A DNA stretch of 64,000 bases from contig QHSX01000041.1 in the NCBI GenBank assembly GCA_003221695.1, positions 93,486 through 157,485 on the forward strand, read 5' to 3'. Of the stretch, positions 1-64,000 are shown in pieces (positions within the stretch are counted from its first letter, which is position 1; each line of letters starts with the position of its first letter). The stretch is from Candidatus Rokuibacteriota bacterium. GTDB taxonomy: Bacteria; Methylomirabilota; Methylomirabilia; Rokubacteriales; CSP1-6. A program made the translations under genes and the position numbers. The notes beneath the pieces were generated by a model. It was not told where the DNA came from and did no database searches. It saw only the letters and a list, made by a program, of their open reading frames with translations.

Positions 1-842
1 TCCTCGGCGTGATCCGCGACAAGGTCACGCTGGTCGCCCAGGGGAGACGCTGCGAGGCCGGGCCTGGACTCCTCCTTCCACCCGCGCCGCGCGGGGACAG
101 CGTCACCTTCGTCGTGGATTTCACCTGCGCCGAGGCTGTCAGCGATCTCCTGATCCGCGACGACCTCTTCGACGTCCTCGGAGCCGACTACCACACGCTC
201 GCCCGATTCGAGGCGCCGGGCTTCAGCGGCCAGTTCGCGTTCACTCCCGAGACGCGCGAGACCCGGGTGACGTTGGCCGGTGCCGGCGAGGGCGGCCGTG
301 GGACGGTGAGCTTTTTCATGCTCGGCATCGTGCACATCCTGAGCGGCTACGATCATCTGCTGTTTCTGCTCGGACTGATCCTCCGCGGCGGGCGGCTGCT
401 GTCGCTACTCAAGATCGTCACCGCGTTCACTGTCGCGCATAGCGTCACGCTCGCGCTGGCCGTGCTCGATGTCGTCGTGCTCCCGGACCGGCTCGTGGAA
501 TCCGTGATCGCCCTGTCGATCGCCCTCGTCGCCGCCGAGAACCTGTCGCCCCGCCCCGCGATCCCGCGACGGTGGGTGGTCAGCTTCGTGTTCGGCCTCG
601 TGCACGGCTTCGGTTTCTCCGCGGCCCTGCGGGAGCTCGGGCTGCCGCGTCAGGGGCTCGTCCTGTCACTCCTCGGGTTCAACCTGGGGGTCGAGGCTGG
701 GCAGGCGTTCGTCGTCGCACTGGCGCTGCCGGCGCTGGTCCTGCTACGTCGGACACGCTGGGAGGTGCCCATGGTCACGAGCTCGTCGCTCGCGATCCTC
801 GTCGTCGGTCTGGTGCTGTTCGTCGAGCGCGTCTTCCTCTGA
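1..842 (+). CDS. HupE/UreJ family membrane protein (Ni/Co transporter family), 5' partial at window edge
   Basis: ORF 9..842 is open to the window start. The C-terminal half is polytopic with the motif HILSGYDHLLFLLGL and repeated hydrophobic helices typical of HupE/UreJ_2 proteins. Confidence 0.55.
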   Translation, partial: LGVIRDKVTLVAQGRRCEAGPGLLLPPAPRGDSVTFVVDFTCAEAVSDLLIRDDLFDVLGADYHTLARFEAPGFSGQFAFTPETRETRVTLAGAGEGGRGTVSFFMLGIVHILSGYDHLLFLLGLILRGGRLLSLLKIVTAFTVAHSVTLALAVLDVVVLPDRLVESVIALSIALVAAENLSPRPAIPRRWVVSFVFGLVHGFGFSAALRELGLPRQGLVLSLLGFNLGVEAGQAFVVALALPALVLLRRTRWEVPMVTSSSLAILVVGLVLFVERVFL

Positions 843-860
843 CCGGCAGAGCCGTCCTTG

Positions 861-1934
861 TCAGCCGCAGGCCACGACGTACACGTCCTCGGTGGAGGCC
901 GGGAGCGGATACTCTTGCCAGGAATTGCCGCCGTCCTGGGTGCCGAAGACCTGGCCGGTCCGGGTGGCGCAGTACACGCGGTCGGGATCCCGGCGATCCA
1001 GGGCGACGGCCATCATGGTGGACCGCGCCTTGACGCCGCGGTCGAAGCGCGTCCAGGTCTGCCCCAGGTCGTTACTGCGGTAGAGAGTCCCCTCCTCGCT
1101 CCGCGCGGCCGGGCTGAGACAGGCGAAGAGCACGCGGGCATCGTGGGGCGCGACCTGGACGTCGCGCGCGTACGTCAACGGGGAGAAGTGCCTGATCTCC
1201 ATGTCCTCCCAGCTGGTACCGCGATCGGCGCTCCGGAACAAGCCCATGCGCAGCGCCAGGAACACGACCCCGGGCCGCGCACCGCTCAGGCACAGAGCGT
1301 GCGCGTCCAGCATGCCTTCCATGTCGGTATTGCTCACGATCCGACTCTTGAGGTGGGGCCGGTCGGCGAGCTTGACCAGGTCCAGGCTGCAATCGGTCCA
1401 GCTCTCCCCGCCGTCCGGGCTGCGCATGACGCCTCCCACTTCCAGCGCGGCGTAGAGCTCGTCGGGATTGCTCGGGTCGGCGGCCAAGCGGGTCACACGG
1501 GTGGGAAACGTCATCTGGACCCGCTCGAGCGGCTTGGCATTCGGGAGCCGATGCCAGGTATCGCCGCCATCGTCGCTCCGGTAGACGGCGGCCGGCGCGG
1601 TGCCCAGGTAGAGCGTCCGCGGATTGTGGGGATGCACGAGGATCGACCAGACGACCATGCCAGGATCCGGGAAGTCGAGTCGCTCCCAGTGCCCGCCGCG
1701 GTCGAGGCTACGGTACGGCCCGTCCTGCGTGCCGGCGTAGACCACCAGGGGATCGGCCGGATGCACGGCGAGCGCCCGGATCTCGGCCCGCTCGGGCAAG
1801 CCACGCGTGAGCGGCTCCCAGAGATCGTCCCCGACGGTTCGCCTGAAGAGCCCCCCGGGAGACTGGCCAGCCGGCCCGGATCCCCAGTGCGCTGAGCCTG
1901 CGTAGATGGTCGAACGCGGTGTCCTGTCAGCCAT
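861..1934 (-). CDS. BNR/Asp-box repeat beta-propeller protein (sialidase-like / Ycf48-like)
   Basis: 357-aa ORF with at least six S-x-D-x-G-x-T/S-W Asp-box repeats (SDDGGDTW, SPDGGESW, SADRGTSW, SNDLGQTW, TQDGGNSW, SLDRGGHW). Confidence 0.75.
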   Translation of the reverse strand: MADRTPRSTIYAGSAHWGSGPAGQSPGGLFRRTVGDDLWEPLTRGLPERAEIRALAVHPADPLVVYAGTQDGPYRSLDRGGHWERLDFPDPGMVVWSILVHPHNPRTLYLGTAPAAVYRSDDGGDTWHRLPNAKPLERVQMTFPTRVTRLAADPSNPDELYAALEVGGVMRSPDGGESWTDCSLDLVKLADRPHLKSRIVSNTDMEGMLDAHALCLSGARPGVVFLALRMGLFRSADRGTSWEDMEIRHFSPLTYARDVQVAPHDARVLFACLSPAARSEEGTLYRSNDLGQTWTRFDRGVKARSTMMAVALDRRDPDRVYCATRTGQVFGTQDGGNSWQEYPLPASTEDVYVVACG

Positions 1935-2051
1935 GATCGTGCCCCTTTCCCGGGCGCTTACGCCGAGCCGAGCATAGCGCGACGCGCGGGTCGTCCGCGA
2001 TGGCGTAATCCCTGATAGAATCGCGGCAACTCAGCCCGAGGGGGACTCGAT

Positions 2052-2831
2052 ATGAACGATCTGGCGCACGGCGTCCTGCCGCTCCGCGACAAGGTTTCAC
2101 CCGAAGAATGGGCCGTGCGCGTGGATCTTGCCGCGTGTTATCGACTCGTGGCCCACTACGGCTGGGAGGACCTGGTGTTCACGCACATCACGGCGCGCGT
2201 GCCTGGCACCGAGGACCAGTTCCTCATCAATCCGTACGGCATGTTCTTCGACGAGATCACGGCGTCGAGCCTGGTCAAGATCGATATTCACGGCAGCAAG
2301 GTCCAGGACTCGCCGTATCCGGTGAATCCGGCCGGCTTCGTCATCCACAGCGCGATCCACGCCGCGCGGCACGACGCCAGGTGTGTGCTCCACACCCACA
2401 CGCTGAACGGCGTGGCCGTCTCGACGCAGCGGGCGGGGCTGCTTCCCATCTCGCAGCATTCGATCTCCGTGCTCGCGAGCCTGGGCTACCACGACTTCGA
2501 GGGCCCGGCGCTGCGGGACGACGAAAAGCCGCGTCTGGTCGCGGACCTCGGCGACAAGACCTCGCTGGTGCTGCGCAATCACGGGCTCTTGACCGTGGGC
2601 CAGACGGTCGCCGAAGCGTTCGTCGCGATGTATTACCTGGAAACGTCCTGCGCGATCCAGGTGCGGGCGCAGTCCGGCGGAGGCGAATTGATTCCGGTTC
2701 CCAAAGAGGTCATCGAGAGCTCCTACGCGCAGCTCATGGCGGGACCCGGACGCCGCGGCAATCTGGGCGCGCTGGTGTGGCCCGGGCTGCTCCGGCGCCT
2801 CGATCGGCTCGATCCGTCCTACCGCGCCTGA
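2052..2831 (+). CDS. class II aldolase/adducin family protein
   Basis: 259-aa ORF. Conserved His-rich metal-site region (HTHT..., RNHGLLTVG) typical of L-fuculose-phosphate aldolase-like class II aldolases. Confidence 0.75.
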   Translation: MNDLAHGVLPLRDKVSPEEWAVRVDLAACYRLVAHYGWEDLVFTHITARVPGTEDQFLINPYGMFFDEITASSLVKIDIHGSKVQDSPYPVNPAGFVIHSAIHAARHDARCVLHTHTLNGVAVSTQRAGLLPISQHSISVLASLGYHDFEGPALRDDEKPRLVADLGDKTSLVLRNHGLLTVGQTVAEAFVAMYYLETSCAIQVRAQSGGGELIPVPKEVIESSYAQLMAGPGRRGNLGALVWPGLLRRLDRLDPSYRA

Positions 2832-2838
2832 CGCGCGG

Positions 2839-4554
2839 TCACGACCTCCGCGCGAGGGGGCCGCGCAGGAGGTGGCCCGGCAGCGCCCCGGTGGGCTTGC
2901 CGTCGCGCAGGACGATCTCGCCGTTCACGACCGTCGCGGAGATGCCGCGCGCCCGCTGCACGAGGCGCCGCGCCCCGGCCGGAAGGTCGTGCACCACCTC
3001 GGGCATCTCCGGCGCGATCCTCTCGGCGTCGAAGACGAGGAGGTCGGCCGCCAGCCCTTCCCGGATCAGGCCACGGTCCGCGAACCCCCAGTAGGTCGCG
3101 GGCTCGAAGCTCAGCATACGGACCGCCTGCTCGAGCGTGAACGCATGCTTCGCGCGCACCCAGTGGCTCAGCAGGTGCGTCTGGAGGGAGGCGTCCATGA
3201 TCTGCGAGACGTGCGCCCCGGAGTCTGAGAAGGTCACGACCGTGCGCGCGTGTTGCATCAGCTCGAGCGCGTGGTCCTGGTTCTCGTTGGCAATGGGTTG
3301 GAGGAAGAAGCGCTCCAGGCCCTTCTCGAGCGCAAGGTCGATCATGGCCTCGACCGGGTCCACGCCGCGCTCGCGCGCGATCTCGGCCACCGATCGGTGC
3401 GGCCCCTCGACCGTGTCGAAGACGAAGATCCATTCGTACGCGGCGGGCCGCGGCTCGGCTCCGATCGCACGGCGCTCCTCGCGCTCCCGCGCCGCCTCGA
3501 CGAGGCGACGGCGCACCTCGGGATCCCGCAGGCGCTGGCGCTGCTGGTCGAGCGGCAGGGCCCGCAGCTCCTTCCACGCCGGGAGCCGGTCGAACGGCAG
3601 ATTGGTCTTGAACGAGAGCACCACACTGAGCGCACGGCTGTGCACCTGCGCGAACATCCGGCCGCCTGCGGCGGCGGTCTCCTCGAGCAGGTCGAGGTAG
3701 ACGCGCCAGACCTCCGGGGCCTCCCGCCGGCTGAACAAGCCCCACGTCACGGGGCGTCCGGTCTCCACCGCGAGGTCGCGCAGCCGCACGTGGTAGTCCC
3801 GCAGCCCCTGGGGGTCGTGCGAGGTGCGGCCCACCTCTTCGCCCGCGAGCTCGAAGATGCCCGCGTTCATATCGCCCATCACGCCGACGAGCCGCCGGAC
3901 CTCCTCCCAGGTGGCGAGCCGGCTCGCGACGGGTCGCCGGTCGGGCGTCTCGTGACTCGGCGAGCGTGAGGTCGTGAAGCCGATGGCGCCGGCGCGGATC
4001 GCGTCACGCAGCTCGCGCTCCATCGCGCGGAGGTCGTCCTCGCCAGCCGGCTTCTCGAACGCCCGCTCGCTCATCACGTGGGTGCGCAGGGCCGAGTGAC
4101 CGATGTAACAGGCGTAGTTGATGCCCTTGGGCAGGGACGCGACGCGATCGAGGAACTCCGGGAACGTGGTCCACGTCCAGTCGATGCCGGCCTCCATCGC
4201 CTCGGCGGCGATGTCCTCGGCGCGCTCGAGGTTTCTCATGACGAGGTGCTTGTCGGAGGCGGCGCAGGGGGCGAGCGTGAATCCGCAGTTGCCCATCACG
4301 ACCGTGGTCACGCCGTGCCAGCAGGAGCAGGTGCCGAGCGGATCCCAGAAGACCTGGGCATCCATGTGCGTGTGCCCGTCCACGAAGCCGGGAGCCACCA
4401 CCTGGCCGTCCGCGTCGATGACCTCACGGGCGCGCTCCCGGACCCGGCCGATCGTGACGATGCGGCCGTGCCGCACGCCGACGTCGGCCCGGTAGCGGGG
4501 CATGCCGGAGCCGTCGATCACCACGCCGTTCTTGATCACCAGGTCGTACGCCAT
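2839..4554 (-). CDS. N-acyl-D-amino-acid deacylase (D-aminoacylase) family amidohydrolase
   Basis: The 678-aa track ORF was trimmed to the internal ATG at 4554 (MAYDLVIKNGVVIDG...). Motifs GFVDGHTHMD and MGNCGFTLAP are characteristic of D-aminoacylases. Confidence 0.8.
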   Translation of the reverse strand: MAYDLVIKNGVVIDGSGMPRYRADVGVRHGRIVTIGRVRERAREVIDADGQVVAPGFVDGHTHMDAQVFWDPLGTCSCWHGVTTVVMGNCGFTLAPCAASDKHLVMRNLERAEDIAAEAMEAGIDWTWTTFPEFLDRVASLPKGINYACYIGHSALRTHVMSERAFEKPAGEDDLRAMERELRDAIRAGAIGFTTSRSPSHETPDRRPVASRLATWEEVRRLVGVMGDMNAGIFELAGEEVGRTSHDPQGLRDYHVRLRDLAVETGRPVTWGLFSRREAPEVWRVYLDLLEETAAAGGRMFAQVHSRALSVVLSFKTNLPFDRLPAWKELRALPLDQQRQRLRDPEVRRRLVEAAREREERRAIGAEPRPAAYEWIFVFDTVEGPHRSVAEIARERGVDPVEAMIDLALEKGLERFFLQPIANENQDHALELMQHARTVVTFSDSGAHVSQIMDASLQTHLLSHWVRAKHAFTLEQAVRMLSFEPATYWGFADRGLIREGLAADLLVFDAERIAPEMPEVVHDLPAGARRLVQRARGISATVVNGEIVLRDGKPTGALPGHLLRGPLARRS

Positions 4555-4765
4555 CGCCCGCTCCTCCCGTCCGGGCCCGAGGGGCCACGCTTGTCGCCGT
4601 ATCGTACTCCGTTGTAGCGGGGGCCGCGAGGCCGGAACACACCGCGGGTGGCGTGCCGTGGGTACGGGGCGGCTCCGTCTAGCCAAGAGCCATCGCGACG
4701 TTGAAACGAGGCTCCCGAGGGACAACCTCGACCTCGAGAGCCTGCGCCCCTGTGTCAGGAATGAC

Positions 4766-5140
4766 TTACTGAACCGGCGGCGGGGGCGGTGGCGGAGGTA
4801 GCGGTGCCGGGTTGGGGATCCAGATCCACTGATACGCGCTGTAGATCCCGTCTCCATGCAGCTCGTACCGACCATTCGGGTACTGGATCACGTTGGGGTA
4901 CGCGTGTGCGCGCTGGACCACGACAACCGGGGCCGGTGCCACATACACGGGCCGTTCGACGACGACCTCACGAACGTGGGGCCGCGGGTGAAGCAGGGGA
5001 CCGACGAGCTGGTTGAACACCGCGAACGAGGCCAGCCCGAGAGCCACATTGGTGCCAGTGCTCCCGCCCGCATAGGCCGCCGGGGCAACCGCGCCGACCA
5101 TCAGGGCGACCGCTGCTGCTATCGCGACGAGCGTGCGCAT
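4766..5140 (-). CDS. small secreted proline-rich protein (hypothetical)
   Basis: N-terminal signal peptide (MRTLVAIAAAVALMVGAVAPAAYA) and a C-terminal poly-Pro tract (PLPPPPPPPPVQ). Shares the motif VYVAPAPVVVVQ with the divergent neighbour. Confidence 0.45.
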   Translation of the reverse strand: MRTLVAIAAAVALMVGAVAPAAYAGGSTGTNVALGLASFAVFNQLVGPLLHPRPHVREVVVERPVYVAPAPVVVVQRAHAYPNVIQYPNGRYELHGDGIYSAYQWIWIPNPAPLPPPPPPPPVQ

Positions 5141-5316
5141 CGTGTGTCCCTCCCTTCCTGTCGCGTTAGACGCCGGGGCCGCAACGTTGATTTACCGCAC
5201 CCGATTCCGCCGACCCGAGGTCGCCACGGTGTCAACGCCGGGAGGCGGTCGTTCGTCTAACGGCTGAGATGAAGGTCGTTCAGCCCTCGTCCGTCAAATG
5301 CCTAGCAAGGGCGGGT

Positions 5317-5661
5317 ATGAAAAGGTCAGCGATGGCTTCAGTCCTGGCGCTCGCGCTGCTTCTCGTGCCTGTAGCGCCGGGTCTCGCGTGGCACGGGCAT
5401 TCCGGCGTTCGGACGGGTGTCTTCGTCGGTGTCGGCCCCGCGTTCTGGTGGGGTCCGTACTGGTGGCACTACCCGCCGCCGTACTACGTGTACGCTCCGC
5501 CGCCGGTCGTCGTCCAGGAGCCGCCGGTCTACATACAGCAGGAGCCGCCCACCCCGGCGACGCAGTCGTACTGGTACTACTGCGGGAGCGCCAAGGCCTA
5601 TTACCCGACCGTCCCGGCGTGCCCTGAGCCGTGGCTCAAGGTTCCTCCGAGGTCCGAGTGA
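5317..5661 (+). CDS. small secreted aromatic/proline-rich protein (hypothetical)
   Basis: Start placed at the internal Met (MKRSAMASVLALALLLVPVAPGLA signal peptide). W/Y/P-rich mature part with a C-terminal two-Cys segment YYCGSAKAYYPTVPACPEPW. Confidence 0.45.
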   Translation: MKRSAMASVLALALLLVPVAPGLAWHGHSGVRTGVFVGVGPAFWWGPYWWHYPPPYYVYAPPPVVVQEPPVYIQQEPPTPATQSYWYYCGSAKAYYPTVPACPEPWLKVPPRSE

Positions 5662-6197
5662 TGACGCACCACGTCCTTCCCGTCGCGGTCGGCCTGCTGA
5701 TGACCGCGTGCGCGACGGTGCCCGCCGGGCCGAGCGTGATGGTACTACCGGGCAACGGAAAGAACTTCGAGCAGTTCCAGGCGGACGACGCGGTCTGCCG
5801 TCAGTGGGCGGCGCAGCAGACCGGGACGACGACGAAACGGGCCACGACCGAGAGCGCGGTCAGCGGTGCCGCGATCGGGACGGTTCTCGGGGCGGCTGCA
5901 GGGGCGGTGGTTGGCGCAGTCGCCAAGAGTCCGGCAACCGGAGCCGCGGTCGGCGCGGGAGCTGGATTGCTCGGCGGGGCGGCGGTGGGCGGGAGCAATG
6001 CGCAGGCCGCAGGCACGCAGGTGCAGCACCGCTACGACATGACCTACATGCAGTGCATGTACGCCAAGGGCAACCAGATTCCCATGGCCCGAGGCTCTAT
6101 CCCGTCGACGTACGTGGGGCAACCCGCCGCCTCGCCGCCGCCCCCACCTCCGCCGCCGCCCGGAACTCCGCCGCCGCCCCCCGGACCCTTGCGGTAG
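5661..6197 (+). CDS. glycine-zipper lipoprotein with poly-proline C-terminus
   Basis: ATG at 5661 overlaps the upstream stop (gtgATGa). Lipobox LLMTAC. Gly/Ala zipper segment (GAAIGTVLGAAAGAVVGAV...) resembling Gly-zipper/YMGG outer-membrane lipoproteins. Tail PPPPPPPPPGTPPPPPGP. Confidence 0.6.
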   Translation: MTHHVLPVAVGLLMTACATVPAGPSVMVLPGNGKNFEQFQADDAVCRQWAAQQTGTTTKRATTESAVSGAAIGTVLGAAAGAVVGAVAKSPATGAAVGAGAGLLGGAAVGGSNAQAAGTQVQHRYDMTYMQCMYAKGNQIPMARGSIPSTYVGQPAASPPPPPPPPPGTPPPPPGPLR

Positions 6198-6279
6198 CGC
6201 GCTCCCGATGAGCGCCCGCGTGTCGCGTAGCCCCGGGGAGGCCGAACGAACTCTAGCCGACCGGGACAGGAGGAGGGCG

Positions 6280-6780
6280 ATGAGGTCCAGACAGCGGACC
6301 GGCGTCGTGAGGATCGCAGTGTTGACCTCTCTCATCGTGCTCGCCGGTGCGTGGGCGCTGGCGCACGCCCAGTCGCCGACGTACATGCACGGGCCCGGGG
6401 CCAGGGGTGACGGAGGAATGATGCTGTCGCTTCTGCTCCGGAGCGCGAACCTGACGCCCGAGCAGGAGGCGAAGGTGCGTGAGACCCTGACCGCGCGACG
6501 CGCAGCGTCGGGGGCGCTGATCGACCAATTGCGTCAGGCGCAGCGCGAGCTGGCCGACAGGGTGTTCGCGCCTGGCAATCTGGAGGAGGCGGATCTCGCG
6601 CCTCAGCTCCAGCGGATCGCGAGCCTCCGAGAACAGCTCGTGCAGGAGAACGCCAGGGTCGCGCTCGAGGTGCGGGCGATCCTGACCCCGGAGCAACTGG
6701 CGCGGGCCGCGCAGGTCAAGGATCGCATGAGACAGCTACACAACGAGATGCGACAGCTCATGCAGCCGGGCCGTTCGTAG
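6280..6780 (+). CDS. Spy/CpxP family periplasmic protein (LTPEQ repeats)
   Basis: Signal peptide followed by two LTPEQ motifs (LTPEQEAKVRE, LTPEQLARAAQ) in a helical Q/R/E-rich protein, the hallmark of Spy/CpxP/ZraP-type periplasmic stress proteins. Confidence 0.6.
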   Translation: MRSRQRTGVVRIAVLTSLIVLAGAWALAHAQSPTYMHGPGARGDGGMMLSLLLRSANLTPEQEAKVRETLTARRAASGALIDQLRQAQRELADRVFAPGNLEEADLAPQLQRIASLREQLVQENARVALEVRAILTPEQLARAAQVKDRMRQLHNEMRQLMQPGRS

Positions 6781-6842
6781 CGACCCACCGGGGCGGCGAG
6801 CGTTCCGCGCGATCGCTCGCCGCCCCGGCAGATCCTCCCGAC

Positions 6843-9182
6843 TCAGGCCTTCGTTAGCTGATCACGGATCGGCAGGCGCCGGATGCGCTTGCCTGTCGCC
6901 GCGAAGATCGCGTTGCACAGTGCGGGCGCGATCGGCGGCACGCCCGGCTCGCCCACGCCACCGAGCGGCGCGTTGAAGTCCCCGGGTATGAGGTGGACTC
7001 GGATCTCGCGGGGCGCGGCGTCCGTTCGCAAGATCTCGTACGCGTTGTAGTTGTCTTGCTCCACGCGTCCGGCCTTGTAGCTGATCTCCTCCTTCGTGGC
7101 GAGGCTCACGCCCATGGTGCAGGCGCCCTGGAGCTGGGAGCGGACGCGATCAGGGTTGATCTGGGCGCCGCAGTCCACGGCTATGTCCACTCGCGGAATC
7201 GCCAGCTCTCCCTTATCGCTGACCGCAACTTCTACCACCGCCGCCACGTAGGTCACGAAGCTGTAGACGACGGCGATGCCCTGCCCGCGGCCCTTGGGCA
7301 GCGTCTTGCCCCAACCCGCTTCGCGCGCTGCGGTCTCGACGACGCGCCGCATGCGGCCGGTGTCCAGGGGGTACCGTTCCGGATCTTCGCCATGATTCCA
7401 GGTATCGCCCATGGTCCGGGGGTCGATGCGTCGGGCGGGACCGATCAGCTCCAGCAAGAAGTCCTTGTGATCGCGCCCCGCCGCCGCCGCGAGCTCGGCG
7501 ACGAAGGACTGGACGGCGAAGGCGTGAGGAATGTTCGACACCGAGCGGAACCAGCCGATGCGCGTGTGGGCCGTGGCCTCCGGGTTCTCGATACGGACAT
7601 TGGGAATCACGAAGGGTATGTTGACGGCCGTCATGCCGAGCTCGAATGGCGCCTCGTTCTTCGCCTCCGGGTTGAACGTGGACATGATCGTCGGCGCCAC
7701 GGTCCGGTGCAGCCACGCCACCGGCTTCCCACCGGCGTCCAGTCCGGCTTCGAGGTGCTCGATCGAGACGGTGTGATAGTAGGAGTTGTGCAGGTCGTCC
7801 TCGCGCGTCCACGTGACCTTGACCGGCGCGCCGCTCATCGCCTTGGAGAGCACGGCGGCCTCGATCATGAAATCGGGCTTGGACTTGCGCCCGAAGCCGC
7901 CGCCGAGCAGGGTGACGTTGACCTTCACGTTGTCCGCCGACATCCCGAGCCGCTTGGCGATGCGGTCACGGGCGGCCTGCGGCGACTGGATGCAGCCCCA
8001 CGCCTCGCACTTGCCATTCACGATGCGCGCGGTCGCGGCGGGCGGCTCCATGGTCGCATGGGCGAGATGCGGGATGTAGTATTCGGCCTCGAGGCGCCGC
8101 GCGGCGCTCGCCATGGCTGCATCGACGTCTCCATCGTTGCGGACCACCTTCCCCGGCTTGCGCGACGCTTGCTCGAGCGTCGCCTTGAAGGCCGTGGAAT
8201 CGTACGCGGCGTTCGCGCCATCGTTCCACTCGATCTTGAGGGCTTGCCGGCCCTTGATCGCGGCCCAGGTGTTGCGACCGATCACCGCGACGCCGCCCAG
8301 CGGGTTGAACTCCGCGGGCGGCGAGCTCGGCTCGATTTCCACCACGCGGACCACTCCCGGCACTTTGAGCGCCTCCGAGGCGTCGTACTTGACCACCTTG
8401 CCCCCATAGACCGGCGGGCGCGCGATCACCGCGTAGAGCATGCCGGGGAGCCGCGTGTCGATGCCGTACTGGGCCTTGCCGCTCACGATGTCGGGGCCGT
8501 CGACCAGCTTCAGCTCACCCTTACCGATGTAGCGGAAGCGCGACGGATCTTTGAGTCGTAGCGTCTCCCTCGGTGGGACCGGGAGCTTGGCCGCGTCCTT
8601 GGCGAGGGCGCCGTATCCGAGACGCCGCCCCGACTGGCGATGCACCACTTCGTGGTTCCGCGCTTCCACCTCGCCCACGGGCACGTTCCAGCGCGTCGCC
8701 GCCGCCGTTTCGAGCATCGCGCGCGCGGCCGCGCCGCAGCGCCGCATGGGTTCGAAGAAATGGCGCGTGCTGCGCGAGCCGTCGGTGTCCTGGTTGCCGA
8801 AGCGCTTCTGGTCGCCCGGCGCCTGCGCGACGCGCACCCGCTTCCAGTCGGCTTCGAGCTCATCGGCCACGATCATCGGCATTCCGGTGCGGACGCCCTG
8901 CCCCATCTCGGAACGGTGACAGACGATCGTGACCGTGCCGTCCTCGCCGATGGCGAGGAACACCAGGGGGTTGTCGATCCAACCGTCGGGCATTCCGTCT
9001 CTTCCGTACTTGGGCGGGTCGGCCGCGCGCAGGGCCGCCGGGAACCCGACGGCGAGGACGAGCCCGCCGACCGCGGAGACTCCGGCGAGAAAGCCGCGCC
9101 GGCTCACGTTCGCGAGGAGGAGCGAGCTGTCGGACCGCACGTGACTCGGAGCCGAGGTCGTCGAATCGTGGGACGCGCTCAT
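6843..9182 (-). CDS. xanthine dehydrogenase-family molybdopterin-binding subunit, IorB-like (aldehyde/isoquinoline oxidoreductase large subunit), Tat-exported
   Basis: True start ATG at 9182 (MSASHDS...) overlaps the upstream 2Fe-2S gene by 4 nt. Tat-like signal ([28 protein letters not shown]). Long Mo-cofactor-binding domain similar to IorB/aldehyde dehydrogenase large subunits. Confidence 0.85.
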
Positions 9183-9646
9183 TGCGTCGCTCCTTTCTGG
9201 CCGGCCACACGCTGGATAGCGGCGCGAATTCGGGTATACGTGCCACAGCGGCAGATGTTTCCGCTCATCGCCGCGTCGATATCGGCATCCGTTGGCTTGG
9301 GGTTTTGCTTGAGCAGTGCCGTGGCGGACATGACCTGGCCGGCCTGGCAGTAGCCGCACTGGGGCACGCCGACCTCGACCCACGCCGTCTGCACGGCCTT
9401 GCCGACCCGGTCCGCGCCGATCCCCTCGACGGTCGTGATCTTTCGTTGCGCCGCCGCCGAGACCGGCGTGATGCAGGCGCGCGTGGGTTGGCCGTCCAGG
9501 TGCACGGTGCAGGCGCCGCACAGCGCGATGCCGCACCCGAACTTGGTCCCGGTCAATCCAAGGACATCGCGCAACGCCCACAGAAGCGGAGTGTCCGGTG
9601 TCACGTCCACTTGTTGCGCTTTGCCATTCACATGAAGCGTTACCAT
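9179..9646 (-). CDS. (2Fe-2S)-binding small subunit, IorA-like
   Basis: 155 aa with a plant-ferredoxin-type cluster ([16 protein letters not shown]) and a second 2Fe-2S motif (CGYCQAG...CRCGTY). RBS AAGGAGG before the ATG. Translationally coupled to the IorB-like gene. Confidence 0.85.
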
Positions 9647-9724
9647 ATGACCCTCCTTGGCGACGAGCCTCCGTGGACTCCGGCCGAGCCTGCGCTCGGC
9701 CGTTGCCGGCGGTTGCTCTCCGTG

Positions 9725-10140
9725 TTACTCCGTCGCGGTGACCGTCGCTTCGAACGGCGCCGATCTGATGTCGAGCTCGCCGCCTCCGTGGTAACTGAAG
9801 CGAAACACCCCGTGCACGGCGTGGGTGCCGGCGCTCTTCGGCGTGGCGCGAACCGTGAAGACGATGCTGCCGTCCTGAACCGAGCCCGGGACGACCGTCC
9901 CCTCGAGCTCGACGCCGCCGTCAGCGGCCGACAGCCTGATGAGCCGGTGGCGGTACGAATCCGTGATCTTGAAGCCTTCGCCCATCGAGATCTTCGCCAC
10001 GATGATCGCCTTCTCACCCACCCGCGCCGATGCGTTCTCGATGCTGATCACGACGGGCGATTTCGAGTCCGCGGCGGCACTCGGCAGGCCGCTGCATACG
10101 ACCGCCGTCAACGCGACGAGCGTCACGACCAGACGGCTCA
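9725..10140 (-). CDS. secreted hypothetical protein (beta-rich)
   Basis: The track ORF extends to 10234. I favour the GTG at 10140, which is preceded by GGAGGGGGG and gives a classic signal peptide (SRLVVTLVALTAVVCSGLPSAAA/DS). No recognisable cofactor motif. Confidence 0.45.
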
Positions 10141-10234
10141 CGGGACGCGTCCCCCCTCCGAATCGTGGACTCCGCCCGAGGCGAGCCGGTTGTCGCTGCG
10201 GCAACCGGCTCGCCCAGGCGCTTCGTCGCGACAC

Positions 10235-11962
10235 CTACTGCGAAACCGCGAAGACCCAGATCACGCCACCCTGCGGCACGTCCTTCTCCCAGCCGAGAAG
10301 ATTGGAGAGGAGCCCCTGCTGGAAGGCCGGGTCGACGCCCCAGCCCGACACGACGCTGATGTACTGTGTGCCGTTGACCGCGAAGGATGACGGCGGCGCG
10401 ACGATGCCGGAGTTCGTGCGGAACTGCCACAGCACCTTCCCGCTGGACGCGTCGAAGGCGCGGAATTGCCGGTCATTCGTCCCGCCCGTGAAGACGAGCC
10501 CGCCGGCGGTGGTCAGCATCCCACCCCAGGCCATCGAGTCGGGGAACTGGTGACTCCACGCCCGCTTCACCCCGTTGAGGTCCCAGGCCTGGATCTGGCC
10601 GAAGTACTTCGCGCTCTTGTCGACGGCGAAGCCGATGTCGGGGATGTCCACGCCCGTCCACCATTGCCCGGCGACGTACTGCTGGACCTTGCCTTCCATG
10701 AACCCGCAGTGGTTGTCGTTGGCCGGGATGAAGAGGCGCCCCATCTTGGGGTTGTAGGCGGCCGAAGGCCAGTCCTTGCCGCCCCAGAGCGACGGACAGA
10801 AGTCGGCGCGCTTGCCGGTCTTCGGAATCCGCTCGGCGTAGTATTCGGGACGGCCGGTCTTCGGATCGATGCTCCGGAACACGTTTTGCTTGACGTACGC
10901 ATTGGCGGAGACGAACCCGATCCGTTCGCGGCTCCGCTCCAGCAGGTACAGATAGCCGTTGCGCGCCGGGTGGACCAGTCCTTTGACGATGCGCCCGTCC
11001 TTCTGATAGTCGAGGACGAGCGGCGCGTCCGGCTCGTCCCAGTCCCACGATTCGTTCCACTGGTACTGGAAGTGGCCCTTCATCTTGCCCGTCTCGGGCT
11101 CGATGGCGACGGTTGACGCGGTGTAGAGGTTGTCACCCTGGCGCTGATCCCCGAACCAGGGCGAGGCGTTTCCGGTGCCCCAGTAGGTGAGGTTCAGCTC
11201 GGGATCATAGGTACCCGTCAGCCAAACCGACGCGCCGCCCCGTTGCCAGGTGTCGCCAGACCACGTGTCGTGCCCGGGCTCGCCCGGGCCGGGAATCGTG
11301 TGCGTCTTCCACGCGGGCTCGCCGCTCCGAGCGTCGAAGGCCTGCACGAAGCCTCGGACGCCGAACTCTCCGCCGGAGACGCCGACCATGACCTTGCCCT
11401 TCGCGATGAGCGGGGCGAGCGTCATGTAGTAGCCGGTGTGGTAGTCCTCGACCTTCTTTTCCCATGCGACCTTTCCGGTCCTGGCGTCGAGGGCGACCAG
11501 GAAGCAGTCCAGGCTCGCCAGGTACACCTTGTCGTCGTACAGGGCGATCCCGCGGCTCGTGTTATGAAGCGCCTTGAAATCCTCGGGCAATTCCCGCTTG
11601 TAGCGCCAGAGGAACTTGCCCGTCTTCGCCTCGAGGGCGATGACCTGAGCGTACGGGGTCACGACGAACATCACGCCGTTGTTGACGATGGGCGGTGCTT
11701 CGTGGCCCGAGTCCACCCCCGTGGAGAAGGCCCAGACGGGAGTCAACTTCTTCACGTTCCCGGGGGTGATCTGCCCCAGGGGACTGTAGCCCCACCCTTG
11801 ATAGTTGCCGCGGATCTGCAACCAGTTCTCGGGTTCCGGCTTGACCAGCCGTTGCTCGGTGACCGGGCTGTAGCTGCCCTGAGCCACCGCCATCCCCGGC
11901 AGCATCAGAAGGCCGAGGACAGCTGCGAGCGCCAGTAGGGTTCTGCTTGTCTTCACGATCAT
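10235..11962 (-). CDS. PQQ-dependent dehydrogenase, methanol/ethanol family (periplasmic quinoprotein)
   Basis: Trimmed to the ATG at 11962 (MIVKTSRTLLALAAVLGLLMLPGMAVA signal), preceded by GGAGGA. Eight-bladed PQQ propeller with W-motifs that aligns by eye to MxaF/XoxF/ExaA, including the active-site segment SWDWDEPD. Confidence 0.9.
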   Translation of the reverse strand: MIVKTSRTLLALAAVLGLLMLPGMAVAQGSYSPVTEQRLVKPEPENWLQIRGNYQGWGYSPLGQITPGNVKKLTPVWAFSTGVDSGHEAPPIVNNGVMFVVTPYAQVIALEAKTGKFLWRYKRELPEDFKALHNTSRGIALYDDKVYLASLDCFLVALDARTGKVAWEKKVEDYHTGYYMTLAPLIAKGKVMVGVSGGEFGVRGFVQAFDARSGEPAWKTHTIPGPGEPGHDTWSGDTWQRGGASVWLTGTYDPELNLTYWGTGNASPWFGDQRQGDNLYTASTVAIEPETGKMKGHFQYQWNESWDWDEPDAPLVLDYQKDGRIVKGLVHPARNGYLYLLERSRERIGFVSANAYVKQNVFRSIDPKTGRPEYYAERIPKTGKRADFCPSLWGGKDWPSAAYNPKMGRLFIPANDNHCGFMEGKVQQYVAGQWWTGVDIPDIGFAVDKSAKYFGQIQAWDLNGVKRAWSHQFPDSMAWGGMLTTAGGLVFTGGTNDRQFRAFDASSGKVLWQFRTNSGIVAPPSSFAVNGTQYISVVSGWGVDPAFQQGLLSNLLGWEKDVPQGGVIWVFAVSQ

Positions 11963-12009
11963 TCCTCCTCGGTTTGTACGACTGAAACGCGGTGAAGCGG
12001 CGCGTCCCC

Positions 12010-12585
12010 TCATGATGGGCGCTCGCCGCCGACTCGACCCGTGAACCCGCCGGCGACCGTCAAGGCGCCGTCGACCATCTTGATGGGCAGCATGGGGAGC
12101 CGCCGGGGCGCAGGCCCATCGACGACCCGGGCGCGGTCCAGAGGGTCGAATTGGCTTGCGTGGCAGGCACAGAAGAGGGTCTTCGCCTGGGCCTGCCACA
12201 TCGAGACCGGGCATCCCTGGTGGGTGCAGACCGCCGAGTACGCGACGACGCCATCCGCCGCGAGGGCACGAGTCTCCTCGGTCAGCTGGGCGGAGTCGAA
12301 GCGGACGAGCAGCGCCAGATTCAGGGTCGACCCGTTTCGCACGACCTTCGTGTGGGGATCCATGGGGTAGGCGAGTTGCTGCGGCCCGCCGAGCGTCAGG
12401 TCTTCAACCGTGATGAGCTGCCCCTCCCGGTCCCCAAACGGGAACACGAAGCGGTCACCCTCCTGCGGACGGGCCACTCTCGGGTCGTCGGCCCGGGCGG
12501 AGACGCCGTCCATGAAGGAGAAGCACAGCCCCAGCCCGAGGGCTGCCTTCAATACGACGCGACGTCCGTGGGACACTGATCCCAT
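12010..12585 (-). CDS. Rieske (2Fe-2S) domain protein, Tat-exported
   Basis: Start at internal Met 12585 (MGSVSHGRRVVLKAALGLGL, twin-arginine-like). Rieske boxes CTHQGC and CACHAS are spaced about 17 aa apart. Confidence 0.75.
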   Translation of the reverse strand: MGSVSHGRRVVLKAALGLGLCFSFMDGVSARADDPRVARPQEGDRFVFPFGDREGQLITVEDLTLGGPQQLAYPMDPHTKVVRNGSTLNLALLVRFDSAQLTEETRALAADGVVAYSAVCTHQGCPVSMWQAQAKTLFCACHASQFDPLDRARVVDGPAPRRLPMLPIKMVDGALTVAGGFTGRVGGERPS

Positions 12586-12861
12586 CCCGGGCCGTGGAGA
12601 CAACGCATAGAACGGAGGCCCCGCGTCTGTCAAGTGGCAACGCGGCAAGACCCATCGGTTATGCCATTCCTGGTGGCGCGCCCCCGCCTCCGTCACAACA
12701 GGGCGCACGCCTCGTCGAAGGTGAGCCGCGGCTGTCCCGCACCGAATCTCGACTGGACGTTCGGGAGCCCCGCTGCGATGATCGCGCCGGGCAGCGTGCG
12801 CGACGGTCCGTCGGCGCACGGCCGTGGGCTACTCAGGAACGCGGACGCGGGAGGAGCGATC

Positions 12862-13284
12862 ATGCACGTGCAAGACAGTTCGTGGGCGGGAGACTGGGGA
12901 CTCGTTCCCCTCCGGCTCGTCGTCGGCCTGGTCTTCGTAGTTCACGGAGCTCAGAAGCTCTTCGTCTTCGGTTTCGGCGGCGCCGCGGGCTTCATGGCCA
13001 AGGTGGGCATCCCGTTGCCCTCCGTCGCGGCGGTCGTCGTGACGGCCGTGGAGATCCTGGGTGGACTGGCGCTCGTCCTCGGTCTGGGTACCCGGGTGGC
13101 GGCGGCCCTCCTGGCGTTCGAGATGCTCGTCGCCATCCTGACCGTCCGCCTCAAGATGGGCTTCGTGGGCGGCTACGAGTTCGAGCTCACGTTACTCGCT
13201 GCCAGCCTGAGCCTGGCGCTCCTCGGGGCCGGACCGGTGTCGGTGAGGAAGATCTTCGCGCGCCGTACGGGCACGGCGGCTTAG
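12862..13284 (+). CDS. DoxX family membrane protein
   Basis: 140 aa after trimming to the ATG at 12862 (RBS GGAGGAG). Four hydrophobic helices with the typical DoxX pattern (LRLVVGLVFVVHGAQKLF...). Confidence 0.7.
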   Translation: MHVQDSSWAGDWGLVPLRLVVGLVFVVHGAQKLFVFGFGGAAGFMAKVGIPLPSVAAVVVTAVEILGGLALVLGLGTRVAAALLAFEMLVAILTVRLKMGFVGGYEFELTLLAASLSLALLGAGPVSVRKIFARRTGTAA

Positions 13285-13299
13285 GTCTCCGAGAGGCCA

Positions 13300-14097
13300 G
13301 TGATGGGACAGGGGTTTGCGCTGTTCGCCGGGGTGGCGCCCGAGATCATCCGCGCGTCGGCCCGCGAGGCCGAAGGGCTCGGCTACACCTCCTTTTGGGT
13401 GAACCACCCGGGCGCGACCGATGGGCTGGTCTCGCTCGCGCTCGCGGCGACGGAGACACGGCGGATCGAGCTTGGGATCGGGGTGATTCCGCTCCATACG
13501 CGTGGCCCGGACAGCATCGTCCAGGGGGTGCGCGCCAACGGCCTCCCCCTCGACCGTCTCCTCCTGGGGGTCGGAAGCGCGAACCCGGGCGCCCTCAAGC
13601 GCGTGCGCGACGGGGTTGCCGCGCTCCGGCCCAAGCTTGCGGCGCGCCTCGTCGTGGCGGCGCTCGGTCCCCAGATGTGCCGCGTGGCCGGCGAGGTCGG
13701 TGACGGCGTGCTCTTCAACTGGCTGACGCCCGAGCATGCGCGTCGCTCGGCCGACTGGGTCCGTGCCGGCGCGGCCGCGGCGGGTCGGCAACCGCCGCGG
13801 CTCTTCGCGTACGTCCGCGTCGCCCTCGGGGCGGCCGCGGGCGAACGGCTGCGGGAGGAGGGGGCCCGGTACGCGGCGATCCCGGCGTACGCCGCCCACT
13901 TCGCCCGCATGGGGGTGAAGCCCGTGGAGACGGCGATCGCGGCCCGGAGCGCGGAGGAGCTCGCGCCTGCGCTCGCGAAGTGGCACGGAGCGGTCGACGA
14001 GATCGTGCTCCGCGCCGTCACCGCAACGGACACGGTCGACGAGAACCTGGCGCTGCTCCGCGCGGCACCTCGCCCCACGCGAGGCGAGCCCCGGTAA
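13300..14097 (+). CDS. LLM-class (luciferase-like) flavin/F420-dependent oxidoreductase
   Basis: 265 aa with the N-terminal motif GLGYTSFWVNHPG and overall similarity to luciferase-like monooxygenase / F420-dependent reductase families. Confidence 0.7.
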   Translation: MMGQGFALFAGVAPEIIRASAREAEGLGYTSFWVNHPGATDGLVSLALAATETRRIELGIGVIPLHTRGPDSIVQGVRANGLPLDRLLLGVGSANPGALKRVRDGVAALRPKLAARLVVAALGPQMCRVAGEVGDGVLFNWLTPEHARRSADWVRAGAAAAGRQPPRLFAYVRVALGAAAGERLREEGARYAAIPAYAAHFARMGVKPVETAIAARSAEELAPALAKWHGAVDEIVLRAVTATDTVDENLALLRAAPRPTRGEPR

Positions 14098-14195
14098 TCG
14101 CACACCTCGCCGGCGCCACGGAAGGCTCTGCTATGATTTGAATCGTCTCGACTCGTGCCGTTTCCCGAGGAGGCCGTGGTCTGACGCAGAGATTC

Positions 14196-15257
14196 GTGCG
14201 ATTGCTCCTCCTCCTCGGCGTCGCTCAGGCCGGGTGCGCGGGAGTCGCTCGCCCGGCACCGACGCCCCAGGCCCAGGCGCAGGTGTACCTCGATCAAGGC
14301 CAAGCCCTCATCGCTCGGGGTGAGATGGCGGCGGCCGTGACAGCACTACGCGAGGCACTCCGGCGTGAGCCCGACCTGATCCAGGCCCGCTCGAGCCTCG
14401 GGCTCGCCCTCTACGGCATGGGCGACCTCGACGCCGCCGTCGAGGAGTTGCGCGCGACCCTCCGAAGGCAGCCCGATGCCTTCACGGCTCGGCTCACCCT
14501 GGCGAGCGCGCTCGTGGCGAAGCAGGACTGGGCGGCGGCGCGCGTCGAGCTCGAGCACGTCCTCCGAGCGCGACCCGACCTCGGCCAGGCGCACTACGGC
14601 CTGGGCGTCGTCCGATACGCGCAGGGCGACCTCGACGGGGCGATCGAGGCGTTCCGTCGTGTCCTCGCGGGCGATCCGCACCACCAGGATGCGCGCTACA
14701 ACCTCGCGCTCATGCTGAGGCTCGCGCAACGCAATGGAGAGGCCACGCCCGAATTTCTCGCCGCCGCGCAGGCGGGACACGCGCGCGCGCAGTACTTCGC
14801 GGGTACGGCGTACGCCGCCGGCCTCGGGGTCGAGCGCGATCTGGCGACCGCCATCACGTGGTGGTTTCGGGCCGCCGAGCAGGGCGTGCCGCAGGCCGAC
14901 GAGGCGCTCGCGCAGCTCAGACAGGTCGCCCTGGGGCGGGACCGGCGCGCACCCGCGGATCGCGCGAACGTCGAGCAAGCGTTTCGGGACTATCGCGCGG
15001 CGCTCTGGCGGGACTTCCCAGGCCTCGCGCCTGACGGAGACGACACGGTCGGCGGCGCCTTGCTCCGGAAAGGGCGCGTGAGCGAGGCGGTGCCGGTGCT
15101 CATCCGCGAGGCCGCCGCGCTGAGCGAGCCGGCCGACCGGCTGCTCGAGCGGCTCTGGACAGAGGGCGTCGACGGACTGCTGCCCGCGCACGACGCGCGG
15201 ATCCTCGGCTACTTCGACCGCGCAGCTGCCGAGGGTCTGCGCTCGCCCGTCCGTTAG
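14196..15257 (+). CDS. TPR/Sel1 repeat protein (likely lipoprotein)
   Basis: Signal/lipobox-like N-terminus (LLLLGVAQAGCAG). Multiple 34-residue TPR-like repeats (AxxxLxxALxxxPD...) and a Sel1-like AQYFAGTAYAAGLGVERDLATAITWWFRAAEQG segment. Confidence 0.7.
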   Translation: MRLLLLLGVAQAGCAGVARPAPTPQAQAQVYLDQGQALIARGEMAAAVTALREALRREPDLIQARSSLGLALYGMGDLDAAVEELRATLRRQPDAFTARLTLASALVAKQDWAAARVELEHVLRARPDLGQAHYGLGVVRYAQGDLDGAIEAFRRVLAGDPHHQDARYNLALMLRLAQRNGEATPEFLAAAQAGHARAQYFAGTAYAAGLGVERDLATAITWWFRAAEQGVPQADEALAQLRQVALGRDRRAPADRANVEQAFRDYRAALWRDFPGLAPDGDDTVGGALLRKGRVSEAVPVLIREAAALSEPADRLLERLWTEGVDGLLPAHDARILGYFDRAAAEGLRSPVR

Positions 15258-15372
15258 GAGTCCTTCGATTCCCCGCCGCGCACTGCCGGCCGCGCTGATC
15301 GGGCTCGCGGCGAGCCTGGTCGCTGGCGTCGTCCTCGCGGGGGGCGGAGGTGGCCTGACCGCACTCGATTGG

Positions 15373-17952
15373 TTGCTCTACGATCGCGGGCTTCACGGGC
15401 GCGGGGCGGCCGTCAGCCCCGCGCTCCTCGTCGTCGCGCGCGACCCGGCGAGCGAGGCCCGATTCGGCGCGGGCCCTTGGGACCGTGCGGTGCTCGCTCG
15501 GCTCGTCGTGGGCCTGAACCGCGCCGGCGCCGCGGCCATCGGCGTCGACATCCCGCTCGGCCCGCCGAGCGCCCCCGGTCGCGGTGGCGCGTCAAGCGAC
15601 GCGTTGCTGAGCCAGGCGACCGTGCTGGCCGGGAATGTCGTCTATCCGATCACGCTCGACCTCCATCCGCTCAAGACGGATCTCGTGCCGGCTCTCTCGC
15701 CTTCGGAGGCTCATCCGTCGTGGCCGCTCCTCCCTCGGGTCCCACTGGCCCTCCCGCGGGCGGAGCCCGGGGCCCCGCTGCCCGGGCTCGCCCGGCAGGC
15801 GAGAGCGGTCGGCCACACGCGGGCGCCCGCCGATCCTGACGGCGTCGTGCGCAGAGTTCCGCTGTTCGTCCAACTGGGCGACCGCGCCGTGCCGGCGTTC
15901 GGCTTCGCAGTCGCGACGGTGGTCGCGGGCGTGTCGCCCGATCAGATCGTGGTCGAGCGCGGCTCGATCACGGTGGGGCGCTGGGGTCGGATCCCTGTCG
16001 ACGACCGTGAGCGGGCGCTCGTCGGCTGGGTCGCCCCTCGGCGGCTCACGGTCGTACCGTTCCTTGACCTCTGGACAGCCGTCGAAGAACGCCGGGCCGA
16101 GGCGCTCCGGACCCTGGTGGAGGACAAGATCGTGCTGGTTCTTACCGAGCCCGCACGCGGGGTCCATCGCACACCGGTCGGCTCCGTGTCCGACGGAGAG
16201 ATCCAGGCGCAAGTGCTCAACGCCGTGCTCACGGGGTCGTGGCTCAGAGAGGCGCCCCTCGGGTGGACGCTGGGCGCCACGCTGGTCATCGCCGCGCTGA
16301 CGGCGTGGCTCGGCCTGGTACTCTCCTGGTGGGCGGCGCTGGTCGGCGTCGCCGTCCTGTCGTCCGGCTACGCCGGCGCTCTGCTGCTGTCGCCGCCGTT
16401 GATCGGCGTCGTCCTGGCGGCGGTCCCGCCGCTCGCCGCGGCGGTCGTGGCCGGGGCCGGCGCGCTCCTGTGGAACCAGCTCGGCTCAGCCCACCGTCTT
16501 CACGGCCTCGAGGATGAGATCGAGACGATCCGTGAGGCGCTGGTGCGCCAGGAGTCGACGGTCGAGGCTCTGGAAGAGGACCTCGAGACGGCGCGCGGTG
16601 CGGTGGCGCGATCGACCGGCGCCGAGCGCGACCTCCTCCAGGTCGCCGAGGCGCTCCGAGTCGAGCTCGCGGCCGCGCGTGCGCAGGAGGGGCAGACGCG
16701 AAGCCGGCTCGCCGACCTGGAGCGCGAGCTTCGTGCTGCCGACTCCCGACACGTGGAGCTCGACGACGCTGAGCAGGAGCGGCTACGCCGACGGTGCGCG
16801 GAGGTCGGGATCGTCACCCGCGATCCCGCGGTGCTGGCGCGCTTCCACGACCTCGAACGGGCGGCGCGCTCCACGTTGCCGATTCTCGTGCTGGGCGAGC
16901 CGGGAACGGGCAAGGAGCTGTTCGCGCGCGCGGTCCACCGCTTGAGCCCTCGGGCCGGCGGGCCCTACGTGGCGGTCAATATGGCCGCGATCCCGCTTGA
17001 GCTGTTCGAGAGCGAGCTGTTCGGCCACGTGAAGGGCAGCTTCACGGGCGCCGTCGCGGAGCGGAAGGGGTACTTCGAGCAGTCCGACCGTGGAACGATC
17101 TTTCTGGACGAGATCGGCGAGCTGCGGGCCGACCACCAGTCGAAGCTCCTCCGCATCCTTCAAGAAAAAACCTTCTACCGGGTTGGGGCGACGCGTGCCA
17201 CCGCGGTGGACGTGCGGGTCGTCGCCGCCAGCAATCGCGACCTCGAGCGCGGCATCGCGGAGGGCTGGTTCCGCGAGGACCTCTATTTCCGCCTGAAGGG
17301 TCTCGTGCTCCGGCTGCCGCCGCTACGCGAGCGACGCCAGGACGTGGGCCCGCTGGCGGCGCGCCTCCTGGAGGACGCCTGCGCCGAGGCGGGCAGGCAT
17401 GTGACGCTCTCGGAGTCAGCGCTGCGCGCGCTCGAGGGGCACGACTGGCCCGGCAACGTTCGGGAGCTCCAGCACTGTCTCCGCCAGGCTGTCGCGCTCG
17501 CCGATCGAGCGGTCCTGGTCGCGGAGGACCTGCGACTCGCCTCGGCGAGCGAGGCGAAGGCCGACGCCGCGGGCGACGCGGCGGTCCTCGTCTGCCTGCG
17601 CCAGCACGGGTTCGACATGCAGGCGACGGCGCGGGCGCTCGGCTGGGACCGGAGCACGGTGACGCAGCGGCTCAAGGGGCTGGGCTTTCGCGCGCTCGTC
17701 GAGTCCGGCGGCGATCGGCGGAAGGCGGCGCTGGAGCTGGCCGGCGCCCCGGCGCTTGGCCGCGTCGTGGAGCTGAAGCTCTCCGAATACCACGAGCACC
17801 TGCTGAGGGCCGTTGAGCCATTCGACTCCGTCGAGGCCGCCCTCGGCGCGTGTCGGCGGCGCTTCAAGAACCTGCCCGACCGGCACTTCCGCTCGCTCGA
17901 GCTTCTGGTCCGCCAGCACTTCGAGGGCCGTCCTCGAGGCGCTCGCGGCTGA
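15373..17952 (+). CDS. sigma-54-dependent transcriptional activator with N-terminal CHASE2 sensor domain (start codon uncertain, probably further upstream)
   Basis: CHASE2-like periplasmic region, then transmembrane helices and a coiled coil. AAA+ sigma-54 interaction domain with Walker A GEPGTGKE and a GSFTGA (GAFTGA-type) loop. C-terminal Fis-type HTH. The track start at 15373 is a TTG. A predicted N-terminal TM helix is encoded in-frame upstream (15283..15370) with no ATG/GTG/TTG. Confidence 0.8.
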   Translation: MLYDRGLHGRGAAVSPALLVVARDPASEARFGAGPWDRAVLARLVVGLNRAGAAAIGVDIPLGPPSAPGRGGASSDALLSQATVLAGNVVYPITLDLHPLKTDLVPALSPSEAHPSWPLLPRVPLALPRAEPGAPLPGLARQARAVGHTRAPADPDGVVRRVPLFVQLGDRAVPAFGFAVATVVAGVSPDQIVVERGSITVGRWGRIPVDDRERALVGWVAPRRLTVVPFLDLWTAVEERRAEALRTLVEDKIVLVLTEPARGVHRTPVGSVSDGEIQAQVLNAVLTGSWLREAPLGWTLGATLVIAALTAWLGLVLSWWAALVGVAVLSSGYAGALLLSPPLIGVVLAAVPPLAAAVVAGAGALLWNQLGSAHRLHGLEDEIETIREALVRQESTVEALEEDLETARGAVARSTGAERDLLQVAEALRVELAAARAQEGQTRSRLADLERELRAADSRHVELDDAEQERLRRRCAEVGIVTRDPAVLARFHDLERAARSTLPILVLGEPGTGKELFARAVHRLSPRAGGPYVAVNMAAIPLELFESELFGHVKGSFTGAVAERKGYFEQSDRGTIFLDEIGELRADHQSKLLRILQEKTFYRVGATRATAVDVRVVAASNRDLERGIAEGWFREDLYFRLKGLVLRLPPLRERRQDVGPLAARLLEDACAEAGRHVTLSESALRALEGHDWPGNVRELQHCLRQAVALADRAVLVAEDLRLASASEAKADAAGDAAVLVCLRQHGFDMQATARALGWDRSTVTQRLKGLGFRALVESGGDRRKAALELAGAPALGRVVELKLSEYHEHLLRAVEPFDSVEAALGACRRRFKNLPDRHFRSLELLVRQHFEGRPRGARG

Positions 17953-18087
17953 TGAAGGCCGCGGGAGCGGGCGCCGCTTGCCCCGATGCGGGGACCCGCG
18001 CGGGGATGCGGGGCTCTCCCCGCATCGAGCGACGGCGCTCCGTCGGGAAGTAGATGAAACCATTCGTTCCGTAGCTCTCCCCCGATG

Positions 18088-18103
18088 TGGCTCGCGCATT
18101 GCT
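18088..18103 (+). promoter_or_regulatory. candidate sigma-54 (-24/-12) promoter TGGCTCG-N4-TTGCT
   Basis: TGGCTCGCGCATTGCT matches the RpoN consensus TGGCACG-N4-TTGCW with one mismatch and correct GG-GC spacing. It lies 29 nt upstream of the OmpA-like ATG (18132) and directly downstream of the sigma-54 activator gene. Confidence 0.45.
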
Positions 18104-18131
18104 CTGTCTCCTCCCTCAAGGAGGAAACAAC

Positions 18132-18707
18132 ATGGCCAACACACACGAGACCACAGAGCCGCCGGCGACCGGGACGCGCGGCGGGAAGGAGCTCGCGATG
18201 ATCGTCGGGGTGCTCCTGACGGCCGTCGCCGCAACGATCGTGACGTACGGGGTTCGTTCCCGAGGCACGGAGGAGGCCTCGCCCAGGCCGGGCGCCGTCG
18301 CGACCGCGCCGGCCCAGGTGCCGACGGTCCCGAACGCGGCGGCCTCCGCCCTGACCGACGCCACGGTCGTCCACACCGACGTCTACTTCGACTTCAAGAG
18401 CGCCCGCCTGCGGGCGGACGCCGTCCGCATCTTGCAGGAGACGGCCGTGGTCGTCGACCGGACGAGCGCCTGGGTGGTGCTCGTCCAGGGCCACGCCGAT
18501 CGTCAGGGCCCGCCCGAGTACAACAAGGTCCTGGCGCAGCGGCGAGCGGAGGCCGTCAAGCAGTTCCTGGTCGAGCTTGGCGTTCCGGACGCCTCGGTCA
18601 AGGTCGCCACGATCGGGCAGGACGGCGCTCTGTGCGACGACCCGAGCAAGGAGTGCCAGCAGATCAACCGCCGGGTGCACGTCGAGATCCGCAAGCTTGC
18701 CCACTAG
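18132..18707 (+). CDS. OmpA-family (OmpA/MotB C-terminal-like) protein
   Basis: ATG at 18132 with RBS GGAGGAAACAAC. One TM/signal helix, then an OmpA-like domain (motifs VLLVQGHADRQGPPEYNKVLAQRRAEAV). Confidence 0.7.
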   Translation: MANTHETTEPPATGTRGGKELAMIVGVLLTAVAATIVTYGVRSRGTEEASPRPGAVATAPAQVPTVPNAAASALTDATVVHTDVYFDFKSARLRADAVRILQETAVVVDRTSAWVVLVQGHADRQGPPEYNKVLAQRRAEAVKQFLVELGVPDASVKVATIGQDGALCDDPSKECQQINRRVHVEIRKLAH

Positions 18708-18722
18708 CTTCGTCGCCTCGTC

Positions 18723-18771
18723 GGAGGGGGCGACGTCACAGGCGTGCCCCGAGGGCGCGACGGCCCCCTCC
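18723..18771 (+). terminator. perfect 9-bp inverted repeat (GGAGGGGGC ... GCCCCCTCC) downstream of the OmpA-like gene; possible terminator or regulatory hairpin
   Basis: Seen directly in the sequence. 9-bp GC-rich arms with a 31-nt loop and no U-tract, so intrinsic terminator function is uncertain. Confidence 0.25.
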
Positions 18772-18959
18772 GACACCCGGCGCGGTCCAGCTCGCGTACG
18801 GGAAACCCCCGAGCGACACTCAGATCGTTGACAGCCCAACGGCGTGGCGCCTAGAGTAGCAACGCTGAATTCACAGACCGACCACCGGCGGCACCGGTGG
18901 CGATACTCGCATGCTGGGTCGAGCGGTCGGGAAGCGACCGGCCGCGGTAGGGAGTATCA

Positions 18960-19544
18960 ATGGCGAGCGGTCAGGCGTCCCCTCACGTTCAGCCGGCATC
19001 TCGAGTCAAGGTCGTGCTCTCCGCCGCGGGTCTCGTCCTCCTCGCCGGCGTCGTGACCGTGGCGGCGATTCTCGAGATGAAGGCGAGTCGTGCCGTCACG
19101 TCCGAACCCCAGACGCGTGTCGCGGCGCCCGAGCCGCGACCTCCGCTCACCCGCGCAGAGGAGGCGTACGTCCGCGCGCTCTGGCCCATCCACGGGGAAG
19201 TCGAGCGCAGCTCGGTACGGATGAGCCTCGCCCAGATCTCCTACAAGACGCGCGACATGGGGACGGTGCAGCTCAAGAGCAGGGTCGACGAAGCGCTGGC
19301 GAGCTATCGCCGCGCCGAGAAGTGGCTCGGCACACTCGAGCCGCCGCCGTCGTTGCGGCGCTCCCACGACGAGTATCTGGCGGCGGTCCGCTTGTTCCAG
19401 AAGTCCGCCGTCGAGGCGCGCAGGATGTTCGACGACGGCAACGACGACCACCTCCGCGCCGCATATCCGCTCGGCCTCGCAGGGAGCAACAAGCTCCGGG
19501 AGCTGGGGGAGAGGTTCTGGCCCGAGGAGTTTCCACCCAACTAG
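18960..19544 (+). CDS. membrane-anchored hypothetical protein
   Basis: 194 aa with a single N-terminal TM helix (VVLSAAGLVLLAGVVTVAAIL) and a helical soluble domain. The stop is immediately followed by the NicO gene ATG (TAGATG). Confidence 0.5.
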   Translation: MASGQASPHVQPASRVKVVLSAAGLVLLAGVVTVAAILEMKASRAVTSEPQTRVAAPEPRPPLTRAEEAYVRALWPIHGEVERSSVRMSLAQISYKTRDMGTVQLKSRVDEALASYRRAEKWLGTLEPPPSLRRSHDEYLAAVRLFQKSAVEARRMFDDGNDDHLRAAYPLGLAGSNKLRELGERFWPEEFPPN

Positions 19545-20354
19545 ATGATCACCTTGCTCTCGCTGATCTCCCTCGGATTCTTCCTCGGCATGCGTCACGC
19601 GACCGATCCCGACCACGTCCTCGCGGTCAGCACGATCGTGACGCGACAGCGGACGCTCCGCGCGGCCCTCCTGATCGGCATCCTCTGGGGCGTCGGACAC
19701 ACGCTGACCATCGTCGTCGTGGGCGCCGCGATCATCCTGTTCAGCGTGGTCATCCCGCCCCGGCTCGGCCTGACCATGGAGATGGCGGTGGCCCTCATGC
19801 TGGTCGTGCTCGGCATGTGGAACCTGACGGGAGTCCTCCAGCGAATCCGCGAGGCGCTGACGTCTCGGGGGGCGCGCACGGGCGGACTCCACATGCATCC
19901 TCACACCCACGGCGATTATGTCCACAGTCACTCGCACGGGCACGAACCGGACGATCACGGGCACCGTGACGATCAAACCCCGCAGGCGTGGCTGGACCGG
20001 CGGCTCGGCCGTCTCGGTCTCTACCATCTTGTTCGTCCCCTCGTCGTGGGGCTGCTGCACGGGCTGGCGGGATCGGCGGCCGTCGCGCTGCTCGTTCTCG
20101 CGATCATCCAGACTCCCGGATGGGCCGTCGCGTACCTTGTGCTGTTCGGGCTCGGGACGATCGTCGGGATGATGCTGATCACCGTCGCGGTCGCCGCGCC
20201 CATGCTCTATACGGCCAGGCGGCTCTCGGGCATTGACCGGCGCCTGCGGATCGCCTCCGGTCTCCTGAGCCTCGGATTCGGGTTGTTCCTCGTGTACCAG
20301 ATCGGGTTCGTCCATGGCCTCTTCACCGGGCGCCCGAGCGGGTCTCCGGAGTGA
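19545..20354 (+). CDS. NicO/RcnA-family nickel/cobalt transporter
   Basis: Motifs GMRHATDPDHV and GxGH plus a His-rich cytoplasmic loop (HMHPHTHGDYVHSHSHGHEPDDHGH) between two three-helix halves, as in RcnA/NicO. Confidence 0.75.
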   Translation: MITLLSLISLGFFLGMRHATDPDHVLAVSTIVTRQRTLRAALLIGILWGVGHTLTIVVVGAAIILFSVVIPPRLGLTMEMAVALMLVVLGMWNLTGVLQRIREALTSRGARTGGLHMHPHTHGDYVHSHSHGHEPDDHGHRDDQTPQAWLDRRLGRLGLYHLVRPLVVGLLHGLAGSAAVALLVLAIIQTPGWAVAYLVLFGLGTIVGMMLITVAVAAPMLYTARRLSGIDRRLRIASGLLSLGFGLFLVYQIGFVHGLFTGRPSGSPE

Positions 20355-20433
20355 TGTCGCTCCGCGGCGCGGCTCGCGAAGGTCGAGGCGCGACAAGCGA
20401 GTCCCGCCTGTCGTGGCGAGCGCGCCGGCCCTG

Positions 20434-21161
20434 TCATCGGAGCGTCGCCACGAGGCGCGCGGCGTTCGTCGTCAAGACGAGACCGATCCCGACGATCACC
20501 AACGCCAGGCCGATCTGCACCCCGGCGACCCACCGGCTCGTGAGCCAGGCGAGCAGCATTCGTCCCACTCGCACCGCGACCAAGCCGACGACCACGAGGA
20601 CCGACGCGAACCCCAGACTGAAGACGAGGACGGTGAAGAGCCCGAGGAGCAGCTTGCCGCTCGCGACCGCGGCGAGCAGGATGGCCAGCGCGCCCGGATC
20701 CGGCAGCAATCCGCCGGCGACGCCGAGCCCGAGCAGGATGCCGAGTACTCGGCCGGGCGCGCGTCACCGTCTCGAGGTCGTGCGTGTGGTGTCGACCCCA
20801 CGCGTGGCGGTGCAACGGCGTACTCCCGTCGGCTTCACCCCGGGCGATCGACAGGAGGCCCCACTGGCTTCGCAACATCCAGAGACCGATGCCGACGACC
20901 AGGCATCCGGTCCCGACGGCGAGATACGCCTCGACTCGCTCCGATCAGCCAGGTGGAGCCGAGGGTCGCCAGGACGGCGACCAGCACGATCCCGCTCGTG
21001 TGCGACAGCGTGACGAACAGCCCGAGGACGAAGGCGTCGATCGGGCGTCCGCGCACGCCGACGATGTAGGACGCTGCGATGGTCTTGCCGTGCCCGGGCG
21101 TCGCGGCGTGGAGCGCTCCGAGCCAGAAGCTCGTCGCGAGGTAGAAGAGAGCCTCAGCCAT
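20434..21161 (-). pseudogene. RcnA-like nickel/cobalt efflux gene disrupted by frame changes in the His-codon-rich middle
   Basis: The N-terminal fragment (21161..20835) carries the RcnA signature LGALHAATPGHGKT. The C-terminal fragment (20709..20434) is an RcnA-like TM half in another frame. The His-rich loop (HRHAWGRHHTHD) lies in the third frame between them. Confidence 0.5.
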
Positions 21162-21170
21162 GCGTCTCGG

Positions 21171-21908
21171 TCAGCCGCGGAGATCGAGCAGCAGCGCGGC
21201 GTGGTCGCTCGGGGTCGCCGCGCGCGGTCGCGCTCGCCGCCCCCAGTCGTAGCGGACGCCTCGGAGACGCGGTTGCAGCTCGTGGTTCACGAAGGCTTGA
21301 TCGATCCGGAAGCCGTTCCCCCGGTTCGGTGAATACCAGGTATAGGCGCGCGCCCGGCCGCGCACGAGCCGGAACGCGTCGCGCCATCCGAGTCGCTCGA
21401 GGGCGTCCAGCCAGGCCTCTTCTTTCGGTCCGAACACGGGGGTCTCCTCGTCGATGCCCGGGCGGCCGGAGTTGGTGTCGCCGAGCATCAGGAGCGGGCC
21501 GCGGCGCCAGCGACCGAGCCAGGCGAGCAGTTCGGCGTAGAACAGGTCCTTGCGGCCGCTCACGCGATTCGGGACGTGCATCGCGCCCAGTGTCAGGGGG
21601 CGTGGGGCTTCGACGACGGCGGAGAGCCAGCGGCCCGGCCCCTCGGGCTCCGCTCCGAGGCGCAGTCGACGCAACGGCCAGCGCGCGGCGATGAGCAGGC
21701 GATTCGCCGCCGGCCGCGCGCGATCCGCCGTCGTGCATTGATGCCCGAGGCCGAGCGCGGCGAGGGAGCGCGCCAGCTCGAGGCTCGGCGGCGTGGCGCG
21801 AAACTCGCACAGCGCGACCGCGTCCGGCGCCCAGCCCGCGAGCTGGCGGGCGATTCGCTCGACGCGCGTCCCGCCGCCGGCCCGGATGTTCCAGAAGACG
21901 ATTCGCAT
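21171..21908 (-). CDS. endonuclease/exonuclease/phosphatase (EEP) family protein
   Basis: Trimmed to the ATG at 21908 (MRIVFWNIRAGGG...). Conserved EEP motifs WNI, GDTN, SDH. Confidence 0.7.
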   Translation of the reverse strand: MRIVFWNIRAGGGTRVERIARQLAGWAPDAVALCEFRATPPSLELARSLAALGLGHQCTTADRARPAANRLLIAARWPLRRLRLGAEPEGPGRWLSAVVEAPRPLTLGAMHVPNRVSGRKDLFYAELLAWLGRWRRGPLLMLGDTNSGRPGIDEETPVFGPKEEAWLDALERLGWRDAFRLVRGRARAYTWYSPNRGNGFRIDQAFVNHELQPRLRGVRYDWGRRARPRAATPSDHAALLLDLRG

Positions 21909-21934
21909 GCGCGGGCTCGCGTCGGCGCCGGACC

Positions 21935-22420
21935 CTACGGCTTGCGCAGCGACGTCTCCAGGAGCTCGAGCGCCGCCTTGGCGAACGCCCACATGTTCGT
22001 CTCCCGATCGCCGTGCCGGGTCTCCAGCGTGACGGCCCGCTCGACCGGCCCCGTGACCGCCAGACACGCGTGGCCCGGCGCGTCGCCGTAACGGTTGCCC
22101 GTCGGTCCGGAGGCACCCGTCTCGGCCAATCCCCACGTCGCCCCCACGAGCTCGCGGATCGTCCGCGCCTTCAGGAGCGCGTACGCCTCGGTGCTCGAGC
22201 GGATCGACTTGACCGACTCGTCCTCCACCCGCAGCAGCGCGCGCCGCGCCGCCTGCGTGTAGATCACCGCCCCGCCCAGGAAGTAGGCCGAGGCACCGGG
22301 TACGGCGAGCAGCGCGGCCGAGATCAGGCCTCCCGCCGACGATTCGGCGACCGCGATCGTCTCCTTCCGCTCCCTCAAGCGCGCCCCGAGCGAGGCGGCG
22401 ATCGTCGTCAGCTCGCCCAT
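21935..22420 (-). CDS. CinA-family protein (nicotinamide-nucleotide amidohydrolase PncC-like C-terminal domain)
   Basis: Start at the internal Met (MGELTTIAASLGARL...). The motif IAVAESSAGGLISAAL and overall CinA C-domain layout. Confidence 0.7.
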   Translation of the reverse strand: MGELTTIAASLGARLRERKETIAVAESSAGGLISAALLAVPGASAYFLGGAVIYTQAARRALLRVEDESVKSIRSSTEAYALLKARTIRELVGATWGLAETGASGPTGNRYGDAPGHACLAVTGPVERAVTLETRHGDRETNMWAFAKAALELLETSLRKP

Positions 22421-22437
22421 GGGATCCGGCTCGCGCG

Positions 22438-23754
22438 TCAGGCGCGGGCGGCCGGCGCGGAGCGGGACACCACGTCGACGGCCTCCGCGAACGCCGTGAG
22501 CGTCCGGGCTACGTCGTCGTCGCCATGGGCGAGCGTGACGTAGATCTTCGACACGCCTTTCACGACTCCCCGTCGCAGGCACTCCGCGTTGAAGGCCTTG
22601 AGGCGCGCGCCGTCCGCCGTCAGCATCGCGCGGTAGTCGGTGATCGGCCGGTCCGTGAAGACGACGTCGAAGACCGCGGTCTCCCCGATCACCTGCGCCT
22701 CCAGGCCGGACTTCCGGACGATCTCGGCCAGGCCGTCACGCAGCGCACGTCCGATCCGCTGGAGCTGCGCGTACGCGCCGGGCTTCCGCAGCTCGGCGAG
22801 CGTGGCGAGCCCCGCGACCGCGGCGATCGGGTTGCCGCTGAGCGTGCCGACCTGCGCGACGAACTCCGGCGTGCCTTCCAGCCGCGGGTCGAAGGCGCGC
22901 ATGATCTCCCGCCGGCCGCAGACCGCGGCGAGCGGGAAGCCGCCGCCGATGATCTTGCCGTAGGCGGCCAGATCGGGAACGACGCCGTAGTATTCCTGGG
23001 CGCCGCCGTAGGCGAAGCGGAACCCGGTGACGACCTCGTCGAAGATCAGCGGGATCCCGTGGCGTCGCGTGAGCGTGCGCAGCCCCTCGAGGAAGCCCCG
23101 CTGGGGCGGGATGAGCCGCTGGAACGGCTCGACGATGACCGCGGCGAGCTCGTCGGCGTACACCGCGAGGAGCGCCTCGACGGTGGCGAGGTCGTTGTAG
23201 GGGGCGATCAGCACCTCGCCCTCGAGGACGTGCGGGATGCCGGCCGAGTCCGGCGTGGCCGCGGGAAAGGCCTTCGGCGACCTCGGCGCCGCGCTCATCA
23301 GCGCGTAGTCGTGGCCGCCATGATAGCCGCCTTCGAACTTCATGATCTTGTCGCGCTTCCGATAGGCGCGCGCCACGCGAAGGGCGAAGAACGTCGCCTC
23401 GGTCCCGGTCGACGTGAAGCGCACCTGCTCGGCGCACCGCACCGCGCGGCAGAGCTCGTCGGCCAGGTTCACGATGGGCTCGTTCACGAGGAAGTAGGTG
23501 GTGCCGTGCTCGAGCGCCTCTCGCACCGCGGCGACCACCGCCGGGTGTGCGTGGCCCAGGATCAACGGGCCGGAGCCCATGAGGTAGTCGATGTACTCGC
23601 GCCCGCTCACGTCGTAGAGCTTGGATCCCGCGCCGCGCCTGACGACGAACGCGAGATCGTCCGGGAACCACGACGACCCGAGGACGCCGCCGGGCAGCGT
23701 GCGGGCCGCGGTTTCGAGCATGCGCTTCTCTTCGTCCGATCGCGAGCGGTCCAT
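22438..23754 (-). CDS. class III (PLP-dependent) aminotransferase, glutamate-1-semialdehyde 2,1-aminomutase-like
   Basis: 438 aa with GSGPLILGHAHPAVV, the FDEVVTGFR PLP-lysine region and YGKIIGGGFP, the canonical GSA-aminomutase / class III aminotransferase motifs. Confidence 0.8.
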   Translation of the reverse strand: MDRSRSDEEKRMLETAARTLPGGVLGSSWFPDDLAFVVRRGAGSKLYDVSGREYIDYLMGSGPLILGHAHPAVVAAVREALEHGTTYFLVNEPIVNLADELCRAVRCAEQVRFTSTGTEATFFALRVARAYRKRDKIMKFEGGYHGGHDYALMSAAPRSPKAFPAATPDSAGIPHVLEGEVLIAPYNDLATVEALLAVYADELAAVIVEPFQRLIPPQRGFLEGLRTLTRRHGIPLIFDEVVTGFRFAYGGAQEYYGVVPDLAAYGKIIGGGFPLAAVCGRREIMRAFDPRLEGTPEFVAQVGTLSGNPIAAVAGLATLAELRKPGAYAQLQRIGRALRDGLAEIVRKSGLEAQVIGETAVFDVVFTDRPITDYRAMLTADGARLKAFNAECLRRGVVKGVSKIYVTLAHGDDDVARTLTAFAEAVDVVSRSAPAARA

Positions 23755-23898
23755 GTCGTGTCTTCCTCCCGGGCGATCGCGCGCCCTCTCGTAGCCGCCA
23801 GCTTACAAGCTTCCGCGTGCCCGCGCGAGGCCGATCGAGTTCTTGAACCGCCCGCTCGGGCCACCTACACTGGCGCCACCCCGGCACCGGAGGGTGGC

Positions 23899-24348
23899 AT
23901 GAGAGAGCTCGTCTTCGCCCTGGAGTTCAGAGGAAGCGCGGGACCCGTGTCCGGCGGCGAGGGCAGGCGCCGGGCCAGGACGTCGGCCACGAGCCAGGTG
24001 CTTCGCACGCGGCTCGGGTCCGGCGACGTCCAGGCGACGGTCGAGCCCGCCGGCGAGGGGATCGCGGTCTTGGAGTCGGAGGTGCTGGCCACCGGAGAAG
24101 GGACGTTCGTCGAGTCGGGCACCATTAGCTACGGCGACGCAGGCCGCGTCGCGTTTCGAACGGTCGGGCAGGGCGTGACCGGGGCGAGCGCGATCGCGGG
24201 CCTGCGACACGGCGCCGTGATCTGGGAGGTGATGCGAGGCGAGGGTCGACTGGCCGGGGCCCAGGGGTTGATCACCTCGAACTTCACGGTCGGGCCCGAC
24301 GGCCAGGTCATCGATAACCACTTCGTCCGACTCTTCCTACCCTCGTAG
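23899..24348 (+). CDS. hypothetical protein (beta-rich, about 149 aa)
   Basis: ATG at 23899 is preceded by GGAGGGTGG and forms the 3' end of a long antisense ORF. Its composition is protein-like rather than the Arg/Gly-rich junk seen in the upstream antisense part. Confidence 0.35.
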   Translation: MRELVFALEFRGSAGPVSGGEGRRRARTSATSQVLRTRLGSGDVQATVEPAGEGIAVLESEVLATGEGTFVESGTISYGDAGRVAFRTVGQGVTGASAIAGLRHGAVIWEVMRGEGRLAGAQGLITSNFTVGPDGQVIDNHFVRLFLPS

Positions 24349-24365
24349 CTTCGAGGAGAACCGAC

Positions 24366-26018
24366 ATGACACGACAGTCCAGCTATTCGCGTCGGCAGTT
24401 CTTTCGCGTCGGCGCCGCCGGCGTGGCGGCCACCGTGGTCACGGCACCGCGCCGCGGCCGCGGCGTCGCCCACGCGGCCGTCCAGGGTCCGCCGCCCCTC
24501 AACACGGCGCCGCGGGTCTTGCGCAAGCCGCCACTGGACGAGCTCGGACGCATCGCGAAGTCCTACGATCTGGATCTGAGCACCGAAGACCTGGCATCCT
24601 TCCGCACCCTGATGGATGGCGTCCTCGCGTCCTACCGGCGCCTGGATCAGTTCGCGGAGCCGACGCTGCCCGTCAAGTATGCTCGCAACGCGGGCTCCCG
24701 CCCGCCCGCGTCCGAGAACCGGCTCAACGCGTGGTACTGGAAGTGCTCGATCAAGGGCGCGCCCTCGGGACCACTGGCGGGTAAGAAGATCGCGATCAAG
24801 GACAACGTGTGCGTGGCCGGGATCCCGATGATGAACGGCTCCGCCGTCCTCGAAGGGTACGTGCCCGACGTCGACGCGACGATCGTCACCCGGATCCTCG
24901 ACGCCGGCGGCGAGATCGTCGGCAAGGCCGTCTGCGAGCACCTCTGCTTCTCCGGGGGCAGCCACACCTCCGACACCGGGCCGGTGCTGAACCCGCACGA
25001 TCCGAAGCGCTCCGCCGGCGGCTCCTCGAGCGGGAGCGCGGCCCTCGTGGCCGCCGGAGAGTGCGATATGGCGATCGGTGGCGACCAGGGCGGGTCGATC
25101 CGGATCCCCAGCTCGTATTCGGGCGCCGTCGGCCACAAGCCGACGTACGGTCTCGTCCCGTACACGGGCGTCTTCCCGATCGAGCTGACGCTCGATCACA
25201 CGGGCCCCATCGCGCGCACGGCGGCCGACTGCGCCGCACTCCTCGAGGCGATCGCGGGCCCCGACGGCCTCGATCCCCGACAGTCGGGCGCGGTCCGCAC
25301 CGAGCCCTACACGAAGAAGCTCACCGGCGATGCCCGCGGCGTTCGGATCGGCATCGTGAGGGAGGGCTTCGGCTGGCCGAACTCCGAGCCCGACGTGGAC
25401 AAGATGGTGCGAGACGCTGGCGCGCGTCTCACCCGCGCTGGCGCCGCCGTGACCGAGGTCTCCGTTCCCCTGCATCGTGACGGGATTCACATCTGGAACG
25501 CGATCGCGGTCGAGGGCGCCACGATGCTGATGGTCGCCGGCAACAGCATGGGGACGAACTGGAAGGGACACTACACGACCTCGCTTCTGGACTTCTACGG
25601 CCGGAGCCGTCGGGCCCGGGCGAACGACCTCTCCGAGACGGTGAAGCTGGTGATCCTGCTCGGCCAGTACATGCAGGACAACTATCACGGCCGGTACTAC
25701 GCGAAGGCGCAGAACCTCGCCCGGGTGCTCCGGGCGGCGTATGACGAGGCCCTCGGGAGCGTCGATCTTCTCCTGATGCCGACGCTGCCCCTGAAAGCGA
25801 CGCTGCTGCCGGCACCGAACGCGAGCCGCGAGGAATACGTCGCCCGGGCGCTCGAGATGATCACGAACACCGCGCCCTTCGACGTCACCGGGCACCCCGC
25901 CGTCACGGTCCCCGCGGGGATGTCCGCGGGACTTCCCGTCGGAATGATGCTGATCGGCCGGCACTGGGAGGATGCGACGGTGCTGCGCGCCGCCGACGCC
26001 TTCCAGAAGCTCACTTAG
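24366..26018 (+). CDS. amidase-signature family amidase, Tat-exported
   Basis: Tat signal (SRRQFFRVGAAGVAATVVTAP). Amidase signature GGSSSGSAALVAAG and the Ser-cisSer-Lys triad context. Confidence 0.85.
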   Translation: MTRQSSYSRRQFFRVGAAGVAATVVTAPRRGRGVAHAAVQGPPPLNTAPRVLRKPPLDELGRIAKSYDLDLSTEDLASFRTLMDGVLASYRRLDQFAEPTLPVKYARNAGSRPPASENRLNAWYWKCSIKGAPSGPLAGKKIAIKDNVCVAGIPMMNGSAVLEGYVPDVDATIVTRILDAGGEIVGKAVCEHLCFSGGSHTSDTGPVLNPHDPKRSAGGSSSGSAALVAAGECDMAIGGDQGGSIRIPSSYSGAVGHKPTYGLVPYTGVFPIELTLDHTGPIARTAADCAALLEAIAGPDGLDPRQSGAVRTEPYTKKLTGDARGVRIGIVREGFGWPNSEPDVDKMVRDAGARLTRAGAAVTEVSVPLHRDGIHIWNAIAVEGATMLMVAGNSMGTNWKGHYTTSLLDFYGRSRRARANDLSETVKLVILLGQYMQDNYHGRYYAKAQNLARVLRAAYDEALGSVDLLLMPTLPLKATLLPAPNASREEYVARALEMITNTAPFDVTGHPAVTVPAGMSAGLPVGMMLIGRHWEDATVLRAADAFQKLT

Positions 26019-26035
26019 ATAACTCGGAGGGGGGC

Positions 26036-27739
26036 TTAGAGGCGCAGGGCGAGCCGCTTGCTGACGCGCCCGCCCTGGATGTGGTTGTTGACGTAACCCT
26101 TCGACTGGTTGCGCCCGGGATCTCCGGCGACCACGATGCCGATCCATGCGGCTCGCGGAAACACGCGCACGGGCCGGTCGGGATCGCCGGACCCCGCGTA
26201 CTCGGGCGGAAGCGCGCCGGACTCCGCCAGCGCCTTCAGGCTGAACGCCGTGCTCCCGAGATGCCACGCGTACCTCTCCACCTCGCGCGCGGGGATCGTG
26301 ACGTTCTCGTGGAGGTAGGCGCGCACGTCGTCCTTCGTCCACCCGTCGGCCGCGATGACCCGCGCGATGCTCGGGCCGATGACCAGCAGTGGCTGCCACC
26401 GCGCGTACTTCATCCCCGTGAACGACCAGTAGGCGCACGCCCGCCCGAAGACGTCGGCCAGGACCTGGACGTGGTCGAGCGCGCGCGTGCCTGCGGTGTA
26501 GATCGGCGGGCTCGAGCTCACCACGCTCTGCACCGTCACGACGCCGTCGTCCTTGGCGAACCCCTGGTCCTGCCCGAAGGTCGTCCAACCGATCTCGGCG
26601 GCCGCGTCCTCGTCCTCGGCGAGCGCCACGTTGAAGGTGGCGGCGATGCTTCCCTTGTCGCCGGCGCCCGGTGGAATGCGGAGCCCGGCGACGTTCCGGA
26701 GATAGAGACGCAAGAACCGGCCGAGGCTCGTGTTGGCCTGCCGGCCGACGCGCATGACGCCCTGGCCGCGGTTGAAATCGAGCGCCTTCGCGACGGCGCC
26801 ACTCACGATGATGAGCGGCTCCCAGCCCGGGGTCGATCCCGCGTCCTGCACCCTGAACTCCGGTTCGGCGATCGCCTCGACCACCGCGATCAGAAGGGGC
26901 ATGTACTCCGGACGGCAGCCGGCCATCACGCCGTTGACCGCGATACTCCAGACGGTGGCGGCGCGATTCTCGGGCGAGAGGGTCCCGATCACCTCGGCGG
27001 GCGACCGATCCGCGAACTCGAGAAAGCGCTCCACGCGCGGAATCGTGGGAGGGATCACCGGCAGTCCGTCGGTCCACAGGCGCGCGTAGAAGAACTCCTG
27101 GACCTGGTCGAGCGTCCCGCGAAAGACGACGTCGCGGGCGGCGGGCTCGACGGCGCGGGTCAGCGCCGTCTCCACGGGCCGCGCCAAGCCGTCGACGATC
27201 GCGTCGATGAGCCGCTCGACCTTGGCGCGCACCGTCTCGGGGCCATCGGTCATCGGCACGCCGGGATACTCGGCGATCGGGAGCGCCGGCATGCCGACGC
27301 CCTTGGCCACGACGGCGGCCTGCTCCCGGAACGGCGTGGTGACGATCGAGACGCTCGGGACACCGGCCCGCTCGGCGATCGCCGCGGCCCGCAGCACGGC
27401 GGGCGTGCAGCTCCCTCAGGCGCCGACGGCGGAGATGACGGCGTCGCAGCCGTGCTTGCGGAGCAGGGCCGGGAGGGTCGCCGCCAGCTCCGCTTCGTCG
27501 CGGCCGTGGGTCGAGCCGAGCGTCTCGTAGTCGACGAACCGAACACCGGGATAGCGCTGCGCGAGCGCGCGCCGGATGAGCGGGAAGATCTCCTCGCCCT
27601 TGAAGAGGTAATCCCACAGCTCACCGATCGTCTTGCCGGCGAGATCGGGACTGCGCGAGGCGAGCGCCGTCGGGGCGGCCGCGGACGGCGCGAGCGGCCA
27701 GACGACTTCGTAGACGGGCTCTCGATCGGCGGTCGTCAT
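26036..27739 (-). CDS. UGSC-motif selenoprotein (probable UGSC family); in-frame TGA at 27416..27418 read as selenocysteine
   Basis: Track ORFs 27416..28099 and 26036..27397 are in the same frame, separated only by a TGA and 6 codons with no start codon. The joined product reads ...HGCDAVISAVGA-U-GSCTPAVLRAAAIAERAGVPSVSIVTTPF.... Protein-like composition contrasts with the Arg/Gly-rich alternative frame. Start ATG at 27739. Confidence 0.65.
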
Positions 27740-27743
27740 GCTC

Positions 27744-28505
27744 TCACTCCCGGTAGTCCAGGCCGGCCGCGGCGAACCGCGACTTGAAGGCGGGTCGCGC
27801 CAGGAAGGCGATGAACGCGCGCGCCGCCTCCGGCACGGCACTGCGCGCGGCGAGGCCGGCCGAGTAGGTGGTGATCTTTTGCAGGTCTTTCGGCAACGGA
27901 CCCACCAGGGCGACGCCCTTGACGGGGACGATCTCGCTGATCTGGTGCGCGACCAGCTCGACCTCCCCCTTGGCGACCAGCTCCGCCGGGTAGCCCCCAG
28001 GCACGAGCCGGGTCTTCGCCTTGACCGCCTCGGCGATGCCCAGCCGCTCGAGCACGCCCGCGAAATGGATCCCGCTGGTGCCGCCCTGGGCCGGGTCAAC
28101 GTAGACGAGGGACCTCGCGGCGCGCAGGGTCTGCGTGAGGGCCTCGGGCGTGGAGATGTCGGGCTTCGGCGCGCCCTCGCGCACCGCGATGCCCATTCCC
28201 GTTCGGGCGATGTCCGTCCTGGTGCCGGGGATGACGGCCCCCTGACGCGTCATCTCGTCGATGGCGACATCGCTCATGATGACGACGTCCGCGCTCTCGC
28301 CGGCCGTCAGCTTCTGGCGGATGGCGCCGACCGTCCCGAAGGCGAGCGCCACGGTGTGCCCCGTCTCCCGACGGAACTCTTCGGCCAGATCGGTCACGAT
28401 CGCCCTCACCGCGCCCGCGCTCAGGACCCGGACCTCCGCCGCCTGGGCGTGGTCCACGCCCGCCCCCACCGCCACGGCGATCAAGAGCGCACCGAGCCTC
28501 CGCAT
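27744..28505 (-). CDS. ModA-like periplasmic substrate-binding protein (PBP2 molybdate/tungstate-binding family), no cognate permease nearby
   Basis: Start at internal Met 28505 with a signal peptide (MRRLGALLIAVAVGAGVDHAQA). Bilobal ModA-like sequence (VLSAGAVRAIVTDLAEEF..., GGTSGIHFAGVLERLGI). Confidence 0.65.
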   Translation of the reverse strand: MRRLGALLIAVAVGAGVDHAQAAEVRVLSAGAVRAIVTDLAEEFRRETGHTVALAFGTVGAIRQKLTAGESADVVIMSDVAIDEMTRQGAVIPGTRTDIARTGMGIAVREGAPKPDISTPEALTQTLRAARSLVYVDPAQGGTSGIHFAGVLERLGIAEAVKAKTRLVPGGYPAELVAKGEVELVAHQISEIVPVKGVALVGPLPKDLQKITTYSAGLAARSAVPEAARAFIAFLARPAFKSRFAAAGLDYRE

Positions 28506-28625
28506 CAGGGTCCTCCCCTTCGAGGGTACGTCGCCTTGCGCACGGCGTTGTCGACGAGAGCACCGGGCGGCGCCGACACTATCGCAAACGTTCTCGCGAC
28601 GCAATGCGGGCTCGCTGAACCCCCG

Positions 28626-29381
28626 TCAGGCGATCTTGATGATCCCCGGCTCGACCGGCTTGAACCGGTCGGCGACCAACGGATCGTGGCCCGCGACGAT
28701 CAGCCGCTCGGCGCCGGCGAGGGCGTGGATCGTCTCGAAGGCCGCGAGCATCTCGGGCAGGCTCGTGACGATCTGGACGGGCTGGCGCGTCTCCACGTTG
28801 CGGTAGAAGTGCGCGGCATCGGAGGTGAGCACGACCGTCCCGCGTCGGGTCTGGACCGTGACGATCTGGAGCCCCGCGGTGTGGCCGCCGACGCGATGGA
28901 CGCCGATCCCGGGGAGCACCTGGCGGTCGCCGTCGATGATCCGGACGCGGTTCGCATAGGTCAGCGTCACCAGCCGCGCGAGCGCCCCGACGTTCGCCGA
29001 TTGGCGGAACGCCGGCGCGTGGCCGTACGGCCCAGTCCAGAAGGCCACCTCGTCCTGCTGGATCCAGTACTCCGCGCCGGGGAACAGACTGTGCCCGGCC
29101 CAGTGGTCGTAGTGGAGGTGCGTGATGAGCGCCACGGGCACGTCCGCCGGCTTCACGCCCGCGCGCTCGACCATCGCCGCCGGGCTCACGTAGCCCCGGA
29201 TCCCGCGCTCCCGCGCGTCGTCGTCGAGGAACCCGGTGTCCACGAGGATCGGATGAGCGCCACCGAGGATCAGCCAGACGTAGTAGTGGAGCGTGATCGG
29301 CTCGTGCGACGCCTCGCGGTAGAAGAACTGGCAGGCCGTCGTGTCCCGCTCTCCGTACTTGAGCGCGTACACCTCGTACAT
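28626..29381 (-). CDS. MBL-fold metallo-hydrolase (N-acyl-homoserine-lactonase-like)
   Basis: Metal-binding motif HLHYDHWAGH plus downstream H and D ligands, and a size typical of AiiA-like lactonases. Confidence 0.7.
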   Translation of the reverse strand: MYEVYALKYGERDTTACQFFYREASHEPITLHYYVWLILGGAHPILVDTGFLDDDARERGIRGYVSPAAMVERAGVKPADVPVALITHLHYDHWAGHSLFPGAEYWIQQDEVAFWTGPYGHAPAFRQSANVGALARLVTLTYANRVRIIDGDRQVLPGIGVHRVGGHTAGLQIVTVQTRRGTVVLTSDAAHFYRNVETRQPVQIVTSLPEMLAAFETIHALAGAERLIVAGHDPLVADRFKPVEPGIIKIA

Positions 29382-29467
29382 GGGTCACCTCGCTCGCGTG
29401 GTCGTCCTTCGTCCGGCTCGATTGTATGGCAAGCTGTGGCAGCCCAACACGAGGGGGTCGACGGCTC

Positions 29468-30271
29468 ATGAGCGGACGACTGAGCGGCAAAATCGCGATC
29501 GTGACCGGCGCCGGTTCGCGGGGCCCCGGCCTCGGGAACGGCAAGGCGACCGCCCTGCTCTTCGCCCGGGAGGGGGCGAAGGTCCTGTGCGCCGATCAGA
29601 TGAAGGAGCGCGCCGAGGAGACCGTCGGGTTGATCCGGGGCGCTGGGGGTGAGGCGTTCGCATTCACCGCCGATGTGACACGTGCCGCCGAGTGCCGGGC
29701 GATGGTCAAGATCGCGGTCGAGCGCTGGGGGGGCCTCGACATCCTCCACAACAACGTCGGCATCGAGTCGCGCAAGGATCTCCTCGAGACGCCGGAAGAC
29801 GAGTGGGACCGCGTGATGGCCGTCGACCTCAAGTCCATGTTCCTCGCCACGCAGGCGGCGGTGCCGGCGATGCTGAGCCGCGGCGGTGGCGCGGTCGTCT
29901 GCGTTTCCTCCATCGCGGCGCTGCGGGGCCACGGACGCACCGCGTACGCCACGGCGAAGGCCGGCGTCATCGGGTTCGTCCGCTCCATCGCGGTCCAGCT
30001 CGGTCCCAAGGCCATTCGCGTCAACGCCATCGCGCCGGGTCCCGTGTGGACGCCGATGGTGGAGGACCTCGGTCCCGACGCCCGCGAGCGCCGGCGGCGC
30101 GCCAGTCCCCTCGGCACCGAGGGGACCGGCTGGGATGTGGCCTGGGGCGCCGTCTACCTCGCGAGCGACGAGGCGCGCTGGGTCACGGGCCAGACACTCA
30201 TCATCGACGCCGGGCTCACGCTGACGACCCGCGAGGGTTCGCTCGGCTTGCCGTCGCCAGGAGGTCCGTGA
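29468..30271 (+). CDS. SDR-family oxidoreductase
   Basis: TGAGSRGPGLG cofactor motif variant, NNAG, and the catalytic S...YxxxK (YATAKAGV). Confidence 0.85.
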   Translation: MSGRLSGKIAIVTGAGSRGPGLGNGKATALLFAREGAKVLCADQMKERAEETVGLIRGAGGEAFAFTADVTRAAECRAMVKIAVERWGGLDILHNNVGIESRKDLLETPEDEWDRVMAVDLKSMFLATQAAVPAMLSRGGGAVVCVSSIAALRGHGRTAYATAKAGVIGFVRSIAVQLGPKAIRVNAIAPGPVWTPMVEDLGPDARERRRRASPLGTEGTGWDVAWGAVYLASDEARWVTGQTLIIDAGLTLTTREGSLGLPSPGGP

Positions 30272-30308
30272 GCGGAGAGAGCCGGAGAGAAAGGAGCGAG
30301 ACCAGGTC

Positions 30309-31238
30309 ATGAAGATCGGGTTCATCGGCCTCGGCACCATGGGGCGTCATATGGCGTCCAACCTGATCCGGGCGGGCCACGCGCTGGTGGTCCACGACGT
30401 GCGACGGGAGGCGGCGGCACCCCACCGCGACGCGGGCGCCGGCTGGGCCGACACGCCCCGCGCGGTGGCGGAGGCGACCGACGTGGTATTCACGTCGCTG
30501 CCCGGGCCTCCCGAGGTCGAGGCGGTCGCGCTCGGCGAGCAGGGGCTTCTCACAGGGCTCGCGCCGGGCAAGGTCTACTTCGATCTGACGACCAACGCGC
30601 CCGCCCTCGTCCGCCGGATCCACGCGGGCTTCACGGCGCGGGGGATCCATATGCTGGACGCTCCGGTGAGCGGCGGCCCGCGCGGGGCCGAGACGCGGCG
30701 GCTCGCCCTCTGGGTCGGGGGCGACGAGGCCGTCTTCAAGCGCTACAAGGCGGTGCTCGATGCCATCGGTGATCAGCCCTACTATGTCGGGCCGATCGGC
30801 GCGGGCTCGATCGCGAAGCTCGTCCACAACTGCGCGGGCTATGTCATCCAGACCGCGCTGGCCGAGGTCTTCACGTTGGGAGTCAAGGCGGGTGTCGATC
30901 CGCTCGCGCTGTGGAAGGCCGTCCGCCAGGGCGCGGGCGGGCGACGCCGCACGTTCGACGGCCTGGCCGAGCAGTTCCTACCGGGTCGGTTCGAGCCGGC
31001 GGCGTTCGCGCTGCGCCTGGCGCACAAGGACGTCACCCTGGCGGTCGGCCTCGCCCGCGAGCATCGAGTGCCGATGCGGCTCGCCACGATCACGCTCGAG
31101 GAGCTCACCGAGGCGCTCAACCGTGGCTGGGGCGAGCGCGACTCGCGGGTTGCGATGCTCCTTCAGGAGGAGCGCGCCGGTGTCGAGATTCGCGTGCCCG
31201 ACGCCGCGATCCGTCAAGCGCTCGAGCTCGGGGGATGA
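30309..31238 (+). CDS. NAD(P)-dependent 3-hydroxyisobutyrate/2-hydroxy-3-oxopropionate reductase-family dehydrogenase
   Basis: N-terminal GFIGLGTMG Rossmann motif and conserved DAPVSGG and KLVHN motifs of the HIBADH family. Confidence 0.85.
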   Translation: MKIGFIGLGTMGRHMASNLIRAGHALVVHDVRREAAAPHRDAGAGWADTPRAVAEATDVVFTSLPGPPEVEAVALGEQGLLTGLAPGKVYFDLTTNAPALVRRIHAGFTARGIHMLDAPVSGGPRGAETRRLALWVGGDEAVFKRYKAVLDAIGDQPYYVGPIGAGSIAKLVHNCAGYVIQTALAEVFTLGVKAGVDPLALWKAVRQGAGGRRRTFDGLAEQFLPGRFEPAAFALRLAHKDVTLAVGLAREHRVPMRLATITLEELTEALNRGWGERDSRVAMLLQEERAGVEIRVPDAAIRQALELGG

Positions 31239-31257
31239 AGACCGCGCGGGGGGCGCG

Positions 31258-31455
31258 CTACCTCACCCTCCGCCTCGTGAGGTACTGACGGAGCGCCGTG
31301 TCCACGAGCTCGTGGAGGGGTAGGCCATTCTCCACCGCGCAGCGAACGATGCGGCGTTTGACCGTGGAGTCGACCCACACGTGCATCCGCCGACTCAGTG
31401 GATTCGCCGGTCTGCCGACTCGCCGTTTCTCGTCCGTCATCGCCAGCAATCTCAT
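31258..31455 (-). CDS. ribbon-helix-helix (CopG-like) small DNA-binding protein
   Basis: 65 aa from the internal Met. A beta-strand (RMHVWVD) is followed by two helices (STVKRRIVRCAVENG / LPLHELVDTALRQYL), typical of RHH proteins. No partner toxin gene is adjacent. Confidence 0.4.
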   Translation of the reverse strand: MRLLAMTDEKRRVGRPANPLSRRMHVWVDSTVKRRIVRCAVENGLPLHELVDTALRQYLTRRRVR

Positions 31456-31658
31456 CGAGGGCCTCCCTAGGAATTGATTTTGCGAATATTGGCCCCCGCC
31501 GCCAGGGCGGGCAATCGGGTGAATACCGGAAAATGGCGGGAGGGAAATACCGGAAATGCCCCGTCCGGCGGGGCGCCGAGCCCCTCTCGAGCGCTCGGGA
31601 GTCCCGCGGGAGGGCACCGATCTGTGCCGGTGCCGGTCTGTGCTATTGTCGCGGTCGC

Positions 31659-32660
31659 ATGCGGACGGTACGGATCGAGGAGCGCGATCTGGGCAAGACG
31701 GGGCTACGGGTGTCCGCCCTCGGGTTCGGCTGCGGAAACGTCGGCGGGCTGATGATCCGCGGCAGTGTCGCCGAGCGCGAGCGCGCCGTCGCGCGCGCCG
31801 TGGAGCTGGGGGTCAACTACTTCGACACCGCCCCCTCGTACGGCGACGGCCAGTCGGAGCTGAATCTCGGGACCGCGCTGAAGGCGGTTCGGGCGCCCGT
31901 CTACGTCGGCACGAAGTTCCGGCTGGACGCGGCGGACCTGCGTGACGCGCGTCGCGCGATCGGTCGCTCGCTCGACGCCAGCCTCCAGCGTCTCGGCCGG
32001 GAGCGCGTCGATCTCCTCCAGCTACACAACCCCCTTGCCGAGCGCCGCGCCGAGAGCGCGCTCGCCGTGGGCGACGTCATCGCCGAGGTGGTCCCGGCGC
32101 TCCTGGCTCTCCAGGCGCAGGGCAAGACGCGCTTCTGGGGCATCACGGCGCTCGGCGACACGCCCGCACTGCACCGGCTCGTCGGCGCGGCGCCGCTCGA
32201 CACCGCGCAGGTCTGCTACAACCTGCTCAACCCCAGCGCCGGCCTCGAGGTCCCCTCGGGCTTCCCCGCCCAGGACTTCCGGCGCCTGCTCGGCGCGGCG
32301 CAGGAGCGACGTGTCGGCGTCATCGTGATCCGCGTGCTCGCCGCCGGCGCGCTGAGCGGTGTGACGACGCGTCATCCCGTTGCGGTGCCGAAGGTGGATC
32401 CGATCGCCACGGGGCCGGACTACGCGAGCGACGTCGAGCGGGCCCAGCCGCTGCGGACGCTCGTCACGGACGGCCACGTCGAGAGCCTCGTCGAGGCCTC
32501 GCTCAGGTTTCCCCTGAGCAACCCGGCCGTCTCCACCGTGCTGCTCGGCTACTCGAGCCTGGCGCACCTCGAGACCGCGGCCGCCGCCGTCGCCAAGGGC
32601 CCGCTGCCCGCCAGGGCGCTCGACCGGCTGACCGCCGTGTGGGCGCTATCTGGACGCTGA
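31659..32660 (+). CDS. aldo/keto reductase
   Basis: Trimmed to the ATG at 31659. Motifs LGFGCGNVGG, NYFDTAPSYGDGQSE and LLQLHNP are typical of the AKR11-14 families. Confidence 0.85.
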   Translation: MRTVRIEERDLGKTGLRVSALGFGCGNVGGLMIRGSVAERERAVARAVELGVNYFDTAPSYGDGQSELNLGTALKAVRAPVYVGTKFRLDAADLRDARRAIGRSLDASLQRLGRERVDLLQLHNPLAERRAESALAVGDVIAEVVPALLALQAQGKTRFWGITALGDTPALHRLVGAAPLDTAQVCYNLLNPSAGLEVPSGFPAQDFRRLLGAAQERRVGVIVIRVLAAGALSGVTTRHPVAVPKVDPIATGPDYASDVERAQPLRTLVTDGHVESLVEASLRFPLSNPAVSTVLLGYSSLAHLETAAAAVAKGPLPARALDRLTAVWALSGR

Positions 32661-33151
32661 CCAAAGGTCGGCCAGTAGCGGCACACCTGGGCGTGGGCGA
32701 GGATGGTGGGCGTCAAATCGTTGCCGCAAAGTGGGCAGCGGAACACATCGGGATCCGCGCGCGGAATCCAGCGGAGCTGATAGGTGTTCTGACACTGCTG
32801 GCAGGGGACGACGTGATGGCCACAACAGAGAAACAGGATCGCCTGTGCCTTAGGGTCGAGGAAGTCGATGTGCGCCAGGGCACGGGGGACCACGATCCAC
32901 CTCCCGGCCTGGAGTTCCGCGTCCATGTCGGCGCGCTGCCGCCGATCGGCGCGGCGTCGCTCCAATCCGTGACCGTTGGCTATGGCCCGTCGCTCTCTGG
33001 ACCGGCGATCGGGGATCACGCGCACGTTCGCGGCGTCGCCGAAAGCGTGGCTGAGCGACCGGCACAGCTCCAGCTTGGCCCTGGGGACGATGATGATGAG
33101 GGACTGCTCGGCGTTCCCTACGGCGATTTCGGAACCCGCGTCACCCTGCAT
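32549..33151 (-). CDS. hypothetical protein with C-rich zinc-ribbon-like segment; 3' end overlaps the AKR gene convergently (extent uncertain)
   Basis: The N-terminal motif SLIIIVPRAKLELCRSLSHAFGDAANVRVIPDRRSRERR is paralogous to the N-terminus of the divergent neighbour at 33286. CCGHHVVPCQQCQ...FRCPLCGN is a zinc-ribbon-like segment. The last ~110 nt overlap the AKR 3' end and may be non-coding. Confidence 0.35.
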   Translation of the reverse strand: MQGDAGSEIAVGNAEQSLIIIVPRAKLELCRSLSHAFGDAANVRVIPDRRSRERRAIANGHGLERRRADRRQRADMDAELQAGRWIVVPRALAHIDFLDPKAQAILFLCCGHHVVPCQQCQNTYQLRWIPRADPDVFRCPLCGNDLTPTILAHAQVCRYWPTFGQRPDSAHTAVSRSSALAGSGPLATAAAAVSRCARLE

Positions 33152-33285
33152 ACCCCGCCTCCCTGTTGCGGATCTCCAGCTTACTCGCGCGTCCTTGAGA
33201 ACGAAACTTTTTCGTGCGCGTCTGGACCGCTGTGGAACCGGTTGAAAAGCATGGCGAAGACGCCATACCCGGATGGGGGATCTTC

Positions 33286-33807
33286 ATGACGCCACGAAGT
33301 CCCGTCCTTACGGTGGCTCCCGAGTTCCTCGTGATCGTGGCCGCGGACCGCTCGGACCTCTTCCCTCGGATTCGCCGCCAGTTCCTCGACGATCCGCGCG
33401 TACACGTGATCCTCGACCGACGCCAGTGGGAGCGAGGCCACCGGGCGCGGAACCAGTCGGCCGATCGGCGGCCGGCTGATCAGCGGCGTGCGCCTGATTA
33501 CTGGGAAGACCCTCGGTACCACCCCGTGGTGTTGGTTCCCACTGCCCGACGGGCTCCGGCCTCTCGCGTCCGCGCCACCCCCACCTCGGCGACTACAGGG
33601 GGCCGGACGGAAGCGACCGAGTTCGACCAGCTCTGCCGTTGGGTCGGCACCGGCCAGGAACTGCTCGCCCGCATCGGATCGTGGGTCGAAACCGTGGAGG
33701 CGTTCCAGCGAGAGGCGCGAGAGCTCCGCCGCAGCCTCGAGGAACGCGACGACGCGCTGTTGAAACTCCAGGCGGAGGTGGAGCGCCTGACACGGGTACG
33801 AGGCTAG
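33286..33807 (+). CDS. hypothetical protein (N-terminal domain paralogous to 32549..33151; C-terminal coiled coil)
   Basis: Start at the internal Met (MTPRSPVLTVAPEFLVIVAADRSDLFPRIRRQFLDDPRVHVILDRRQWERG). Shares an xIVxxxxxL...F.D..V.VIxDRRxxER pattern with the divergent gene. The C-terminus is helical (ELRRSLEERDDALLKLQAEVERL). Confidence 0.4.
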   Translation: MTPRSPVLTVAPEFLVIVAADRSDLFPRIRRQFLDDPRVHVILDRRQWERGHRARNQSADRRPADQRRAPDYWEDPRYHPVVLVPTARRAPASRVRATPTSATTGGRTEATEFDQLCRWVGTGQELLARIGSWVETVEAFQREARELRRSLEERDDALLKLQAEVERLTRVRG

Positions 33808-33967
33808 GCCCGTTGACATGCGCGCGGCAGCCCGATAGACTTCTACTTCGTGGGAACGAAGTCGGACAACCGTCCGGTGTTTCGGCTTCCCGGCCGCGGC
33901 GTCTTCTGACCGCCGTCGCGGCTTCGTAGTCCATTCCAGTCGCAGCCCGAGGCGTCATCGCGTTCGA

Positions 33968-35551
33968 GTGATGATCGCGCAAACGTTCCGCAGCGCCCGG
34001 ATCATGATCGTCGACGACGAGCCGGCGATGGTGCGTCTGCTGGAGCAGCTCCTCGAGCGCGCCGGCTATACCCACCTCTGCGGCACCTCGGACCCGCGCG
34101 AGGTGCCGACACGCTACAGAGAGTTCGGGCCCGATCTGATCTTGCTGGATCTGCGGATGCCCCACCTCGACGGCGTGCAGGTCCTCGAGCGGCTCAAGCG
34201 GGAGACGGGGACGGAGACCTATCTGCCGGTCCTCCTGCTGACCGCCGACGCCGCGCCCGAGAGCAGGCGTCGCGCGCTCACGGCCGGCGCGAGCGATTTC
34301 GTGACGAAGCCCTTCGACCGGATCGAGCTGCTCCTCCGCGTCGACAACCTGCTCGCGATGCGGTTCCTGCACCGGGAGCTTCGACGCCAGAACGAGGACC
34401 TCGAAGCGCAGGTTCGAGAACGCACGCATCAGCTCCTCCAGACGGAAAAGCTCGCGACGATGGGGAACCTCTTGGCCGGCGTCGCGCACGAGCTCAACAG
34501 CCCGCTGTCCGTGATCCTGGGGCACGTCGCCCTGTTCGCGGCCTCGGCCGCCGACGACGGCGCCCGGGCACGGGCGCAGGGCATCGGCGACGCCGCGGAA
34601 CGGTGTGTGCGCATCGTGCGGAGCTTTCTGACGATGGCCCGGCGCCACCCGCCCGAGCGCGCGCACGTGTCGGTGAATCAGGTCCTCAAGGACGCCGTGG
34701 AGCTGCTCGCGTACGAGCTCCGGGTCGCCAACGTCGACGTCCGCGTCGATCTCCCGGATGACCTGCCCCTCGTCTGGGCCGACGGCCACCAGCTGCGGCA
34801 GGTCGCCGTGAATCTCATCGCCAACGCCCGTCAGGCGATGCTGGACACCCCTCCGCCTCGCCGGCTGACCCTCGCGGCGCGCTCTGACGACTCGAGTCGG
34901 AGCGTGCGCGTCGAGATCGCCGACACCGGCCCGGGCATCCCGCAGGAGATCCAGGCTCGGATCTTCGAGCCGTTCTTCACCACCAAGTCCGAAGGCGAGG
35001 GGACGGGGCTGGGCCTCGCGTTGACACGCGGCATCATCGAGGGGCACGGGGGCACGATCCGCGTCGAGAACCGCCGGGGACACGGGGCCTGCTTCCTCAT
35101 CGAATTGCCGGTGGGAGCGCCCCCGGTCGGCAGCGACGCCCCCGGGACGCTCGACGCCGCGGCACCGGTGGTGGGCAAGGCCATCCTGGTGGTCGACGAC
35201 GAGCCGGCCGTCGCCTCGATCCTGGCCGAGGCGTTGACACGCGACGGCTACACGGTCGATACCGCCCTGAACGGCGCTCTGGCGCTCGAGAAGCTCGAGG
35301 CGCAGCCCTACGACCTGATCATCAGCGACAGCGGCATGCCCGTGATGAACGGCCTCGAGCTCTACCGCGAAGTGGAACGGCGCGAGCCGCGCCTGGCCCG
35401 ACGGTTCGTCTTCGTGACCGGCGACATCCTCAATCCGAGGACCCGGGAGTTCCTCGAACGGATCGGAGCGCCGCGGCTCGAGAAGCCGTTCACGCTCGAC
35501 GGCGTCAAGCGGGTGGTTCGACGCGCCCTCCTGGCTCACGAACCCGGTTAG
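33968..35551 (+). CDS. hybrid sensor histidine kinase / response regulator (REC-HisKA-HATPase_c-REC)
   Basis: N-terminal receiver (IMIVDDEP...DLILLDLRMP), an H-box (LAGVAHELNSPL), N/G1/G2 boxes (NLIANARQAM, DTGPGIP, GTGLGLAL) and a C-terminal receiver (ILVVDDEP...DLIISDSGMP). Confidence 0.85.
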   Translation: MMIAQTFRSARIMIVDDEPAMVRLLEQLLERAGYTHLCGTSDPREVPTRYREFGPDLILLDLRMPHLDGVQVLERLKRETGTETYLPVLLLTADAAPESRRRALTAGASDFVTKPFDRIELLLRVDNLLAMRFLHRELRRQNEDLEAQVRERTHQLLQTEKLATMGNLLAGVAHELNSPLSVILGHVALFAASAADDGARARAQGIGDAAERCVRIVRSFLTMARRHPPERAHVSVNQVLKDAVELLAYELRVANVDVRVDLPDDLPLVWADGHQLRQVAVNLIANARQAMLDTPPPRRLTLAARSDDSSRSVRVEIADTGPGIPQEIQARIFEPFFTTKSEGEGTGLGLALTRGIIEGHGGTIRVENRRGHGACFLIELPVGAPPVGSDAPGTLDAAAPVVGKAILVVDDEPAVASILAEALTRDGYTVDTALNGALALEKLEAQPYDLIISDSGMPVMNGLELYREVERREPRLARRFVFVTGDILNPRTREFLERIGAPRLEKPFTLDGVKRVVRRALLAHEPG

Positions 35552-35561
35552 GCCTGCTCGA

Positions 35562-36029
35562 TCACGCCCCCGTCAGGCTCCGGAGCAGGTCGAGGACGCG
35601 GAGGATCTCGCCGCCGCTCCGGACCATGTGACGGTCGCCGGCCTGACCCCACCTGAGGAGCCCGTCGCGGTCGATGACGAACGTCGCGCGATAGGCCACG
35701 TTCCGCTCCTCGTCCCACACGCCGTACGCGCGCATCACCGTCCGATGGACGTCGCTCAAGAGCGCGAACGGGTGCGCGTGTCGCCGATGGAACTCCGCCT
35801 GTGAGAAGGGGCTGTCGCCACTGATCGCAAGGACGACGGCCCCGCGTCGCTCCACCTCCGCGGCGACCCCGCCGAGGTCGCTCAGCTCCGGCGTTCAGAT
35901 CCGGCCCCAGTCGTAGCAGTAGAAGAGCAGCACGACGTGGGCCGTCCCTTTGAAGTCCGAGAGCGCGACGGTGCGGCCGCTCGTCGACGGCAGGGAGAAG
36001 GCGGGCGCCGGGTGCCCGTAGCGGAGCAT
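35562..36029 (-). CDS. peroxiredoxin-like (AhpC/TSA/Bcp fold) selenoprotein; in-frame TGA at 35895..35897 at the peroxidatic position
   Basis: ATG at 36029 (preceded by AGGGG) opens [44 protein letters not shown]-[TGA]-TPELSDLGG..., and the frame continues uninterrupted into the track ORF 35562..35855, which has the Prx C-terminal pattern ([15 protein letters not shown]...LLSD...[10 protein letters not shown]). The TGA aligns with the Prx peroxidatic Cys (FYPxDFTFVCPTE). Confidence 0.65.
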
Positions 36030-36041
36030 CACGCCCCTTCC

Positions 36042-37268
36042 TCACTTCGAGATTTTGACCAACGTCACGGCATCGACCAAGCTGTTCGCCAAGAGGAAGT
36101 CGCCGTCCCGCGTGACCGAGGTGTTGCGCACGATGTTGCCGCCACCCGGGATCGTCCAACTCTGAAATTTGGCGGTCTTGGGATCGAAGCGCACGACCAT
36201 ATTCGGGGTCGACCCGGATTCGCTGTACCAGATGATGTCGTTGATCGCCGAGATGCCGTAAGGCTCGGACTTCGGCCCGCTCGGAGACGGCCACTCGGTC
36301 ACCTTGCCGGTTGCGGGATCGAGCCGACCCAGATAACCGCGCGAGAAGTCGCTGTACCAGACGATGTCGTCGCTGGTGATTGCGATGCGCCGTGGGCGGG
36401 AGGCAGAATCCGGCAATGGGTACTCACGAAATTCCAGCGTCTTGGGATCGACGCTTGCCACCTTATTGGTACCGAACAGAACGATGAAAACCGTGCCCTT
36501 CGAGTTCACCGCCATGCCGTAGGGGCGCGCCTTTGGCGTCGGCAGCGTGAGCAGCTTGATCTCGCCGGTCTTCGGGTCGAGCCGACCCACCCGGTTAGCA
36601 TTCTGCGCTGTGAACCACAGGATTCCGCTCTGGTCGAAGATCAGCGTGTGCGGATCCTTCACGTCCGGGTCCGGCATCTTATACTCGGTGACCGCACCCG
36701 TCTTCGGTTCGAGCTTGCCGATCAAGGCTCCGGTGTTTCCGGTGTACCAGATGTTGCCGTCCTTATCCTCGTCCAGACCATGCGGTCCGGAGTGAGGCGT
36801 CTTGAGTGGATATTCCTGGATACCGCCGGTCCTCGGATCGAGCCGGCCCAAGACATTGGCCATCTGGCCCGTGTACCAGAGCGATCCGTCCCTCGTCGCC
36901 AAAGGGTCGTGCGGCCGCGAGCCTGGCGTGGGCACCCGCCACGCCTTGATCGAGACCTTGGCGGGCCCCGGGACCACCACGCCGGTAGGCTTCCCTTTTT
37001 CCGGGAAGTTCTTGGTCAAGTACTCCGTGATCGTGGCGACCTGATCCGCCGGCACGTTCACTCCGTGATTGGCCATCATCCGCATAACGGTGCGCCAGCC
37101 CTCGGCCGTGTATCCGCCGCCGAGGCGCGCGTAGAAGGGGTGGCAGCTATTGCAGAGGGCTGCGACCATTTCCTTGCCCTTTCCCTCGGGCAACTCCTGG
37201 CTCGAGGCCGGGAGTGCCCCGCACAGCAGAGCGGCTGCCATCAAAGACGGAAGTGATTTTTTCGACAT
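36042..37268 (-). CDS. secreted mono-heme cytochrome c fused to a beta-propeller (Vgb/NHL-like repeats)
   Basis: Signal peptide, then a heme site CNSCH with a distal Met region. Repeated roughly 40-aa blades follow (G.L.R.DP.TG....Y.LP, IWYT/ILWF/IVWYS). Codon usage is noticeably less GC-biased (many AAG/AAA). Confidence 0.7.
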   Translation of the reverse strand: MSKKSLPSLMAAALLCGALPASSQELPEGKGKEMVAALCNSCHPFYARLGGGYTAEGWRTVMRMMANHGVNVPADQVATITEYLTKNFPEKGKPTGVVVPGPAKVSIKAWRVPTPGSRPHDPLATRDGSLWYTGQMANVLGRLDPRTGGIQEYPLKTPHSGPHGLDEDKDGNIWYTGNTGALIGKLEPKTGAVTEYKMPDPDVKDPHTLIFDQSGILWFTAQNANRVGRLDPKTGEIKLLTLPTPKARPYGMAVNSKGTVFIVLFGTNKVASVDPKTLEFREYPLPDSASRPRRIAITSDDIVWYSDFSRGYLGRLDPATGKVTEWPSPSGPKSEPYGISAINDIIWYSESGSTPNMVVRFDPKTAKFQSWTIPGGGNIVRNTSVTRDGDFLLANSLVDAVTLVKISK

Positions 37269-37310
37269 AGTGCCTCCCTTGTAAGACCTCGGTGGCCGCG
37301 CGTCAACCCC

Positions 37311-37751
37311 TCAACCGGTGTCGGCGACGAGGCGAGTCGCCTCGATGCCCGCCAGGGCACAGGCCTCGTCCTTATCCGACACGTCGCCGGAGACTCCGAC
37401 CGCACCGATCACCGCGCCGCCGGCGTCCTTGACGAGCACGCCGCCGGGCACCGGGACGACGCGTCCCTCGGACATGGCGTTGAGGGCGCCGAAGAAGGGT
37501 ACGAGCTGGGGCTGCTCGGCGATCCGGCGGGCGAGCGCCCGGGTGCCGACGCCCATTCCGAGCGCGCCCCACGCCTTGGCGATCGCGATCTGGGGCCTGA
37601 CGATCCCTGCGCCGTCCTCGCGGGCGAACGCCTTGAGGTGGCCGCCCGCGTCCAGGACCGCGACGGCCAACGGCGCGCAACTCGTCGCGCGCGCCTTCCG
37701 CAGCGCGGACTCGACGATGGTCGTCGCTTGTTGCAGGCTGAGTCCGGTCAT
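37311..37751 (-). CDS. GlcG/HbpS-like heme-binding protein (DUF336)
   Basis: 146 aa with A/G-rich motifs AIAKAWGALGMG and GGVLV.DAGGAVIGAVGVSG characteristic of the GlcG/HbpS family. Confidence 0.7.
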   Translation of the reverse strand: MTGLSLQQATTIVESALRKARATSCAPLAVAVLDAGGHLKAFAREDGAGIVRPQIAIAKAWGALGMGVGTRALARRIAEQPQLVPFFGALNAMSEGRVVPVPGGVLVKDAGGAVIGAVGVSGDVSDKDEACALAGIEATRLVADTG

Positions 37752-37839
37752 ATCGGGTCACCTCCTCGAGAATGGCGCGCCGAAGATTGTATGCCGCCAC
37801 CTTGCAGAAGGACACCGGACGCGCAAGACTACGAGCGCC

Positions 37840-38673
37840 ATGGCCGAGATCGTCGCCGCGCTCATGACGTCCCACGCGCCCCTCATGACTGGACGGCCCG
37901 AGGTGTCGAAGCCCGAGCAACGGGACCGGCTGTACGGCGGCTTCCACGAGCTCCGTCGGCGACTCACCGCGGCCCGCCCCGATCTCATCGTGGTGTTCGT
38001 GAACGACCACATCCAGAACTTTCCATACAGCAACATGCCCGCCTTCTGCGTCGGCCTGGCGGAGGCCTATGACGCACCGAGCCCGGGCGGCGGCCGCTTC
38101 ATGCGGATTCCCCCGCGGAAGGTCCGAGGCGCGCCCGCGTGGGGCATGGCCCTCCTCGAGCGCGGCCTGGCCGCCGGCGTCGACTTCGCGTATTCCTACG
38201 AGATCGAGGGCTGGGACGAGCTGTCGGTCCCCCTACACTTCCTCACGCCGGAGGGAAACGTTCCGATCGCACCGGTCTACACGAACTGCGCGGCGCCACC
38301 GCTGCCGACGCCGCGCCGCTGCCACGAGGTGGGCGCGTTCGTGGGAGAGTTCATCCGGTCGCGGCCGACGCGGGAGCGCGTTGCGCTGCTCGCCACGGGC
38401 GGGATCTCGCACTGGGTGGGCACGCCCGAGACCGGGCGGATCAACCCCGAGTTCGACCAGCGCGTGCTGGATCACGTCGTGCGCGCCGACATCGACCCAC
38501 TCGTCCGTCTCACCCACGACGAGATCGAGCGCGACGGCGGGAACGGCGGTCAGGAGATCCGCAACTGGATCGCGCTGCTCGGCGCCGTCCCCGCCTGGAA
38601 GGGCGAGGTCCTCGCCTACGAGCCGGTCGTGGAGTGGATCACCGGCTGCGCGACCGTGTGGGTGCATCCGTGA
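37840..38673 (+). CDS. class III extradiol ring-cleavage dioxygenase, LigB-type catalytic subunit
   Basis: Trimmed to the ATG at 37840 (MAEIVAALMTSHAPLM...). His ligands in the SHAP...VNDHIQNF...GGISHW context match the LigB/protocatechuate 4,5-dioxygenase beta family. Confidence 0.8.
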   Translation: MAEIVAALMTSHAPLMTGRPEVSKPEQRDRLYGGFHELRRRLTAARPDLIVVFVNDHIQNFPYSNMPAFCVGLAEAYDAPSPGGGRFMRIPPRKVRGAPAWGMALLERGLAAGVDFAYSYEIEGWDELSVPLHFLTPEGNVPIAPVYTNCAAPPLPTPRRCHEVGAFVGEFIRSRPTRERVALLATGGISHWVGTPETGRINPEFDQRVLDHVVRADIDPLVRLTHDEIERDGGNGGQEIRNWIALLGAVPAWKGEVLAYEPVVEWITGCATVWVHP

Positions 38674-38885
38674 TCCGAACCTCGTACGCCCTCAACAAGC
38701 TCCTGACCGCCGTCGCCCGCCAGCACGTCATGAAGGACGGGCTCACCGACGATGATCTCGCCGGTCACGACCTGAGCGACGCGGAGCGCGCCGCGCTCAG
38801 GGCGGGCGACATCACGCGCCTTTATCACCTGGGCGCCAACCCCTATCTGATCCGCCGGGTGTTCCGCTCCCGCTTCCGGATCTGA
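38670..38885 (+). CDS. LigA-like small subunit of extradiol dioxygenase (GTG start overlapping the LigB stop)
   Basis: The GTGA overlap suggests translational coupling. The 71-aa product (VIRTSYALNKLL...DLSDAERAALRAGDITRLYHLGANPYLI) resembles LigA/aromatic-ring-opening dioxygenase alpha subunits. Confidence 0.5.
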   Translation: MIRTSYALNKLLTAVARQHVMKDGLTDDDLAGHDLSDAERAALRAGDITRLYHLGANPYLIRRVFRSRFRI

Positions 38886-39051
38886 CGCTCGGCTGACGAG
38901 CCTCGACGAAAATAGCTTTTATGCAAAGACTTTCCCTAAAAGCGACGATCTCGGCAGAAATATGAAGAGAAGTATGAAAAGAAGGTCTCAACTGCACCGG
39001 CCCGCTGTGGCTATGTGGCTATCGTTCAAACATTTTCACTTCGGCTCATTC

Positions 39052-39066
39052 TGGCACCGAAGTTGA
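39052..39066 (+). promoter_or_regulatory. sigma-54-like -24/-12 element TGGCACC-N4-TTGAA (imperfect -12)
   Basis: Perfect -24 TGGCAC with correct spacing to TTGA, where the consensus is TTGC. It lies in a locally AT-rich stretch directly upstream of the PEP-CTERM gene. If used, translation would start at the second ATG (39095), preceded by AAGAGGG. Confidence 0.3.
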
Positions 39067-39070
39067 ATCG

Positions 39071-39808
39071 ATGCGATTGAAGAAGAGGGTTGGGATGCCT
39101 TCCATCATCAAGGCACGCATGTTCGCGATCCCGGTCGTCGTGATCGCCGCTATCGGAACAGCTGGCACCCTGCACGCGGCCACAATACCAGCGACCCCAC
39201 CGGGAAGCCAGATTTCTGGAACGGGCGCCGGTGGCACCGGCATCGGTTTCGTATTCGCGACGACGGCTCCGGGCAACGACAACAGCATCCTCGGCAGTCC
39301 GAATCTCATCTCCTTGAACTGGGCGTTTACGGCTATCGGCCCGATCGATTTCGTGTTTACACCCGACAACGCGGGTGACACGGGACCCTCAAATACGACC
39401 GAGTATCTCTTCAACAACGTGGAAGTCCACAATATGACCGGTCTCACGTGGACCGGGTTTCAATTCCAGCTGGGCTCCACAGATGATACCGGCGTGTTCC
39501 ACCCTGGTTCCACCCTCGTGGACTTCGACACTCCCGGTAACGATCCCTCACCGACATCCTCGATCGGGTTCTCGTCCTTCAGCCACCTGGACAAGACACT
39601 CGCCTTTTTAGGCGGCTCGGTGGTTCCAAGCTCAACGGTATTCGTCTCGTTCTCGATCGACGTTCCGGACTCGCTCGACTCTCCATTTACACTGCGGGCA
39701 ACACCCGCGGCAACGCCCGCGCCAGAACCTGCCTCGCTCCTCATGCTGGGCCTCGGCCTCGCTGGCGGGGGAGCGTGGCGACGATATCTGCGCGGAGCCC
39801 TCGACTAG
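39071..39808 (+). CDS. PEP-CTERM sorting-domain protein (secreted, exosortase substrate)
   Basis: Signal peptide, then a Thr/Ser/Gly-rich mature region. The C-terminus is PEPASLLMLGLGLAGGGAWRRYLR, which is PEP followed by a TM helix and a basic tail. The start may be 39095. GC is lower than in neighbouring genes. Confidence 0.8.
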   Translation: MRLKKRVGMPSIIKARMFAIPVVVIAAIGTAGTLHAATIPATPPGSQISGTGAGGTGIGFVFATTAPGNDNSILGSPNLISLNWAFTAIGPIDFVFTPDNAGDTGPSNTTEYLFNNVEVHNMTGLTWTGFQFQLGSTDDTGVFHPGSTLVDFDTPGNDPSPTSSIGFSSFSHLDKTLAFLGGSVVPSSTVFVSFSIDVPDSLDSPFTLRATPAATPAPEPASLLMLGLGLAGGGAWRRYLRGALD

Positions 39809-39886
39809 GAATCCTGCTCTCAGCAGGGCCTCTTCCTTAACCTCCGTCGCGGCGTCGCGGGTGAACCATCACGCCGAGCCCGCCAG

Positions 39887-40504
39887 CTACTGCAGGGGCG
39901 AGAACGCAGCCGGCAGGAGGATCTTGTTCTCCTGCGTCAGAAGCCGATCGCTGCTGCCGGGCGGCGGCCAGACGCCCTTCTGCCTCGCCTCGTCCCGTAA
40001 CCGCGCGCGCGCATCGAGACTCGAGTAGGCCCAGACGTGCACGAAGCCATTGGCACGGCCGAACTCGACGCCGCCGGCGAGGACGACGGGCGAGAGCTTC
40101 ATGCGCTCGGGGAGCTTCGCCTCCCACCCGGCCGCCACGTCGGGCAGCGTGCCGGGCTTCAGCGTGTAGTAGCGCAGCTCGAAGATCGGCCCGACCTTCC
40201 CGGTGCGGACCTCGGGTACGAACCCGAACGGAACGACGATCTCCGAGCGCATCGTGCGGACGAACTCGCGAATCTTGGGCGGCCAGTTCGGGTCCTTCGC
40301 CGCCTCGCCCCGGATGCGCGCGCGCTCGCCGAGGTCCCGGTACCCCCAGACGTGGACGACCTCGTTGAGGGGTCCGATCTCCGTGTGCCAGAAGGCGGTC
40401 AGCGCGGAGTACTTCTTGCGGTACTCGTAGGCCTCGCCGAAGCGCTTCTCGACCTCGGCCAGGCTGCCAGGGGCGATCCCATAGGTTCGGATCTCGTAGA
40501 TCAC
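39887..40504 (-). CDS. NIPSNAP family protein (tandem NIPSNAP domains)
   Basis: Two repeats of about 100 aa, each beginning xYExRxY...PG and containing VHVW.Y..L..R. Confidence 0.8.
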   Translation of the reverse strand: MIYEIRTYGIAPGSLAEVEKRFGEAYEYRKKYSALTAFWHTEIGPLNEVVHVWGYRDLGERARIRGEAAKDPNWPPKIREFVRTMRSEIVVPFGFVPEVRTGKVGPIFELRYYTLKPGTLPDVAAGWEAKLPERMKLSPVVLAGGVEFGRANGFVHVWAYSSLDARARLRDEARQKGVWPPPGSSDRLLTQENKILLPAAFSPLQ

Positions 40505-40610
40505 GGTGGTCTCCTTTCTCGACGCGCCCCGGTCGGGCGCACCTCGTGCCGCGCCGGGAGTCTAGCACCGCCCGCGGCGAGCGGGAACTGCCCTTGACAA
40601 GCCCGGATGG

Positions 40611-41945
40611 GTGGGCGTAGGTGTTGCACGACCACAACCCGTCGGGAGGTGCGCCGTGTGTTTCATCCACTCGGATAGTGCCGTCTCGCGACGAACGTTC
40701 ATCGAGCAATTCTCACTGGGCGCGGCCGCGGCGGCGGCTGTCGCCGGCATCGGCTCGAGGCTTGCCGCGGCCGGTGAGGGCGTGACCGCTCCGGGCGTTG
40801 GTCGACCGGACATCGTCGTCGCCGAAGCCGCGAACCCCCCGGCGGGTGGAGGCAGGACCATCGACGGCTTCTCGAAGGTTCTCCACAACCGATGGAACCA
40901 GGATATCCCGGCCGTCGCGAAGGTCCGTGAGGGTGAGGCGGTCCAATTCTTGTGCCGAGATGCGCTGGATATCGGGACGGCGGCCAGGACACTCAGGCCC
41001 GACGGCGTCCTCACGCTCGATCTCGGGAAGGTGCATCCGCTCACCGGTCCCGTCGAGATCGAGGGTGCGAAGCCCGGGGACATCCTGGAAGTCGAAATCG
41101 TGGACGTCGCTCCGCTCGTCGACTTCGGGTACGTCGTCATCGGTCCGGCTCTCGGCCTCTTCGGAGGTCTCCGACCCGATGTCCTGGCCGCCTTCCACCA
41201 GTTCACCGAAGCTTCCGAGCTCAGCGACCCGAGTCCCGGAAAAGTCCCCGGGGCCATTCCGGCGGATCAGCCGTTCAACAGCGGCGCGCCATTCGTCCAG
41301 ATCTTCACCTTCAACAAGGGCCAGAACACCGGGTTCGCGACGTTCGAGGGCAAAGACACCGGAAGGAAGGCCAAGATCCCGATCGCCCCGTTCATGGGGG
41401 TGTATGGGGTAGCACCGCTCCGAAAGGGCATGTATCGCACGGTCCCGCCGAATGTGAGCGGCGGGATGGGCGGCAACACGGACATCAAGCAGTTCGTCAA
41501 AGGGTCGAAGATCCAGTATCCCGTCTTCGCGGACGGTGCGAAGTTCTCGGTGGGCGACGGTCACATGGCCCAGGGCGACGGCGAGGTCTGCGTGACCGCG
41601 ATCGAGACCCTCATGGCGGTGACGTGCAGGTTCAAAGTGATCAAGGACACGATCATCGAATCGCCCCGTGCGATCGTTCCGGCGGCCAACCCCAGCGACT
41701 TCGGGCTGACAAAGGACATGCTGGCGAAGGGGTTCTACCATACCACCGGGGTCGGACCCGATCTGATGGACGACGCTAAGCAGGCCGTGCGGGCGATGAT
41801 CGACTGGCTCGTGCGAGATCAGGGCCTCAGCCTCCACGAGGCCTACGCCATCTGCAGCGTCGCGGGCGATCTCAAGATCAGCGAAGTGGTGGATATCCCG
41901 AACTGGGTGGTGTCGATGACGGTGCCTCGAGGGATCTTCGACTAG
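40611..41945 (+). CDS. acetamidase/formamidase (FmdA/AmdA) family protein, Tat-exported
   Basis: Tat motif SRRTFIEQFSLGAAAAAAVAG. Family segments GPVEIEGAKPGDILEVEIVDV and CSVAGDLKISEVVD. Confidence 0.85.
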   Translation: MGVGVARPQPVGRCAVCFIHSDSAVSRRTFIEQFSLGAAAAAAVAGIGSRLAAAGEGVTAPGVGRPDIVVAEAANPPAGGGRTIDGFSKVLHNRWNQDIPAVAKVREGEAVQFLCRDALDIGTAARTLRPDGVLTLDLGKVHPLTGPVEIEGAKPGDILEVEIVDVAPLVDFGYVVIGPALGLFGGLRPDVLAAFHQFTEASELSDPSPGKVPGAIPADQPFNSGAPFVQIFTFNKGQNTGFATFEGKDTGRKAKIPIAPFMGVYGVAPLRKGMYRTVPPNVSGGMGGNTDIKQFVKGSKIQYPVFADGAKFSVGDGHMAQGDGEVCVTAIETLMAVTCRFKVIKDTIIESPRAIVPAANPSDFGLTKDMLAKGFYHTTGVGPDLMDDAKQAVRAMIDWLVRDQGLSLHEAYAICSVAGDLKISEVVDIPNWVVSMTVPRGIFD

Positions 41946-42005
41946 CCGGCCAGAGACACCATGGGCGCCGACTCGGCGCCCATGGTGTCTCTCAGTGGCC
42001 GCGCG

Positions 42006-42848
42006 TCACTTCAGCTCCTTCAAGACCTCCGTGACGTCGAGCGGTGTCAGGCTGATCTCGATGCGGCGATTCTCGGCCTTGCCCTCCGGCGTGTCATTGC
42101 TCGCGACCGGCCGGAAGGGTCCGTAGCCGACGGCCGCAAGATTCTTGGCGTCGACGCCGGCCTTCTCCTCCAGGTAGCGGAGCACCGTCGTCGCCCGCAC
42201 TGCGGACAGCTCCCAGTTGGTCGGGAACTGCTGACGAAGCGCGACGCTGATCGGCACCGAATCCGTGTGTCCTTCGATCCGGATCTGCTTGTCCCTCACC
42301 CCCTGCAACACCTGTCCGACCTTACTCAAGACTTCCTTGCCTTGGGGCTTGATCTCGGCCTTGCCCGAGTCGAACAGGATCTTCTCTACCATCTGAACGG
42401 AGAGCTTGTCCCGGATCTGGGTGACCTTGATCTCGCCCTTCGAGATCTCGCTCTTGAGGTCCTTGACCAGGCTGTCGTAGGTGCCCTTGAGGCGGTTGAT
42501 CTCCGCGTCCTTCTGCGCGGTCGCCTCGGCCGCCCGCTTTTCCGCATCCGAGAGCCGGTCGTTGAGCGCGGCGACGTCACGCTCCAGGCCGGCCTTCTTC
42601 GCCTCCAGATCGGTCGACTGCTGATCGAGGGACGCGATCTTCTGATTCAGGGACGTGATCTGCCCCTCGCGCCGCGCGACCTCTTCGCGCTGGCTGGCGA
42701 CCTGTGACCGGAGCGAGGCGATGTCCTTTTCCAGCGTGGCCCGCTCCGCTGACGTCGTGCTCTCCAGCTCGCGGTACTTGGACGACGAGACACACCCGGT
42801 CAGCAAGCCTGCGACGAGAAGCGGGACGAAGAGATAGCTCCTCTGCAT
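42006..42848 (-). CDS. OmpA-family lipoprotein with long coiled-coil linker
   Basis: Start at the internal Met (MQRSYLFVPLLVAGLLTGC lipobox). About 150 aa of coiled coil is followed by an OmpA C-like domain (IRIEGHTDSVPI...NRRIEISL). Confidence 0.8.
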   Translation of the reverse strand: MQRSYLFVPLLVAGLLTGCVSSSKYRELESTTSAERATLEKDIASLRSQVASQREEVARREGQITSLNQKIASLDQQSTDLEAKKAGLERDVAALNDRLSDAEKRAAEATAQKDAEINRLKGTYDSLVKDLKSEISKGEIKVTQIRDKLSVQMVEKILFDSGKAEIKPQGKEVLSKVGQVLQGVRDKQIRIEGHTDSVPISVALRQQFPTNWELSAVRATTVLRYLEEKAGVDAKNLAAVGYGPFRPVASNDTPEGKAENRRIEISLTPLDVTEVLKELK

Positions 42849-43054
42849 ACGTGGTGTCTCCTCTCTACGAGTGCCGGGCCAACGAACTCGAGCCTCTCCG
42901 GGCACGTCATTTGGCCCCGCACGCTGCGGTCTCGCTCGGCGAGTAGCCGAATCATGTTTGAGGCCACACGAGCGGCACGATCCACCTAAATTGTAGGATG
43001 ATCGGGGCGTTTGTCACGCCTGATTTTCGACCGGGCCGTAGGGCGCCGCCGGCC

Positions 43055-44287
43055 TCAGCCGCGCAGGTGAGACGTGCCCAGCGCGAAGAACCCCCAGCTC
43101 ACGAGCACGGCGAGCGGCGCCGCGCCGAACGGCACGGCATACGAGCCGGTCAGGTCGTAGAGGAACCCAGCGGCGGCGGGGCCGAGCGCAGCCCCCGAGC
43201 GCCAGCCGAGGGTCAGCACGCCCATGATCGCGCCGAGCGCCCGCACGCCGAACACGTCGGGGACCACCTTCACGATCATCGTGTCCGTCGCCGCAAAGCC
43301 CGCTCCGAACACGGCCAGCGAGGCGAGCAGCGCCTCCCGCGAGGGGACCCACACGAGCGCGACCAGGGCGAGTGTCTCGAGCACGTAGGCGACGCAGATG
43401 GTCGTGAGCGTGCCGAGCCGGTCGGACACCGCGCCGGCCGTGAGACGCCCGCCCACCGAGCCGACGCCGTAGGCGCTGAGCGCGAGCGAGGCGCCCGCAA
43501 GGCCGATGGACCGGTCGCGCGCGAACGGCACGATGTGCACGGAGATCATCAGCGCGACGCCGCCGAGCAGGAGCCAGGAGACATTCAGGTACCACTGACG
43601 CGGATCGGCGAGCGCGTCGCGGAGCGTGACGCTCGCCATAGGAGAGGGGCCGCCGCGCGGGTCGGCCGCGCCCCTCACCTCGGCGTCCCGCGCCGGGCGT
43701 CGGAGGGACGCCACCTCCGCCGCGCGGGGCAGGCGGACGGTCAGCGCGGCGAGCATCGTGACCAGCCCGGAGCCGCCCCCGAGGAGCGCATAGGCACCGC
43801 GCCAGCCGAACCCTGTGATGAGCCACGCCGCGAGCGGCCCGCCCAAGATGTACCCGAGGCTGAATCCCACCAGGACGAGGGCGAGGGCGAGCCCGCGGCG
43901 CTCGTCGAACCAGCGCATCACCGTCGATGCGCTGAGCAGGTAGAAGCTCGACATGCCCACGCCGCCCACCACCCCGACGACGAGGTAGAGGTGCCACAGC
44001 GCGCCGACCATCGAGACGAGGGCGAAGCCCGCGCCGGCCAGGGCGAGCGTCAGGACGAGCATGACGCGGGGCCCGTGGCGGTCGGCGAGGGCGCCGATGC
44101 CGAAGCCGGCCAGGCCGCCGAGCACCAGGTTGACCGAGAGCGCCGTCGAGATGGCGCCTCGGCTCCACCCGAAGCTCTCGGCGAGGACGGGGAGGAACAC
44201 GCCGTACGCGGCGAGCGGGGTTGCGATGCCGAAGGTGATCATGAACAGGGCGGCAACGATCAGCCAGCGACGGGCGGGGGGACGCAT
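43055..44287 (-). CDS. MFS transporter
   Basis: Trimmed to the internal ATG at 44287. Twelve predicted TM helices with MFS loop motifs (GALADRHGPR, GAVSDRLG). Confidence 0.8.
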   Translation of the reverse strand: MRPPARRWLIVAALFMITFGIATPLAAYGVFLPVLAESFGWSRGAISTALSVNLVLGGLAGFGIGALADRHGPRVMLVLTLALAGAGFALVSMVGALWHLYLVVGVVGGVGMSSFYLLSASTVMRWFDERRGLALALVLVGFSLGYILGGPLAAWLITGFGWRGAYALLGGGSGLVTMLAALTVRLPRAAEVASLRRPARDAEVRGAADPRGGPSPMASVTLRDALADPRQWYLNVSWLLLGGVALMISVHIVPFARDRSIGLAGASLALSAYGVGSVGGRLTAGAVSDRLGTLTTICVAYVLETLALVALVWVPSREALLASLAVFGAGFAATDTMIVKVVPDVFGVRALGAIMGVLTLGWRSGAALGPAAAGFLYDLTGSYAVPFGAAPLAVLVSWGFFALGTSHLRG

Positions 44288-44405
44288 CCGCCGATTTCTA
44301 TCACATCGCCGCGGGCTGCGTAGTGGGACCCGCACGCGCGCCTGTCCTCGCCCCCGCGTTTGGTGTATAACTAACGACGGCAACTCCAAGGGAGGAGAGA
44401 ACGAC

Positions 44406-45005
44406 ATGGCCCAGCTGAGGATCCCACTGGACGCGCAGCGCTTCGCCAAAGGCCTGACCTGGAAGGACTACATGGCCCAGATGGGTGACACCCGGGTTCG
44501 CACCGAAGACAACTACGCGAAGTCGGGCCTGACCGACGACGAGCGGAAGTTCTTCGGCACCGTCACCGCGGTGCGGTACGTGCTGATGCTGGCCGAGAAC
44601 TGGTGCGGGGACGTCCATCGGAACTCGCCGCTGATCGCGCACATCTCGGAAGCCATGCCGAACGCCGAGCTGCGCGTGTTCTTCCGTGATCAAAACGCCG
44701 ATCTGCGAGACGCGTTCCTCAACAACGGCTACCAGTCCATCCCGGTCGTCGTCTTCTTCGACCGTGACTGGAACGAGATCGGCCGCTGGATCGAGCGCGC
44801 GCACGCCGCGACCGCCAAGGTCATCGGGATCCGCGCCAAGACGCTCGACGTCGCGCCGAAGGACAAGCAGGACGCGGCGATGGCCGAGTACAGGAAACTG
44901 GTGCAGGTCGAGTACGACGCGCCCGGCGGTCCGCTCTGGCGCGCGGCGGCGCAGGAGGTGCGGCTCTTGCTGGACCAGCAGTTGGGGCTCGCGCCCAAGA
45001 AGTAG
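44406..45005 (+). CDS. thioredoxin-fold family protein (single-Cys WCGDV motif)
   Basis: ATG at 44406 with RBS GGGAGGAG. An ENWCGDV thioredoxin-like motif in a roughly 200-aa protein. No signal peptide. Confidence 0.6.
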   Translation: MAQLRIPLDAQRFAKGLTWKDYMAQMGDTRVRTEDNYAKSGLTDDERKFFGTVTAVRYVLMLAENWCGDVHRNSPLIAHISEAMPNAELRVFFRDQNADLRDAFLNNGYQSIPVVVFFDRDWNEIGRWIERAHAATAKVIGIRAKTLDVAPKDKQDAAMAEYRKLVQVEYDAPGGPLWRAAAQEVRLLLDQQLGLAPKK

Positions 45006-45042
45006 CCCGGCCGCGGCGGGGTCGAGGGGGGTGCCGCCCCCG

Positions 45043-45708
45043 CTATCGCCGGCCCTCGAAGGCGAGCCGCACGCCGAAGCCGAGCAGCACCGCGCCCGAG
45101 ATCGCCTCGAGCGCGCGGTGGGTCCTCGCGCTCGTCAGGATGACGCGGCCTCGATCGAACAGGTACGCGAGCCCCACGAGCCACACGATCCCCTCGACGA
45201 AGTGGATCCCCGCGAGGAGCAGCGACTTCGCCAGTGCGGGATCGCCGGGGCCGATGAACTGCGGGAGAAAGGCGAGGTAGAAGAGGGCGACCTTCGGATT
45301 CAGGACGTTGTTCGCCAGGCCCTCCACGAACGGGTAGCGGAGCCGAAGCGCCGCGCCGCGCGTACCCCGTCCGGCGCCGGTCTCCGCGGCCGGTCCCCAC
45401 GATCGCGCGTCGCCGGCTCCACGCAGCGCGTCGCGCATCGACCCGAGCCCGAGCCACATGAGATAGAGCGCGCCCGCCCACTTGAGGGCCAGATACGCAT
45501 TCGCGGAATGCGTCAGGATGAGCGAGAGCCCGAGCGCCGAGAGGGTCGCGTGGACGAAGAGCCCGCAGCAGATGCCGAGCGTGGTCACGATCCCCGCCTG
45601 GCGGCCGCCGCGGAGCACGCTCCGGATCACGAGGAACGTGTCGGCGCCGGGCGTCACGGTGAGGAGCGCCGCGACGCCGGTGAACACGAGAACCTGATGG
45701 TCGAGCAT
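45043..45708 (-). CDS. LysE/RhtB family amino-acid exporter
   Basis: Trimmed to the ATG at 45708. Six TM helices with LysE N-motif TPGADTFLV and C-terminal signature NPK..LFYLAFLPQF. Confidence 0.8.
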   Translation of the reverse strand: MLDHQVLVFTGVAALLTVTPGADTFLVIRSVLRGGRQAGIVTTLGICCGLFVHATLSALGLSLILTHSANAYLALKWAGALYLMWLGLGSMRDALRGAGDARSWGPAAETGAGRGTRGAALRLRYPFVEGLANNVLNPKVALFYLAFLPQFIGPGDPALAKSLLLAGIHFVEGIVWLVGLAYLFDRGRVILTSARTHRALEAISGAVLLGFGVRLAFEGRR

Positions 45709-45710
45709 CC

Positions 45711-46685
45711 CTAGCGCAGTCCCTCGGGGTTCACGACGTTGATCGGCTTGCCGTTTGCGTAGGCGAGGATCTGGTCGAAGATCGTGCTGAACATGGTCTC
45801 GAGCCCGCCGCGCTCGACGTAGCCAAGGTGGGGCGTGCAGACCACGTTGTCCATCGCCAGCAGCGGATGCTTGGCCCCGAGGACGGGTTCCTCTTCGTAG
45901 ACGTCCACCGCCGCCATGCCCGGACGTCCCGCGCGGAGCGCCGCCTCCAGGGCGCCCGGCGCGATCAGGCCGGCCCGGCTGGTGTTGACGAGGAGCGCCG
46001 TCGGCTTCATCCGGGCCAGGTCCGCCGCGGTGACGATGGAGCGGGTGGCGTCGACGAGCCGCAGGTGGAGCGACAGCACGTCGGATTCCGCGAAGAGCGC
46101 CTCCTTGCTCGGCGCGACGGCGTGGCCGTCCGTGCGTGCCCGGGCGAGCGAGGTCTCGCGTCCCCACGCGCGCACGGTCATGCCGAAGGCCGTGCCGTAG
46201 CCGGCGACGACGGCGCCGATCCGGCCATAGCCGTAGATGCCGAGCGTCTTGCCGCGCAGGCCGGTCCCGACGGGGAACGCCTGCCAGGTCCCCGCGCGGA
46301 GCGCGGCGACCTCCTGGGGCACGCGCCGGAGCGCGGCGATGATCAGCCCCCACGTCAGCTCGGCGGTCGCGTAGGACGGCCGGCCCGGAGCCATGTCGGA
46401 CGAGACGATCACGCCGCGGCGCGTGCAGGCCTCGACGTCGATGTGCGGGTACACGCTCATCTGGCTGATGAGCCGGAGCCTGTCCAGGCGCTCGAGCAGC
46501 GGCGCGCGGATCGGCGTGCGCTCGCGTAGCAGCGCCAGCGCCTCGGTGTCCTTGAGCCGTGCGGCCAGCACGTCGACGTCCTTCGTGTGGTCGTTCCAGA
46601 TCGTGACGTGGTGGCCGGCGATCTTGCCGAAGCACGCGAGCGTCCGGATCGTGTCCTGATAGTCGTCGAGGATCGTGATATTCAT
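45711..46685 (-). CDS. D-isomer-specific 2-hydroxyacid dehydrogenase family protein
   Basis: NAD-binding [13 protein letters not shown] and the catalytic R/E/H region (TPHLGY). Confidence 0.85.
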
Positions 46686-46686
46686 T

Positions 46687-47175
46687 TCAGCTCCTGAGCC
46701 TCAGTCGAGTCCACGTGCGCCTGACGAGCCCCGGGCGCGGGGACTGCTCGGTCGCCTTGAGCGGAAGCGTCGGCAGGACGCGATCGAAGCCGGCTTCCCG
46801 ATCCCAGCGATTGCGCGCCCACGCCAGCCATCCGAATGCGCGCACCGCCCAGTAGATGACGAGGCGTTGCCACCCCGGAACCGCCAGCACCTCCATCCCT
46901 TCGCGAAGGATCCGATCCGAGCTCGGTCGGGACCGACGCTGCGTCCAGTAGAGCCAGTCGTGGACGACGGCGGCGTTCCCGTACTTGCCCCATTTCGGGA
47001 GCACGATCCAGAACAGACGCGGGATCGACGCGAAGTCGGTCATGAATCCCACGCGCACGTCGATCCGGTCGTCGCTGCCTTCGCGTCCGACGTCGTAGCC
47101 AAACGGCCGCACGATCACCCAGGTGGTGCCGTCGGCGAGCGGTGTGACGACGAGCGCGTCGGTGAATCGGCTCAT
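46687..47175 (-). CDS. DUF1353 domain protein
   Basis: Motifs MTDFASIPR and AAVVHDWLY match the DUF1353 signature (TDGASIP ... HD.LY). Confidence 0.65.
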
Positions 47176-47187
47176 CGTGCGCGCGGA

Positions 47188-47697
47188 TCAGGCGTCGCCT
47201 CGGTAGGTGACGGTCAGCTCCGGGCCGTTGCGGAGAGTCTGATACACGACGCAGTAGCGTTCGGTCAGCTCGAGCAGCTTCTGCCGGGCCTCGGGACCGG
47301 CCTCGGTCTCGAGCGTGATCAATAGCCGGATGTGTCTGAAGCCGACCGAAGCGTCCTTCGCCAGGCCGAGCGTGCCTCGAAAGTCGAGGTCACCCTCGGC
47401 GGTGACGCGACCCCCACGCAACTCTATGCCGAGGGATGTGGCGACCGCCGAGAGCGTCACACCGGCGCACGCCACGAGCGCTTCGAGAAGCATGTCGCCG
47501 GAGCACGCCAACGTCCCGGTGCCTCCCGTCGCGGGATGGAGGCCGGCCTCGACGAGCGCGCGCGCGGTGGCGACCCGGCAGGAAACGCCGTCGCCGAGCC
47601 GGCCCTCTGCCTTGAGCGTCACGAGCGCCGCAGCCGGGTCGTCGCGATAGCGTTGCTTGATGGGCGCCTGGAGTGCGCGAAGGTCGTCGCGGTTCAT
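47188..47697 (-). CDS. OsmC/Ohr-family peroxiredoxin-like protein
   Basis: 169 aa with an OsmC fold pattern and the two conserved Cys (GVSCRV... and ERYCVVYQTL). Confidence 0.75.
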   Translation of the reverse strand: MNRDDLRALQAPIKQRYRDDPAAALVTLKAEGRLGDGVSCRVATARALVEAGLHPATGGTGTLACSGDMLLEALVACAGVTLSAVATSLGIELRGGRVTAEGDLDFRGTLGLAKDASVGFRHIRLLITLETEAGPEARQKLLELTERYCVVYQTLRNGPELTVTYRGDA

Positions 47698-47795
47698 GGG
47701 GTCTTCTCCCGATTCCGCAGCCTATCACGAGGGCGCCACGGCCCGCCGCGCGGTCTGCTACACTGCGCGCGCGATCCCGAGCAAAGGAGGCGGCC

Positions 47796-48908
47796 ATGGC
47801 GGAGACGGCGAGGATGGCGGTGTTCCACGGGGCGGGGAAGCCGTTCGAGATCCGCGAGTACCCGGTGCCGGACCCGGAGCCGGGGGCGATGCTCATCAAG
47901 GTCGCGCTCGCCAACGTGTGTGGCTCGGACCTCCACTACTGGCGGGGAGAGCTGGACTACGCGAAGATGGGCCGGCCGCTCCCGCTCAACACGGGGCACG
48001 AGCACGTGGGGCGCGTGGCGAAGCTCGGGCAGGGGGTGACGACCGACTCCGCCGGTCAGCCCCTCGCGGTGGGCGACCGCGTCGCCTACCGGTACTTCTT
48101 CCCGTGCGGGCGCTGCCGCGCCTGTCTCCGGCAACGCACCAAGTCGTGCCCGGTGCGTCAGGCCAACTGGCTCGTCTCGTGCGAGGTGTGGCCGCACTTC
48201 CAGGGGGGCTTCGGCCAGTACTTCTACCTGCGCCCGAACCACGCCGTGTTCAAGCTCCCGGACGCGATCACCGACGAGATGGCGGCGGGCGTGAACTGCG
48301 CCTACACCCAGGTCTACGCCGGCCTCGACCTGGCCGACCTCCGCCCCGGGCAGATCGTCGTCATCCAGGGCGCGGGCGGCCTCGGCGTCTACGCGTGCGC
48401 GGTGGCGCGCGAGATGGGGGCGGGGCGCGTGATCGTCATCGACGGCGTCGACGAGCGCCTCGCGCTGGCGCGACGGTTCGGCGCCGACACGATCGTCGAC
48501 CTGCGCGAGCACCCGACGCCCGAGGCCCGTGTGAAGCAGGTCAAGGCGCTCACGGACGGCTGGGGCGGCGACATCGTCATGGAGTTGGTCGGCAACCCGA
48601 AGGTGGTCGACGAGGGGCTCCGGATGACGGCGCCCGAGGGGACGTATCTGGAGATCGGCAATATCAACATCGGCTGGAAGGCGGAGTTCGATCCCGCGTG
48701 GATCATCTTCGGCAACCGTAAGATCCTCGGCCTCGCCCACTACGAAGCCGAGCATCTGCGCGGCGCGCTCGACCTCATGCACCGCACGCGCACGCGCTAT
48801 CCGTGGGACAAGGTCGTCTCCCACACGTTCCCGCTCGAGGCGATCAACGACGCCTTCGTTCAACAGGATCGGGGCCACGTGACGCGCGCCGCGATCGTCC
48901 CGAGCTGA
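47796..48908 (+). CDS. zinc-dependent alcohol dehydrogenase (MDR) family protein
   Basis: ATG at 47796 with RBS AAAGGAGG. Catalytic Zn ligands (CGSDLH, GHEHVG) and structural Zn cluster (CGRCRAC...C), plus GAGGLG Rossmann motif. Confidence 0.85.
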   Translation: MAETARMAVFHGAGKPFEIREYPVPDPEPGAMLIKVALANVCGSDLHYWRGELDYAKMGRPLPLNTGHEHVGRVAKLGQGVTTDSAGQPLAVGDRVAYRYFFPCGRCRACLRQRTKSCPVRQANWLVSCEVWPHFQGGFGQYFYLRPNHAVFKLPDAITDEMAAGVNCAYTQVYAGLDLADLRPGQIVVIQGAGGLGVYACAVAREMGAGRVIVIDGVDERLALARRFGADTIVDLREHPTPEARVKQVKALTDGWGGDIVMELVGNPKVVDEGLRMTAPEGTYLEIGNINIGWKAEFDPAWIIFGNRKILGLAHYEAEHLRGALDLMHRTRTRYPWDKVVSHTFPLEAINDAFVQQDRGHVTRAAIVPS

Positions 48909-48939
48909 GGGCCGGCGCGCGGGTCAGGGAGCCCGGTCT

Positions 48940-49716
48940 ATGGAGCTCAGCGGACAGGTCGCGATCGTCACCGGCGCGGGCCGCGGCATCGGTCGGGCCA
49001 CCGCGCTCGAGCTGGCGCGGATGGGGGCCGACATCGTCGTCGCCGAGCTCGACCGCGCCGGGGCCGAGCGCACCGCCGCGGAGGTGAAAGGGCTCGGGCG
49101 CCGCGTCAGCGTCGTGCCGACCGACGTCACCGTGCGGGCCCACCTCGCCACGATGGCGGAGCGCACGCGCGCCGAGTTCGGGCGGATCGACATCCTCGTG
49201 AACAACGCCGGCGTCTACCGCGCAGCCGCGCCGCTCGACGTCACCGAGGAGCACTGGGACGCGGTGCTGAGCGTCAACGCCAAGGCGGTGTTCTTCGGGT
49301 GTCAGGCGGTGCTGCCCATGATGATCGCGCAGAAGCGGGGCAGTATCGTGAGCGTCGCGTCGATGGCGGGCAAGGTCGGCAACCGCAACAACCTCCCCTA
49401 CAACGCAAGCAAGGCCGCCGTGATCAGCATCACCAAGAGCCTCGCGCTCGCTCACGCCAAGGACGGCATCCGGGTGAACTGCGTCTGCCCGGGCTTCGTG
49501 GAGACCGACATGTGGGCCGCCGTCGCGCGCGAGCAGGGCGCCCTGATGAGCCTCTCGCCCGAGGAGTTCACGCGACAGCGCGCCGCGCAGGTGCCGCTCG
49601 GGCGCATGGAGCGTCCGGAGGACGTGGCCAACGTGATCGGGTTTCTCGCGTCGAGCAAGTCGGGTTACATGACGGGCCAGGCGCTGAGCGTCGACGGCGG
49701 CCTCGTCATGCACTGA
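48940..49716 (+). CDS. SDR-family oxidoreductase
   Basis: TGAGRGIGRA, NNAG and YNASKAAV motifs. Confidence 0.85.
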   Translation: MELSGQVAIVTGAGRGIGRATALELARMGADIVVAELDRAGAERTAAEVKGLGRRVSVVPTDVTVRAHLATMAERTRAEFGRIDILVNNAGVYRAAAPLDVTEEHWDAVLSVNAKAVFFGCQAVLPMMIAQKRGSIVSVASMAGKVGNRNNLPYNASKAAVISITKSLALAHAKDGIRVNCVCPGFVETDMWAAVAREQGALMSLSPEEFTRQRAAQVPLGRMERPEDVANVIGFLASSKSGYMTGQALSVDGGLVMH

Positions 49717-49874
49717 GCAAAATAATCTACCAGCCACGCGGTTGACCCGCCGGACCTTCCGGGATTCCCCTCCGTTCGATTCCGGTATTCCTCCGATAGT
49801 CCCCGCCGAATCGGAAGCTCACAGTGGGCTGTCGCATGCAGGCGATCGGCGGGCCGTTCGCGGGGAGGCGCCGA

Positions 49875-51560
49875 ATGAAGACTGCAACGCTCTTGCTTTT
49901 CAGCCTTTCCTTCGTGTCGCTCGTCCACGGCGTACCCGAAGTCGAAGGGCAACCCTCCTGGCCGGACACGGTTCGTTTTCTTGAGCAATCGACATTCGGT
50001 CCGACCGTTCCGCTGATCACGAACGTTCAGCAAGCCGGGTTCGAGGCGTTCCTGGCCGAGCAGCTCGCGGCGCCGATGACCGGATACCCGGATCTGGAGT
50101 TTTGGCCACAGAATCGCCCGGCGAGCTGCACGGGAGATTGCCAACGAGACAACTACACAAATTATCTGCTTCAGCGCCAGTTCTTTCTGAACGCCTTGAA
50201 CGGCCAAGACCAGCTGCGCCAGAGAGTCGCGTTTGCGTTGAGCCAGATCCTGGTGGTCTCCCGGGTGGACGTTCCTCTCCCGAGCTGGATGCGAAGCTAC
50301 CAGCAACTGCTCCATCGCAGCGCCTTTGGCAACTTTCGCCAACTCCTCTATGACGTGACCCTGCATCCGACGATGGGTCGCTTCCTCGACATGCTGAACA
50401 ACCGCTGTCAAGCTCGCACGCCCCCCGAGCCGACCGTCTGCAGGAACGGCCTGCGAGCCCAGCCGAACGAAAATTACGCACGCGAGATCTTGCAGCTGTT
50501 CTCCGTCGGGACGTTTCGCTTGAATCCGGATGGCACGCGGCAATTGGATGGCTCCGGCAACCCGATTCCCACCTATGATCAGCAGACGGTCGGGGAGTTT
50601 TCGCGCGTGTTTACCGGCTGGATCCTGGCTCCTGCGTTGCCTGGTCCATCCGGTATCGGCGGAACGGTCCCGAACTATCGGGATCCGATGAGGGTCCGGC
50701 AAGACGCGCTCGGGCGTGAGGACTATCACGACAGGGGGCCCAAGACGTTGTTGGGCGGCTTCGCATTGCCTGGAGGACAACCGCAAGCGGAGGAGCTGAA
50801 CGCGGCGATCGACAGTATCGCGAATCACCCGAACGTCGCGCCGTTCATCGGGAAGCAGCTCATCCAGCACCTGGTGACCAGCAATCCGACTCCCGACTAC
50901 GTCGGGCGCGTCGCCCTCGTATTCGCCGCCGGCCGCAATTCTCCGACTCAGCTCTATGACGTCGTGCGAGCGATTCTGCTCGATCCGGAAGCACGCGGCG
51001 ATCTGAAAGACCCCGCGTCCGAGCCTCACTACGGCAAGCTGCGCGAACCGGTCCAATTCATCACCAATATCCTGCGCGCATTCAGTGCGACCAGCGACGG
51101 GGTGTTGAACTCGCTCAGTGTGGGCGGCTCGGCGATCGGCTCAGCCGAGATGGGCCAGGACCTCTTCAATCCGCCATCGGTGTTCAGTTTCTACCCCCCC
51201 ACGGCCAGAGTGCCTGGCGAAGGGGTCCTCGGCCCGCAATTCGCGCTCTTCTCCTCCTTGACCTCGCTCCGCCGCGCCAACTTCGCCAATCGGGTGATCT
51301 TTTCCACGATTCCGGCCGCGGCCCCGAATCGACCCACCGGCACGTCGATCGACCTCGCCCAGTGGGATGCTCTCGCGAACGACCCAGAGCAGCTGATCGC
51401 TTCGCTGAGCGGGTTGCTCTTGCACGGAGCGATGTCGACCGAGATGCGCGATGCGATACGGGCTGCCGTGGACAGTATTCCGGCTTCAAACTCTCGCGCG
51501 CGCGTGCGGACGGCGATCTATCTCATCGCGACGTCGTCGCAGTATCAAGTGCAGCGGTAG
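49875..51560 (+). CDS. DUF1800 domain protein (secreted)
   Basis: Start at the internal Met (MKTATLLLFSLSFVSLVHG signal) with RBS GGGGAGG. Conserved DUF1800 architecture, always paired with DUF1501. Confidence 0.7.
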   Translation: MKTATLLLFSLSFVSLVHGVPEVEGQPSWPDTVRFLEQSTFGPTVPLITNVQQAGFEAFLAEQLAAPMTGYPDLEFWPQNRPASCTGDCQRDNYTNYLLQRQFFLNALNGQDQLRQRVAFALSQILVVSRVDVPLPSWMRSYQQLLHRSAFGNFRQLLYDVTLHPTMGRFLDMLNNRCQARTPPEPTVCRNGLRAQPNENYAREILQLFSVGTFRLNPDGTRQLDGSGNPIPTYDQQTVGEFSRVFTGWILAPALPGPSGIGGTVPNYRDPMRVRQDALGREDYHDRGPKTLLGGFALPGGQPQAEELNAAIDSIANHPNVAPFIGKQLIQHLVTSNPTPDYVGRVALVFAAGRNSPTQLYDVVRAILLDPEARGDLKDPASEPHYGKLREPVQFITNILRAFSATSDGVLNSLSVGGSAIGSAEMGQDLFNPPSVFSFYPPTARVPGEGVLGPQFALFSSLTSLRRANFANRVIFSTIPAAAPNRPTGTSIDLAQWDALANDPEQLIASLSGLLLHGAMSTEMRDAIRAAVDSIPASNSRARVRTAIYLIATSSQYQVQR

Positions 51561-51572
51561 CAGGAGACAGCC

Positions 51573-52985
51573 ATGACCATGACGCGCAGAGAAGTTCTCT
51601 GTCGATCATTCGGCGCATTTGGCGCCGCGGCCCTCGCGTTCGAGCGTTTCGGTCTGCTCAACGCCCTCGCTCAGTCGGCGGATTACCGAGCCCTGGTCTG
51701 CATCTTTCTCTTCGGTGGCAACGACAGCGGGAACATGGTGATCCCGTACGACGACTACGCGACCTATGCGTCGACTCGACAGAACGGTGGCCTGGCGATA
51801 CCGCAGACCAGCCTGCTACAGATCGATGTGCCGAGCAGCGGCAGCCGATTCGGACTGCATCCGAGCCTGACGGGCCTGCATGAGCTTTGGGGCCAAGGGA
51901 AGGCCGCGGTGGTGTGCAATGTGGGCTCGCTGGTGGAGCCGACCAATCGCGACTCATACAGGAACAGAACGGTACGGATTCCGGCCAACCTCTTCTCGCA
52001 CTCGGATCAGCAGAATCAGTGGCAGACATCCGTCGCCGAGGGGTCCAGTGCCACAGGATGGGGCGGGCGGACGGCCGACAGAACGGGTGATTTCAACGCA
52101 ACCAGCTTCCCGCCGGTGACCTCCACGGCCGGGACACCCATCTTTACCTCCGGGAGCGTGGAGCGCCCGCTCGCCATCGCCGCGGCGCCGACGCGGCTCG
52201 ATGGAGCGCTGCGGCTCGACGGCTTTCCAAACCCGCCGGATAATGACGCACGATATGTCGCGCTACAGAATTTGCTTCTCCTCGATCAGGGCACGACGCT
52301 GGTGCGCGGCGCAAGCCGGGTGACGGCTGAGGCCGTGGCGATCGAACGCGCCCTGCGGGCCGCGGGCGACCCGGTGGTTCCGCCGTTTCCGTTGAGTCCC
52401 CGCACCAGCCTCGGCAACCAGTTAGAGCAGATCGCCAAGCTCATCAGCTTGAGAAACGAGCTCGGCATGCGTCGGCAAATCTTTTTCTGCTCGCTCGGAG
52501 GATTCGACACGCATAGCGGCCAGGTCGTCGGCGGCAATCCCGCAGCGGGCGGCCACGCCAACCTCTTGTCTCAGGTCAGCAATGCCATGCGGTCGTTCTA
52601 CGACGCGACCGTCGCGCTCGGGGTGGCCTCGCAGGTCGTGACGTTCACCCTCTCCGACTTTGCGCGGACGCACGTGCCCAACGGAACTCTGGGGACGGAC
52701 CACGCGTGGGGCTCGCATCAATTCGTCGTGGGCGGGTCCGTCCTCGGTGGTGACTTCTACGGTGTGGCCGGGTCGAACGGTACCGTGTTCCCGACGTTGG
52801 CGCCCAGTGGGCCGGACGATACGGACGACGGAGGGAACGCAAGAGGGCGCTGGATTCCAACGACCGCCATCGACCAGTACGGCGCCACGCTCGCGTCGTG
52901 GTTTGGTGTCTCGGGCGTCGACCTGCCCGCGGTGTTTCCGAATGTCGGACGATTCAGCCCGACGACGCTCGGCTTTCTCGGCTAG
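51573..52985 (+). CDS. DUF1501 domain protein (Tat-exported, sulfatase/phosphatase-like fold)
   Basis: Tat signal (MTRREVLCRSFGAFGAAALA). Conserved GGNDSGNMVIPY... and FDTHS regions of DUF1501. Confidence 0.75.
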   Translation: MTMTRREVLCRSFGAFGAAALAFERFGLLNALAQSADYRALVCIFLFGGNDSGNMVIPYDDYATYASTRQNGGLAIPQTSLLQIDVPSSGSRFGLHPSLTGLHELWGQGKAAVVCNVGSLVEPTNRDSYRNRTVRIPANLFSHSDQQNQWQTSVAEGSSATGWGGRTADRTGDFNATSFPPVTSTAGTPIFTSGSVERPLAIAAAPTRLDGALRLDGFPNPPDNDARYVALQNLLLLDQGTTLVRGASRVTAEAVAIERALRAAGDPVVPPFPLSPRTSLGNQLEQIAKLISLRNELGMRRQIFFCSLGGFDTHSGQVVGGNPAAGGHANLLSQVSNAMRSFYDATVALGVASQVVTFTLSDFARTHVPNGTLGTDHAWGSHQFVVGGSVLGGDFYGVAGSNGTVFPTLAPSGPDDTDDGGNARGRWIPTTAIDQYGATLASWFGVSGVDLPAVFPNVGRFSPTTLGFLG

Positions 52986-53013
52986 CCCGCGCGACGACGC
53001 GCTCCTGCGCCCC

Positions 53014-54525
53014 TCAGACGCCGCCGACGTACCGGGTGACGTGATACGGCCCGTGGGCCAGGCCGGAGCAGAAGCGGCCGACCACCGGCGCCAGCCGCTC
53101 GTAGAGCTCCTTCGTCGACGCGTTGACACCGGCCAGGCGCTGCCGCGCGAGCTCCGCCTCTTGCGCGAGGGCGGTCACGTCGACCGTCGTGACGCGGCGA
53201 TCCTGGACGATCATCCGGCCGCCGATCATCACGTGCCGCACGGCGCCGCCGTCTTCCGTGTGGACGAGCTGGTTGGTGGGATCGTTGAGGGGGATCCAGT
53301 TGACGTGGCCGAGGTCGAGGAAGGCGATGTCGGCCTTGTAGCCAACCGCCAACCGGCCGATCCGCCCACCGAAGCCGAGTGTCCGCGCGCTGCCTTCGGT
53401 CGCAGCGGCCGCGACCTCCTCCGTCGTCACCCAGCGCTCGCAGTCGGGGCGCTGGGCCTTGGAGACGAACGAGGCCAGACGCATCGCCTCGTACATGTTC
53501 AAGTTGTCGGCGCAGTTGGCGCCGTCGGTCCCCAGGCCGACGTTCACCCTGTGATCGAGCATCGCCCGCATGTCGCCGAGCCCGTTGCCCAGGCGCATGT
53601 TGCTGCCCGGATTGTGCGCGACGGAGGCGCCGTGGTCGCCGAGCCGGGTCATGTCGTCCGCGTCGAGCCACACCCCGTGGGCGACCGTGAAGTGCGGCCC
53701 GAGCGCGCCGAGGTCGTCGAGGTGCGCCGTGAGCGTCTTGCCGTAGCGCTGGAGCCCGACGATCGCCTGGACCTTCGACTCGGCGACGTGGCTGTGGAGC
53801 CCGACCCCGTGCTCCCTGGCCAGCTCCACGCAGGCGCGGATGAAGTCGTCCGAGCAGTGGTGTGGAATCGTGGGGGCGATGGCGAGTCCTACCTGGTCGC
53901 GATCGAGCGTCCAGCGGCGCAGCGCCTCCCGCATGTTGGCGACGCTCGTCTTCCCCGGCGCCAGACGGAGCGTCTCGACGTCCGTCTGCATCGCCGGCGT
54001 CAGCGCTTCCATGAGCGCGGGGATCGCCTCGAAGAACGTGCGGTCCGCGACCATCGGTGCCAGGACCGCCCGCATGCCCACCTCCGCGTAGGCGCGGCCG
54101 ACCGCCTCCAGCCCCTCGGGCGTCGGCGCGGGCCACTCGAACGGGAGGTCGTAGCAGGCCGTACAGCCCTTGAGGACCATCTCGACCGCACCGAGCTTGG
54201 CGCTGAGGTATTTGTCGTCCAGCGAGCGGCCGCCGCTGATCCATGGTCCGGCCGTGAGCAGCAGCTCGAGCGTCCAGCGGTCGCCCATGCCCTTGGCGAG
54301 ATTCCCGTGGGCGTGCGTGTGGGCGTTGATCAGCCCGGGATGGAGCAGCGTGCCGCGGGCGTCCACGACCGTCGCGCCCGCCGGCGCCGCCAGGCCGGGC
54401 GCACCGATCTCCGCGATGCTATCGCCCGCGACGAGGATGTCCGTGAGATGGGCGCGGTGGGCGCGGATGTCGAGGAGGCGGCCGCCGCGGATGACGGTGG
54501 CCTTGGCGGTCTCGTTCTTCAGCAT
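53014..54525 (-). CDS. amidohydrolase-family metallo-dependent deaminase/chlorohydrolase-like protein
   Basis: HPGLINAHTHAHG metal motif, HVAES and a downstream D/H ligand. Typical of the guanine / SAH-MTA / 8-oxoguanine deaminase subgroup. Confidence 0.8.
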   Translation of the reverse strand: MLKNETAKATVIRGGRLLDIRAHRAHLTDILVAGDSIAEIGAPGLAAPAGATVVDARGTLLHPGLINAHTHAHGNLAKGMGDRWTLELLLTAGPWISGGRSLDDKYLSAKLGAVEMVLKGCTACYDLPFEWPAPTPEGLEAVGRAYAEVGMRAVLAPMVADRTFFEAIPALMEALTPAMQTDVETLRLAPGKTSVANMREALRRWTLDRDQVGLAIAPTIPHHCSDDFIRACVELAREHGVGLHSHVAESKVQAIVGLQRYGKTLTAHLDDLGALGPHFTVAHGVWLDADDMTRLGDHGASVAHNPGSNMRLGNGLGDMRAMLDHRVNVGLGTDGANCADNLNMYEAMRLASFVSKAQRPDCERWVTTEEVAAAATEGSARTLGFGGRIGRLAVGYKADIAFLDLGHVNWIPLNDPTNQLVHTEDGGAVRHVMIGGRMIVQDRRVTTVDVTALAQEAELARQRLAGVNASTKELYERLAPVVGRFCSGLAHGPYHVTRYVGGV

Positions 54526-54546
54526 CAGTCCTCTCCTGGCGGCCGA

Positions 54547-54852
54547 CTACCTGTACTCGCGCGGGAAGATCGTCGTGCAGCGAATTGGCTGGCTCGCCTC
54601 CGCGAGGCACACCTCGGCGGCCCGCCGCCAGCGCGGGTAGTGCGGCGTCGCCCGATGCGCTTCGAGTGCCGCCTCGTCGCGATAGACCTCGTAGAAGAAG
54701 AAGTGGTTCGGGTCAGCCTGGTCCTGGAGCACATCGAAGCGCCGACAGCCAGGCTCGTCACGGACGGAGCAGGTCGAGTCGTCCGCCGCAGCCTCGAGGA
54801 ACCGGTCGCGCATCTCCGGTTTGACCTTGAGCGACACGATCAACGCGAACAT
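54547..54852 (-). CDS. ABM-domain (antibiotic biosynthesis monooxygenase-like) protein
   Basis: About 100 aa from the internal Met (MFALIVSLKVKPEMRDRFLEAA...FFYEVYRDEAALEAH), the ABM fold pattern. Confidence 0.6.
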   Translation of the reverse strand: MFALIVSLKVKPEMRDRFLEAAADDSTCSVRDEPGCRRFDVLQDQADPNHFFFYEVYRDEAALEAHRATPHYPRWRRAAEVCLAEASQPIRCTTIFPREYR

Positions 54853-54887
54853 GGGCTCCTCCTCTCCTGGCGTATAGTACAAGCATC

Positions 54888-55937
54888 ATGAGCCAACCGC
54901 CCGAGCCCCCGCGCTTCGTCACCCTGCCCGAGATCCGCCGTGCGGCCAGGGAGCGCCTGCCCCGCGAGGTGTGGAACTTCGGCGACGGCGGCGCCGAGAC
55001 GGAGACGACGCTCCGCCGCAACCGCCGCCACCTCGACCGCCTCGCCATCCAGCAGAATATCCTCGTCGACGTCCGCACGATCGATCTCCGAACGAGCCTT
55101 CTCGGCGTGCCGCTCGCGTGGCCGGTGGCCGTCGCGCCGATGGGCGGTCTCGTCCTCTTCCACCCCGAGGGCGACGTCGAGATGGCGCGCGGGGCGGGGA
55201 AGGCCGACACGCTCCAGTGGCTCTCCGGCGCCACCGGGTGGCCCGTCGAGGAGGTCGCCAGGGCCGGCATGGCGCCCCAGATGTTCCAGCTCTACCATCA
55301 CGGCGACCGCGGGTGGGTCGGTGACCTGCTCGCGCGCGTCGAGGCCTCCGGATACCTGGCGGTCGCCCTCACCGTCGACGTCCAGCTCTACGGCCGCCGC
55401 GAGCGCGACATCCTCGCGCGCTGGAGCCCGCGCAAAGCCATGGAGATCGCCCCGAACCCGCGCGGGCCGAACCCCGAGTATCAGGCGCGGCTCACGTGGG
55501 ACGACGTCGAGTGGCTGCTGAAGACGACGAAGCTCCCCGTGGGACTGAAAGGGATCATGACGGTGCGCGACGCCCGCCGCGCCGTGGACATGGGGGTGCG
55601 CCTGATCTGGGTCTCCAACCACGGCGGTCGCCAGCTCGACCAGACGCAATCGACCATCGACGCCCTTCCCCCCATCGTCGACGCCGTGGGCGATCGTGCC
55701 GACGTCGTGGTCGACGGCGGCTTCGCGCGCGGGACCGATGTGGTGAAAGGACTCGCGCGTGGCGCGAAGGTGGTGGCGGTGGGGCGACCGGCCCTCTGGG
55801 GCCTCGCCGCCGACGGCGCCGCCGGCGTCGCGCGCGCCTTCGAGATCCTGCGTGAGGAAGTGCGCACGACAATGGGTCTGGCGGGCCGCACGCGGATCGC
55901 CGATCTGACGCGCGACTTGATCTTCAGGGTCGATTGA
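54888..55937 (+). CDS. FMN-dependent alpha-hydroxy-acid dehydrogenase/oxidase family protein
   Basis: Family motifs are present throughout (PVAVAPMG, QLY, SNHGGRQLD, VVVDGGFARGTDVVKGLARGA). Confidence 0.85.
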   Translation: MSQPPEPPRFVTLPEIRRAARERLPREVWNFGDGGAETETTLRRNRRHLDRLAIQQNILVDVRTIDLRTSLLGVPLAWPVAVAPMGGLVLFHPEGDVEMARGAGKADTLQWLSGATGWPVEEVARAGMAPQMFQLYHHGDRGWVGDLLARVEASGYLAVALTVDVQLYGRRERDILARWSPRKAMEIAPNPRGPNPEYQARLTWDDVEWLLKTTKLPVGLKGIMTVRDARRAVDMGVRLIWVSNHGGRQLDQTQSTIDALPPIVDAVGDRADVVVDGGFARGTDVVKGLARGAKVVAVGRPALWGLAADGAAGVARAFEILREEVRTTMGLAGRTRIADLTRDLIFRVD

Positions 55938-55959
55938 GCTACTAACCCGGGACGAGGCC

Positions 55960-57513
55960 ATGGCCACGACGACCGCGGTCACGAGCGAGCGAGGGTGCGC
56001 CGCCGAGTACGCCCGGCTGGAGGAGCGGATCCTGGCGCGGGACCAGGTCGGCGCCAGCCGCGTGCTGTACGGGCTTTTGAAGCAGGCGCGGCCGGTCACC
56101 GAGATCCTGCGCGAGACCGTGCGGATCCACGCGCCGTACACGCACGTCCCCTACCATCAGCGGCTCGACGACGGCGTGGTCAAGTTCGTGAACAACGACC
56201 ACTGCCTGCTGAGCGAGCGCGTCGGCCTGCCGCTCATGACGGTGATCCGGCCGGAGCTCGCCCTGCTGCCTCTGGCCCAGTCCGTCTGGTACATCCCCTC
56301 GGGCCTCGATCCGTGGAACCAGCTCCTCGGCCGGGCGCCGGGCCACTACACGCGCCTGTACGAGATCGCCGTGAACCAGGAGCCCCCGGTGCCCGAGGTG
56401 CATTGGCCGGACCAGGAGCCGCACGAGATCGACGGCTCGCTCGGCGAACGCCTCAACCACTGGCTCACCCTCGTCCAGCGCGGTGAGGTGCTCGCCGCGT
56501 ACCGGGTCTTCCTCGGGCTGATGGCGGACGCTGCGAACCGAAGGCCGGTGCTCGCCCATCTCGCCTTCGCCGGGCTGATCGACGTCCAGGACCGGATGCT
56601 CCACAACCGCTCCTACACGACGGGCCACAAGGCCTACCGCGCGCGCGCCACCATCGAGCTCGGGGAAGCCCTGGGCTGGGAGAGGGCACGCAGCGTGCTC
56701 TACGCCGGCGTGCCGGACATCGCGGTGGGCCCGCGCTGGTACTCGACCTACGAGATGGGCTCGAACGTGGTCCAGAACGTGCTCGACGGGCGCGATGCGG
56801 AGCTCCTGCGTCAGGACACGCCCCTCACCGCGGCCGAAGAGGCGATGCTGGTCGAGACGATCACCCGCCAGCGTGAATCCTCCGTCATCGACGCGCTCGT
56901 GGCGCTCCTCAAGGCGGGACGGGGCCCGCGGCGGATCCTCGACGCGATCCAGGTGGCCGCGGCCGAGGTCATCCTTGAGACAGGACACCCCAACAACTTC
57001 TCGATGGCGCAGCACGGCTACGAGTACTGCAACACGCTCGGGTGGTTCTACGACACGTTCGAGCACCCGCGGCGCCTTCCGCTCCTGTTCGTCGCGGCGT
57101 CCTTCATCAACCGGGCGGCCGAGCACCAGGCCAACACGCCGAACAACGGGCGCAAGGCCATCACGCCACCCCCGGGCGCGGACGCCTGGTCGTCGCGCCG
57201 CCTGCTCGAGACGTTGGACGCGGCGCTCCTCGCCCTCCGGCCCGACGAGGCGGTCGCGCTCACCGCGACCTATCTGAAAGCGGGCTTCGACCGCGCCCCG
57301 CTGGTCCAGGCGCTGGCCACGGCGGCCTGCACGCTCGGGAACGACCCCCACAACCAGGAGCTCGGGCTCTGCCTGTTGGAGGACTTCCGCCACACCAGGG
57401 CCGCCGACCGCGATCGGTTGCTCCTCGCCAGCGCCCAGCACACCGCGGGGCACCGCAAGTACGGCGACCCGTTGGAGGCCTACCGGCGCTTCGCCGAAGC
57501 GATGGAAGTATGA
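55960..57513 (+). CDS. conserved hypothetical protein (517 aa, no recognised domain)
   Basis: Long ORF with protein-like composition, tightly spaced between the FMN-dehydrogenase and the cytochrome c peroxidase genes (22-nt and 35-nt gaps). Confidence 0.55.
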   Translation: MATTTAVTSERGCAAEYARLEERILARDQVGASRVLYGLLKQARPVTEILRETVRIHAPYTHVPYHQRLDDGVVKFVNNDHCLLSERVGLPLMTVIRPELALLPLAQSVWYIPSGLDPWNQLLGRAPGHYTRLYEIAVNQEPPVPEVHWPDQEPHEIDGSLGERLNHWLTLVQRGEVLAAYRVFLGLMADAANRRPVLAHLAFAGLIDVQDRMLHNRSYTTGHKAYRARATIELGEALGWERARSVLYAGVPDIAVGPRWYSTYEMGSNVVQNVLDGRDAELLRQDTPLTAAEEAMLVETITRQRESSVIDALVALLKAGRGPRRILDAIQVAAAEVILETGHPNNFSMAQHGYEYCNTLGWFYDTFEHPRRLPLLFVAASFINRAAEHQANTPNNGRKAITPPPGADAWSSRRLLETLDAALLALRPDEAVALTATYLKAGFDRAPLVQALATAACTLGNDPHNQELGLCLLEDFRHTRAADRDRLLLASAQHTAGHRKYGDPLEAYRRFAEAMEV

Positions 57514-57548
57514 CACCATGTCAGTCATCCGGTGTTAAAGGAGGCTGG

Positions 57549-58898
57549 ATGCGCGCTCGAGAGCTAATGTGGATCGCCGTCCTGTGCGCCGTCGCCGGGC
57601 TGTCCGCCTGCAAGACCGCGCCTCCACCCGATCGTCAGAGTCAGCTCGTCGCGAAGGGGCAAGACCTCTTCTTCAACGAGACCTTCGGCGGTAACGGGCG
57701 GACGTGCGGCACCTGCCATCCGGCGGAGAACAACTTCACCATCGATCCGGCGTTCATCGCCACGCTCCCGAAGGACAATCCTCTGTTCGTCGCCGAGTTC
57801 AACCCGGCGTTGAAGGAGAACTTCGAGAATCCCGCGCTGATGCGGGAGTTCGGGCTCATTCAAGAAAACCTGGACGGGTTCGACGATCTCAAGAACAAGT
57901 TCGTCATGCGGGGGGTGCCGCACACGCTCGGTCTCCGGACGTCGGTGCAGAGCCCTGGCGGGCCGCGCACCGGGTGGTCCGGGGACGGCGCCCCGGGCGA
58001 CGGATCACTCCGATCCTTCGCGACCGGCGCGGTCATTCAGCACTTCACCAAGACCCTGAACCGGGTCCCCGGTGTCGACTTCCGCCTGCCCACCGAGGAG
58101 GAGCTCGACGCCCTGGAGGCCTTCCAGCTGTCCCTCGGGCGGCAGCAGGACCTGGCGCTGCCGCTGCCGCTCAAGGGCACCGTGCCGAAGCGGGGCCAGG
58201 AGATCTTCCTCGACAACAAACTCGGCAAGTGCAATATCTGCCATGTGAACGCGGGGGCGACGGCCAACTTCCCCGGTCGGGGCCCCCTCGGGAATGCCAA
58301 CTTCAACACCGGTGTGGAGGACCTGCCCGATCAACCCGCTCGCCTGACGGGCAAACGGGTCCCGCGTGACGACGGGTTCCGCACGCCGGGCGACGGCACG
58401 TTCAACGTGCCGCCGCTCGTGGAGGCGGCGGACAGTGGGCCCTTCTTCCACAACAACGCCATCGAGACCATCGAAGGCGCGGTCGCCTTCTACGACGGGG
58501 AATCGTTCAACAAGTCTCCGGCCGGCCAGGCGCTGGCGAAGGCCGATCCCGAGGGCGCGGGCATCGAACTCGATGGGACGCAGATCGTGGCGATCGCCGC
58601 CTTCCTGCGGGTCATCAACGTGCTCGAGAACATCCGCCAGAGCGTCGTGCTACTGGAGACGAGCCTCGCCGTGTCGTCCTCCGCGGAGCGACGGCGGCTT
58701 CTCGAGCGCGCGGTTCACGAGACCGACGACAGCATCCGGGTGCTCAGCGGCGGCGGCCTTCACGCCGACGCCGTCGCCCACCTCCAGGAGGCACGACGGC
58801 TGGCAGACAAGGCCGTCCGGAGTGTATTCTTCGGACGGAAGTACACGGAGAAGGCGATCCGAGATCAGAAGCGAGCGAGAGCGTTCCTTGTCGACTGA
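57549..58898 (+). CDS. di-heme cytochrome c peroxidase / MauG-family lipoprotein with C-terminal helical extension
   Basis: ATG at 57549 with RBS AAAGGAGG. Lipobox LSAC. Two heme sites (CGTCH and CNICH). The spacing and flanking motifs (FNVPPL, FFHNNAIETI) match the bacterial CCP/MauG family. Confidence 0.75.
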   Translation: MRARELMWIAVLCAVAGLSACKTAPPPDRQSQLVAKGQDLFFNETFGGNGRTCGTCHPAENNFTIDPAFIATLPKDNPLFVAEFNPALKENFENPALMREFGLIQENLDGFDDLKNKFVMRGVPHTLGLRTSVQSPGGPRTGWSGDGAPGDGSLRSFATGAVIQHFTKTLNRVPGVDFRLPTEEELDALEAFQLSLGRQQDLALPLPLKGTVPKRGQEIFLDNKLGKCNICHVNAGATANFPGRGPLGNANFNTGVEDLPDQPARLTGKRVPRDDGFRTPGDGTFNVPPLVEAADSGPFFHNNAIETIEGAVAFYDGESFNKSPAGQALAKADPEGAGIELDGTQIVAIAAFLRVINVLENIRQSVVLLETSLAVSSSAERRRLLERAVHETDDSIRVLSGGGLHADAVAHLQEARRLADKAVRSVFFGRKYTEKAIRDQKRARAFLVD

Positions 58899-58917
58899 GG
58901 GGCGTGAGGGAAGGCGT

Positions 58918-59316
58918 ATGACCGTCCGAACGTTCGTTCTCGCGGTGGTCGGGATGAGCCCGCTCTTCCTGGGCGCACCGGCGCCCTCCGCGCAGGAGCT
59001 GACCGAACGGTTCATTCCGGTCGGGCAATCGCCAGGGCTGTCAGGGAAAGCCACCGTCATCGGGAAAATTCAAGCGATCAATGCGCGGGATCAGACCGTC
59101 ACGATCGCCGGGCCGGCGGGAACATGGAGCGCGAAGGTCACGGAGCGGACGAAGATCTGGCTGGACCGGAGCATGTCGCGAAAGACGAATCTCACGGGGA
59201 CGTTCTCCGACCTGCGGCAAGGCTTGACGGTCGAGGTGAAGCCGGACGGCTCCCAGCGCGGAGCCCAGAGCGGCCCCGCCGAGTGGATCAAGGTCCAGAT
59301 CCCGCCGTCCCCTTGA
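58918..59316 (+). CDS. small secreted hypothetical protein
   Basis: ATG at 58918 after GAGGGAAGG. Signal peptide (MTVRTFVLAVVGMSPLFLGAPAPSAQE). The last 28 nt overlap the convergent VOC gene. Confidence 0.45.
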   Translation: MTVRTFVLAVVGMSPLFLGAPAPSAQELTERFIPVGQSPGLSGKATVIGKIQAINARDQTVTIAGPAGTWSAKVTERTKIWLDRSMSRKTNLTGTFSDLRQGLTVEVKPDGSQRGAQSGPAEWIKVQIPPSP

Positions 59317-59899
59317 ACACCGGGTAGTCCGTCCGGTCGACGAGCGCCTCGTCCCCCTCCGTGGGGAGCTGCTCGGCGTAGTTCTGCGCCGCGTCGATGT
59401 CCGTCTCCCACACCTCTCGCGGCAGCTCGTACAGCACCTCGATGCCGTGACCGTCGGGGTCGGAGATGTACACGCTGTGGGTCATGCCGTGGTTGACCCG
59501 TCGGTGGAACGGCACGCCCTTCGCCTTGAGGAACGCGAGCTGCTTGAGCCAGGCCTCGCGATCGGGCCAGGCGATCGCCACGTGGTTCAGCCCCACGCGG
59601 CTCGGCAGCAGGTCCCACGGCTCACGGGTCGTGCCGCCGTCGGCGGAGGGCGCCTCGGCCAGGGCGAGATCGTGGTGGGTCACCGCGCCGTGGGCGTCGA
59701 GGCCGCTGTAGAAGCGCATCTTCGGCCGGCGCCGCCCGGGGACGGGCTTGAGCTCGGCGACGCACCGAAAGCCCATGATCTCGGTCCAGAACCGGTGCGA
59801 GGCCTCGAGGTTGCGGACGTTGAGGACGACGTGGTTGATCCCGCGTGGTGGCTGGGCGTGCGGCGGCGCGAGAGGTCCGGGCGCAGCATTGGTTTGCAT
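59288..59899 (-). CDS. VOC (glyoxalase / bleomycin-resistance / extradiol dioxygenase) family protein
   Basis: ATG at 59899 with RBS GGAGGAAACC. Motifs INHVVLNVRNLEASHRFW and HVAIAW...HGMTHSVYISDPDGHGIEV. Confidence 0.75.
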   Translation of the reverse strand: MQTNAAPGPLAPPHAQPPRGINHVVLNVRNLEASHRFWTEIMGFRCVAELKPVPGRRRPKMRFYSGLDAHGAVTHHDLALAEAPSADGGTTREPWDLLPSRVGLNHVAIAWPDREAWLKQLAFLKAKGVPFHRRVNHGMTHSVYISDPDGHGIEVLYELPREVWETDIDAAQNYAEQLPTEGDEALVDRTDYPVFKGTAGSGP

Positions 59900-59913
59900 G
59901 GTTTCCTCCGTGC

Positions 59914-60882
59914 TCACAGGAGCTCCGGGATCACCCACCGGGGCCGCCTGCCGGCGGCGACGCGTTGGATGTTGTCGAAGCCGTTCCTGAACCGCGCCGT
60001 CCAATTCTCCCACGTCGGCCCGGCGGAGTGGGGCGTGAGCGTGACGTTCGGCAGCGTGAAGAGCGCGTGACGCGGCGGCGGTGGCTCCTCGACCAAGACG
60101 TCGAGCCCGGCGCCCGCGATCTGTCCCGCCGTGAGCGCCTTCAGGAGGGCGTCCTCGTCCACGACCGGCCCGCGGCAGGTGTTGATCAGGATCGCGCCCG
60201 GCTTCAGCATCGCGAGCTCGCGCGCGCCGAGGAGCCCCCGTGTCGTGTCGTCGAGGGGCACGTGCAGGCTCACGACGTCCGACGTGCGGAGCAGCTCGGC
60301 GAAGAGGACGAACCGGACCCCGAGGGCGTCCTCCTGGTCCTCGGTGAGCCGCGCGATGTCGTAGTACTGGACGTCCATGTCGAACGCCGCCGCCCGCCGG
60401 GCGACCTTCTTGCCGATGTTGCCGAGGCCCACGATCCCGAGTGTCTTGCCCGCGAGCTCGTAGACGCGCGTCTCGGCCAGGTTGCCGACCCGCCACTTGC
60501 CGGCGACGACGTCGTTGTGGAGCCGGACGAGCCGCTTGAGGACGGCGAGCATGAGCATCACGCTGTGCTCGGCCACGGCGATCGCGTTGGCCCCGCCGTT
60601 GTTGGCCACCGGCACGCGTGCCTTGCGCGCCGCCTCCACGTCGACGTGGTCGTACCCGGCGCTCAAGAGCTGGACCAGTCGGAGGTTCGGCGCCGCCCGG
60701 AAAAACTCCCCGCCCATCTGCCGGGCAAGGCCCAGGTAGTACTCGGCCGTCGCCGCCGCCTGGTAGAACTCGGGCGTGCCGGGGTCGGCGACCACGAGCT
60801 CGAAGGCGGCCGGTGTCAGGGACCGCGCGATGTCGAGGATCACCTCGGGTTGGCGGGGAGCGAAGAGGATCTTGACCGCCAT
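59914..60882 (-). CDS. D-isomer-specific 2-hydroxyacid dehydrogenase family protein (PGDH-like)
   Basis: NAD-binding GIVGLGNIGKKVA and catalytic region NTCRG...TPHSAG. Confidence 0.85.
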   Translation of the reverse strand: MAVKILFAPRQPEVILDIARSLTPAAFELVVADPGTPEFYQAAATAEYYLGLARQMGGEFFRAAPNLRLVQLLSAGYDHVDVEAARKARVPVANNGGANAIAVAEHSVMLMLAVLKRLVRLHNDVVAGKWRVGNLAETRVYELAGKTLGIVGLGNIGKKVARRAAAFDMDVQYYDIARLTEDQEDALGVRFVLFAELLRTSDVVSLHVPLDDTTRGLLGARELAMLKPGAILINTCRGPVVDEDALLKALTAGQIAGAGLDVLVEEPPPPRHALFTLPNVTLTPHSAGPTWENWTARFRNGFDNIQRVAAGRRPRWVIPELL

Positions 60883-60892
60883 GCCCGGGTCC

Positions 60893-61291
60893 TCAGGCGG
60901 GCGCCAGCACTTCGAGCTGGGCGCGCTGAGCGGCCGCGGTCAGACGCCGGTCGTAGGTCACGACGGCCAGAAGGTCTTCGCGGATCGACAACGCCGTTGC
61001 CAGGTGGATCGCGTCGAGGGTCCTGAGCTCTGCGGGATCGAGCGCCGCCGCCCCGGAAAGCACACGTCGATCGACGTCCACCAGGTTGACCCTGGCAAGA
61101 ACATCACGGGCCCGCCGGCGCGCACCCGAGCTGAAGCCAGCTCGGCGCAAGGCTCGCGGCACCTCAGCGAGCGAGAGCGTACTCGACACGCGAATCGGCG
61201 ACGTTCGGAGCAGGTTCAGCAGCGCGGCTGACTCGGGCTCGGCAACGACCAGCTTCACCAGCGCCGAGGAGTCCAGGTAGAGCATGGTCAC
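60893..61291 (-). CDS. PIN-domain toxin (VapC-like) of a type II toxin-antitoxin pair
   Basis: LYLDSSALVKL with the acidic residues of a PIN domain. Overlaps the upstream antitoxin gene by 4 nt. Confidence 0.75.
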   Translation of the reverse strand: MTMLYLDSSALVKLVVAEPESAALLNLLRTSPIRVSSTLSLAEVPRALRRAGFSSGARRRARDVLARVNLVDVDRRVLSGAAALDPAELRTLDAIHLATALSIREDLLAVVTYDRRLTAAAQRAQLEVLAPA

Positions 61292-61569
61292 CCGCGCTCC
61301 TCTCGAAGCCGGGCGAGCGCGCGGCTGGCTCGGCGTGTTGGGCGCCTCCCGAGTGGCGGGCCCAGCGCGAGGACGTCGCCCTCGGCCGCGCTTGCCCGCC
61401 CGGCGGCGACGAGGCGCTCCAGCAACGTTGACCTGGCGGGAGCCAGGACAGCGACCCGATGTCCCCGCTCGTTCACTTCGAGGGTCTCACCCCGTTTGAC
61501 CCGTTTGAGGTAGACGCTGAGGTTCTGACGAAGCTCACGGACGCCGACTTCGCCTCTGGGGTATTTCAT
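61288..61569 (-). CDS. Phd/YefM-type antitoxin
   Basis: Start at the internal Met (MKYPRGEVGVRELRQNLSVYLKRVKRGETLEVNERGHRVAVLAP), the Phd/YefM prevent-host-death fold pattern. Confidence 0.7.
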   Translation of the reverse strand: MKYPRGEVGVRELRQNLSVYLKRVKRGETLEVNERGHRVAVLAPARSTLLERLVAAGRASAAEGDVLALGPPLGRRPTRRASRALARLREERG

Positions 61570-61594
61570 GTAGCACATGGTAGCACATAACAAA

Positions 61595-61930
61595 CTACGC
61601 GAGCGGGATCGTCGCCGTCACGCAGGGGTAAGCGCCGAGGACCCGCGTGGTGTGCCCCCGGCCCGTCGTGTCCTCGACCAGCCGGGCGTCGCCCGGGCCG
61701 AAGAGGTGCTTTCCGCCGTCGCCCAGGCCGATCTCGAGCTGGCCGGAGAGGATGATGACGAACTGGCGGCGCGGGGCCGGGTGCCAGTCGAGGTACTGGC
61801 CGACCGGCCACTCGCGGAACGCGATCTGTGTCGCCGGCAGCCCCTTCGTCCACTCCGGCGTCCGGCCGAGGTCGACCGGCTCGATGCGCGACTGGCCGTC
61901 GGAGCCCGTGTAGAGCCGAAACGTTCCCAT
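61595..61930 (-). CDS. cupin-domain protein
   Basis: 111 aa with a cupin beta-barrel pattern (WHPAPRRQFVIILSG...GPGDARLVED). Confidence 0.65.
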   Translation of the reverse strand: MGTFRLYTGSDGQSRIEPVDLGRTPEWTKGLPATQIAFREWPVGQYLDWHPAPRRQFVIILSGQLEIGLGDGGKHLFGPGDARLVEDTTGRGHTTRVLGAYPCVTATIPLA

Positions 61931-61965
61931 CGCGGCCTCCCGTCGGTAGCGGCTGAGTCAACCGG

Positions 61966-62835
61966 ATGCTAGCACACGCTGCAAGAAGCCCGAGCGCCAG
62001 TGCTATGCTCCCCACGAGGATGAACCTCCTGCGCCCGCTGGATCGTTCTCTGCTGGTCAATGGATTGCGGCTGCACGCCCTGGACTGGGGCGGCGACGGT
62101 CGTCCGCCGCTCCTGCTCCTCCACGGCTTCACGGGGCATGCGCACGCGTGGGACACGCTCAGCATCGCGCTGCAGCCCCACTTTCACGTCTACGCTCTCG
62201 ACGCGCGCGGCCACGGCGACAGCGATCCCGCCGAGACCTACACGGCCGCCGCGGCCTTCGACGATATTTCGGGCGTCGTCGACCAGCTCGGCCTGACCGC
62301 GTTCGTCCTCGTCGGGCTCTCGATGGGGGGCCGGAACGCGATGTATTTCGCGTCCAAGCGCCCCGACCGTGTCCGGCAGCTGGTCGTCATTGACATCGGC
62401 CCGGAGCTGAGCGCGCGCGCCATGGCGCCCTCGGCGGGGCCTCCCGAGCCCGACACGTGGGAGAGCATCGAGCAGGCCGCCCAGCACCTGTTTCGAGCGA
62501 ACCCGTATCCCGGCATCCACTATTATCGCTGGGTCGTCTCGCACAGCTTGCGGACCCGCCCGGACGGCGCGCTGGTGTGGAAGTGGCATCCGAACGTCAA
62601 GGAACGCCGCGCGCCGTCGGACGTCGACTGGTGGACCGTCGTGCGCGCCATCACGCCGCCGACCCTCGTCCTTCGCGGTGAGAAGAGCCACGTGCTCGAG
62701 CGTGACGTCGCCGAGCGGATGGCCAAGGAGCTGCCGCGCGGCCGATTCGTCGAGATCCCGCGGGCCGTCCACACGCTGCACGAGGACAATCCCGAGGCGG
62801 TGCTGGCGGCGCTCGGGGACTTCCTCGGGTTCTGA
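61966..62835 (+). CDS. alpha/beta-fold hydrolase
   Basis: LLLLHGFTGH and the nucleophile elbow GLSMGG, with Asp/His downstream. The true start may be an internal Met (about 62019). Confidence 0.8.
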   Translation: MLAHAARSPSASAMLPTRMNLLRPLDRSLLVNGLRLHALDWGGDGRPPLLLLHGFTGHAHAWDTLSIALQPHFHVYALDARGHGDSDPAETYTAAAAFDDISGVVDQLGLTAFVLVGLSMGGRNAMYFASKRPDRVRQLVVIDIGPELSARAMAPSAGPPEPDTWESIEQAAQHLFRANPYPGIHYYRWVVSHSLRTRPDGALVWKWHPNVKERRAPSDVDWWTVVRAITPPTLVLRGEKSHVLERDVAERMAKELPRGRFVEIPRAVHTLHEDNPEAVLAALGDFLGF

Positions 62836-62873
62836 GCGATGCGCTCACGCGCCGGCGCCGACGGTCCCGCCCC

Positions 62874-63722
62874 ATGAGGCTCGTGCGCTACGGACGCGCC
62901 GGGGCCGAGAAGCCCGGGCTCATCGACGAAGCCGGCGCCGTGCGCGACCTGTCGCGCGTGGTCCCAGACATCACGGCCGCGGTGCTCTCGCCCGCGGGCC
63001 TCAAGCGCCTGCGCGCGGCCCGGACGGCGCGGCTCCCAGTCGTCCGTGGCCGCCCCCGACTCGGCCCGCCGCTCGCGGGTATCGGCAAGATCGTCTGCGT
63101 CGGTCTGAACTACACGGACCACGCTCACGAGGTGGGCCTGCCGCTGCCGAAGGAGCCGCTGCTCTTCATCAAGGCCACCAGCGCCGTCAACGGTCCCCGC
63201 GACCCGATCGTCCGGCCGCGCGAGGCCGTCAAGCTCGACTACGAGGTCGAGCTGGGCGTCGTGATCGGGCGCGACGCGCGGAACGTGAGCGAGGCGGACG
63301 CGCTCACGCACGTCGCGGCCTACTGCATCGTCGACGACGTCTCCGAGCGAGCGTTCCAGATGGAGCACGGAGGGACGACCACGAAGGGCAAGAGCGCCGA
63401 CACCTTCGCGCCGATCGGGCCGTGGCTCGTCACCGCCGACGAGGTGCGCGACCCCCAGGCCCTGGAGGTGTGGACGACGGTCAACGGCGAATCGCGCCAG
63501 CGCGGGAGCACCGCCAACATGATCTTCCCGGTCCGTGAGCTCGTGGCCTACGTCAGCCGCTTCATGTCGCTGCGCGCCGGTGACATCGTCTCGACCGGCA
63601 CGCCCGCCGGTGTCGCCCACGGGATGAAGCCGCCGCGCTACCTCCAGCCCGGCGACGTCGTCGAGATGGGCATCACCGGGCTCGGCGTGCAGACGAACCG
63701 CGTCGTCACCCGCGGGGGCTGA
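62874..63722 (+). CDS. fumarylacetoacetate hydrolase (FAH) family protein
   Basis: GLNYTDHAHE, E.ELGVVIG and GDIVSTGTPAGV motifs. Confidence 0.85.
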   Translation: MRLVRYGRAGAEKPGLIDEAGAVRDLSRVVPDITAAVLSPAGLKRLRAARTARLPVVRGRPRLGPPLAGIGKIVCVGLNYTDHAHEVGLPLPKEPLLFIKATSAVNGPRDPIVRPREAVKLDYEVELGVVIGRDARNVSEADALTHVAAYCIVDDVSERAFQMEHGGTTTKGKSADTFAPIGPWLVTADEVRDPQALEVWTTVNGESRQRGSTANMIFPVRELVAYVSRFMSLRAGDIVSTGTPAGVAHGMKPPRYLQPGDVVEMGITGLGVQTNRVVTRGG

Positions 63723-63756
63723 CCCCGATCCGAACATGGCCCGAGCGGCCGGTCGC

Positions 63757-64000
63757 TCACCGGACGATGAGGGCGATCGAGAGCGCGAGAAGCGCGCCCA
63801 TCGCGACGTTGAAGATTCGCAGTCGGCGACTCCCCTGAAGGACGGGCTGGACAGCCGCTCCGAACGCCAGCCACAGAAAGCAACTCGGCAAGGCAGCCAG
63901 GACGAAGAGGCCCCCCAGGGAGGCAGCCTGCACGATCGGGCTCCCCGCTTCAGCGTTGAGAAAAGTGGAGGCCGCGCTCGCCGTCACCAGCCACGATTTT
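63757..64000 (-). CDS. LysE-type translocator-like membrane protein, 5' partial at window edge
   Basis: Hydrophobic C-terminal helices (LFVLAALPSCFLWLAFGAAV, NVAMGALLALSIALIV). The ORF is open to the window end. Confidence 0.35.
   Translation of the reverse strand, partial: KSWLVTASAASTFLNAEAGSPIVQAASLGGLFVLAALPSCFLWLAFGAAVQPVLQGSRRLRIFNVAMGALLALSIALIVR

What the first reader, a model, noticed from the sequence alone, without database searches (positions are those of the whole stretch)
15259..17952. CHASE2-sensor sigma-54 activator whose N-terminal membrane helix lies upstream of any canonical start codon
In the reading frame of the activator, the 38 codons before the TTG at 15373 encode RRALPAALIGLAASLVAGVVLAGGGGGLTALDWLLYD, which is exactly the N-terminal TM helix expected for a CHASE2 protein. 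Between the upstream stop (15255..15257) and that helix there is no ATG, GTG or TTG, only ATT (15268) and CTG (15283). Either translation initiates at a rare codon or there is a local sequence error. The architecture itself is uncommon: an extracytoplasmic CHASE2 sensor fused directly to a sigma-54 AAA+ module and HTH, with no receiver domain and about 100 extra C-terminal residues.
Basis: seen in the sequence. Interest (0 to 1): 0.55.

Follow-up and report, generated by a model that had tools for sequence, protein, structure and literature searches.

The report
Membrane sigma-54 activator starting at AUU
A membrane-spanning sensor-regulator gene of an uncultured soil bacterium (Rokubacteria) almost certainly starts translation at the rare codon AUU, a start kept in its relatives but missed by public annotation, which therefore cuts off the protein's first membrane helix.

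Summary
The TAG at 15255..15257 is not in the activator's frame. It is the stop of the upstream TPR/Sel1 gene. The true in-frame stop is TGA 15121..15123, and no ATG, GTG or TTG follows until TTG 15373.

The real start is almost certainly ATT 15268. It lies 7 nt after AGGAG (15256..15260) and 10 nt after the TPR stop.

- ATT sits at the family's consensus N-terminus in 10 diverged orthologues (65-84% identity).
- Their first canonical start codons fall at different places.
- Across 359 comparable alignment columns, codon 1 is the only one where all ten share an A/T-ending codon. ATT is 4.8% of Ile codons here.
- Sequencing error is excluded: three public assemblies have the same 201 bases.

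The 894-residue protein has TM1, a periplasmic CHASE2 domain, three more membrane helices, a coiled coil, a sigma-54 AAA+ module, an HTH and a conserved C-terminal extension. Without TM1 the topology fails.

The architecture is abundant in Rokubacteria but apparently undescribed. About half the sampled family has ATT, CTG or ATC at a tight junction with the TPR gene. A conserved palindrome and sigma-54 promoter precede the downstream OmpA-family gene. All 15 listed members of the gene's 87-member protein cluster are N-terminally truncated.

The parts
14196..15257 (+). Upstream partner gene: secreted TPR/Sel1-repeat protein (353 aa from GTG 14196; stop TAG 15255..15257)
   Evidence: ORF and translation. 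Pfam TPR_16, TPR_11 and Sel1. N-terminal signal-like VRLLLLLGVAQAGC. A homologue ends on the same strand just upstream of the activator in 63 of 69 related loci.
15256..15260 (+). Shine-Dalgarno AGGAG, overlapping the TPR stop codon (TAGGAG)
   Evidence: Read from the sequence. (T)AGGAG(G) lies 6-7 nt before the ATT in L012, L013, L010, L018, L022 and L073. L074 has the weaker AGGGA and L007 has GAGG.
15268..15270 (+). Proposed start codon ATT (AUU), 7 nt after the SD and 10 nt after the TPR stop
   Evidence: It aligns with the family's consensus N-terminus. It is ATT in nine diverged orthologues as well as the window. It is the only invariant A/T-ending codon among 359 columns. ATT is 4.8% of Ile codons in the window.
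15268..17952 (+). Full CDS of the CHASE2 sigma-54 activator (894 codons plus TGA)
   Evidence: AlphaFold2 model with mean pLDDT 88.2.
15277..15360 (+). TM1 (residues 4-31), preceded by the Arg-Arg tail
   Evidence: Kyte-Doolittle hydropathy maximum 2.30. AF2 helix 2-26 with pLDDT 83-93. The Pfam CHASE2 match begins at residue 19.
15373..15375 (+). TTG used as the start in public annotations (859-aa product). Probably not the real start.
   Evidence: The nearest GGAGG ends more than 20 nt upstream. The product would lack TM1.
15322..16302 (+). CHASE2 domain (Pfam match, residues 19-345)
   Evidence: PF05226, E = 1.4e-34, 120.3 bits against a cut-off of 26.3.
16264..16473 (+). Three further TM helices (residues 333-402)
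   Evidence: Hydropathy. AF2 helices 331-351 and 354-379, and the start of helix 386-448.
16474..16803 (+). Long helical (coiled-coil-like) linker, residues about 403-512
   Evidence: AF2 helices 386-448 and 453-491.
16813..17565 (+). Sigma-54 AAA+ module with lid (residues 516-766). Walker A GEPGTGKE, loop GSFTGA, Walker B FLDEIGE.
   Evidence: PF00158 at 208.7 bits and PF25601 at 71.7 bits. Foldseek matches NtrC1, FlrC and FleQ AAA+ domains with target TM-scores of 0.84-0.91. Motifs read.
17593..17676 (+). Fis-type HTH (residues 776-803)
   Evidence: PF02954 at 23.8 bits against a cut-off of 22. The sequence is nearly invariant in the family.
17677..17949 (+). Conserved helical C-terminal extension (residues 804-894)
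   Evidence: Conserved family-wide. AF2 helices with pLDDT 90-96 for most of it. No Pfam family matches.
17985..18026 (+). Candidate enhancer (UAS): half-site GATGCGGGG plus the perfect palindrome GATGCGGGG-N4-CCCCGCATC (18005..18026)
   Evidence: These are the only three copies of the 9-mer in 64 kb. The palindrome arms are almost invariant in 10 orthologous loci while the 4-nt loop varies. No T-run follows, and it is not scored as a terminator.
18088..18103 (+). Sigma-54 -24/-12 promoter TGGCTCGCGCATTGCT (GG-N10-GC)
   Evidence: One mismatch to TGGCAC-N5-TTGCW. TGGC and TTGC are kept and the spacer varies in most orthologous loci.
18132..18707 (+). Likely target gene: OmpA-family protein (191 aa) with an N-terminal membrane anchor
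   Evidence: PF00691 at 58.8 bits. Translation. It lies downstream of the activator in all eleven related loci whose called genes were listed.

Best explanation
The gene encodes an 894-residue one-component transmembrane regulator. Translation starts at AUU 15268, presumably decoded as fMet. The start is directed by the AGGAG 7 nt upstream and probably helped by ribosomes terminating at the TPR gene's TAG 10 nt upstream.

Shown by sequence analysis:
- The position of the start.
- Its conservation in relatives.
- The domain order: short Arg-rich cytoplasmic tail, TM1, CHASE2, three TM helices, coiled coil, sigma-54 AAA+ module, HTH, conserved C-terminal helices.
- The conserved TPR-activator-OmpA gene order.
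- The conserved palindrome and -24/-12 promoter in front of the OmpA-family gene.

Inferred:
- The periplasmic CHASE2 domain, possibly together with the secreted TPR/Sel1 protein, senses an envelope or extracellular cue.
- The signal passes through the TM bundle and coiled coil to control assembly or ATPase activity of the AAA+ ring.
- The ring, bound at the palindrome, activates the sigma-54 promoter of the OmpA-family gene.
- The weak AUU start keeps the membrane regulator scarce relative to its TPR partner, and perhaps dependent on that partner's translation.
For: Start position:
- There is no canonical start between the in-frame stop (15121..15123) and TTG 15373.
- AGGAG lies 7 nt before the ATT. 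The neighbouring OmpA gene has the same spacing, GGAGG-7 nt-ATG.
- Family N-termini that do have an ATG read M-[KR]-[KRT]-x-A-L-x-A-A-V-I-G-L and begin within one codon of the ATT position.
- Nine orthologues at 65-84% identity (L012, L013, L010, L018, L019, L022, L007, L073, L074) carry ATT there.
- Their first canonical starts lie at different places: the V of AAVIGL, the V of RRVLP, the M of ALMAAV, or the middle of TM1.
- The reading frame relative to the TPR stop differs among orthologues (offsets 0, 1 and 2) and the SD-ATT spacer varies (6-7 nt). No indel occurs in the first 13 codons after the ATT in the 8 orthologues compared.

Codon statistics:
- ATT is 23 of 483 Ile codons in the window's genes.
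- Retention of the window's other A/T-ending synonymous codons falls from 52% in L012 to 18% in L022 and 3% in L007.
- Codon 1 is the single column of 359 where all ten sequences share an A/T-ending codon. The other six invariant-Ile columns are mostly or wholly ATC.
- In L070 and L071, which have a GTG one codon upstream, that Ile codon is ATC.

The sequence is genuine and the gene is functional:
- The 201 bases around the start are identical in three public assemblies.
- GC3 is 0.88.
- The AF2 model has pLDDT 88.

Topology:
- One TM helix precedes CHASE2 and three follow it. The AAA+ and HTH parts are cytoplasmic only if TM1 is made.

Function:
- The TPR homologue ends on the same strand just upstream of the activator in 63 of 69 loci. 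The gap from its stop to the likely activator start runs from -4 to about +25 nt.
- The conserved palindrome and TGGC-N8-TTGC element precede the OmpA gene.
- AUU starts, and their roughly 6-8-fold lower output, are documented for E. coli infC and pcnB (PMC3592434).
Against: - There is no direct evidence for the protein's N-terminus. The organism is uncultured and no proteomic or ribosome-profiling data were available.
- In most ATT orthologues a GTG or ATG lies 4-10 codons downstream and could be used instead or as well. Only the window and L074 lack one before mid-TM1.
- L066 keeps ATT after a GTG and L072 keeps it as an internal codon, so the 'ATT relaxes to ATC' pattern is 2 of 4.
- Coupling is not proven. 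The 10-nt gap is at the edge of what termination-reinitiation tolerates (PMC10666635). L073 has about 250 nt inserted between the TPR stop and the SD-ATT.
- The palindrome could be an RNA hairpin rather than a binding site.
- The loop reads GSFTGA, not the canonical GAFTGA.
- The presence of rpoN in this genome was not checked.
Confidence: 0.82

Rival explanations
1. Translation starts at another near-cognate codon inside or just before TM1 (CTG 15283, CTG 15295 or ATC 15298). The protein would keep TM1 but lose the Arg-Arg tail.
For: These codons are in frame. In many orthologues the codon matching 15295 is GTG and is the start that gene callers chose.
Against: They lie 22-37 nt from the only SD. 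None is conserved as a possible initiator: 15283 is CTC in five of the eight orthologues compared, and 15295 is GTC in L010 and CTC in L022. The Arg-rich tail before TM1 is a family-wide feature.
Confidence: 0.08
2. The public annotation is right. Translation starts at TTG 15373 and the protein lacks TM1.
For: It is the first canonical start. All 15 listed members of the 87-member 90%-identity cluster are called at 859/860 or 820/821 residues.
Against: There is no SD at a usable distance. The call removes 17 residues of the Pfam CHASE2 match. It also removes a helix predicted with pLDDT 83-93. With three TM helices left, either CHASE2 or the AAA+/HTH part would be on the wrong side of the membrane. 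The 35 codons upstream are conserved as protein in relatives, with no indel in the first 13 codons that were aligned codon by codon.
Confidence: 0.03
3. Sequencing or assembly error, or a recent start-loss mutation that made the gene a pseudogene.
For: ATT differs from ATG by a single base.
Against: The sequence is identical in three public assemblies. The ATT is conserved in nine orthologues at 65-84% identity. The ORF is intact at 894 codons with GC3 of 0.88. The exact 859-residue product is called on three separate public contigs.
Confidence: 0.02
4. Recoding (frameshift or stop read-through) fuses the TPR protein to the activator.
For: The activator frame is open for 44 codons inside the 3' end of the TPR gene. 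In L013 the TAG is in frame with the activator.
Against: The frame offset between the two genes is 0, 1 or 2 in different orthologues, so no single recoding event could be conserved. The overlapping frame shows no conserved peptide. A fusion would place an exported TPR domain before an N-in helix. No significant RNA structure is present (z = +1.43).
Confidence: 0.01

Closest known systems
E. coli infC (IF3) and pcnB: chromosomal genes that start at AUU
   Same: Both have an in-frame AUU with a Shine-Dalgarno at normal spacing. infC's AUU lies 3 nt after the stop of the upstream gene, modelled as UAA GGU AUU. In reporters the weak codon gave 6-8-fold less output than AUG or GUG, and in pcnB it limits expression (PMC3592434 and its references 5 and 6).
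   Different: Here the gene is a membrane sensor-regulator rather than a translation or RNA-processing factor. IF3-dependent autoregulation has no obvious rationale and was not tested. The use of non-canonical starts recurs across a whole protein family with several different codons (ATT, CTG, ATC).
Bacterial enhancer-binding proteins (NtrC1, PspF, FleQ, FlrC, NorR, DmpR)
   Same: It has a sigma-54 AAA+ module with Walker A and B motifs, a GAFTGA-type loop and a lid, followed by a Fis-type HTH. Target TM-scores to the solved AAA+ domains are 0.84-0.91. A -24/-12 promoter with an upstream palindrome lies next to the gene.
   Different: The regulatory module is an integral-membrane CHASE2 sensor with four TM helices, not a soluble receiver, GAF, PAS or V4R domain. 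The loop reads GSFTGA. About 90 conserved residues follow the HTH. No paper describing this combination was found.
CHASE2 extracytoplasmic sensors (Pfam PF05226). From my own knowledge these are usually fused to adenylate or diguanylate cyclases, histidine kinases or Ser/Thr kinases.
   Same: There is a strong Pfam match. The topology is one TM helix before the domain and three after it.
   Different: The output is a transcription activator acting directly on DNA. The list of usual partners is recalled, not tested here.
ToxR-ToxS and CadC-type membrane-bound one-component transcription regulators
   Same: The DNA-binding regulator is anchored in the inner membrane and has a periplasmic sensor. 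ToxR has a co-encoded periplasmic partner, ToxS (abstract of PMC13042144). Here the TPR/Sel1 protein is a candidate for that role.
   Different: It is unrelated in sequence and fold. It is sigma-54 dependent, needs oligomerisation and ATP hydrolysis, and has four TM helices rather than one. Any interaction with the TPR protein is inferred only from conserved adjacency.

Membership tests
Bacterial enhancer-binding protein (sigma-54 activator) | AAA+ sigma-54 interaction domain with Walker A and Walker B motifs | tested here: met
   PF00158 E = 6e-62 (residues 516-680). GEPGTGKE and FLDEIGE are read from the translation. Foldseek matches NtrC1, FlrC and FleQ.
Bacterial enhancer-binding protein (sigma-54 activator) | GAFTGA loop that contacts sigma-54 | tested here: inconclusive
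   The loop reads GSFTGA. G590, F592, G594 and A595 are invariant and S591 and T593 are 90% or more conserved in 89 family members. Whether the Ala-to-Ser variant is functional was not tested.
Bacterial enhancer-binding protein (sigma-54 activator) | C-terminal DNA-binding HTH and a cognate enhancer with a -24/-12 promoter | tested here: met
   HTH_8 scores 23.8 bits against a cut-off of 22. A conserved palindrome lies at 18005..18026 and TGGCTC-N5-TTGCT at 18088..18103. Actual binding and activation cannot be tested here.
NtrC-family response regulator (the name JGI gives to orthologues) | N-terminal receiver domain with a phospho-acceptor Asp | tested here: not met
   Pfam gives no Response_reg hit. 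The N-terminal 510 residues are TM1, CHASE2, three TM helices and a coiled coil.
CHASE2 sensor proteins | CHASE2 domain bracketed by TM helices (one before, three after) | tested here: met
   PF05226 scores 120 bits. Hydropathy and AF2 give TM1 at residues 2-31 and three TM helices at 331-402. This is met only if translation starts upstream of TM1.
Genes initiated at AUU (infC/pcnB type) | In-frame AUU at the homologous N-terminus with an SD at functional spacing | tested here: met
   AGGAG, 7 nt, then ATT. The position aligns with the ATG or GTG starts of family members.
Genes initiated at AUU (infC/pcnB type) | The AUU is conserved beyond what synonymous drift would allow | tested here: met
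   It is the only one of 359 columns with an invariant A/T-ending codon in ten sequences. The ATT share of Ile codons is 4.8%. Retention of other rare codons is 3-52%.
Genes initiated at AUU (infC/pcnB type) | Experimentally mapped N-terminus; sensitivity to IF3 | not testable with these tools
   This needs N-terminal proteomics, initiation-site profiling or reporters.
Translationally coupled gene pair (termination-reinitiation) | Same-strand neighbours with an overlap or a very short gap, conserved across relatives | tested here: met
   The gap is 10 nt in the window. It runs from -4 (CTGA or ATGA overlaps) to about +25 nt elsewhere. The TPR homologue ends just upstream of the activator in 63 of 69 loci. 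L073 is an exception with a gap of about 250 nt.
Translationally coupled gene pair (termination-reinitiation) | Downstream translation depends on upstream translation | not testable with these tools
   This needs a premature stop in the TPR gene in a two-reporter construct.

The most novel reading that the evidence does not exclude
Weak, near-cognate start codons (AUU, CUG, AUC) at the TPR-activator junction are a selected and recurrently evolved feature of this family. They would make synthesis of the membrane-bound sigma-54 activator scarce and dependent on translation of its periplasmic TPR partner, fixing the ratio of the two proteins. About half of the roughly 50 sampled lineages, in at least four separate branches of the tree, have no canonical start before TM1. 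The window's other 37 high-GC3 ORFs show no comparable coding-like stretch upstream of their first canonical start; six of them were inspected.
Probability: 0.35. Interest if true: 0.65.

Novelty: new variant of a known kind. Interest (0 to 1): 0.5.

Why it matters
- Annotation. All 15 listed members of this gene's 87-member protein cluster lack TM1, and no full-length version is on record. One example is NCBI PYM40348.1, 'hypothetical protein', 859 aa. In roughly half of the sampled orthologous loci no canonical start precedes TM1, so automatic gene calls there are likely to be truncated too. Truncated entries give wrong topology predictions and damage family models.
- Translation. A rare start codon kept across deep divergence, with other near-cognate codons in sister clades of the same tightly joined gene pair, is a natural test case. 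It bears on how start-codon strength and translational coupling set the level of a regulator.
- Signalling. A sigma-54 activator built into the membrane with a CHASE2 sensor raises the question of how an AAA+ ring assembles and reaches DNA while each subunit has four membrane helices. It also offers a compact read-out (sensor, palindrome, -24/-12 promoter, OmpA-family gene) for a sensor domain whose ligands, to my knowledge, are unknown.

Tried and rejected
- RNA structure at the junction: none. The 106-nt region folds less stably than shuffled sequences (z = +1.43) and RNAalifold gives no positive covariation term.
- Recoding fusion with the TPR gene: rejected, because the frame offsets differ among orthologues.
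- Sequence error: rejected.
- The palindrome as an intrinsic terminator: no T-run, and the scan does not call it.
- Scan of species-representative genomes with the single protein: only 8 loci, mostly distant. The metagenome scan and exact-protein look-ups were needed to get close relatives.
- Exact look-up of the 894-residue product starting with M: not in the 15-billion-protein collection.
- Literature searches for CHASE2 with sigma-54, for membrane-bound bEBPs, and for Rokubacteria start codons: nothing relevant.
- Foldseek with the full-length model: only the AAA+ module was recovered. There was no informative match for CHASE2 or the C-terminal extension among the top 50 hits.
- The invariant-codon test applied to the CTG clade: only weakly informative. 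Two of 19 invariant-Leu columns are all CTG, one of them codon 1.
- A check of whether other genes in the window lack canonical starts: none was convincing. Six were inspected; five have ordinary ATG or GTG starts and the sixth (9939..10553) was left unresolved.
Full report
**What is in the sequence**

The activator ORF listed by the mechanical ORF finder runs from TTG 15373 to TGA 17950..17952. Its frame stays open upstream to TGA 15121..15123. Those 83 codons contain no ATG, GTG or TTG.

It ends the preceding gene (14196..15257), a TPR/Sel1-repeat protein with an N-terminal signal-like sequence.

The junction reads cgt-TAGGAG-tccttcg-ATT. AGGAG occupies 15256..15260, a 7-nt spacer follows, and ATT sits at 15268, 10 nt after the TPR stop. 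From the ATT the frame encodes IPRRALPAALIGLAASLVAGVVLAGGGGGLTALDWLLYDR....

**Architecture**

Numbering runs from the ATT.

| Element | Residues | Evidence |
|---|---|---|
| CHASE2 | 19-345 | Pfam, 120 bits |
| Sigma54_activat | 516-680 | Pfam, 209 bits |
| AAA_lid_14 | 687-766 | Pfam |
| HTH_8 | 776-803 | Pfam, 23.8 bits, cut-off 22 |
| Receiver domain | none | no Pfam hit |

- Hydropathy gives one TM segment at residues 4-31 and three at 333-402.
- An AlphaFold2 model built on 89 family sequences has mean pLDDT 88.2. It shows helix 2-26 (pLDDT 83-93), the three later TM helices, a long helical linker and a helical C-terminal extension.
- Foldseek matches the AAA+ part to NtrC1, FlrC and FleQ, with target TM-scores of 0.84-0.91.
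- The loop reads GSFTGA, and Walker A and Walker B are present.
- With three TM helices after CHASE2, the AAA+ and HTH parts can be cytoplasmic and CHASE2 periplasmic only if TM1 is made. A protein starting at TTG 15373 would have an impossible topology.

**Source and authenticity**

- The exact 859-residue product is found in Candidatus Rokubacteria assemblies: GCA_003220365.1 and two ENA assemblies.
- The 201 bases around the start are identical in all three.
- The 90%-identity cluster has 87 members. All 15 listed are called at 859/860 or 820/821 residues, including NCBI PYM40348.1, 'hypothetical protein'.
- The 894-residue version starting with M is not in the collection.
- A sequencing error or a private mutation is therefore excluded, and the listed public records are N-terminally truncated.

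**Where relatives start**

The best 120 homologues are all CHASE2 plus sigma-54 proteins. Those with a clear ATG begin M-[KR]-[KRT]-x-A-L-x-A-A-V-I-G-L-A-A-T-L, within one codon of the window's ATT.

I recovered DNA for about 70 loci. Nine orthologues at 65-84% whole-protein identity have ATT at this position: L012, L013, L010, L018, L019, L022, L007, L073 and L074. Most have (T)AGGAG(G) 6-7 nt upstream.

Their first canonical start codons are scattered:

| Loci | First canonical start |
|---|---|
| L012, L013, L073 | GTG at the V of AAVIGL |
| L010 | GTG at RRVLP |
| L018, L019 | ATG at ALMAAV |
| L074 | GTG in mid-TM1 |
| Window | TTG after TM1 |

Only the ATT is shared. Upstream of it the frame relative to the TPR stop differs (offsets 0, 1 and 2) and the spacer length varies. 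No indel occurs in the first 13 codons after the ATT in the 8 orthologues compared.

**Is the ATT conservation more than descent?**

- ATT is 23 of 483 Ile codons (4.8%) in the window's high-GC3 ORFs. ATC is 94.6%.
- The window's other A/T-ending codons are kept in only 52% (L012) down to 18% (L022) and 3% (L007) of positions with the same amino acid.
- In the alignment of the ten ATT sequences (the window and nine orthologues), 359 columns have the same degenerate amino acid in all. Exactly one of them has the same A/T-ending codon in all ten, and that is codon 1, ATT.
- The other six invariant-Ile columns are ATC in 10, 10, 10, 10, 9 and 7 sequences.
- In L070 and L071 a GTG lies one codon upstream and the Ile codon is ATC. 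L066 and L072 keep ATT next to or downstream of a canonical start, so this last pattern is only suggestive.

**Family-wide pattern**

- A TPR homologue ends on the same strand just upstream of the activator in 63 of 69 loci.
- Its stop lies between -4 and about +25 nt from the likely activator start in nearly all.
- About 24 distinct loci have ATG or GTG at that junction. About as many do not.
- The non-canonical ones are the ATT group, a large clade whose frame begins with CTG overlapping the TPR stop as CTGA, a few with TAG-5 nt-ATC, and a few with no candidate I could recognise (L035, L004, L006).
- On a neighbour-joining tree these fall in at least four separate places. L007's ATT is separate from the window clade.
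- In the window itself, none of the other 37 high-GC3 ORFs shows a comparably long coding-like stretch upstream of its first canonical start. Of six inspected, five have ordinary ATG or GTG starts and one (9939..10553) was left unresolved.
- In this small sample the pattern therefore looks specific to the family rather than genome-wide.

**Mechanism of initiation**

Shown: the start position, the SD, the conservation and the tight junction.

Established knowledge: AUU is used in E. coli infC, where it lies 3 nt after the upstream stop, and in pcnB. In a reporter it gave 6-8-fold less output than AUG or GUG (PMC3592434). Termination-reinitiation needs an overlap or a very short gap and is nearly lost at about 20 nt (PMC10666635).

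Inferred: here the SD drives initiation at AUU, with some contribution from ribosomes terminating 10 nt upstream. In the CTGA clade, which has no nearby SD, reinitiation would be the main route.

Caveat: L073 has about 250 nt inserted between the TPR stop and an intact SD-ATT, so coupling is not indispensable.

The junction has no significant RNA structure.

**What the regulator probably controls**

- Downstream of the activator lies the palindrome GATGCGGGG-N4-CCCCGCATC (18005..18026), with an extra half-site at 17985..17993. These are the only three copies of the 9-mer in 64 kb.
- The arms are nearly invariant in ten orthologous loci while the loop varies.
- About 76 bp further on is TGGCTCGCGCATTGCT (18088..18103, GG-N10-GC). 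Its TGGC and TTGC blocks are conserved and its spacer varies across most loci.
- It lies 29 nt before the ATG of an OmpA-family gene with an N-terminal membrane anchor.
- This is the layout of an enhancer-dependent sigma-54 promoter.
- That the activator binds the palindrome, and that the TPR protein works with the CHASE2 domain, are inferences from conserved adjacency.

**Comparison with known systems**

- The start codon makes this a new example of the infC/pcnB kind.
- The protein is a bEBP by its AAA+ module, HTH and adjacent promoter. It is not a response regulator.
- Its sensor is an integral-membrane CHASE2 module, a combination I could not find described.
- Functionally it resembles membrane-bound one-component regulators such as ToxR with ToxS, without being related to them.

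**Verdict**

- The finding is real, and its central question is answered in favour of a rare start codon. Confidence that ATT 15268 is the start is about 0.8.
- It is a new variant of known kinds and moderately interesting.
- The interest comes from the annotation error, from the recurrent near-cognate starts at a coupled junction, and from the membrane-embedded sigma-54 activator.

Noticed in passing
window 17985..18103: Between the activator and the OmpA-family gene lie three elements. The first is a unique palindrome GATGCGGGG-N4-CCCCGCATC with an extra half-site. The second is a conserved A/T-richer block (AAGT..GAAACCATTCGT). The third is a conserved sigma-54 -24/-12 element. Together they look like a complete enhancer-dependent promoter.
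   Followed up: partly
L018 1470..1503 and L068 (metagenome orthologues): There is a tandem 18-nt duplication of the SD-start module right after the TPR stop: AGGAGCCCCACGATCGTC then AGGAGCCCCGCGATTCCC, in frame. The first copy has ATC and the second ATT. In L019 the second SD is mutated to AGGCG.
   Followed up: no
L073 1222..1474: About 250 nt are inserted between the TPR stop and the SD-ATT of the activator. The SD-ATT module, including a TAG overlapping the SD, is kept. A 74-codon ORF with no recognised similarity ends at that TAG.
   Followed up: partly
L044, L047, L049, L051, L052, L054, L063, L067, L050, L060, L031: In another clade of the family the activator frame begins with CTG overlapping the TPR stop as CTGA, with no nearby SD and no canonical start before TM1. 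L031 and L060 also have a GTG four codons further on. L059 and L037 have TAG-5 nt-ATC.
   Followed up: partly
L035/L039/L040, L004, L006: These orthologues have an intact TM1-coding frame but no canonical or obvious near-cognate start codon at the junction (for example AGC where relatives have ATC). Their start is unexplained.
   Followed up: no
window 17677..17949: The roughly 90 residues after the HTH (...LKLSEYHEHLLR...CRRRFKNLPDRHFRSLELLVRQ) are among the most conserved parts of the family and are predicted helical with high confidence. They match no Pfam family.
   Followed up: partly
window 14142..14196: The start of the TPR gene is called differently in three assemblies of the same sequence (371, 353 and 310 residues). 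Its true start was not resolved.
   Followed up: no
window 9879..10553 (+): An ORF has coding-like GC3 (0.95) in the 20 codons upstream of its first ATG. It may be a mis-framed or opposite-strand artefact of my crude gene finder.
   Followed up: no

What the first reader, a model, noticed from the sequence alone, without database searches (positions are those of the whole stretch)
26036..27739. Probable UGSC-motif selenoprotein split by an in-frame TGA
Two minus-strand ORFs (27416..28099 and 26036..27397) share a frame and are separated only by TGA (27416..27418) plus six sense codons, with no start codon for the downstream part. The track's M at 27397 is a GTG Val inside a continuous reading frame. 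Reading TGA as selenocysteine gives a 567-aa protein with the motif AVGA-U-GSC, the signature I recall for the UGSC (seleno)protein family. About 10 nt downstream of the UGA the mRNA can fold into GCACG-CCCGC-CGUGC, a bacterial-SECIS-like hairpin position. Standard gene callers would annotate two fragments or miss the gene.
Basis: partly seen in the sequence, partly recalled or inferred. Interest (0 to 1): 0.8.

Follow-up and report, generated by a model that had tools for sequence, protein, structure and literature searches.

The report
Selenoprotein gene miscalled as two ORFs
This is one 567-codon gene whose internal TGA encodes selenocysteine: a long-form member of the known but uncharacterised UGSC selenoprotein family that public gene calls split into two fragments.

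Summary

- **The gene.** On the minus strand, ATG 27739 to TAA 26036 is one reading frame interrupted only by TGA 27418..27416, giving AVGA-U-GSC.
- **Family.** Pfam UGSC (PF24696) matches residues 11-185, straight across the TGA.
- **Cys homologues.** Full-length homologues (~572 aa, some named "UGSC family (seleno)protein" by NCBI) carry Cys at that column.
- **TGA conservation.** All 78 related genome loci, from at least six lineages, carry TGA at that codon.
- **Sec machinery.** In about 18 proteobacterial loci, selA and selB lie within 6 kb of the gene, mostly directly beside it. ARAGORN finds tRNA-Sec in 11 of these loci.
- **SECIS element.** It is an overlapping hairpin, GCCCGC-CGUGCU-GCGGGC (27404..27387), 17 nt after UGA. 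It meets all four bSECIS criteria. It is kept in 84 of 85 Sec genes (at least 5 of 6 pairs) and lost in Cys-form genes.
- **Annotation.** Public gene calls split this gene into 107-aa and 453-aa fragments.
- **Not testable here.** The window holds no selA, selB, selD or tRNA gene, so Sec decoding in this genome is inferred.

Function is unknown. The U-x-x-C region aligns remotely with selenoprotein B (PrdB/GrdB), and the genes sit beside solute-uptake genes.

This is a new member of a known kind, of modest interest.

The parts
26036..27739 (-). Complete selenoprotein coding sequence: 567 codons including Sec108, plus the TAA stop at 26036..26038
   Evidence: sequence, translation. (end-to-end alignment with ~572-aa Cys homologues). 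(same codon-position GC on both sides of the TGA).
27737..27739 (-). ATG start codon
   Evidence: The N-terminus MTTADREPVYEVVWPL aligns with the N-termini of full-length homologues.
27747..27751 (-). GGGAG, a Shine-Dalgarno-like motif 7 nt upstream of the ATG, next to the stop codon of the upstream gene
   Evidence: Read directly from the sequence. Its function is inferred.
27416..27418 (-). In-frame TGA, read as selenocysteine (residue 108)
   Evidence: Cys sits at this column in full-length homologues. TGA sits at this column in all 78 genome loci. TGA is present in three independent assemblies.
27407..27409 (-). TGC, Cys111: the second residue of the U-G-S-C (UxxC) motif and the presumed resolving cysteine
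   Evidence: The resolving role is inferred.
27387..27404 (-). Bacterial SECIS hairpin: 5' arm GCCCGC 27404..27399, loop CGUGCU 27398..27393, 3' arm GCGGGC 27392..27387. It starts 17 nt after the UGA.
   Evidence: the five inner pairs are kept in 98-100% of 86 sequences, with 5 wobble changes and 1 compensatory G-C to U-A; 84 of 85 Sec genes keep at least 5 of 6 pairs, against 1 of 11 Cys-form rows; the Arg codon is CGG in 82 of 85 Sec genes against 1 of 10 Cys genes; all four bSECIS criteria are met (-12.3 kcal/mol).
27185..27709 (-). UGSC domain (residues 11-185). The Sec codon lies in the middle of it.
   Evidence: PF24696, E 1.8e-30, 106.7 bits against a gathering score of 25. NF041046, 63.8 bits, below the cut-off of 125.
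26039..27172 (-). C-terminal ~380-residue domain (residues 190-567) with no Pfam family and no solved structural relative
   Evidence: no Pfam hit. (no PDB relative by fold or sequence). (3978 representative clusters). (standalone and duplicated forms exist).
27744..28604 (-). Upstream co-oriented solute-binding protein gene (SBP_bac_11). Its TGA stop lies 4 nt before the selenoprotein ATG, so the two are probably co-transcribed.
   Evidence: PF13531, E 6e-41.. Co-transcription is inferred from the spacing.

Best explanation
The segment 26036..27739 (minus strand) is a single gene for a 567-residue cytoplasmic selenoprotein of the UGSC family, in its long form.

**Recoding.** UGA at codon 108 is recoded to selenocysteine by SelB and tRNA-Sec. 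These are recruited by a bacterial SECIS hairpin inside the coding sequence (GCCCGC-CGUGCU-GCGGGC), 17 nt downstream of the UGA. The same nucleotides also encode T-P-A-V-L-R-A.

**Shown here:**
- a continuous frame across the TGA;
- family membership;
- a Sec/Cys pair with full-length homologues;
- TGA conserved at that codon in all relatives found;
- a hairpin specific to the Sec forms.

**Inferred function.**
- Sec108 and Cys111 form a U-x-x-C redox centre. In the model of a Cys homologue the motif lies between a strand and the start of the following helix, in a Rossmann-like alpha/beta domain that is remotely related to the Sec region of selenoprotein B (PrdB/GrdB).
- The Sec acts as a nucleophile or reductant on a small imported solute, which the uncharacterised, arginine-rich C-terminal domain would bind.
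- The resulting selenenylsulfide is re-reduced by a thiol system. Thioredoxin-reductase-like, glutaredoxin and GST genes are frequent neighbours in relatives.
For: **One gene**
- Pfam UGSC covers residues 11-185, across the TGA.
- Cys homologues of ~572 aa align end to end, with Cys at the TGA column.
- GC3 is equal on both sides of the TGA.
- Changes in the upstream part against the closest relatives are about as often synonymous as not (for example 26 synonymous and 19 non-synonymous against L002).

**Sec decoding**
- TGA is at the same codon in all 78 genome loci: Rokubacteria/Methylomirabilota, Betaproteobacteria including cultured Polynucleobacter, Falsiroseomonas, Rhodospirillaceae, Chloroflexi/Dehalococcoidia and Acidobacteriota.
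- selA and selB lie within 6 kb of the gene, mostly directly beside it, in about 18 loci; selD lies nearby in one.
- tRNA-SeC (anticodon tca) is found in 11 of those loci.
- TGA is the ordinary stop codon in this window.
- The TGA is reproduced in three independent assemblies.
- A Methylomirabilota MAG with 63 predicted selenoproteins has been reported (PMC13188914).

**SECIS element**
- The five inner pairs of the hairpin are kept in 98-100% of sequences, with one compensatory change.
- Sec genes are fixed on CCC and CGG codons, even in AT-rich Polynucleobacter.
- Cys-form genes encode the same P-A-V-x-R-A peptide with other codons and form only 2-5 of the 6 pairs.
- All four published bSECIS criteria are met.

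**Function**
- 31 of 54 family members hit the PrdB model (best E 8.6e-6), and 14-20 hit the GrdB, GrdF or GrdH models.
- hhalign puts the family's Sec column on the Sec of a PrdB sequence, and Cys on Cys (E 0.0049).
- The AF2 model of a Cys homologue has pLDDT 91.7.
- 36 of 71 genes have an adjacent same-strand TctC or SBP_bac_5 gene. Here the neighbour is SBP_bac_11. In the Rokubacteria/Methylomirabilota loci L004-L006 it is TctA.
- Thioredoxin-reductase-like genes occur in 17 loci, Grx-domain genes in 14 and GST genes in 13.
Against: - The window has no selA, selB, selD or tRNA-Sec, so Sec decoding in this genome is inferred from relatives and from the phylum.
- Hairpin support is mostly conservation and codon choice. 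There is only one clear compensatory change.
- The 76-nt region is not unusually stable for its composition (z = 0.73).
- NF041046 scores 63.8 bits against a cut-off of 125, so the protein is not an equivalog of the short UGSC protein.
- The PrdB/GrdB similarity is weak: about 15 bits against cut-offs of 300 or more, and hhalign probability 7%.
- No PrdA, GrdA or pyruvoyl-subunit gene was found among the neighbours annotated.
- The window's own neighbours (MBL-fold protein, SBP_bac_11, amidase) are not shared with its closest relatives.
- There is no experimental evidence for function anywhere in the family (PMC13188914).
Confidence: 0.9

Rival explanations
1. The gene is a pseudogene or a sequencing artefact. 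A nonsense mutation or an assembly error created the TGA, and only the 453-residue downstream ORF, or nothing, is made.
For: Gene callers output a 453-aa ORF starting at GTG 27397. The window holds no Sec machinery.
Against: TGA is at the identical codon in all 78 loci across several phyla, with protein conservation on both sides. Three independent assemblies carry the same TGA. The GTG lies inside the conserved CTPAVLRA segment, and starting there would remove Cys111 and half of the UGSC domain.
Confidence: 0.02
2. These are two separate genes, or a programmed termination and reinitiation. The 107-residue N-terminal fragment and the 453-residue fragment are made as separate polypeptides that associate.
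For: Both fragments individually hit PF24696 in precomputed annotation. Sec insertion in bacteria is inefficient, so a truncated 107-residue product is probably made as a by-product (established knowledge).
Against: Cys homologues are single polypeptides. The break would fall between a strand and the next helix of one alpha/beta domain in the model of a Cys homologue. There is no start codon or Shine-Dalgarno-like sequence between the TGA and the GTG. A SECIS-type hairpin specific to the TGA forms is present, and sel genes are linked to the gene in relatives.
Confidence: 0.03
3. The TGA is decoded as a standard amino acid (Trp, Gly or Cys) through an alternative genetic code or near-cognate read-through, not as Sec.
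For: Cys-tRNA or Trp-tRNA read-through of UGA is known to occur at low level in bacteria (established knowledge).
Against: TGA ends 26 of 39 well-supported ORFs in the window, including the gene immediately upstream. The position aligns with a redox Cys in homologues. tRNA-Sec, selA and selB sit next to orthologues. The downstream hairpin fits the SelB-binding model.
Confidence: 0.03
4. The gene is a selenoprotein, but its function is general thiol-redox or antioxidant defence, like a Trx-like oxidoreductase as suggested in the literature, rather than a substrate-specific PrdB-like reductase tied to solute uptake.
For: PMC2398784 suggests a Trx-like fold and a redox function. It has a UxxC motif. 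Grx, GST and thioredoxin-reductase-like genes are neighbours.
Confidence: 0.3

Closest known systems
UGSC-containing selenoprotein family (Pfam PF24696; NCBIfam NF041046 'UGSC family (seleno)protein'), first described in the Sargasso Sea and GOS selenoproteomes
   Same: It has the same domain (PF24696, 106.7 bits) and the same U-G-S-C motif at the same position. Sec forms outnumber Cys forms, as reported for GOS (255 Sec against 21 Cys). NCBI already names the ~573-aa Cys homologues 'UGSC family (seleno)protein'. A fusion of UGSC to an unknown domain ('Unknown_1') was noted in 2008.
   Different: It scores below the NF041046 equivalog cut-off (63.8 against 125), because that model describes the 147-residue short form. 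This protein carries an extra ~380-residue C-terminal domain with no Pfam family. I could not verify that this domain is the 2008 'Unknown_1', because that figure is held only as an image.
Selenoprotein B subunits of D-proline, glycine, sarcosine and betaine reductases (PrdB, GrdB, GrdF, GrdH; PF07355)
   Same: Both have a U-x-x-C motif in the pattern 'D-x-V-hydrophobic run, U-x-x-C..., E-x-x-(G/K)-(I/V)-P-(T/S)-V'. The Sec and Cys columns coincide in hhalign. There are recurrent weak profile hits. Selenoprotein B uses the Sec in reductive C-N bond cleavage and is recycled by thiols (established knowledge).
   Different: The similarity is far below the family cut-offs. No PrdA, GrdA, GrdC, GrdD or GrdE partner genes were seen. 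The N-terminal part of selenoprotein B is absent, and the C-terminal domain here is unrelated. The host lineages differ: soil and groundwater Rokubacteria, Betaproteobacteria and Chloroflexi rather than amino-acid-fermenting Clostridia.
Bacterial SECIS (bSECIS) consensus model, with E. coli fdhF as the classic example
   Same: The element lies within the coding sequence. It has a 6-bp GC stem and a 6-nt apical loop with G-U at positions 2-3, sits 17 nt from the UGA and has an energy of -12.3 kcal/mol, so all four criteria are met.
   Different: Its sequence is unrelated to fdhF. The lower stem varies between lineages. SelB binding has not been tested.

Membership tests
UGSC family (Pfam PF24696) | Match to the family HMM above the gathering score | tested here: met
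   106.7 bits against a gathering score of 25, E 1.8e-30, residues 11-185 on profile positions 1-170 of 172.
UGSC family (Pfam PF24696) | (U/C)-G-x-C motif at the conserved position | tested here: met
   AVGA-U-GSC here, C-G-T-C in Cys forms, U-G-(S/A/G/L)-C in the 88 Sec genes listed.
UGSC_fam equivalog (NCBIfam NF041046, short form) | Score at or above the curated cut-off of 125 bits | tested here: not met
   63.8 bits. The first member scanned, P0060, scores 47.6 bits, and the best E-value among the 53 matching members is 2.8e-15. This is a long-form subfamily, not the equivalog.
Bacterial selenoprotein gene | In-frame UGA aligned with Cys in homologues (Sec/Cys pair), with conservation on both sides | tested here: met
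Bacterial selenoprotein gene | bSECIS downstream of the UGA: loop 3-9 nt, stem 4-16 bp, G in the first two loop positions, 16-37 nt spacing, MFE at or below -7.5 kcal/mol (PMC13188914) | tested here: met
   loop 6 nt (CGUGCU), stem 6 bp, spacing 17 nt, -12.3 kcal/mol. The hairpin is conserved in Sec genes and absent from Cys genes.
Bacterial selenoprotein gene | selA, selB, selD and tRNA-Sec present in the same genome | not testable with these tools
   They are absent from the 64-kb window, and the rest of this genome is not available. In relatives, selA and selB lie within 6 kb of the orthologue, mostly directly beside it, in about 18 loci, with tRNA-SeC in 11.
Bacterial selenoprotein gene | Selenium demonstrated in the protein | not testable with these tools
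   This needs 75Se labelling or mass spectrometry.
Selenoprotein B (PrdB/GrdB family, TIGR04483, TIGR01917, TIGR01918) | Score above the curated cut-offs | tested here: not met
   12-15 bits against cut-offs of 65-800. Only the region of about 50-100 residues around the Sec matches.
Selenoprotein B (PrdB/GrdB family) | Partner subunit genes (PrdA, or GrdA, GrdC, GrdD, GrdE) in the neighbourhood | tested here: not met
   the neighbours annotated are solute-binding proteins, transporter subunits, an amidase, an aminotransferase, SDRs and thiol-redox proteins. None is a reductase partner.
Thioredoxin-fold oxidoreductases (suggested for UGSC in PMC2398784) | Thioredoxin-like fold of the Sec-bearing domain | tested here: inconclusive
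   [not shown]

The most novel reading that the evidence does not exclude
Long-form UGSC proteins are a large, substrate-diversified family of selenocysteine-dependent reductases. They would be mechanistically related to PrdB/GrdB, using a Sec nucleophile and a resolving Cys, and would process small solutes delivered by the adjacent TTT or ABC uptake systems. In many Betaproteobacteria they may be the main reason the Sec machinery is kept, because selA, selB and tRNA-Sec sit directly beside them. The C-terminal 380-residue domain would then be a new substrate-binding or catalytic fold.
Probability: 0.25. Interest if true: 0.6.

Novelty: new member of a known kind. Interest (0 to 1): 0.32.

Why it matters
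**Annotation.** Public gene calls for this gene, and for most of its closest relatives, split it at the Sec codon. This gene appears as 107-aa and 453-aa fragments. Most of the best database hits are ~450-aa truncations.

**Biology.** UGSC was one of the most abundant selenoprotein families in the GOS marine and aquatic metagenomes, and its function is still unknown. Four results here give testable handles on that function:
- a defined SECIS element specific to the Sec forms;
- physical linkage to selA, selB and tRNA-Sec in Proteobacteria;
- persistent adjacency to solute-uptake genes;
- a Sec-on-Sec alignment with selenoprotein B.

None of this overturns current understanding.

Tried and rejected
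[quoted passage not shown] Its outer pairs are kept in only 58-83% of homologues, and its counts are no better than the column shuffles.
- **Simple folding** of 27350..27425 showed no unusual stability (z = 0.73), so thermodynamics alone is uninformative at 69% GC.
- **Rfam** at gathering thresholds gave no hit anywhere in the window.
- **ARAGORN** found no tRNA in the window.
- **tblastn** with E. coli SelA, SelB and SelD found nothing in the window.
A 52%-identical Cys homologue was modelled instead.
- **Fold and sequence searches** found nothing for the C-terminal domain:
  - Foldseek against the PDB gave nothing at E <= 1e-3.
  - A profile search of PDB sequences found no relative (one chance-level hit, E 0.74).
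  - The afdb50 library was unavailable.
- **The metagenome scan for Cys forms** returned only 5 loci, so five exact-protein look-ups were added.
- **The 2008 'Unknown_1' alignment** (GOS Figure S1A) is held only as an image, so its identity with this C-terminal domain could not be checked.
- **Other TGA-split genes in the window:** none was found. Same-frame neighbouring ORFs all restart with their own start codon. The only other TGA candidates are an antisense artefact at 10551 and a normal gene junction at 47190.
- **Neighbour clusters 8 and 14** (no Pfam hit) lie within the selA coordinates on the opposite strand, so they are probably antisense ORFs.
Full report
**1. The observation**

The minus strand reads ATG (27739..27737), then 107 sense codons, then TGA (27418..27416), then 459 sense codons, then TAA (26038..26036).

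The second piece begins at an internal GTG, six codons after the TGA. The motif is AVGA-TGA-GSC.

Several checks show the TGA is real and unusual:
- Codon-position GC is the same on both sides (GC3 0.89 upstream, 0.92 downstream).
- A scan of every TGA in the window found only this one with coding signal on both sides and no restart.
- TGA is otherwise the commonest stop codon here, ending 26 of 39 ORFs, including the gene immediately upstream.
- Three independent metagenome assemblies of the same gene differ at only 4-7 of 1704 nt and all carry the TGA.

**2. What it is**

*Family.* Pfam UGSC (PF24696) matches residues 11-185 at 106.7 bits against a gathering score of 25, so the TGA lies in the middle of one domain. 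NCBIfam NF041046 (UGSC_fam, a 147-position model) matches at 63.8 bits, below its equivalog cut-off of 125.

*Homologues.* A search of 5.8 billion proteins shows a telling split:
- Relatives 60-99% identical are about 450 aa and cover 80% of the query. They are truncated exactly at the TGA.
- Relatives about 50% identical are about 572 aa and cover 99%. Two of them are named "UGSC family (seleno)protein" by NCBI.

In the alignment, the full-length proteins have G-x-G-x-C-G-T-C-T-P-A-V, with Cys at the TGA column.

*Conservation of the TGA.* A scan of one genome per species returned 78 loci (the best 80 of at least 572 matching stretches were kept). They come from Rokubacteria/Methylomirabilota, Betaproteobacteria (including cultured Polynucleobacter kasalickyi and P. 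rarus), Falsiroseomonas, Rhodospirillaceae, Chloroflexi/Dehalococcoidia and Acidobacteriota. Every one has TGA at this codon, flanked by conserved protein sequence.

*Annotation.* Public gene calls for this very gene list two products, of 107 aa and 453 aa, both hitting PF24696.

**3. The recoding signal**

Eighty-six distinct sequences around the TGA align without gaps. The conserved structure is GCCCGC-CGUGNU-GCGGGC. In the window this is 27404..27399, 27398..27393 and 27392..27387.

*Pair conservation*:
- The five inner pairs are kept in 98-100% of sequences.
- There are five C-G to U-G wobbles and one compensatory G-C to U-A change (L061).
- The outermost pair is kept in 85%.

*Sec forms against Cys forms.* This is the strongest argument, because both encode the same peptide P-A-V-x-R-A.

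| Feature | Sec genes | Cys-form genes |
|---|---|---|
| Arg codon is CGG | 82 of 85 | 1 of 10 |
| Preceding codon ends in G | 83 of 85 | 2 of 10 |
| At least 5 of the 6 pairs formed | 84 of 85 | 1 of 11 rows (the rest form 2-4) |

The constraint holds even in AT-rich Polynucleobacter genes, whose neighbouring codons end in A or U (rows L067, L069, L072).

*Published criteria.* The bSECIS model (PMC13188914) requires a 3-9 nt loop, a 4-16 bp stem, a G in the first two loop positions, 16-37 nt spacing and an MFE of -7.5 kcal/mol or lower.
- The conserved hairpin meets all four: 6-nt loop C-G-U-G-C-U, 6 bp, 17 nt, -12.3 kcal/mol.
It fails on spacing (12 nt), loop (CC first) and energy (-6.3 kcal/mol).

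**4. Sec machinery**

The window contains no tRNA gene and no SelA, SelB or SelD homologue.

In relatives the evidence is unusually direct:
- tblastn with the E. coli proteins finds selA and selB within 6 kb of the UGSC gene in about 18 loci, mostly directly upstream and divergent (Betaproteobacteria, Rhodospirillaceae, Falsiroseomonas). L032 also has selD.
- ARAGORN finds tRNA-SeC (anticodon tca) in 11 of those loci.
- For the phylum the window most resembles, the closest loci are Rokubacteria/Methylomirabilota at 74-85% identity. A MAG from that phylum with 63 predicted selenoproteins has been reported (PMC13188914).

**5. How it probably works**

*Shown.*
- The gene is a single Sec-encoding ORF with a SECIS element specific to the Sec forms.
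- An AF2 model of a 52%-identical Cys homologue is confident (pLDDT 91.7, pTM 0.92).
- In that model the UGSC domain consists of alternating beta-alpha units. The C-x-x-C lies between strand 97-103 and helix 108-121.
- Foldseek against the PDB and a profile search of PDB sequences also find no relative.

*The C-terminal domain.*
- It has no Pfam family.
- It defines a large family: 3978 representative clusters at E <= 1e-3.
- It also occurs alone (349-380 aa) and duplicated (714-741 aa).
- It has many invariant or nearly invariant arginines and a nearly invariant Cys275 in the motif G-C-R-P-E-Y.

*Inferred.*
- The UGSC domain is remotely related to the Sec region of selenoprotein B. Thirty-one of 54 family members hit the PrdB model (best E 8.6e-6), and 14-20 hit the GrdB, GrdF or GrdH models.
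- hhalign of the family against a GOS proline-reductase read aligns the Sec column with the read's Sec, and Cys with Cys (E 0.0049, 49 columns).
- From established knowledge of D-proline reductase, such a U-x-x-C centre attacks a substrate carbon and ends as a selenenylsulfide, which thiols reduce.

*Genomic context fits a substrate-processing enzyme.*
- 36 of 71 genes with readable flanks have a same-strand TctC or SBP_bac_5 gene next to them.
- The Rokubacteria/Methylomirabilota loci L004-L006 have TctA upstream; L003, L005 and L006 have SBP_bac_5 downstream.
- In the window, the SBP_bac_11 gene ends 4 nt before the start codon.
- Thioredoxin-reductase-like, glutaredoxin-domain and GST genes recur nearby.
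- Cys forms sit among thiolase, MaoC, CoA-transferase and PrpD genes.

I put this functional model at roughly 25-35%. The selenoprotein call itself is about 95%.

**6. Comparison with what is known**

The UGSC-containing protein is a published selenoprotein family:
- It had 255 Sec and 21 Cys sequences in GOS and was among the most abundant families there.
- It was more frequent in non-marine samples.
- Its function is unknown.
- A "UGSC/Unknown_1" fusion was noted (PMC2398784).
- It is listed with NF041046 in a 2026 review (PMC13188914).

The window gene is therefore a new member of a known kind, in its long form. It is not an equivalog of the short form, because the cut-off is not met. It is not a member of the PrdB/GrdB family either, because those cut-offs are not met and no partner genes are present.

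**7. Verdict**

- Novelty: new member of a known kind.
- Interest is modest (0.32). This is a clean recovery of a mis-annotated selenoprotein gene, with some new leads on the family: a defined SECIS element, linkage to the sel genes, adjacency to transporter genes and similarity to PrdB.

Noticed in passing
L008-L012, L016, L018, L021, L022, L024, L025, L027, L030, L034-L036, L039, L040, L045, L047, L058, L061 (all contigs of MAG JACPQD01, Chloroflexi, groundwater): One Chloroflexi MAG carries at least 29 distinct Sec-TGA paralogues of this gene, often several per contig and mostly beside SBP_bac_5 genes. This single family would by itself approach the size of the largest reported bacterial selenoproteomes (57-63 genes). 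The bin comes from a co-assembly and may mix strains.
   Followed up: partly
L007 (tRNA-SeC 1079-1174, selB 2445-4331, selA 4345-5646, UGSC gene from 6001); similarly L013, L015, L026, L028, L037, L049, L050, L056, L063, L074; L032 also has selD 2025-2960: In Betaproteobacteria and Alphaproteobacteria, the tRNA-Sec, selB and selA cluster lies directly beside the long-form UGSC gene, mostly divergent from it. This suggests the UGSC protein is a principal client of the Sec machinery there.
   Followed up: partly
window 22438-31238: Gene neighbourhood in the window. Minus strand: MBL-fold protein (28626-29384), then SBP_bac_11 (27744-28604), then the selenoprotein. A convergent amidase lies at 24366-26018 (+) and a class-III aminotransferase at 22438-23802 (-). 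An SDR (29363-30271) and a 3-hydroxyisobutyrate-dehydrogenase-like gene (30225-31238) lie on the + strand. This arrangement is not shared with the closest relatives (L001-L006).
   Followed up: partly
P0187, P0245, P0266 (349-380 aa); P0212, P0235, P0244 (714-741 aa): The C-terminal ~380-residue domain also exists as a standalone protein and as a tandem duplication, with no UGSC domain and no Pfam hit. It is a large unnamed domain family (3978 representative clusters).
   Followed up: partly
L044:4973-6133 (-) and 11 other loci (cluster 13): An MnmA-type tRNA 2-thiouridylase gene recurs within a few kb of the UGSC and sel cluster in 12 proteobacterial loci. 2-Thiouridine is the precursor of 2-selenouridine, so the link could be meaningful or coincidental.
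   Followed up: no
L084:2775-3686 (-) next to the Cys-form gene of Actinacidiphila; L007:1260-2219 (-) and 16 other loci: A ~300-320-aa Pyr_redox_2 (thioredoxin-reductase-like) flavoprotein gene recurs near both Sec and Cys forms. It is a candidate reductant for the U/C-x-x-C centre.
   Followed up: no
window 47188-47190 (-) and 10551 (+): Two other TGA codons have high GC3 on both sides. The first is a normal junction between two genes, with a restart at an ATG four codons later. The second lies antisense to a minus-strand gene (low GC1). Neither is a selenoprotein candidate.
   Followed up: yes
[not shown]
   Followed up: no

Follow-up and report, generated by a model that had tools for sequence, protein, structure and literature searches.

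Do two genes interrupted by in-frame UGA codons within 10 kb of each other encode selenoproteins, or have both been inactivated? The question arises in a 64-kb stretch of DNA (hereafter the window) from a Methylomirabilota (Rokubacteria) soil population, a lineage reported to use selenocysteine (Sec) widely and to be rich in selenoproteins (PMC13188914, PMC13582414). A sequence-only reading had proposed two UGA-recoded genes here; the TGA codons lie where it had placed them, and the ends of the interval it delimited coincide with the gene boundaries. We consider it very probable (about 0.9) that both are genuine selenoprotein genes in which each UGA is decoded as Sec by the standard bacterial route. 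The genes and their codons are as follows.

26036-27739, minus strand: gene 1, predicted long-form UGSC-family selenoprotein, 567 aa, Sec108 (translation)
27416-27418, minus strand: TGA, predicted Sec codon of gene 1 (motif GA-U-GSC-TP); column conserved among homologues
35562-36029, minus strand: gene 2, predicted AhpE/BCP-like peroxiredoxin selenoprotein, 155 aa, Sec45 (translation)
35895-35897, minus strand: TGA, predicted Sec codon of gene 2; TGA in 79/79 metagenome homologues

Coding sequence across the UGA codons

Both genes have the intact flanking frames that had been claimed for them, open on either side of the TGA, and the coding signal runs on across both codons (GC3 0.88-1.0) in a genome of 70% GC. 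The translation of gene 1 reads ...DAVISAVGA-TGA-GSCTPAVLRAAA..., and its ATG start at 27739 lies 4 nt past the preceding gene's stop. When the whole window was scanned for in-frame TGAs flanked on either side by coding signal, these two genes were the only credible cases. Other candidates from the scan were junctions of adjacent genes or antisense shadow frames, and the same-frame ORF junctions (TAG or TGA) at 10237, 13282, 19542, 28628, 37313, 47190 and 54549 are ordinary adjacent genes. Since TGA terminates 31 of the 48 genes in the window, recoding would be site-specific.

Both TGAs recur in six metagenome assemblies of independent origin (99.2-100% identity), and gene callers split both genes in these near-identical assemblies too. 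In the public calls (JGI, ENA, GenBank), gene 1 appears as 107+453 aa and gene 2 as 44+57/62/107 aa, so that the expected truncation by automated annotation did occur at this locus. Nearby redox genes had also been listed as free of TGA interruptions; this holds for the OsmC and thioredoxin-fold genes, but no Pfam di-haem cytochrome c peroxidase was present among the scanned ORFs.

Across 78 genome loci that encode gene 1 homologues (50-85% identity), the codon at the corresponding column is TGA in 73, a Cys codon in four (TGC or TGT; L077, L079, L080 and L082) and TAG in one. TGA is kept in Methylomirabilota, Chloroflexota, Burkholderiales, Acidobacteriota and Actinomycetota, with conserved protein sequence before and after it. 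For gene 2, the column is TGA in every one of the 79 metagenome homologues counted (68-97% identity). Conservation of TGA at an identical codon on this scale is far beyond chance.

Hairpins downstream of the UGA codons

The hairpins that had been proposed at the SECIS position are conserved across homologues of both genes.

27387-27404, minus strand: predicted SECIS-type hairpin of gene 1, GCCCGC-CGUGCU-GCGGGC, beginning 11 nt past the UGA (fold)
35863-35881, minus strand: predicted SECIS-type hairpin of gene 2, GCGACCUC-GGC-GGGGUCGC, beginning 13 nt past the UGA

Support for both predicted hairpins is comparative. For gene 1, where a lower stem extends the structure to 27381-27411 in this window, 97.3% of cells are paired across 73 homologues, vs 34-55% when the partners are slid. 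The entropy of third codon positions is 0.1-0.9 bit within the hairpin vs 1.5-1.8 bit in its flanks. Sec forms retain a mean of 5.84 of the 6 pairs and the four Cys forms 2-4, and the single TAG form has all 6; the hairpin is thus lost in Cys forms and kept in the TAG form. Covariation is almost nil, with one compensatory cell and 19 of 500 shuffles doing equally well, and the case for this hairpin is therefore one of nucleotide conservation at synonymous sites. In gene 2, 98.8% of cells are paired among 60 distinct homologues (39-59% with partners slid), compensatory double changes occur at three pairs, and the observed covariation was reached by 0 of 500 shuffles.

By folding energy alone, neither hairpin does better than shuffled sequence (z = +1.2 and -0.2), a measure that is uninformative as a SECIS test against a background of 70% GC. 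Rfam searches of the window at gathering thresholds, and of each hairpin region with E relaxed to 10, gave no match. In 1998, Liu et al. reportedly placed the minimal upper stem-loop of the Escherichia coli fdhF SECIS 11 nt downstream of the UGA. The predicted structures resemble it as short GC-rich hairpins with G/U-containing apical loops whose stems begin 11 nt (gene 1) and 13 nt (gene 2) past the UGA, although the fdhF element has no sequence similarity to either.

Family membership and active sites

An active-site context appropriate for Sec or Cys, also part of the original claim, was found at both codons. The N-terminal domain of gene 1 (aa 11-185) matches the UGSC family of Pfam (PF24696, E 1.8e-30), scoring 106.7 bits where the cut-off is 25; the score against NCBIfam NF041046 is 63.8 where the cut-off is 125, that model being built on the short form of ~147 aa. 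UGSC is an established selenoprotein family (PF24696, NF041046; PMC2398784), and both a 'UGSC-containing protein' and a 'UGSC/Unknown_1 fusion' were first described from the GOS metagenome (PMC2398784). Gene 1 shares the U-G-S-C motif with this family, whose Cys forms have CGTC at the matching column, and NCBI labels gene 1 homologues of 572-575 aa (P0085, P0103) 'UGSC family (seleno)protein'; gene 1 differs as a long form of 567 aa from the ~147-aa form that the NCBIfam model covers. The U/C-G-S/T-C motif is conserved in the 78 loci. Gene 1 can be aligned over its entire length with full-length Cys homologues (572-596 aa), in which the TGA column is occupied by the Cys of a CGxC motif (GxCGTCTP). 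In the structural model, Sec108-Gly-Ser-Cys111 (UxxC) is predicted to occupy a loop of a parallel alpha/beta domain, where a beta-strand leads into the N-terminal end of a helix; a redox-active dithiol or selenenylsulfide usually sits there.

The remaining ~370 aa of gene 1 form a conserved C-terminal domain that belongs to no Pfam family, with zero Pfam matches even at E up to 10. Foldseek searches of the PDB with two high-confidence models, one of a Cys homologue and one of the C-terminal part of the window protein itself, gave no convincing fold match: the only hits, to class I fumarate hydratase and Toblerone-fold hydrolases, have TM values of 0.23 or lower and were set aside. So was hydantoin-racemase, for which the sequence-profile match in the PDB is weak (E 0.059) and located in the N-terminal domain.

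Gene 2 matches AhpC-TSA (PF00578, E 2.7e-35), with 121.4 bits and a cut-off of 26. Among its best matches to solved structures, at E about 1e-17, are Mycobacterium tuberculosis AhpE (1xxu) and the archaeal BCP-like protein 2ywn, which are of the same length class (about 153-157 aa), the match spanning residues 1-132 of the 155-aa query. In the PDB alignment, U falls on the peroxidatic Cys of both. Both are Cys enzymes, the site reading FFPLAFTGIC or FYPAAFTQVC, whereas in gene 2 the Pro and Thr are missing: its active-site motif is C38-x3-G42-x2-U45, and CxxxGxxU replaces the canonical PxxxTxxC/U (Cys for Pro, Gly for Thr) in gene 2 and in all 79 homologues. The canonical PxxxT/SxxC(U) peroxiredoxin motif is thus absent from gene 2, with the Cys/Sec position alone retained. 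The active-site Arg (YRATF segment) is nearly invariant in the homologue alignment. Gene 2 has no close Cys form: the nearest are 35-44% identical, and in these the TGA aligns with Cys.

Sec-peroxiredoxin is likewise an established selenoprotein family ('Prx, PF00578, TxxU'; PMC13188914). With PrxU of Eubacterium acidaminophilum and other Sec-peroxiredoxins, gene 2 shares the AhpC/TSA fold, Sec at the peroxidatic position and the conserved active-site Arg, but the known members retain PxxxTxxU (PMC13188914) and the clade of gene 2 has CxxxGxxU throughout (79/79). The score against the PrxU equivalog NF040737 is below the cut-off (64 bits vs 270).

Proposed decoding of the two codons and its implications

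ARAGORN, tblastn with SelA, SelB and SelD of E. coli as queries, and Pfam searches covering about 60 ORFs found no selA, selB, selD or tRNA-Sec in the 64-kb window or in the 10 kb beyond either end. In other taxa, 17 of the 78 gene 1 loci have selA or selB (tblastn) or a tRNA-Sec with anticodon tca no more than 6 kb from the homologue. This linkage, together with hairpins at SECIS spacing, suggests SelB-dependent decoding. Two genes upstream of gene 1 run in the same direction.

27744-28604, minus strand: SBP_bac_11 solute-binding gene (Pfam label), directly upstream of gene 1
28626-29381, minus strand: MBL-fold gene (Pfam label), upstream of gene 1

Together with gene 1 they probably make up a single operon in this organism. 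Around gene 1, the MBL, solute-binding and amidase genes are kept in near-identical strains only, and tblastn did not find the first two beside homologues in other taxa; the neighbours of gene 2 (cytochrome c/propeller, HbpS, kinase) are also kept in near-identical strains only. The surroundings of the Novosphingobium Cys form added nothing to this picture.

Three other explanations for the two codons were weighed. Both TGAs could be inactivating nonsense mutations, the genes being pseudogenes or assembly errors, as the split gene calls and the failure to find Sec machinery in the window might suggest. This is highly improbable, in line with the sequence-only reading, which had doubted two independent nonsense mutations: identical TGAs recur in six independent assemblies, TGA is retained in 73/78 and 79/79 divergent homologues whose frames are intact and conserved on both sides, the coding signal crosses the codon at GC3 0.88-1.0, and the downstream hairpins are conserved. 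The parts downstream of the TGA do not evolve neutrally, and this conservation effectively refutes the idea. TGA might instead be a sense codon throughout the organism (Trp or Gly, genetic codes 4 or 25), and JGI does show W at the TGA position in some homologues on contigs of <1 kb (P0121, P0123, P0125, P0127). Against this, TGA terminates 31 of the 48 window genes, clean ends at TGA with conserved C-termini are seen, just two in-frame TGAs in 64 kb have coding sequence on both sides, homologues with a codon other than TGA have Cys in the column and not Trp or Gly, and the genome is 70% GC; we regard such a code as extremely improbable.

The UGA could also be bypassed without selenium, by near-cognate read-through (Cys or Trp) or through two polypeptides that assemble, a view left some room by Sec machinery not having been demonstrated for the source genome. 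Yet either break would interrupt one folded unit: in the model, the UGSC domain of gene 1 would be cut where a strand passes into a helix, and gene 2 would be cut within the loop that carries the peroxiredoxin active site. SelB-dependent decoding is also favoured by the hairpins conserved at SECIS spacing and by selA, selB and tRNA-Sec recurring near homologues of gene 1, and we judge a selenium-free bypass very unlikely.

Under the preferred reading, that each UGA is decoded as Sec, SelB carrying Sec-tRNA(Sec) would insert selenium in this organism: with the ribosome positioned at the UGA, SelB would bind the small hairpin that begins 11-13 nt further on and in this way outcompete release factor 2. 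The analysis shows the recoding signature, the conservation of the hairpins, the alignment of the active sites and the membership of the two families, whereas selenium insertion in this organism, the redox chemistry and the substrates are inferred. Gene 1 would encode a redox UxxC domain fused to the conserved C-terminal domain. In gene 2, Sec45 would replace the peroxidatic cysteine and may reduce peroxides through a selenenic acid, for which the invariant Cys38, or else an external thiol, could act as the resolving group; since the canonical Pro and Thr are missing, the actual chemistry may differ from this scheme.

Both families were already known to use selenium and the biology is largely expected. 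Less expected are the CxxxGxxU peroxiredoxin clade, the C-terminal domain of gene 1 that matches no solved fold and the repeated linkage of the UGSC gene to the sel locus. We offer one broader proposal tentatively, as its parts taken jointly have clearly less than an even chance. Gene 2 may represent, as type member, a soil-wide, Rokubacteria-centred, Sec-only clade and a new catalytic subclass of peroxiredoxins, in which the activating Thr is discarded, Cys replaces the shielding Pro and an intramolecular Cys-x6-Sec pair results. In parallel, the long UGSC protein, repeatedly inserted in the selA-selB-selC locus and carrying a C-terminal domain unlike any known fold, may be what maintains the Sec trait in many aerobic bacteria of soil and fresh water.

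Since the JGI, ENA and GenBank annotations of the locus split or truncate both genes, redox inventories of Methylomirabilota MAGs that draw on such annotations undercount selenoproteins and carry spurious fragments. The Sec-only peroxiredoxin clade that lacks the canonical Pro and Thr is a lead for experimental work, as is the widespread long UGSC selenoprotein, often genetically linked to the Sec machinery. The locus also contributes direct evidence at the sequence level for the use of Sec by an abundant aerobic soil lineage.

Two reading frames interrupted by TGA

On the minus strand of the window, which has a GC content of ~70%, two pairs of same-frame ORFs each have just one TGA between their members:

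Gene 1: ATG 27739 to TAA 26036, minus strand, TGA at 27418-27416 (reads ...RKHGCDAVISAVGA-TGA-GSCTPAVLRAAAIAERAG...); predicted UGSC-family protein, 567 aa, Sec108
Gene 2: ATG 36029 to TGA 35562, minus strand, internal TGA at 35897-35895; predicted peroxiredoxin, 155 aa, Sec45

The sequence-only reading had claimed two UGA-recoded genes here, and its coordinates, 26036 and 36029, are the exact 3′ end of gene 1 and start of gene 2. Both TGAs are confirmed where it placed them, in open frames, and both are kept in homologues. When the whole window was scanned for in-frame TGA codons flanked on either side by a coding-type GC3 signal, these two were recovered; the other matches were rejected as recoding, being adjoining-gene junctions or antisense shadow frames. 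Codon conservation, conserved hairpins and Cys aligned to the TGA column support the selenocysteine reading, and we consider it very probable (roughly 0.9) that the two UGA codons specify Sec.

Genome-wide reassignment of TGA is excluded since TGA is the normal terminator in this window, ending 31 of 48 supported genes. A sequence error or pseudogene is rejected because no fewer than six independent assemblies of soil metagenomes contain the same locus (99.2-100% identity), each with both TGAs. The anticipated truncation by automated annotation is borne out, with JGI and ENA calls splitting gene 1 (107 + 453 aa) and gene 2 (44 + 57/62 aa). In GenBank the gene 2 tail appears as a 107-aa "hypothetical protein" of a Candidatus Rokuibacteriota MAG (P0122), and the closest named relatives come from Methylomirabilota, Rokuibacteriota and Tectomicrobia MAGs. 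In three of six near-identical strains (L001, L002, L005) the peroxiredoxin gene has a 1-nt indel close to its 3′ end (window 35562-35620), with which the C-terminal fragment is called as 62 aa instead of 57 aa. Elsewhere in the window, two long plus-strand ORFs (55921-57513 and 56979-58898) show a coding signal and match no Pfam family; related contigs have them called as 517-aa and 449-aa genes.

Hairpins downstream of the UGA codons

A hairpin is predicted to follow each UGA. Folding energies for both genes were no better than those of shuffled sequence at 70% GC; the evidence for these putative elements is comparative. The hairpins that the sequence-only reading had placed at SECIS positions are indeed conserved as structures among homologues of both genes. 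Numbering from the U of UGA, columns 17-24 of the gene 2 hairpin pair with 28-35 after a 13-nt spacer, and 98.8% of cells are paired across 60 distinct sequences versus 39-59% with partners slid. Compensatory double changes occur in three pairs (C-G to G-C, A-U to G-C), and the covariation score was reached by 0 of 500 shuffles.

For gene 1, columns 15-20 pair with 27-32 (GCCCGC/GCGGGC, loop CGUGYU), with 97.3% of cells paired versus 34-55% slid. Covariation is minimal among these 73 sequences because the stem is almost invariant. Inside the hairpin, synonymous third positions hardly vary (0.10-0.89 bit; CGG, for instance, is the codon in 71/73 and CCC in 67/73), whereas flanking residues of equal conservation change freely at their third positions (1.5-1.8 bit). 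Out of six possible pairs, TGA forms retain a mean of 5.84 and a TAG form all 6, compared with 2-4 in the Cys-codon homologues (n=4). The minimal E. coli fdhF SECIS follows an 11-nt spacing rule, which the 11-nt spacer of gene 1 equals. No Rfam family matches either hairpin region.

The UGSC-family gene and selenocysteine machinery

Residues 11-185 of gene 1 match Pfam PF24696 (UGSC; 1.8e-30), and the score against the short-form NCBIfam model is 63.8, below the cut-off of 125; the product is predicted to be a long-form UGSC-family protein. By length, its relatives in the databases form two groups. Those of 450-470 aa cover 80% of the query at 60-99% identity and are post-TGA parts, and those of 572-596 aa cover 99% at ~50% identity, come from sources including Novosphingobium, Actinacidiphila and Chelativorans, and in two cases are named "UGSC family (seleno)protein". 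In the full-length relatives the TGA column itself holds Cys (motif G[AS]-C-G[TG]C-TP). The codon at this column is TGA in 73 of 78 family loci, TGC or TGT in four and TAG in one, the TGA forms occurring in Methylomirabilota, Chloroflexota, Burkholderiales, Acidobacteriota and Actinomycetota. Gene 1 begins after a 4-nt gap behind upstream MBL-fold and solute-binding-protein genes, a context not conserved in other taxa.

The TAG form (L078:1230-1232, Actinomycetota MAG JALYMS010000293.1) is two substitutions from TGA, with the remaining ORF intact and 6/6 pairs in the downstream hairpin; a search of 8.6 kb around this gene found no tRNA-Sec. The TAG form agrees with the UAG-Sec recoding published for Geodermatophilaceae UGSC proteins (PMC5330540, citing Mukai 2016). 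One groundwater Chloroflexi MAG, JACPQD01, contributes 15 separate UGSC-long loci, all TGA (L011-L015, L017, L020, L023, L026, L029, L030, L033, L037, L046, L056), which means either that one selenoprotein family has undergone a large paralogous expansion or that the bin is mixed.

The Cys homologue P0056, modelled with AlphaFold (pLDDT 92, pTM 0.92), has an N-terminal parallel alpha/beta domain, with the Sec108-equivalent residue in the loop joining strand 103-109 and helix 114-127, where a redox-active CxxC typically sits. Unlike the Trx-like fold guessed in 2008 (PMC2398784), the modelled domain aligns by Foldseek to flavodoxin-like and Rossmann-like domains (~165 columns, rmsd 5.5-5.8 Å). 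A weak profile match (E 0.059) placing U on the catalytic Cys of hydantoin racemase may be taken as a lead only. The C-terminal 368 aa of gene 1's own product are modelled at pLDDT 92.6; they matched no Pfam family and, against the PDB, reached a best TM of ≤0.23 (class I fumarate hydratase, Toblerone-fold hydrolases).

No tRNA gene and no Rfam match occurs in the window. SelA, SelB or SelD were absent among ~60 window ORFs scanned against Pfam, tblastn of the window with the E. coli proteins found nothing, and no Sec machinery genes lie in the 10 kb past each end. Among the gene 1 loci, 17 of 78 have selA or selB, or tRNA-Sec, within 6 kb of the UGSC-long gene (L010, L016, L018, L021, L022, L024, L025, L031, L032, L039, L040, L049, L051, L057, L064, L067, L084). 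These are mostly Burkholderiales MAGs with several different arrangements; a tRNA-Sec gene (anticodon tca) is nearby in 11 loci, and in L049 selB and selA flank the UGSC-long gene. This linkage, of which we found no mention in the literature consulted, suggests that the UGSC-long gene moves together with the Sec trait or anchors it. Methylomirabilota are reported to have Sec-type group 4 hydrogenases (PMC13582414), and for one MAG of this phylum 63 selenoprotein genes were predicted (Deng et al. 2026, cited in PMC13188914). Together, the linkage and the literature provide indirect evidence for Sec machinery.

A peroxiredoxin clade and its place among known selenoproteins

Gene 2 matches Pfam AhpC-TSA (2.7e-35) and is predicted to be an AhpE/BCP-like peroxiredoxin. 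Its TGA aligns to the peroxidatic Cys in solved structures, namely the final Cys of FFPLAFTGIC in M. tuberculosis AhpE and of FYPAAFTQVC in an archaeal peroxiredoxin. Of the metagenome homologues, 79 (68-97% identity) had the motif, and every one of these carries TGA within FYC[YF]D[WF]G[GNSR]I-U-[TS]PEL. An exhaustive representative search recovered only post-TGA fragments above ~55% identity, and the nearest full-length Cys peroxiredoxins, at 35-44%, have the canonical FYPxDF[TS]xxC. The clade thus appears, by sequence, to exist only as Sec forms. A few "full-length" database proteins (P0121, P0123, P0125, P0127; JGI) print W at the Sec position, which we read as TGA translated under genetic code 4 since their contigs are <1 kb, an artefact of annotation masking selenoproteins as false Trp forms.

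A 2026 review describes a PxxxTxxU motif that is strongly conserved in known Sec-peroxiredoxins (PMC13188914). The active site here is CxxxGxxU instead of PxxxTxxC/U, and the clade scores 64 against the PrxU equivalog, not reaching its cut-off of 270. We infer that Sec45 would reduce peroxide with the invariant Cys38, which sits at the Pro position of the canonical motif, as its resolving partner. The enzyme may do without the activating Thr, since Sec would already be ionised at physiological pH. Immediately upstream (36042-37268, minus strand) lies a 408-aa gene with a signal-peptide-like N-terminus, one CNSCH haem-c motif and then a repeat-rich region, with no Pfam match on record. The sequence-only reading had named a "di-heme CCP" nearby; no di-haem cytochrome c peroxidase was matched by Pfam among the window ORFs scanned.

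In 2008, work on the GOS metagenome described UGSC-containing selenoproteins as well as a fusion of UGSC with an unknown domain (PMC2398784), and the family is modelled in both Pfam and NCBIfam. Knowledge of Sec-peroxiredoxins dates from 2001 (cited in PMC13188914), and Methylomirabilota is already flagged as selenoprotein-rich. Genes 1 and 2 therefore each add a new member to an already known kind of selenoprotein, in a lineage expected to have them. Less expected are the peroxiredoxin clade with CxxxGxxU, gene 1's C-terminal domain, which is unclassified, and the recurrent linkage of the UGSC gene to the sel locus.
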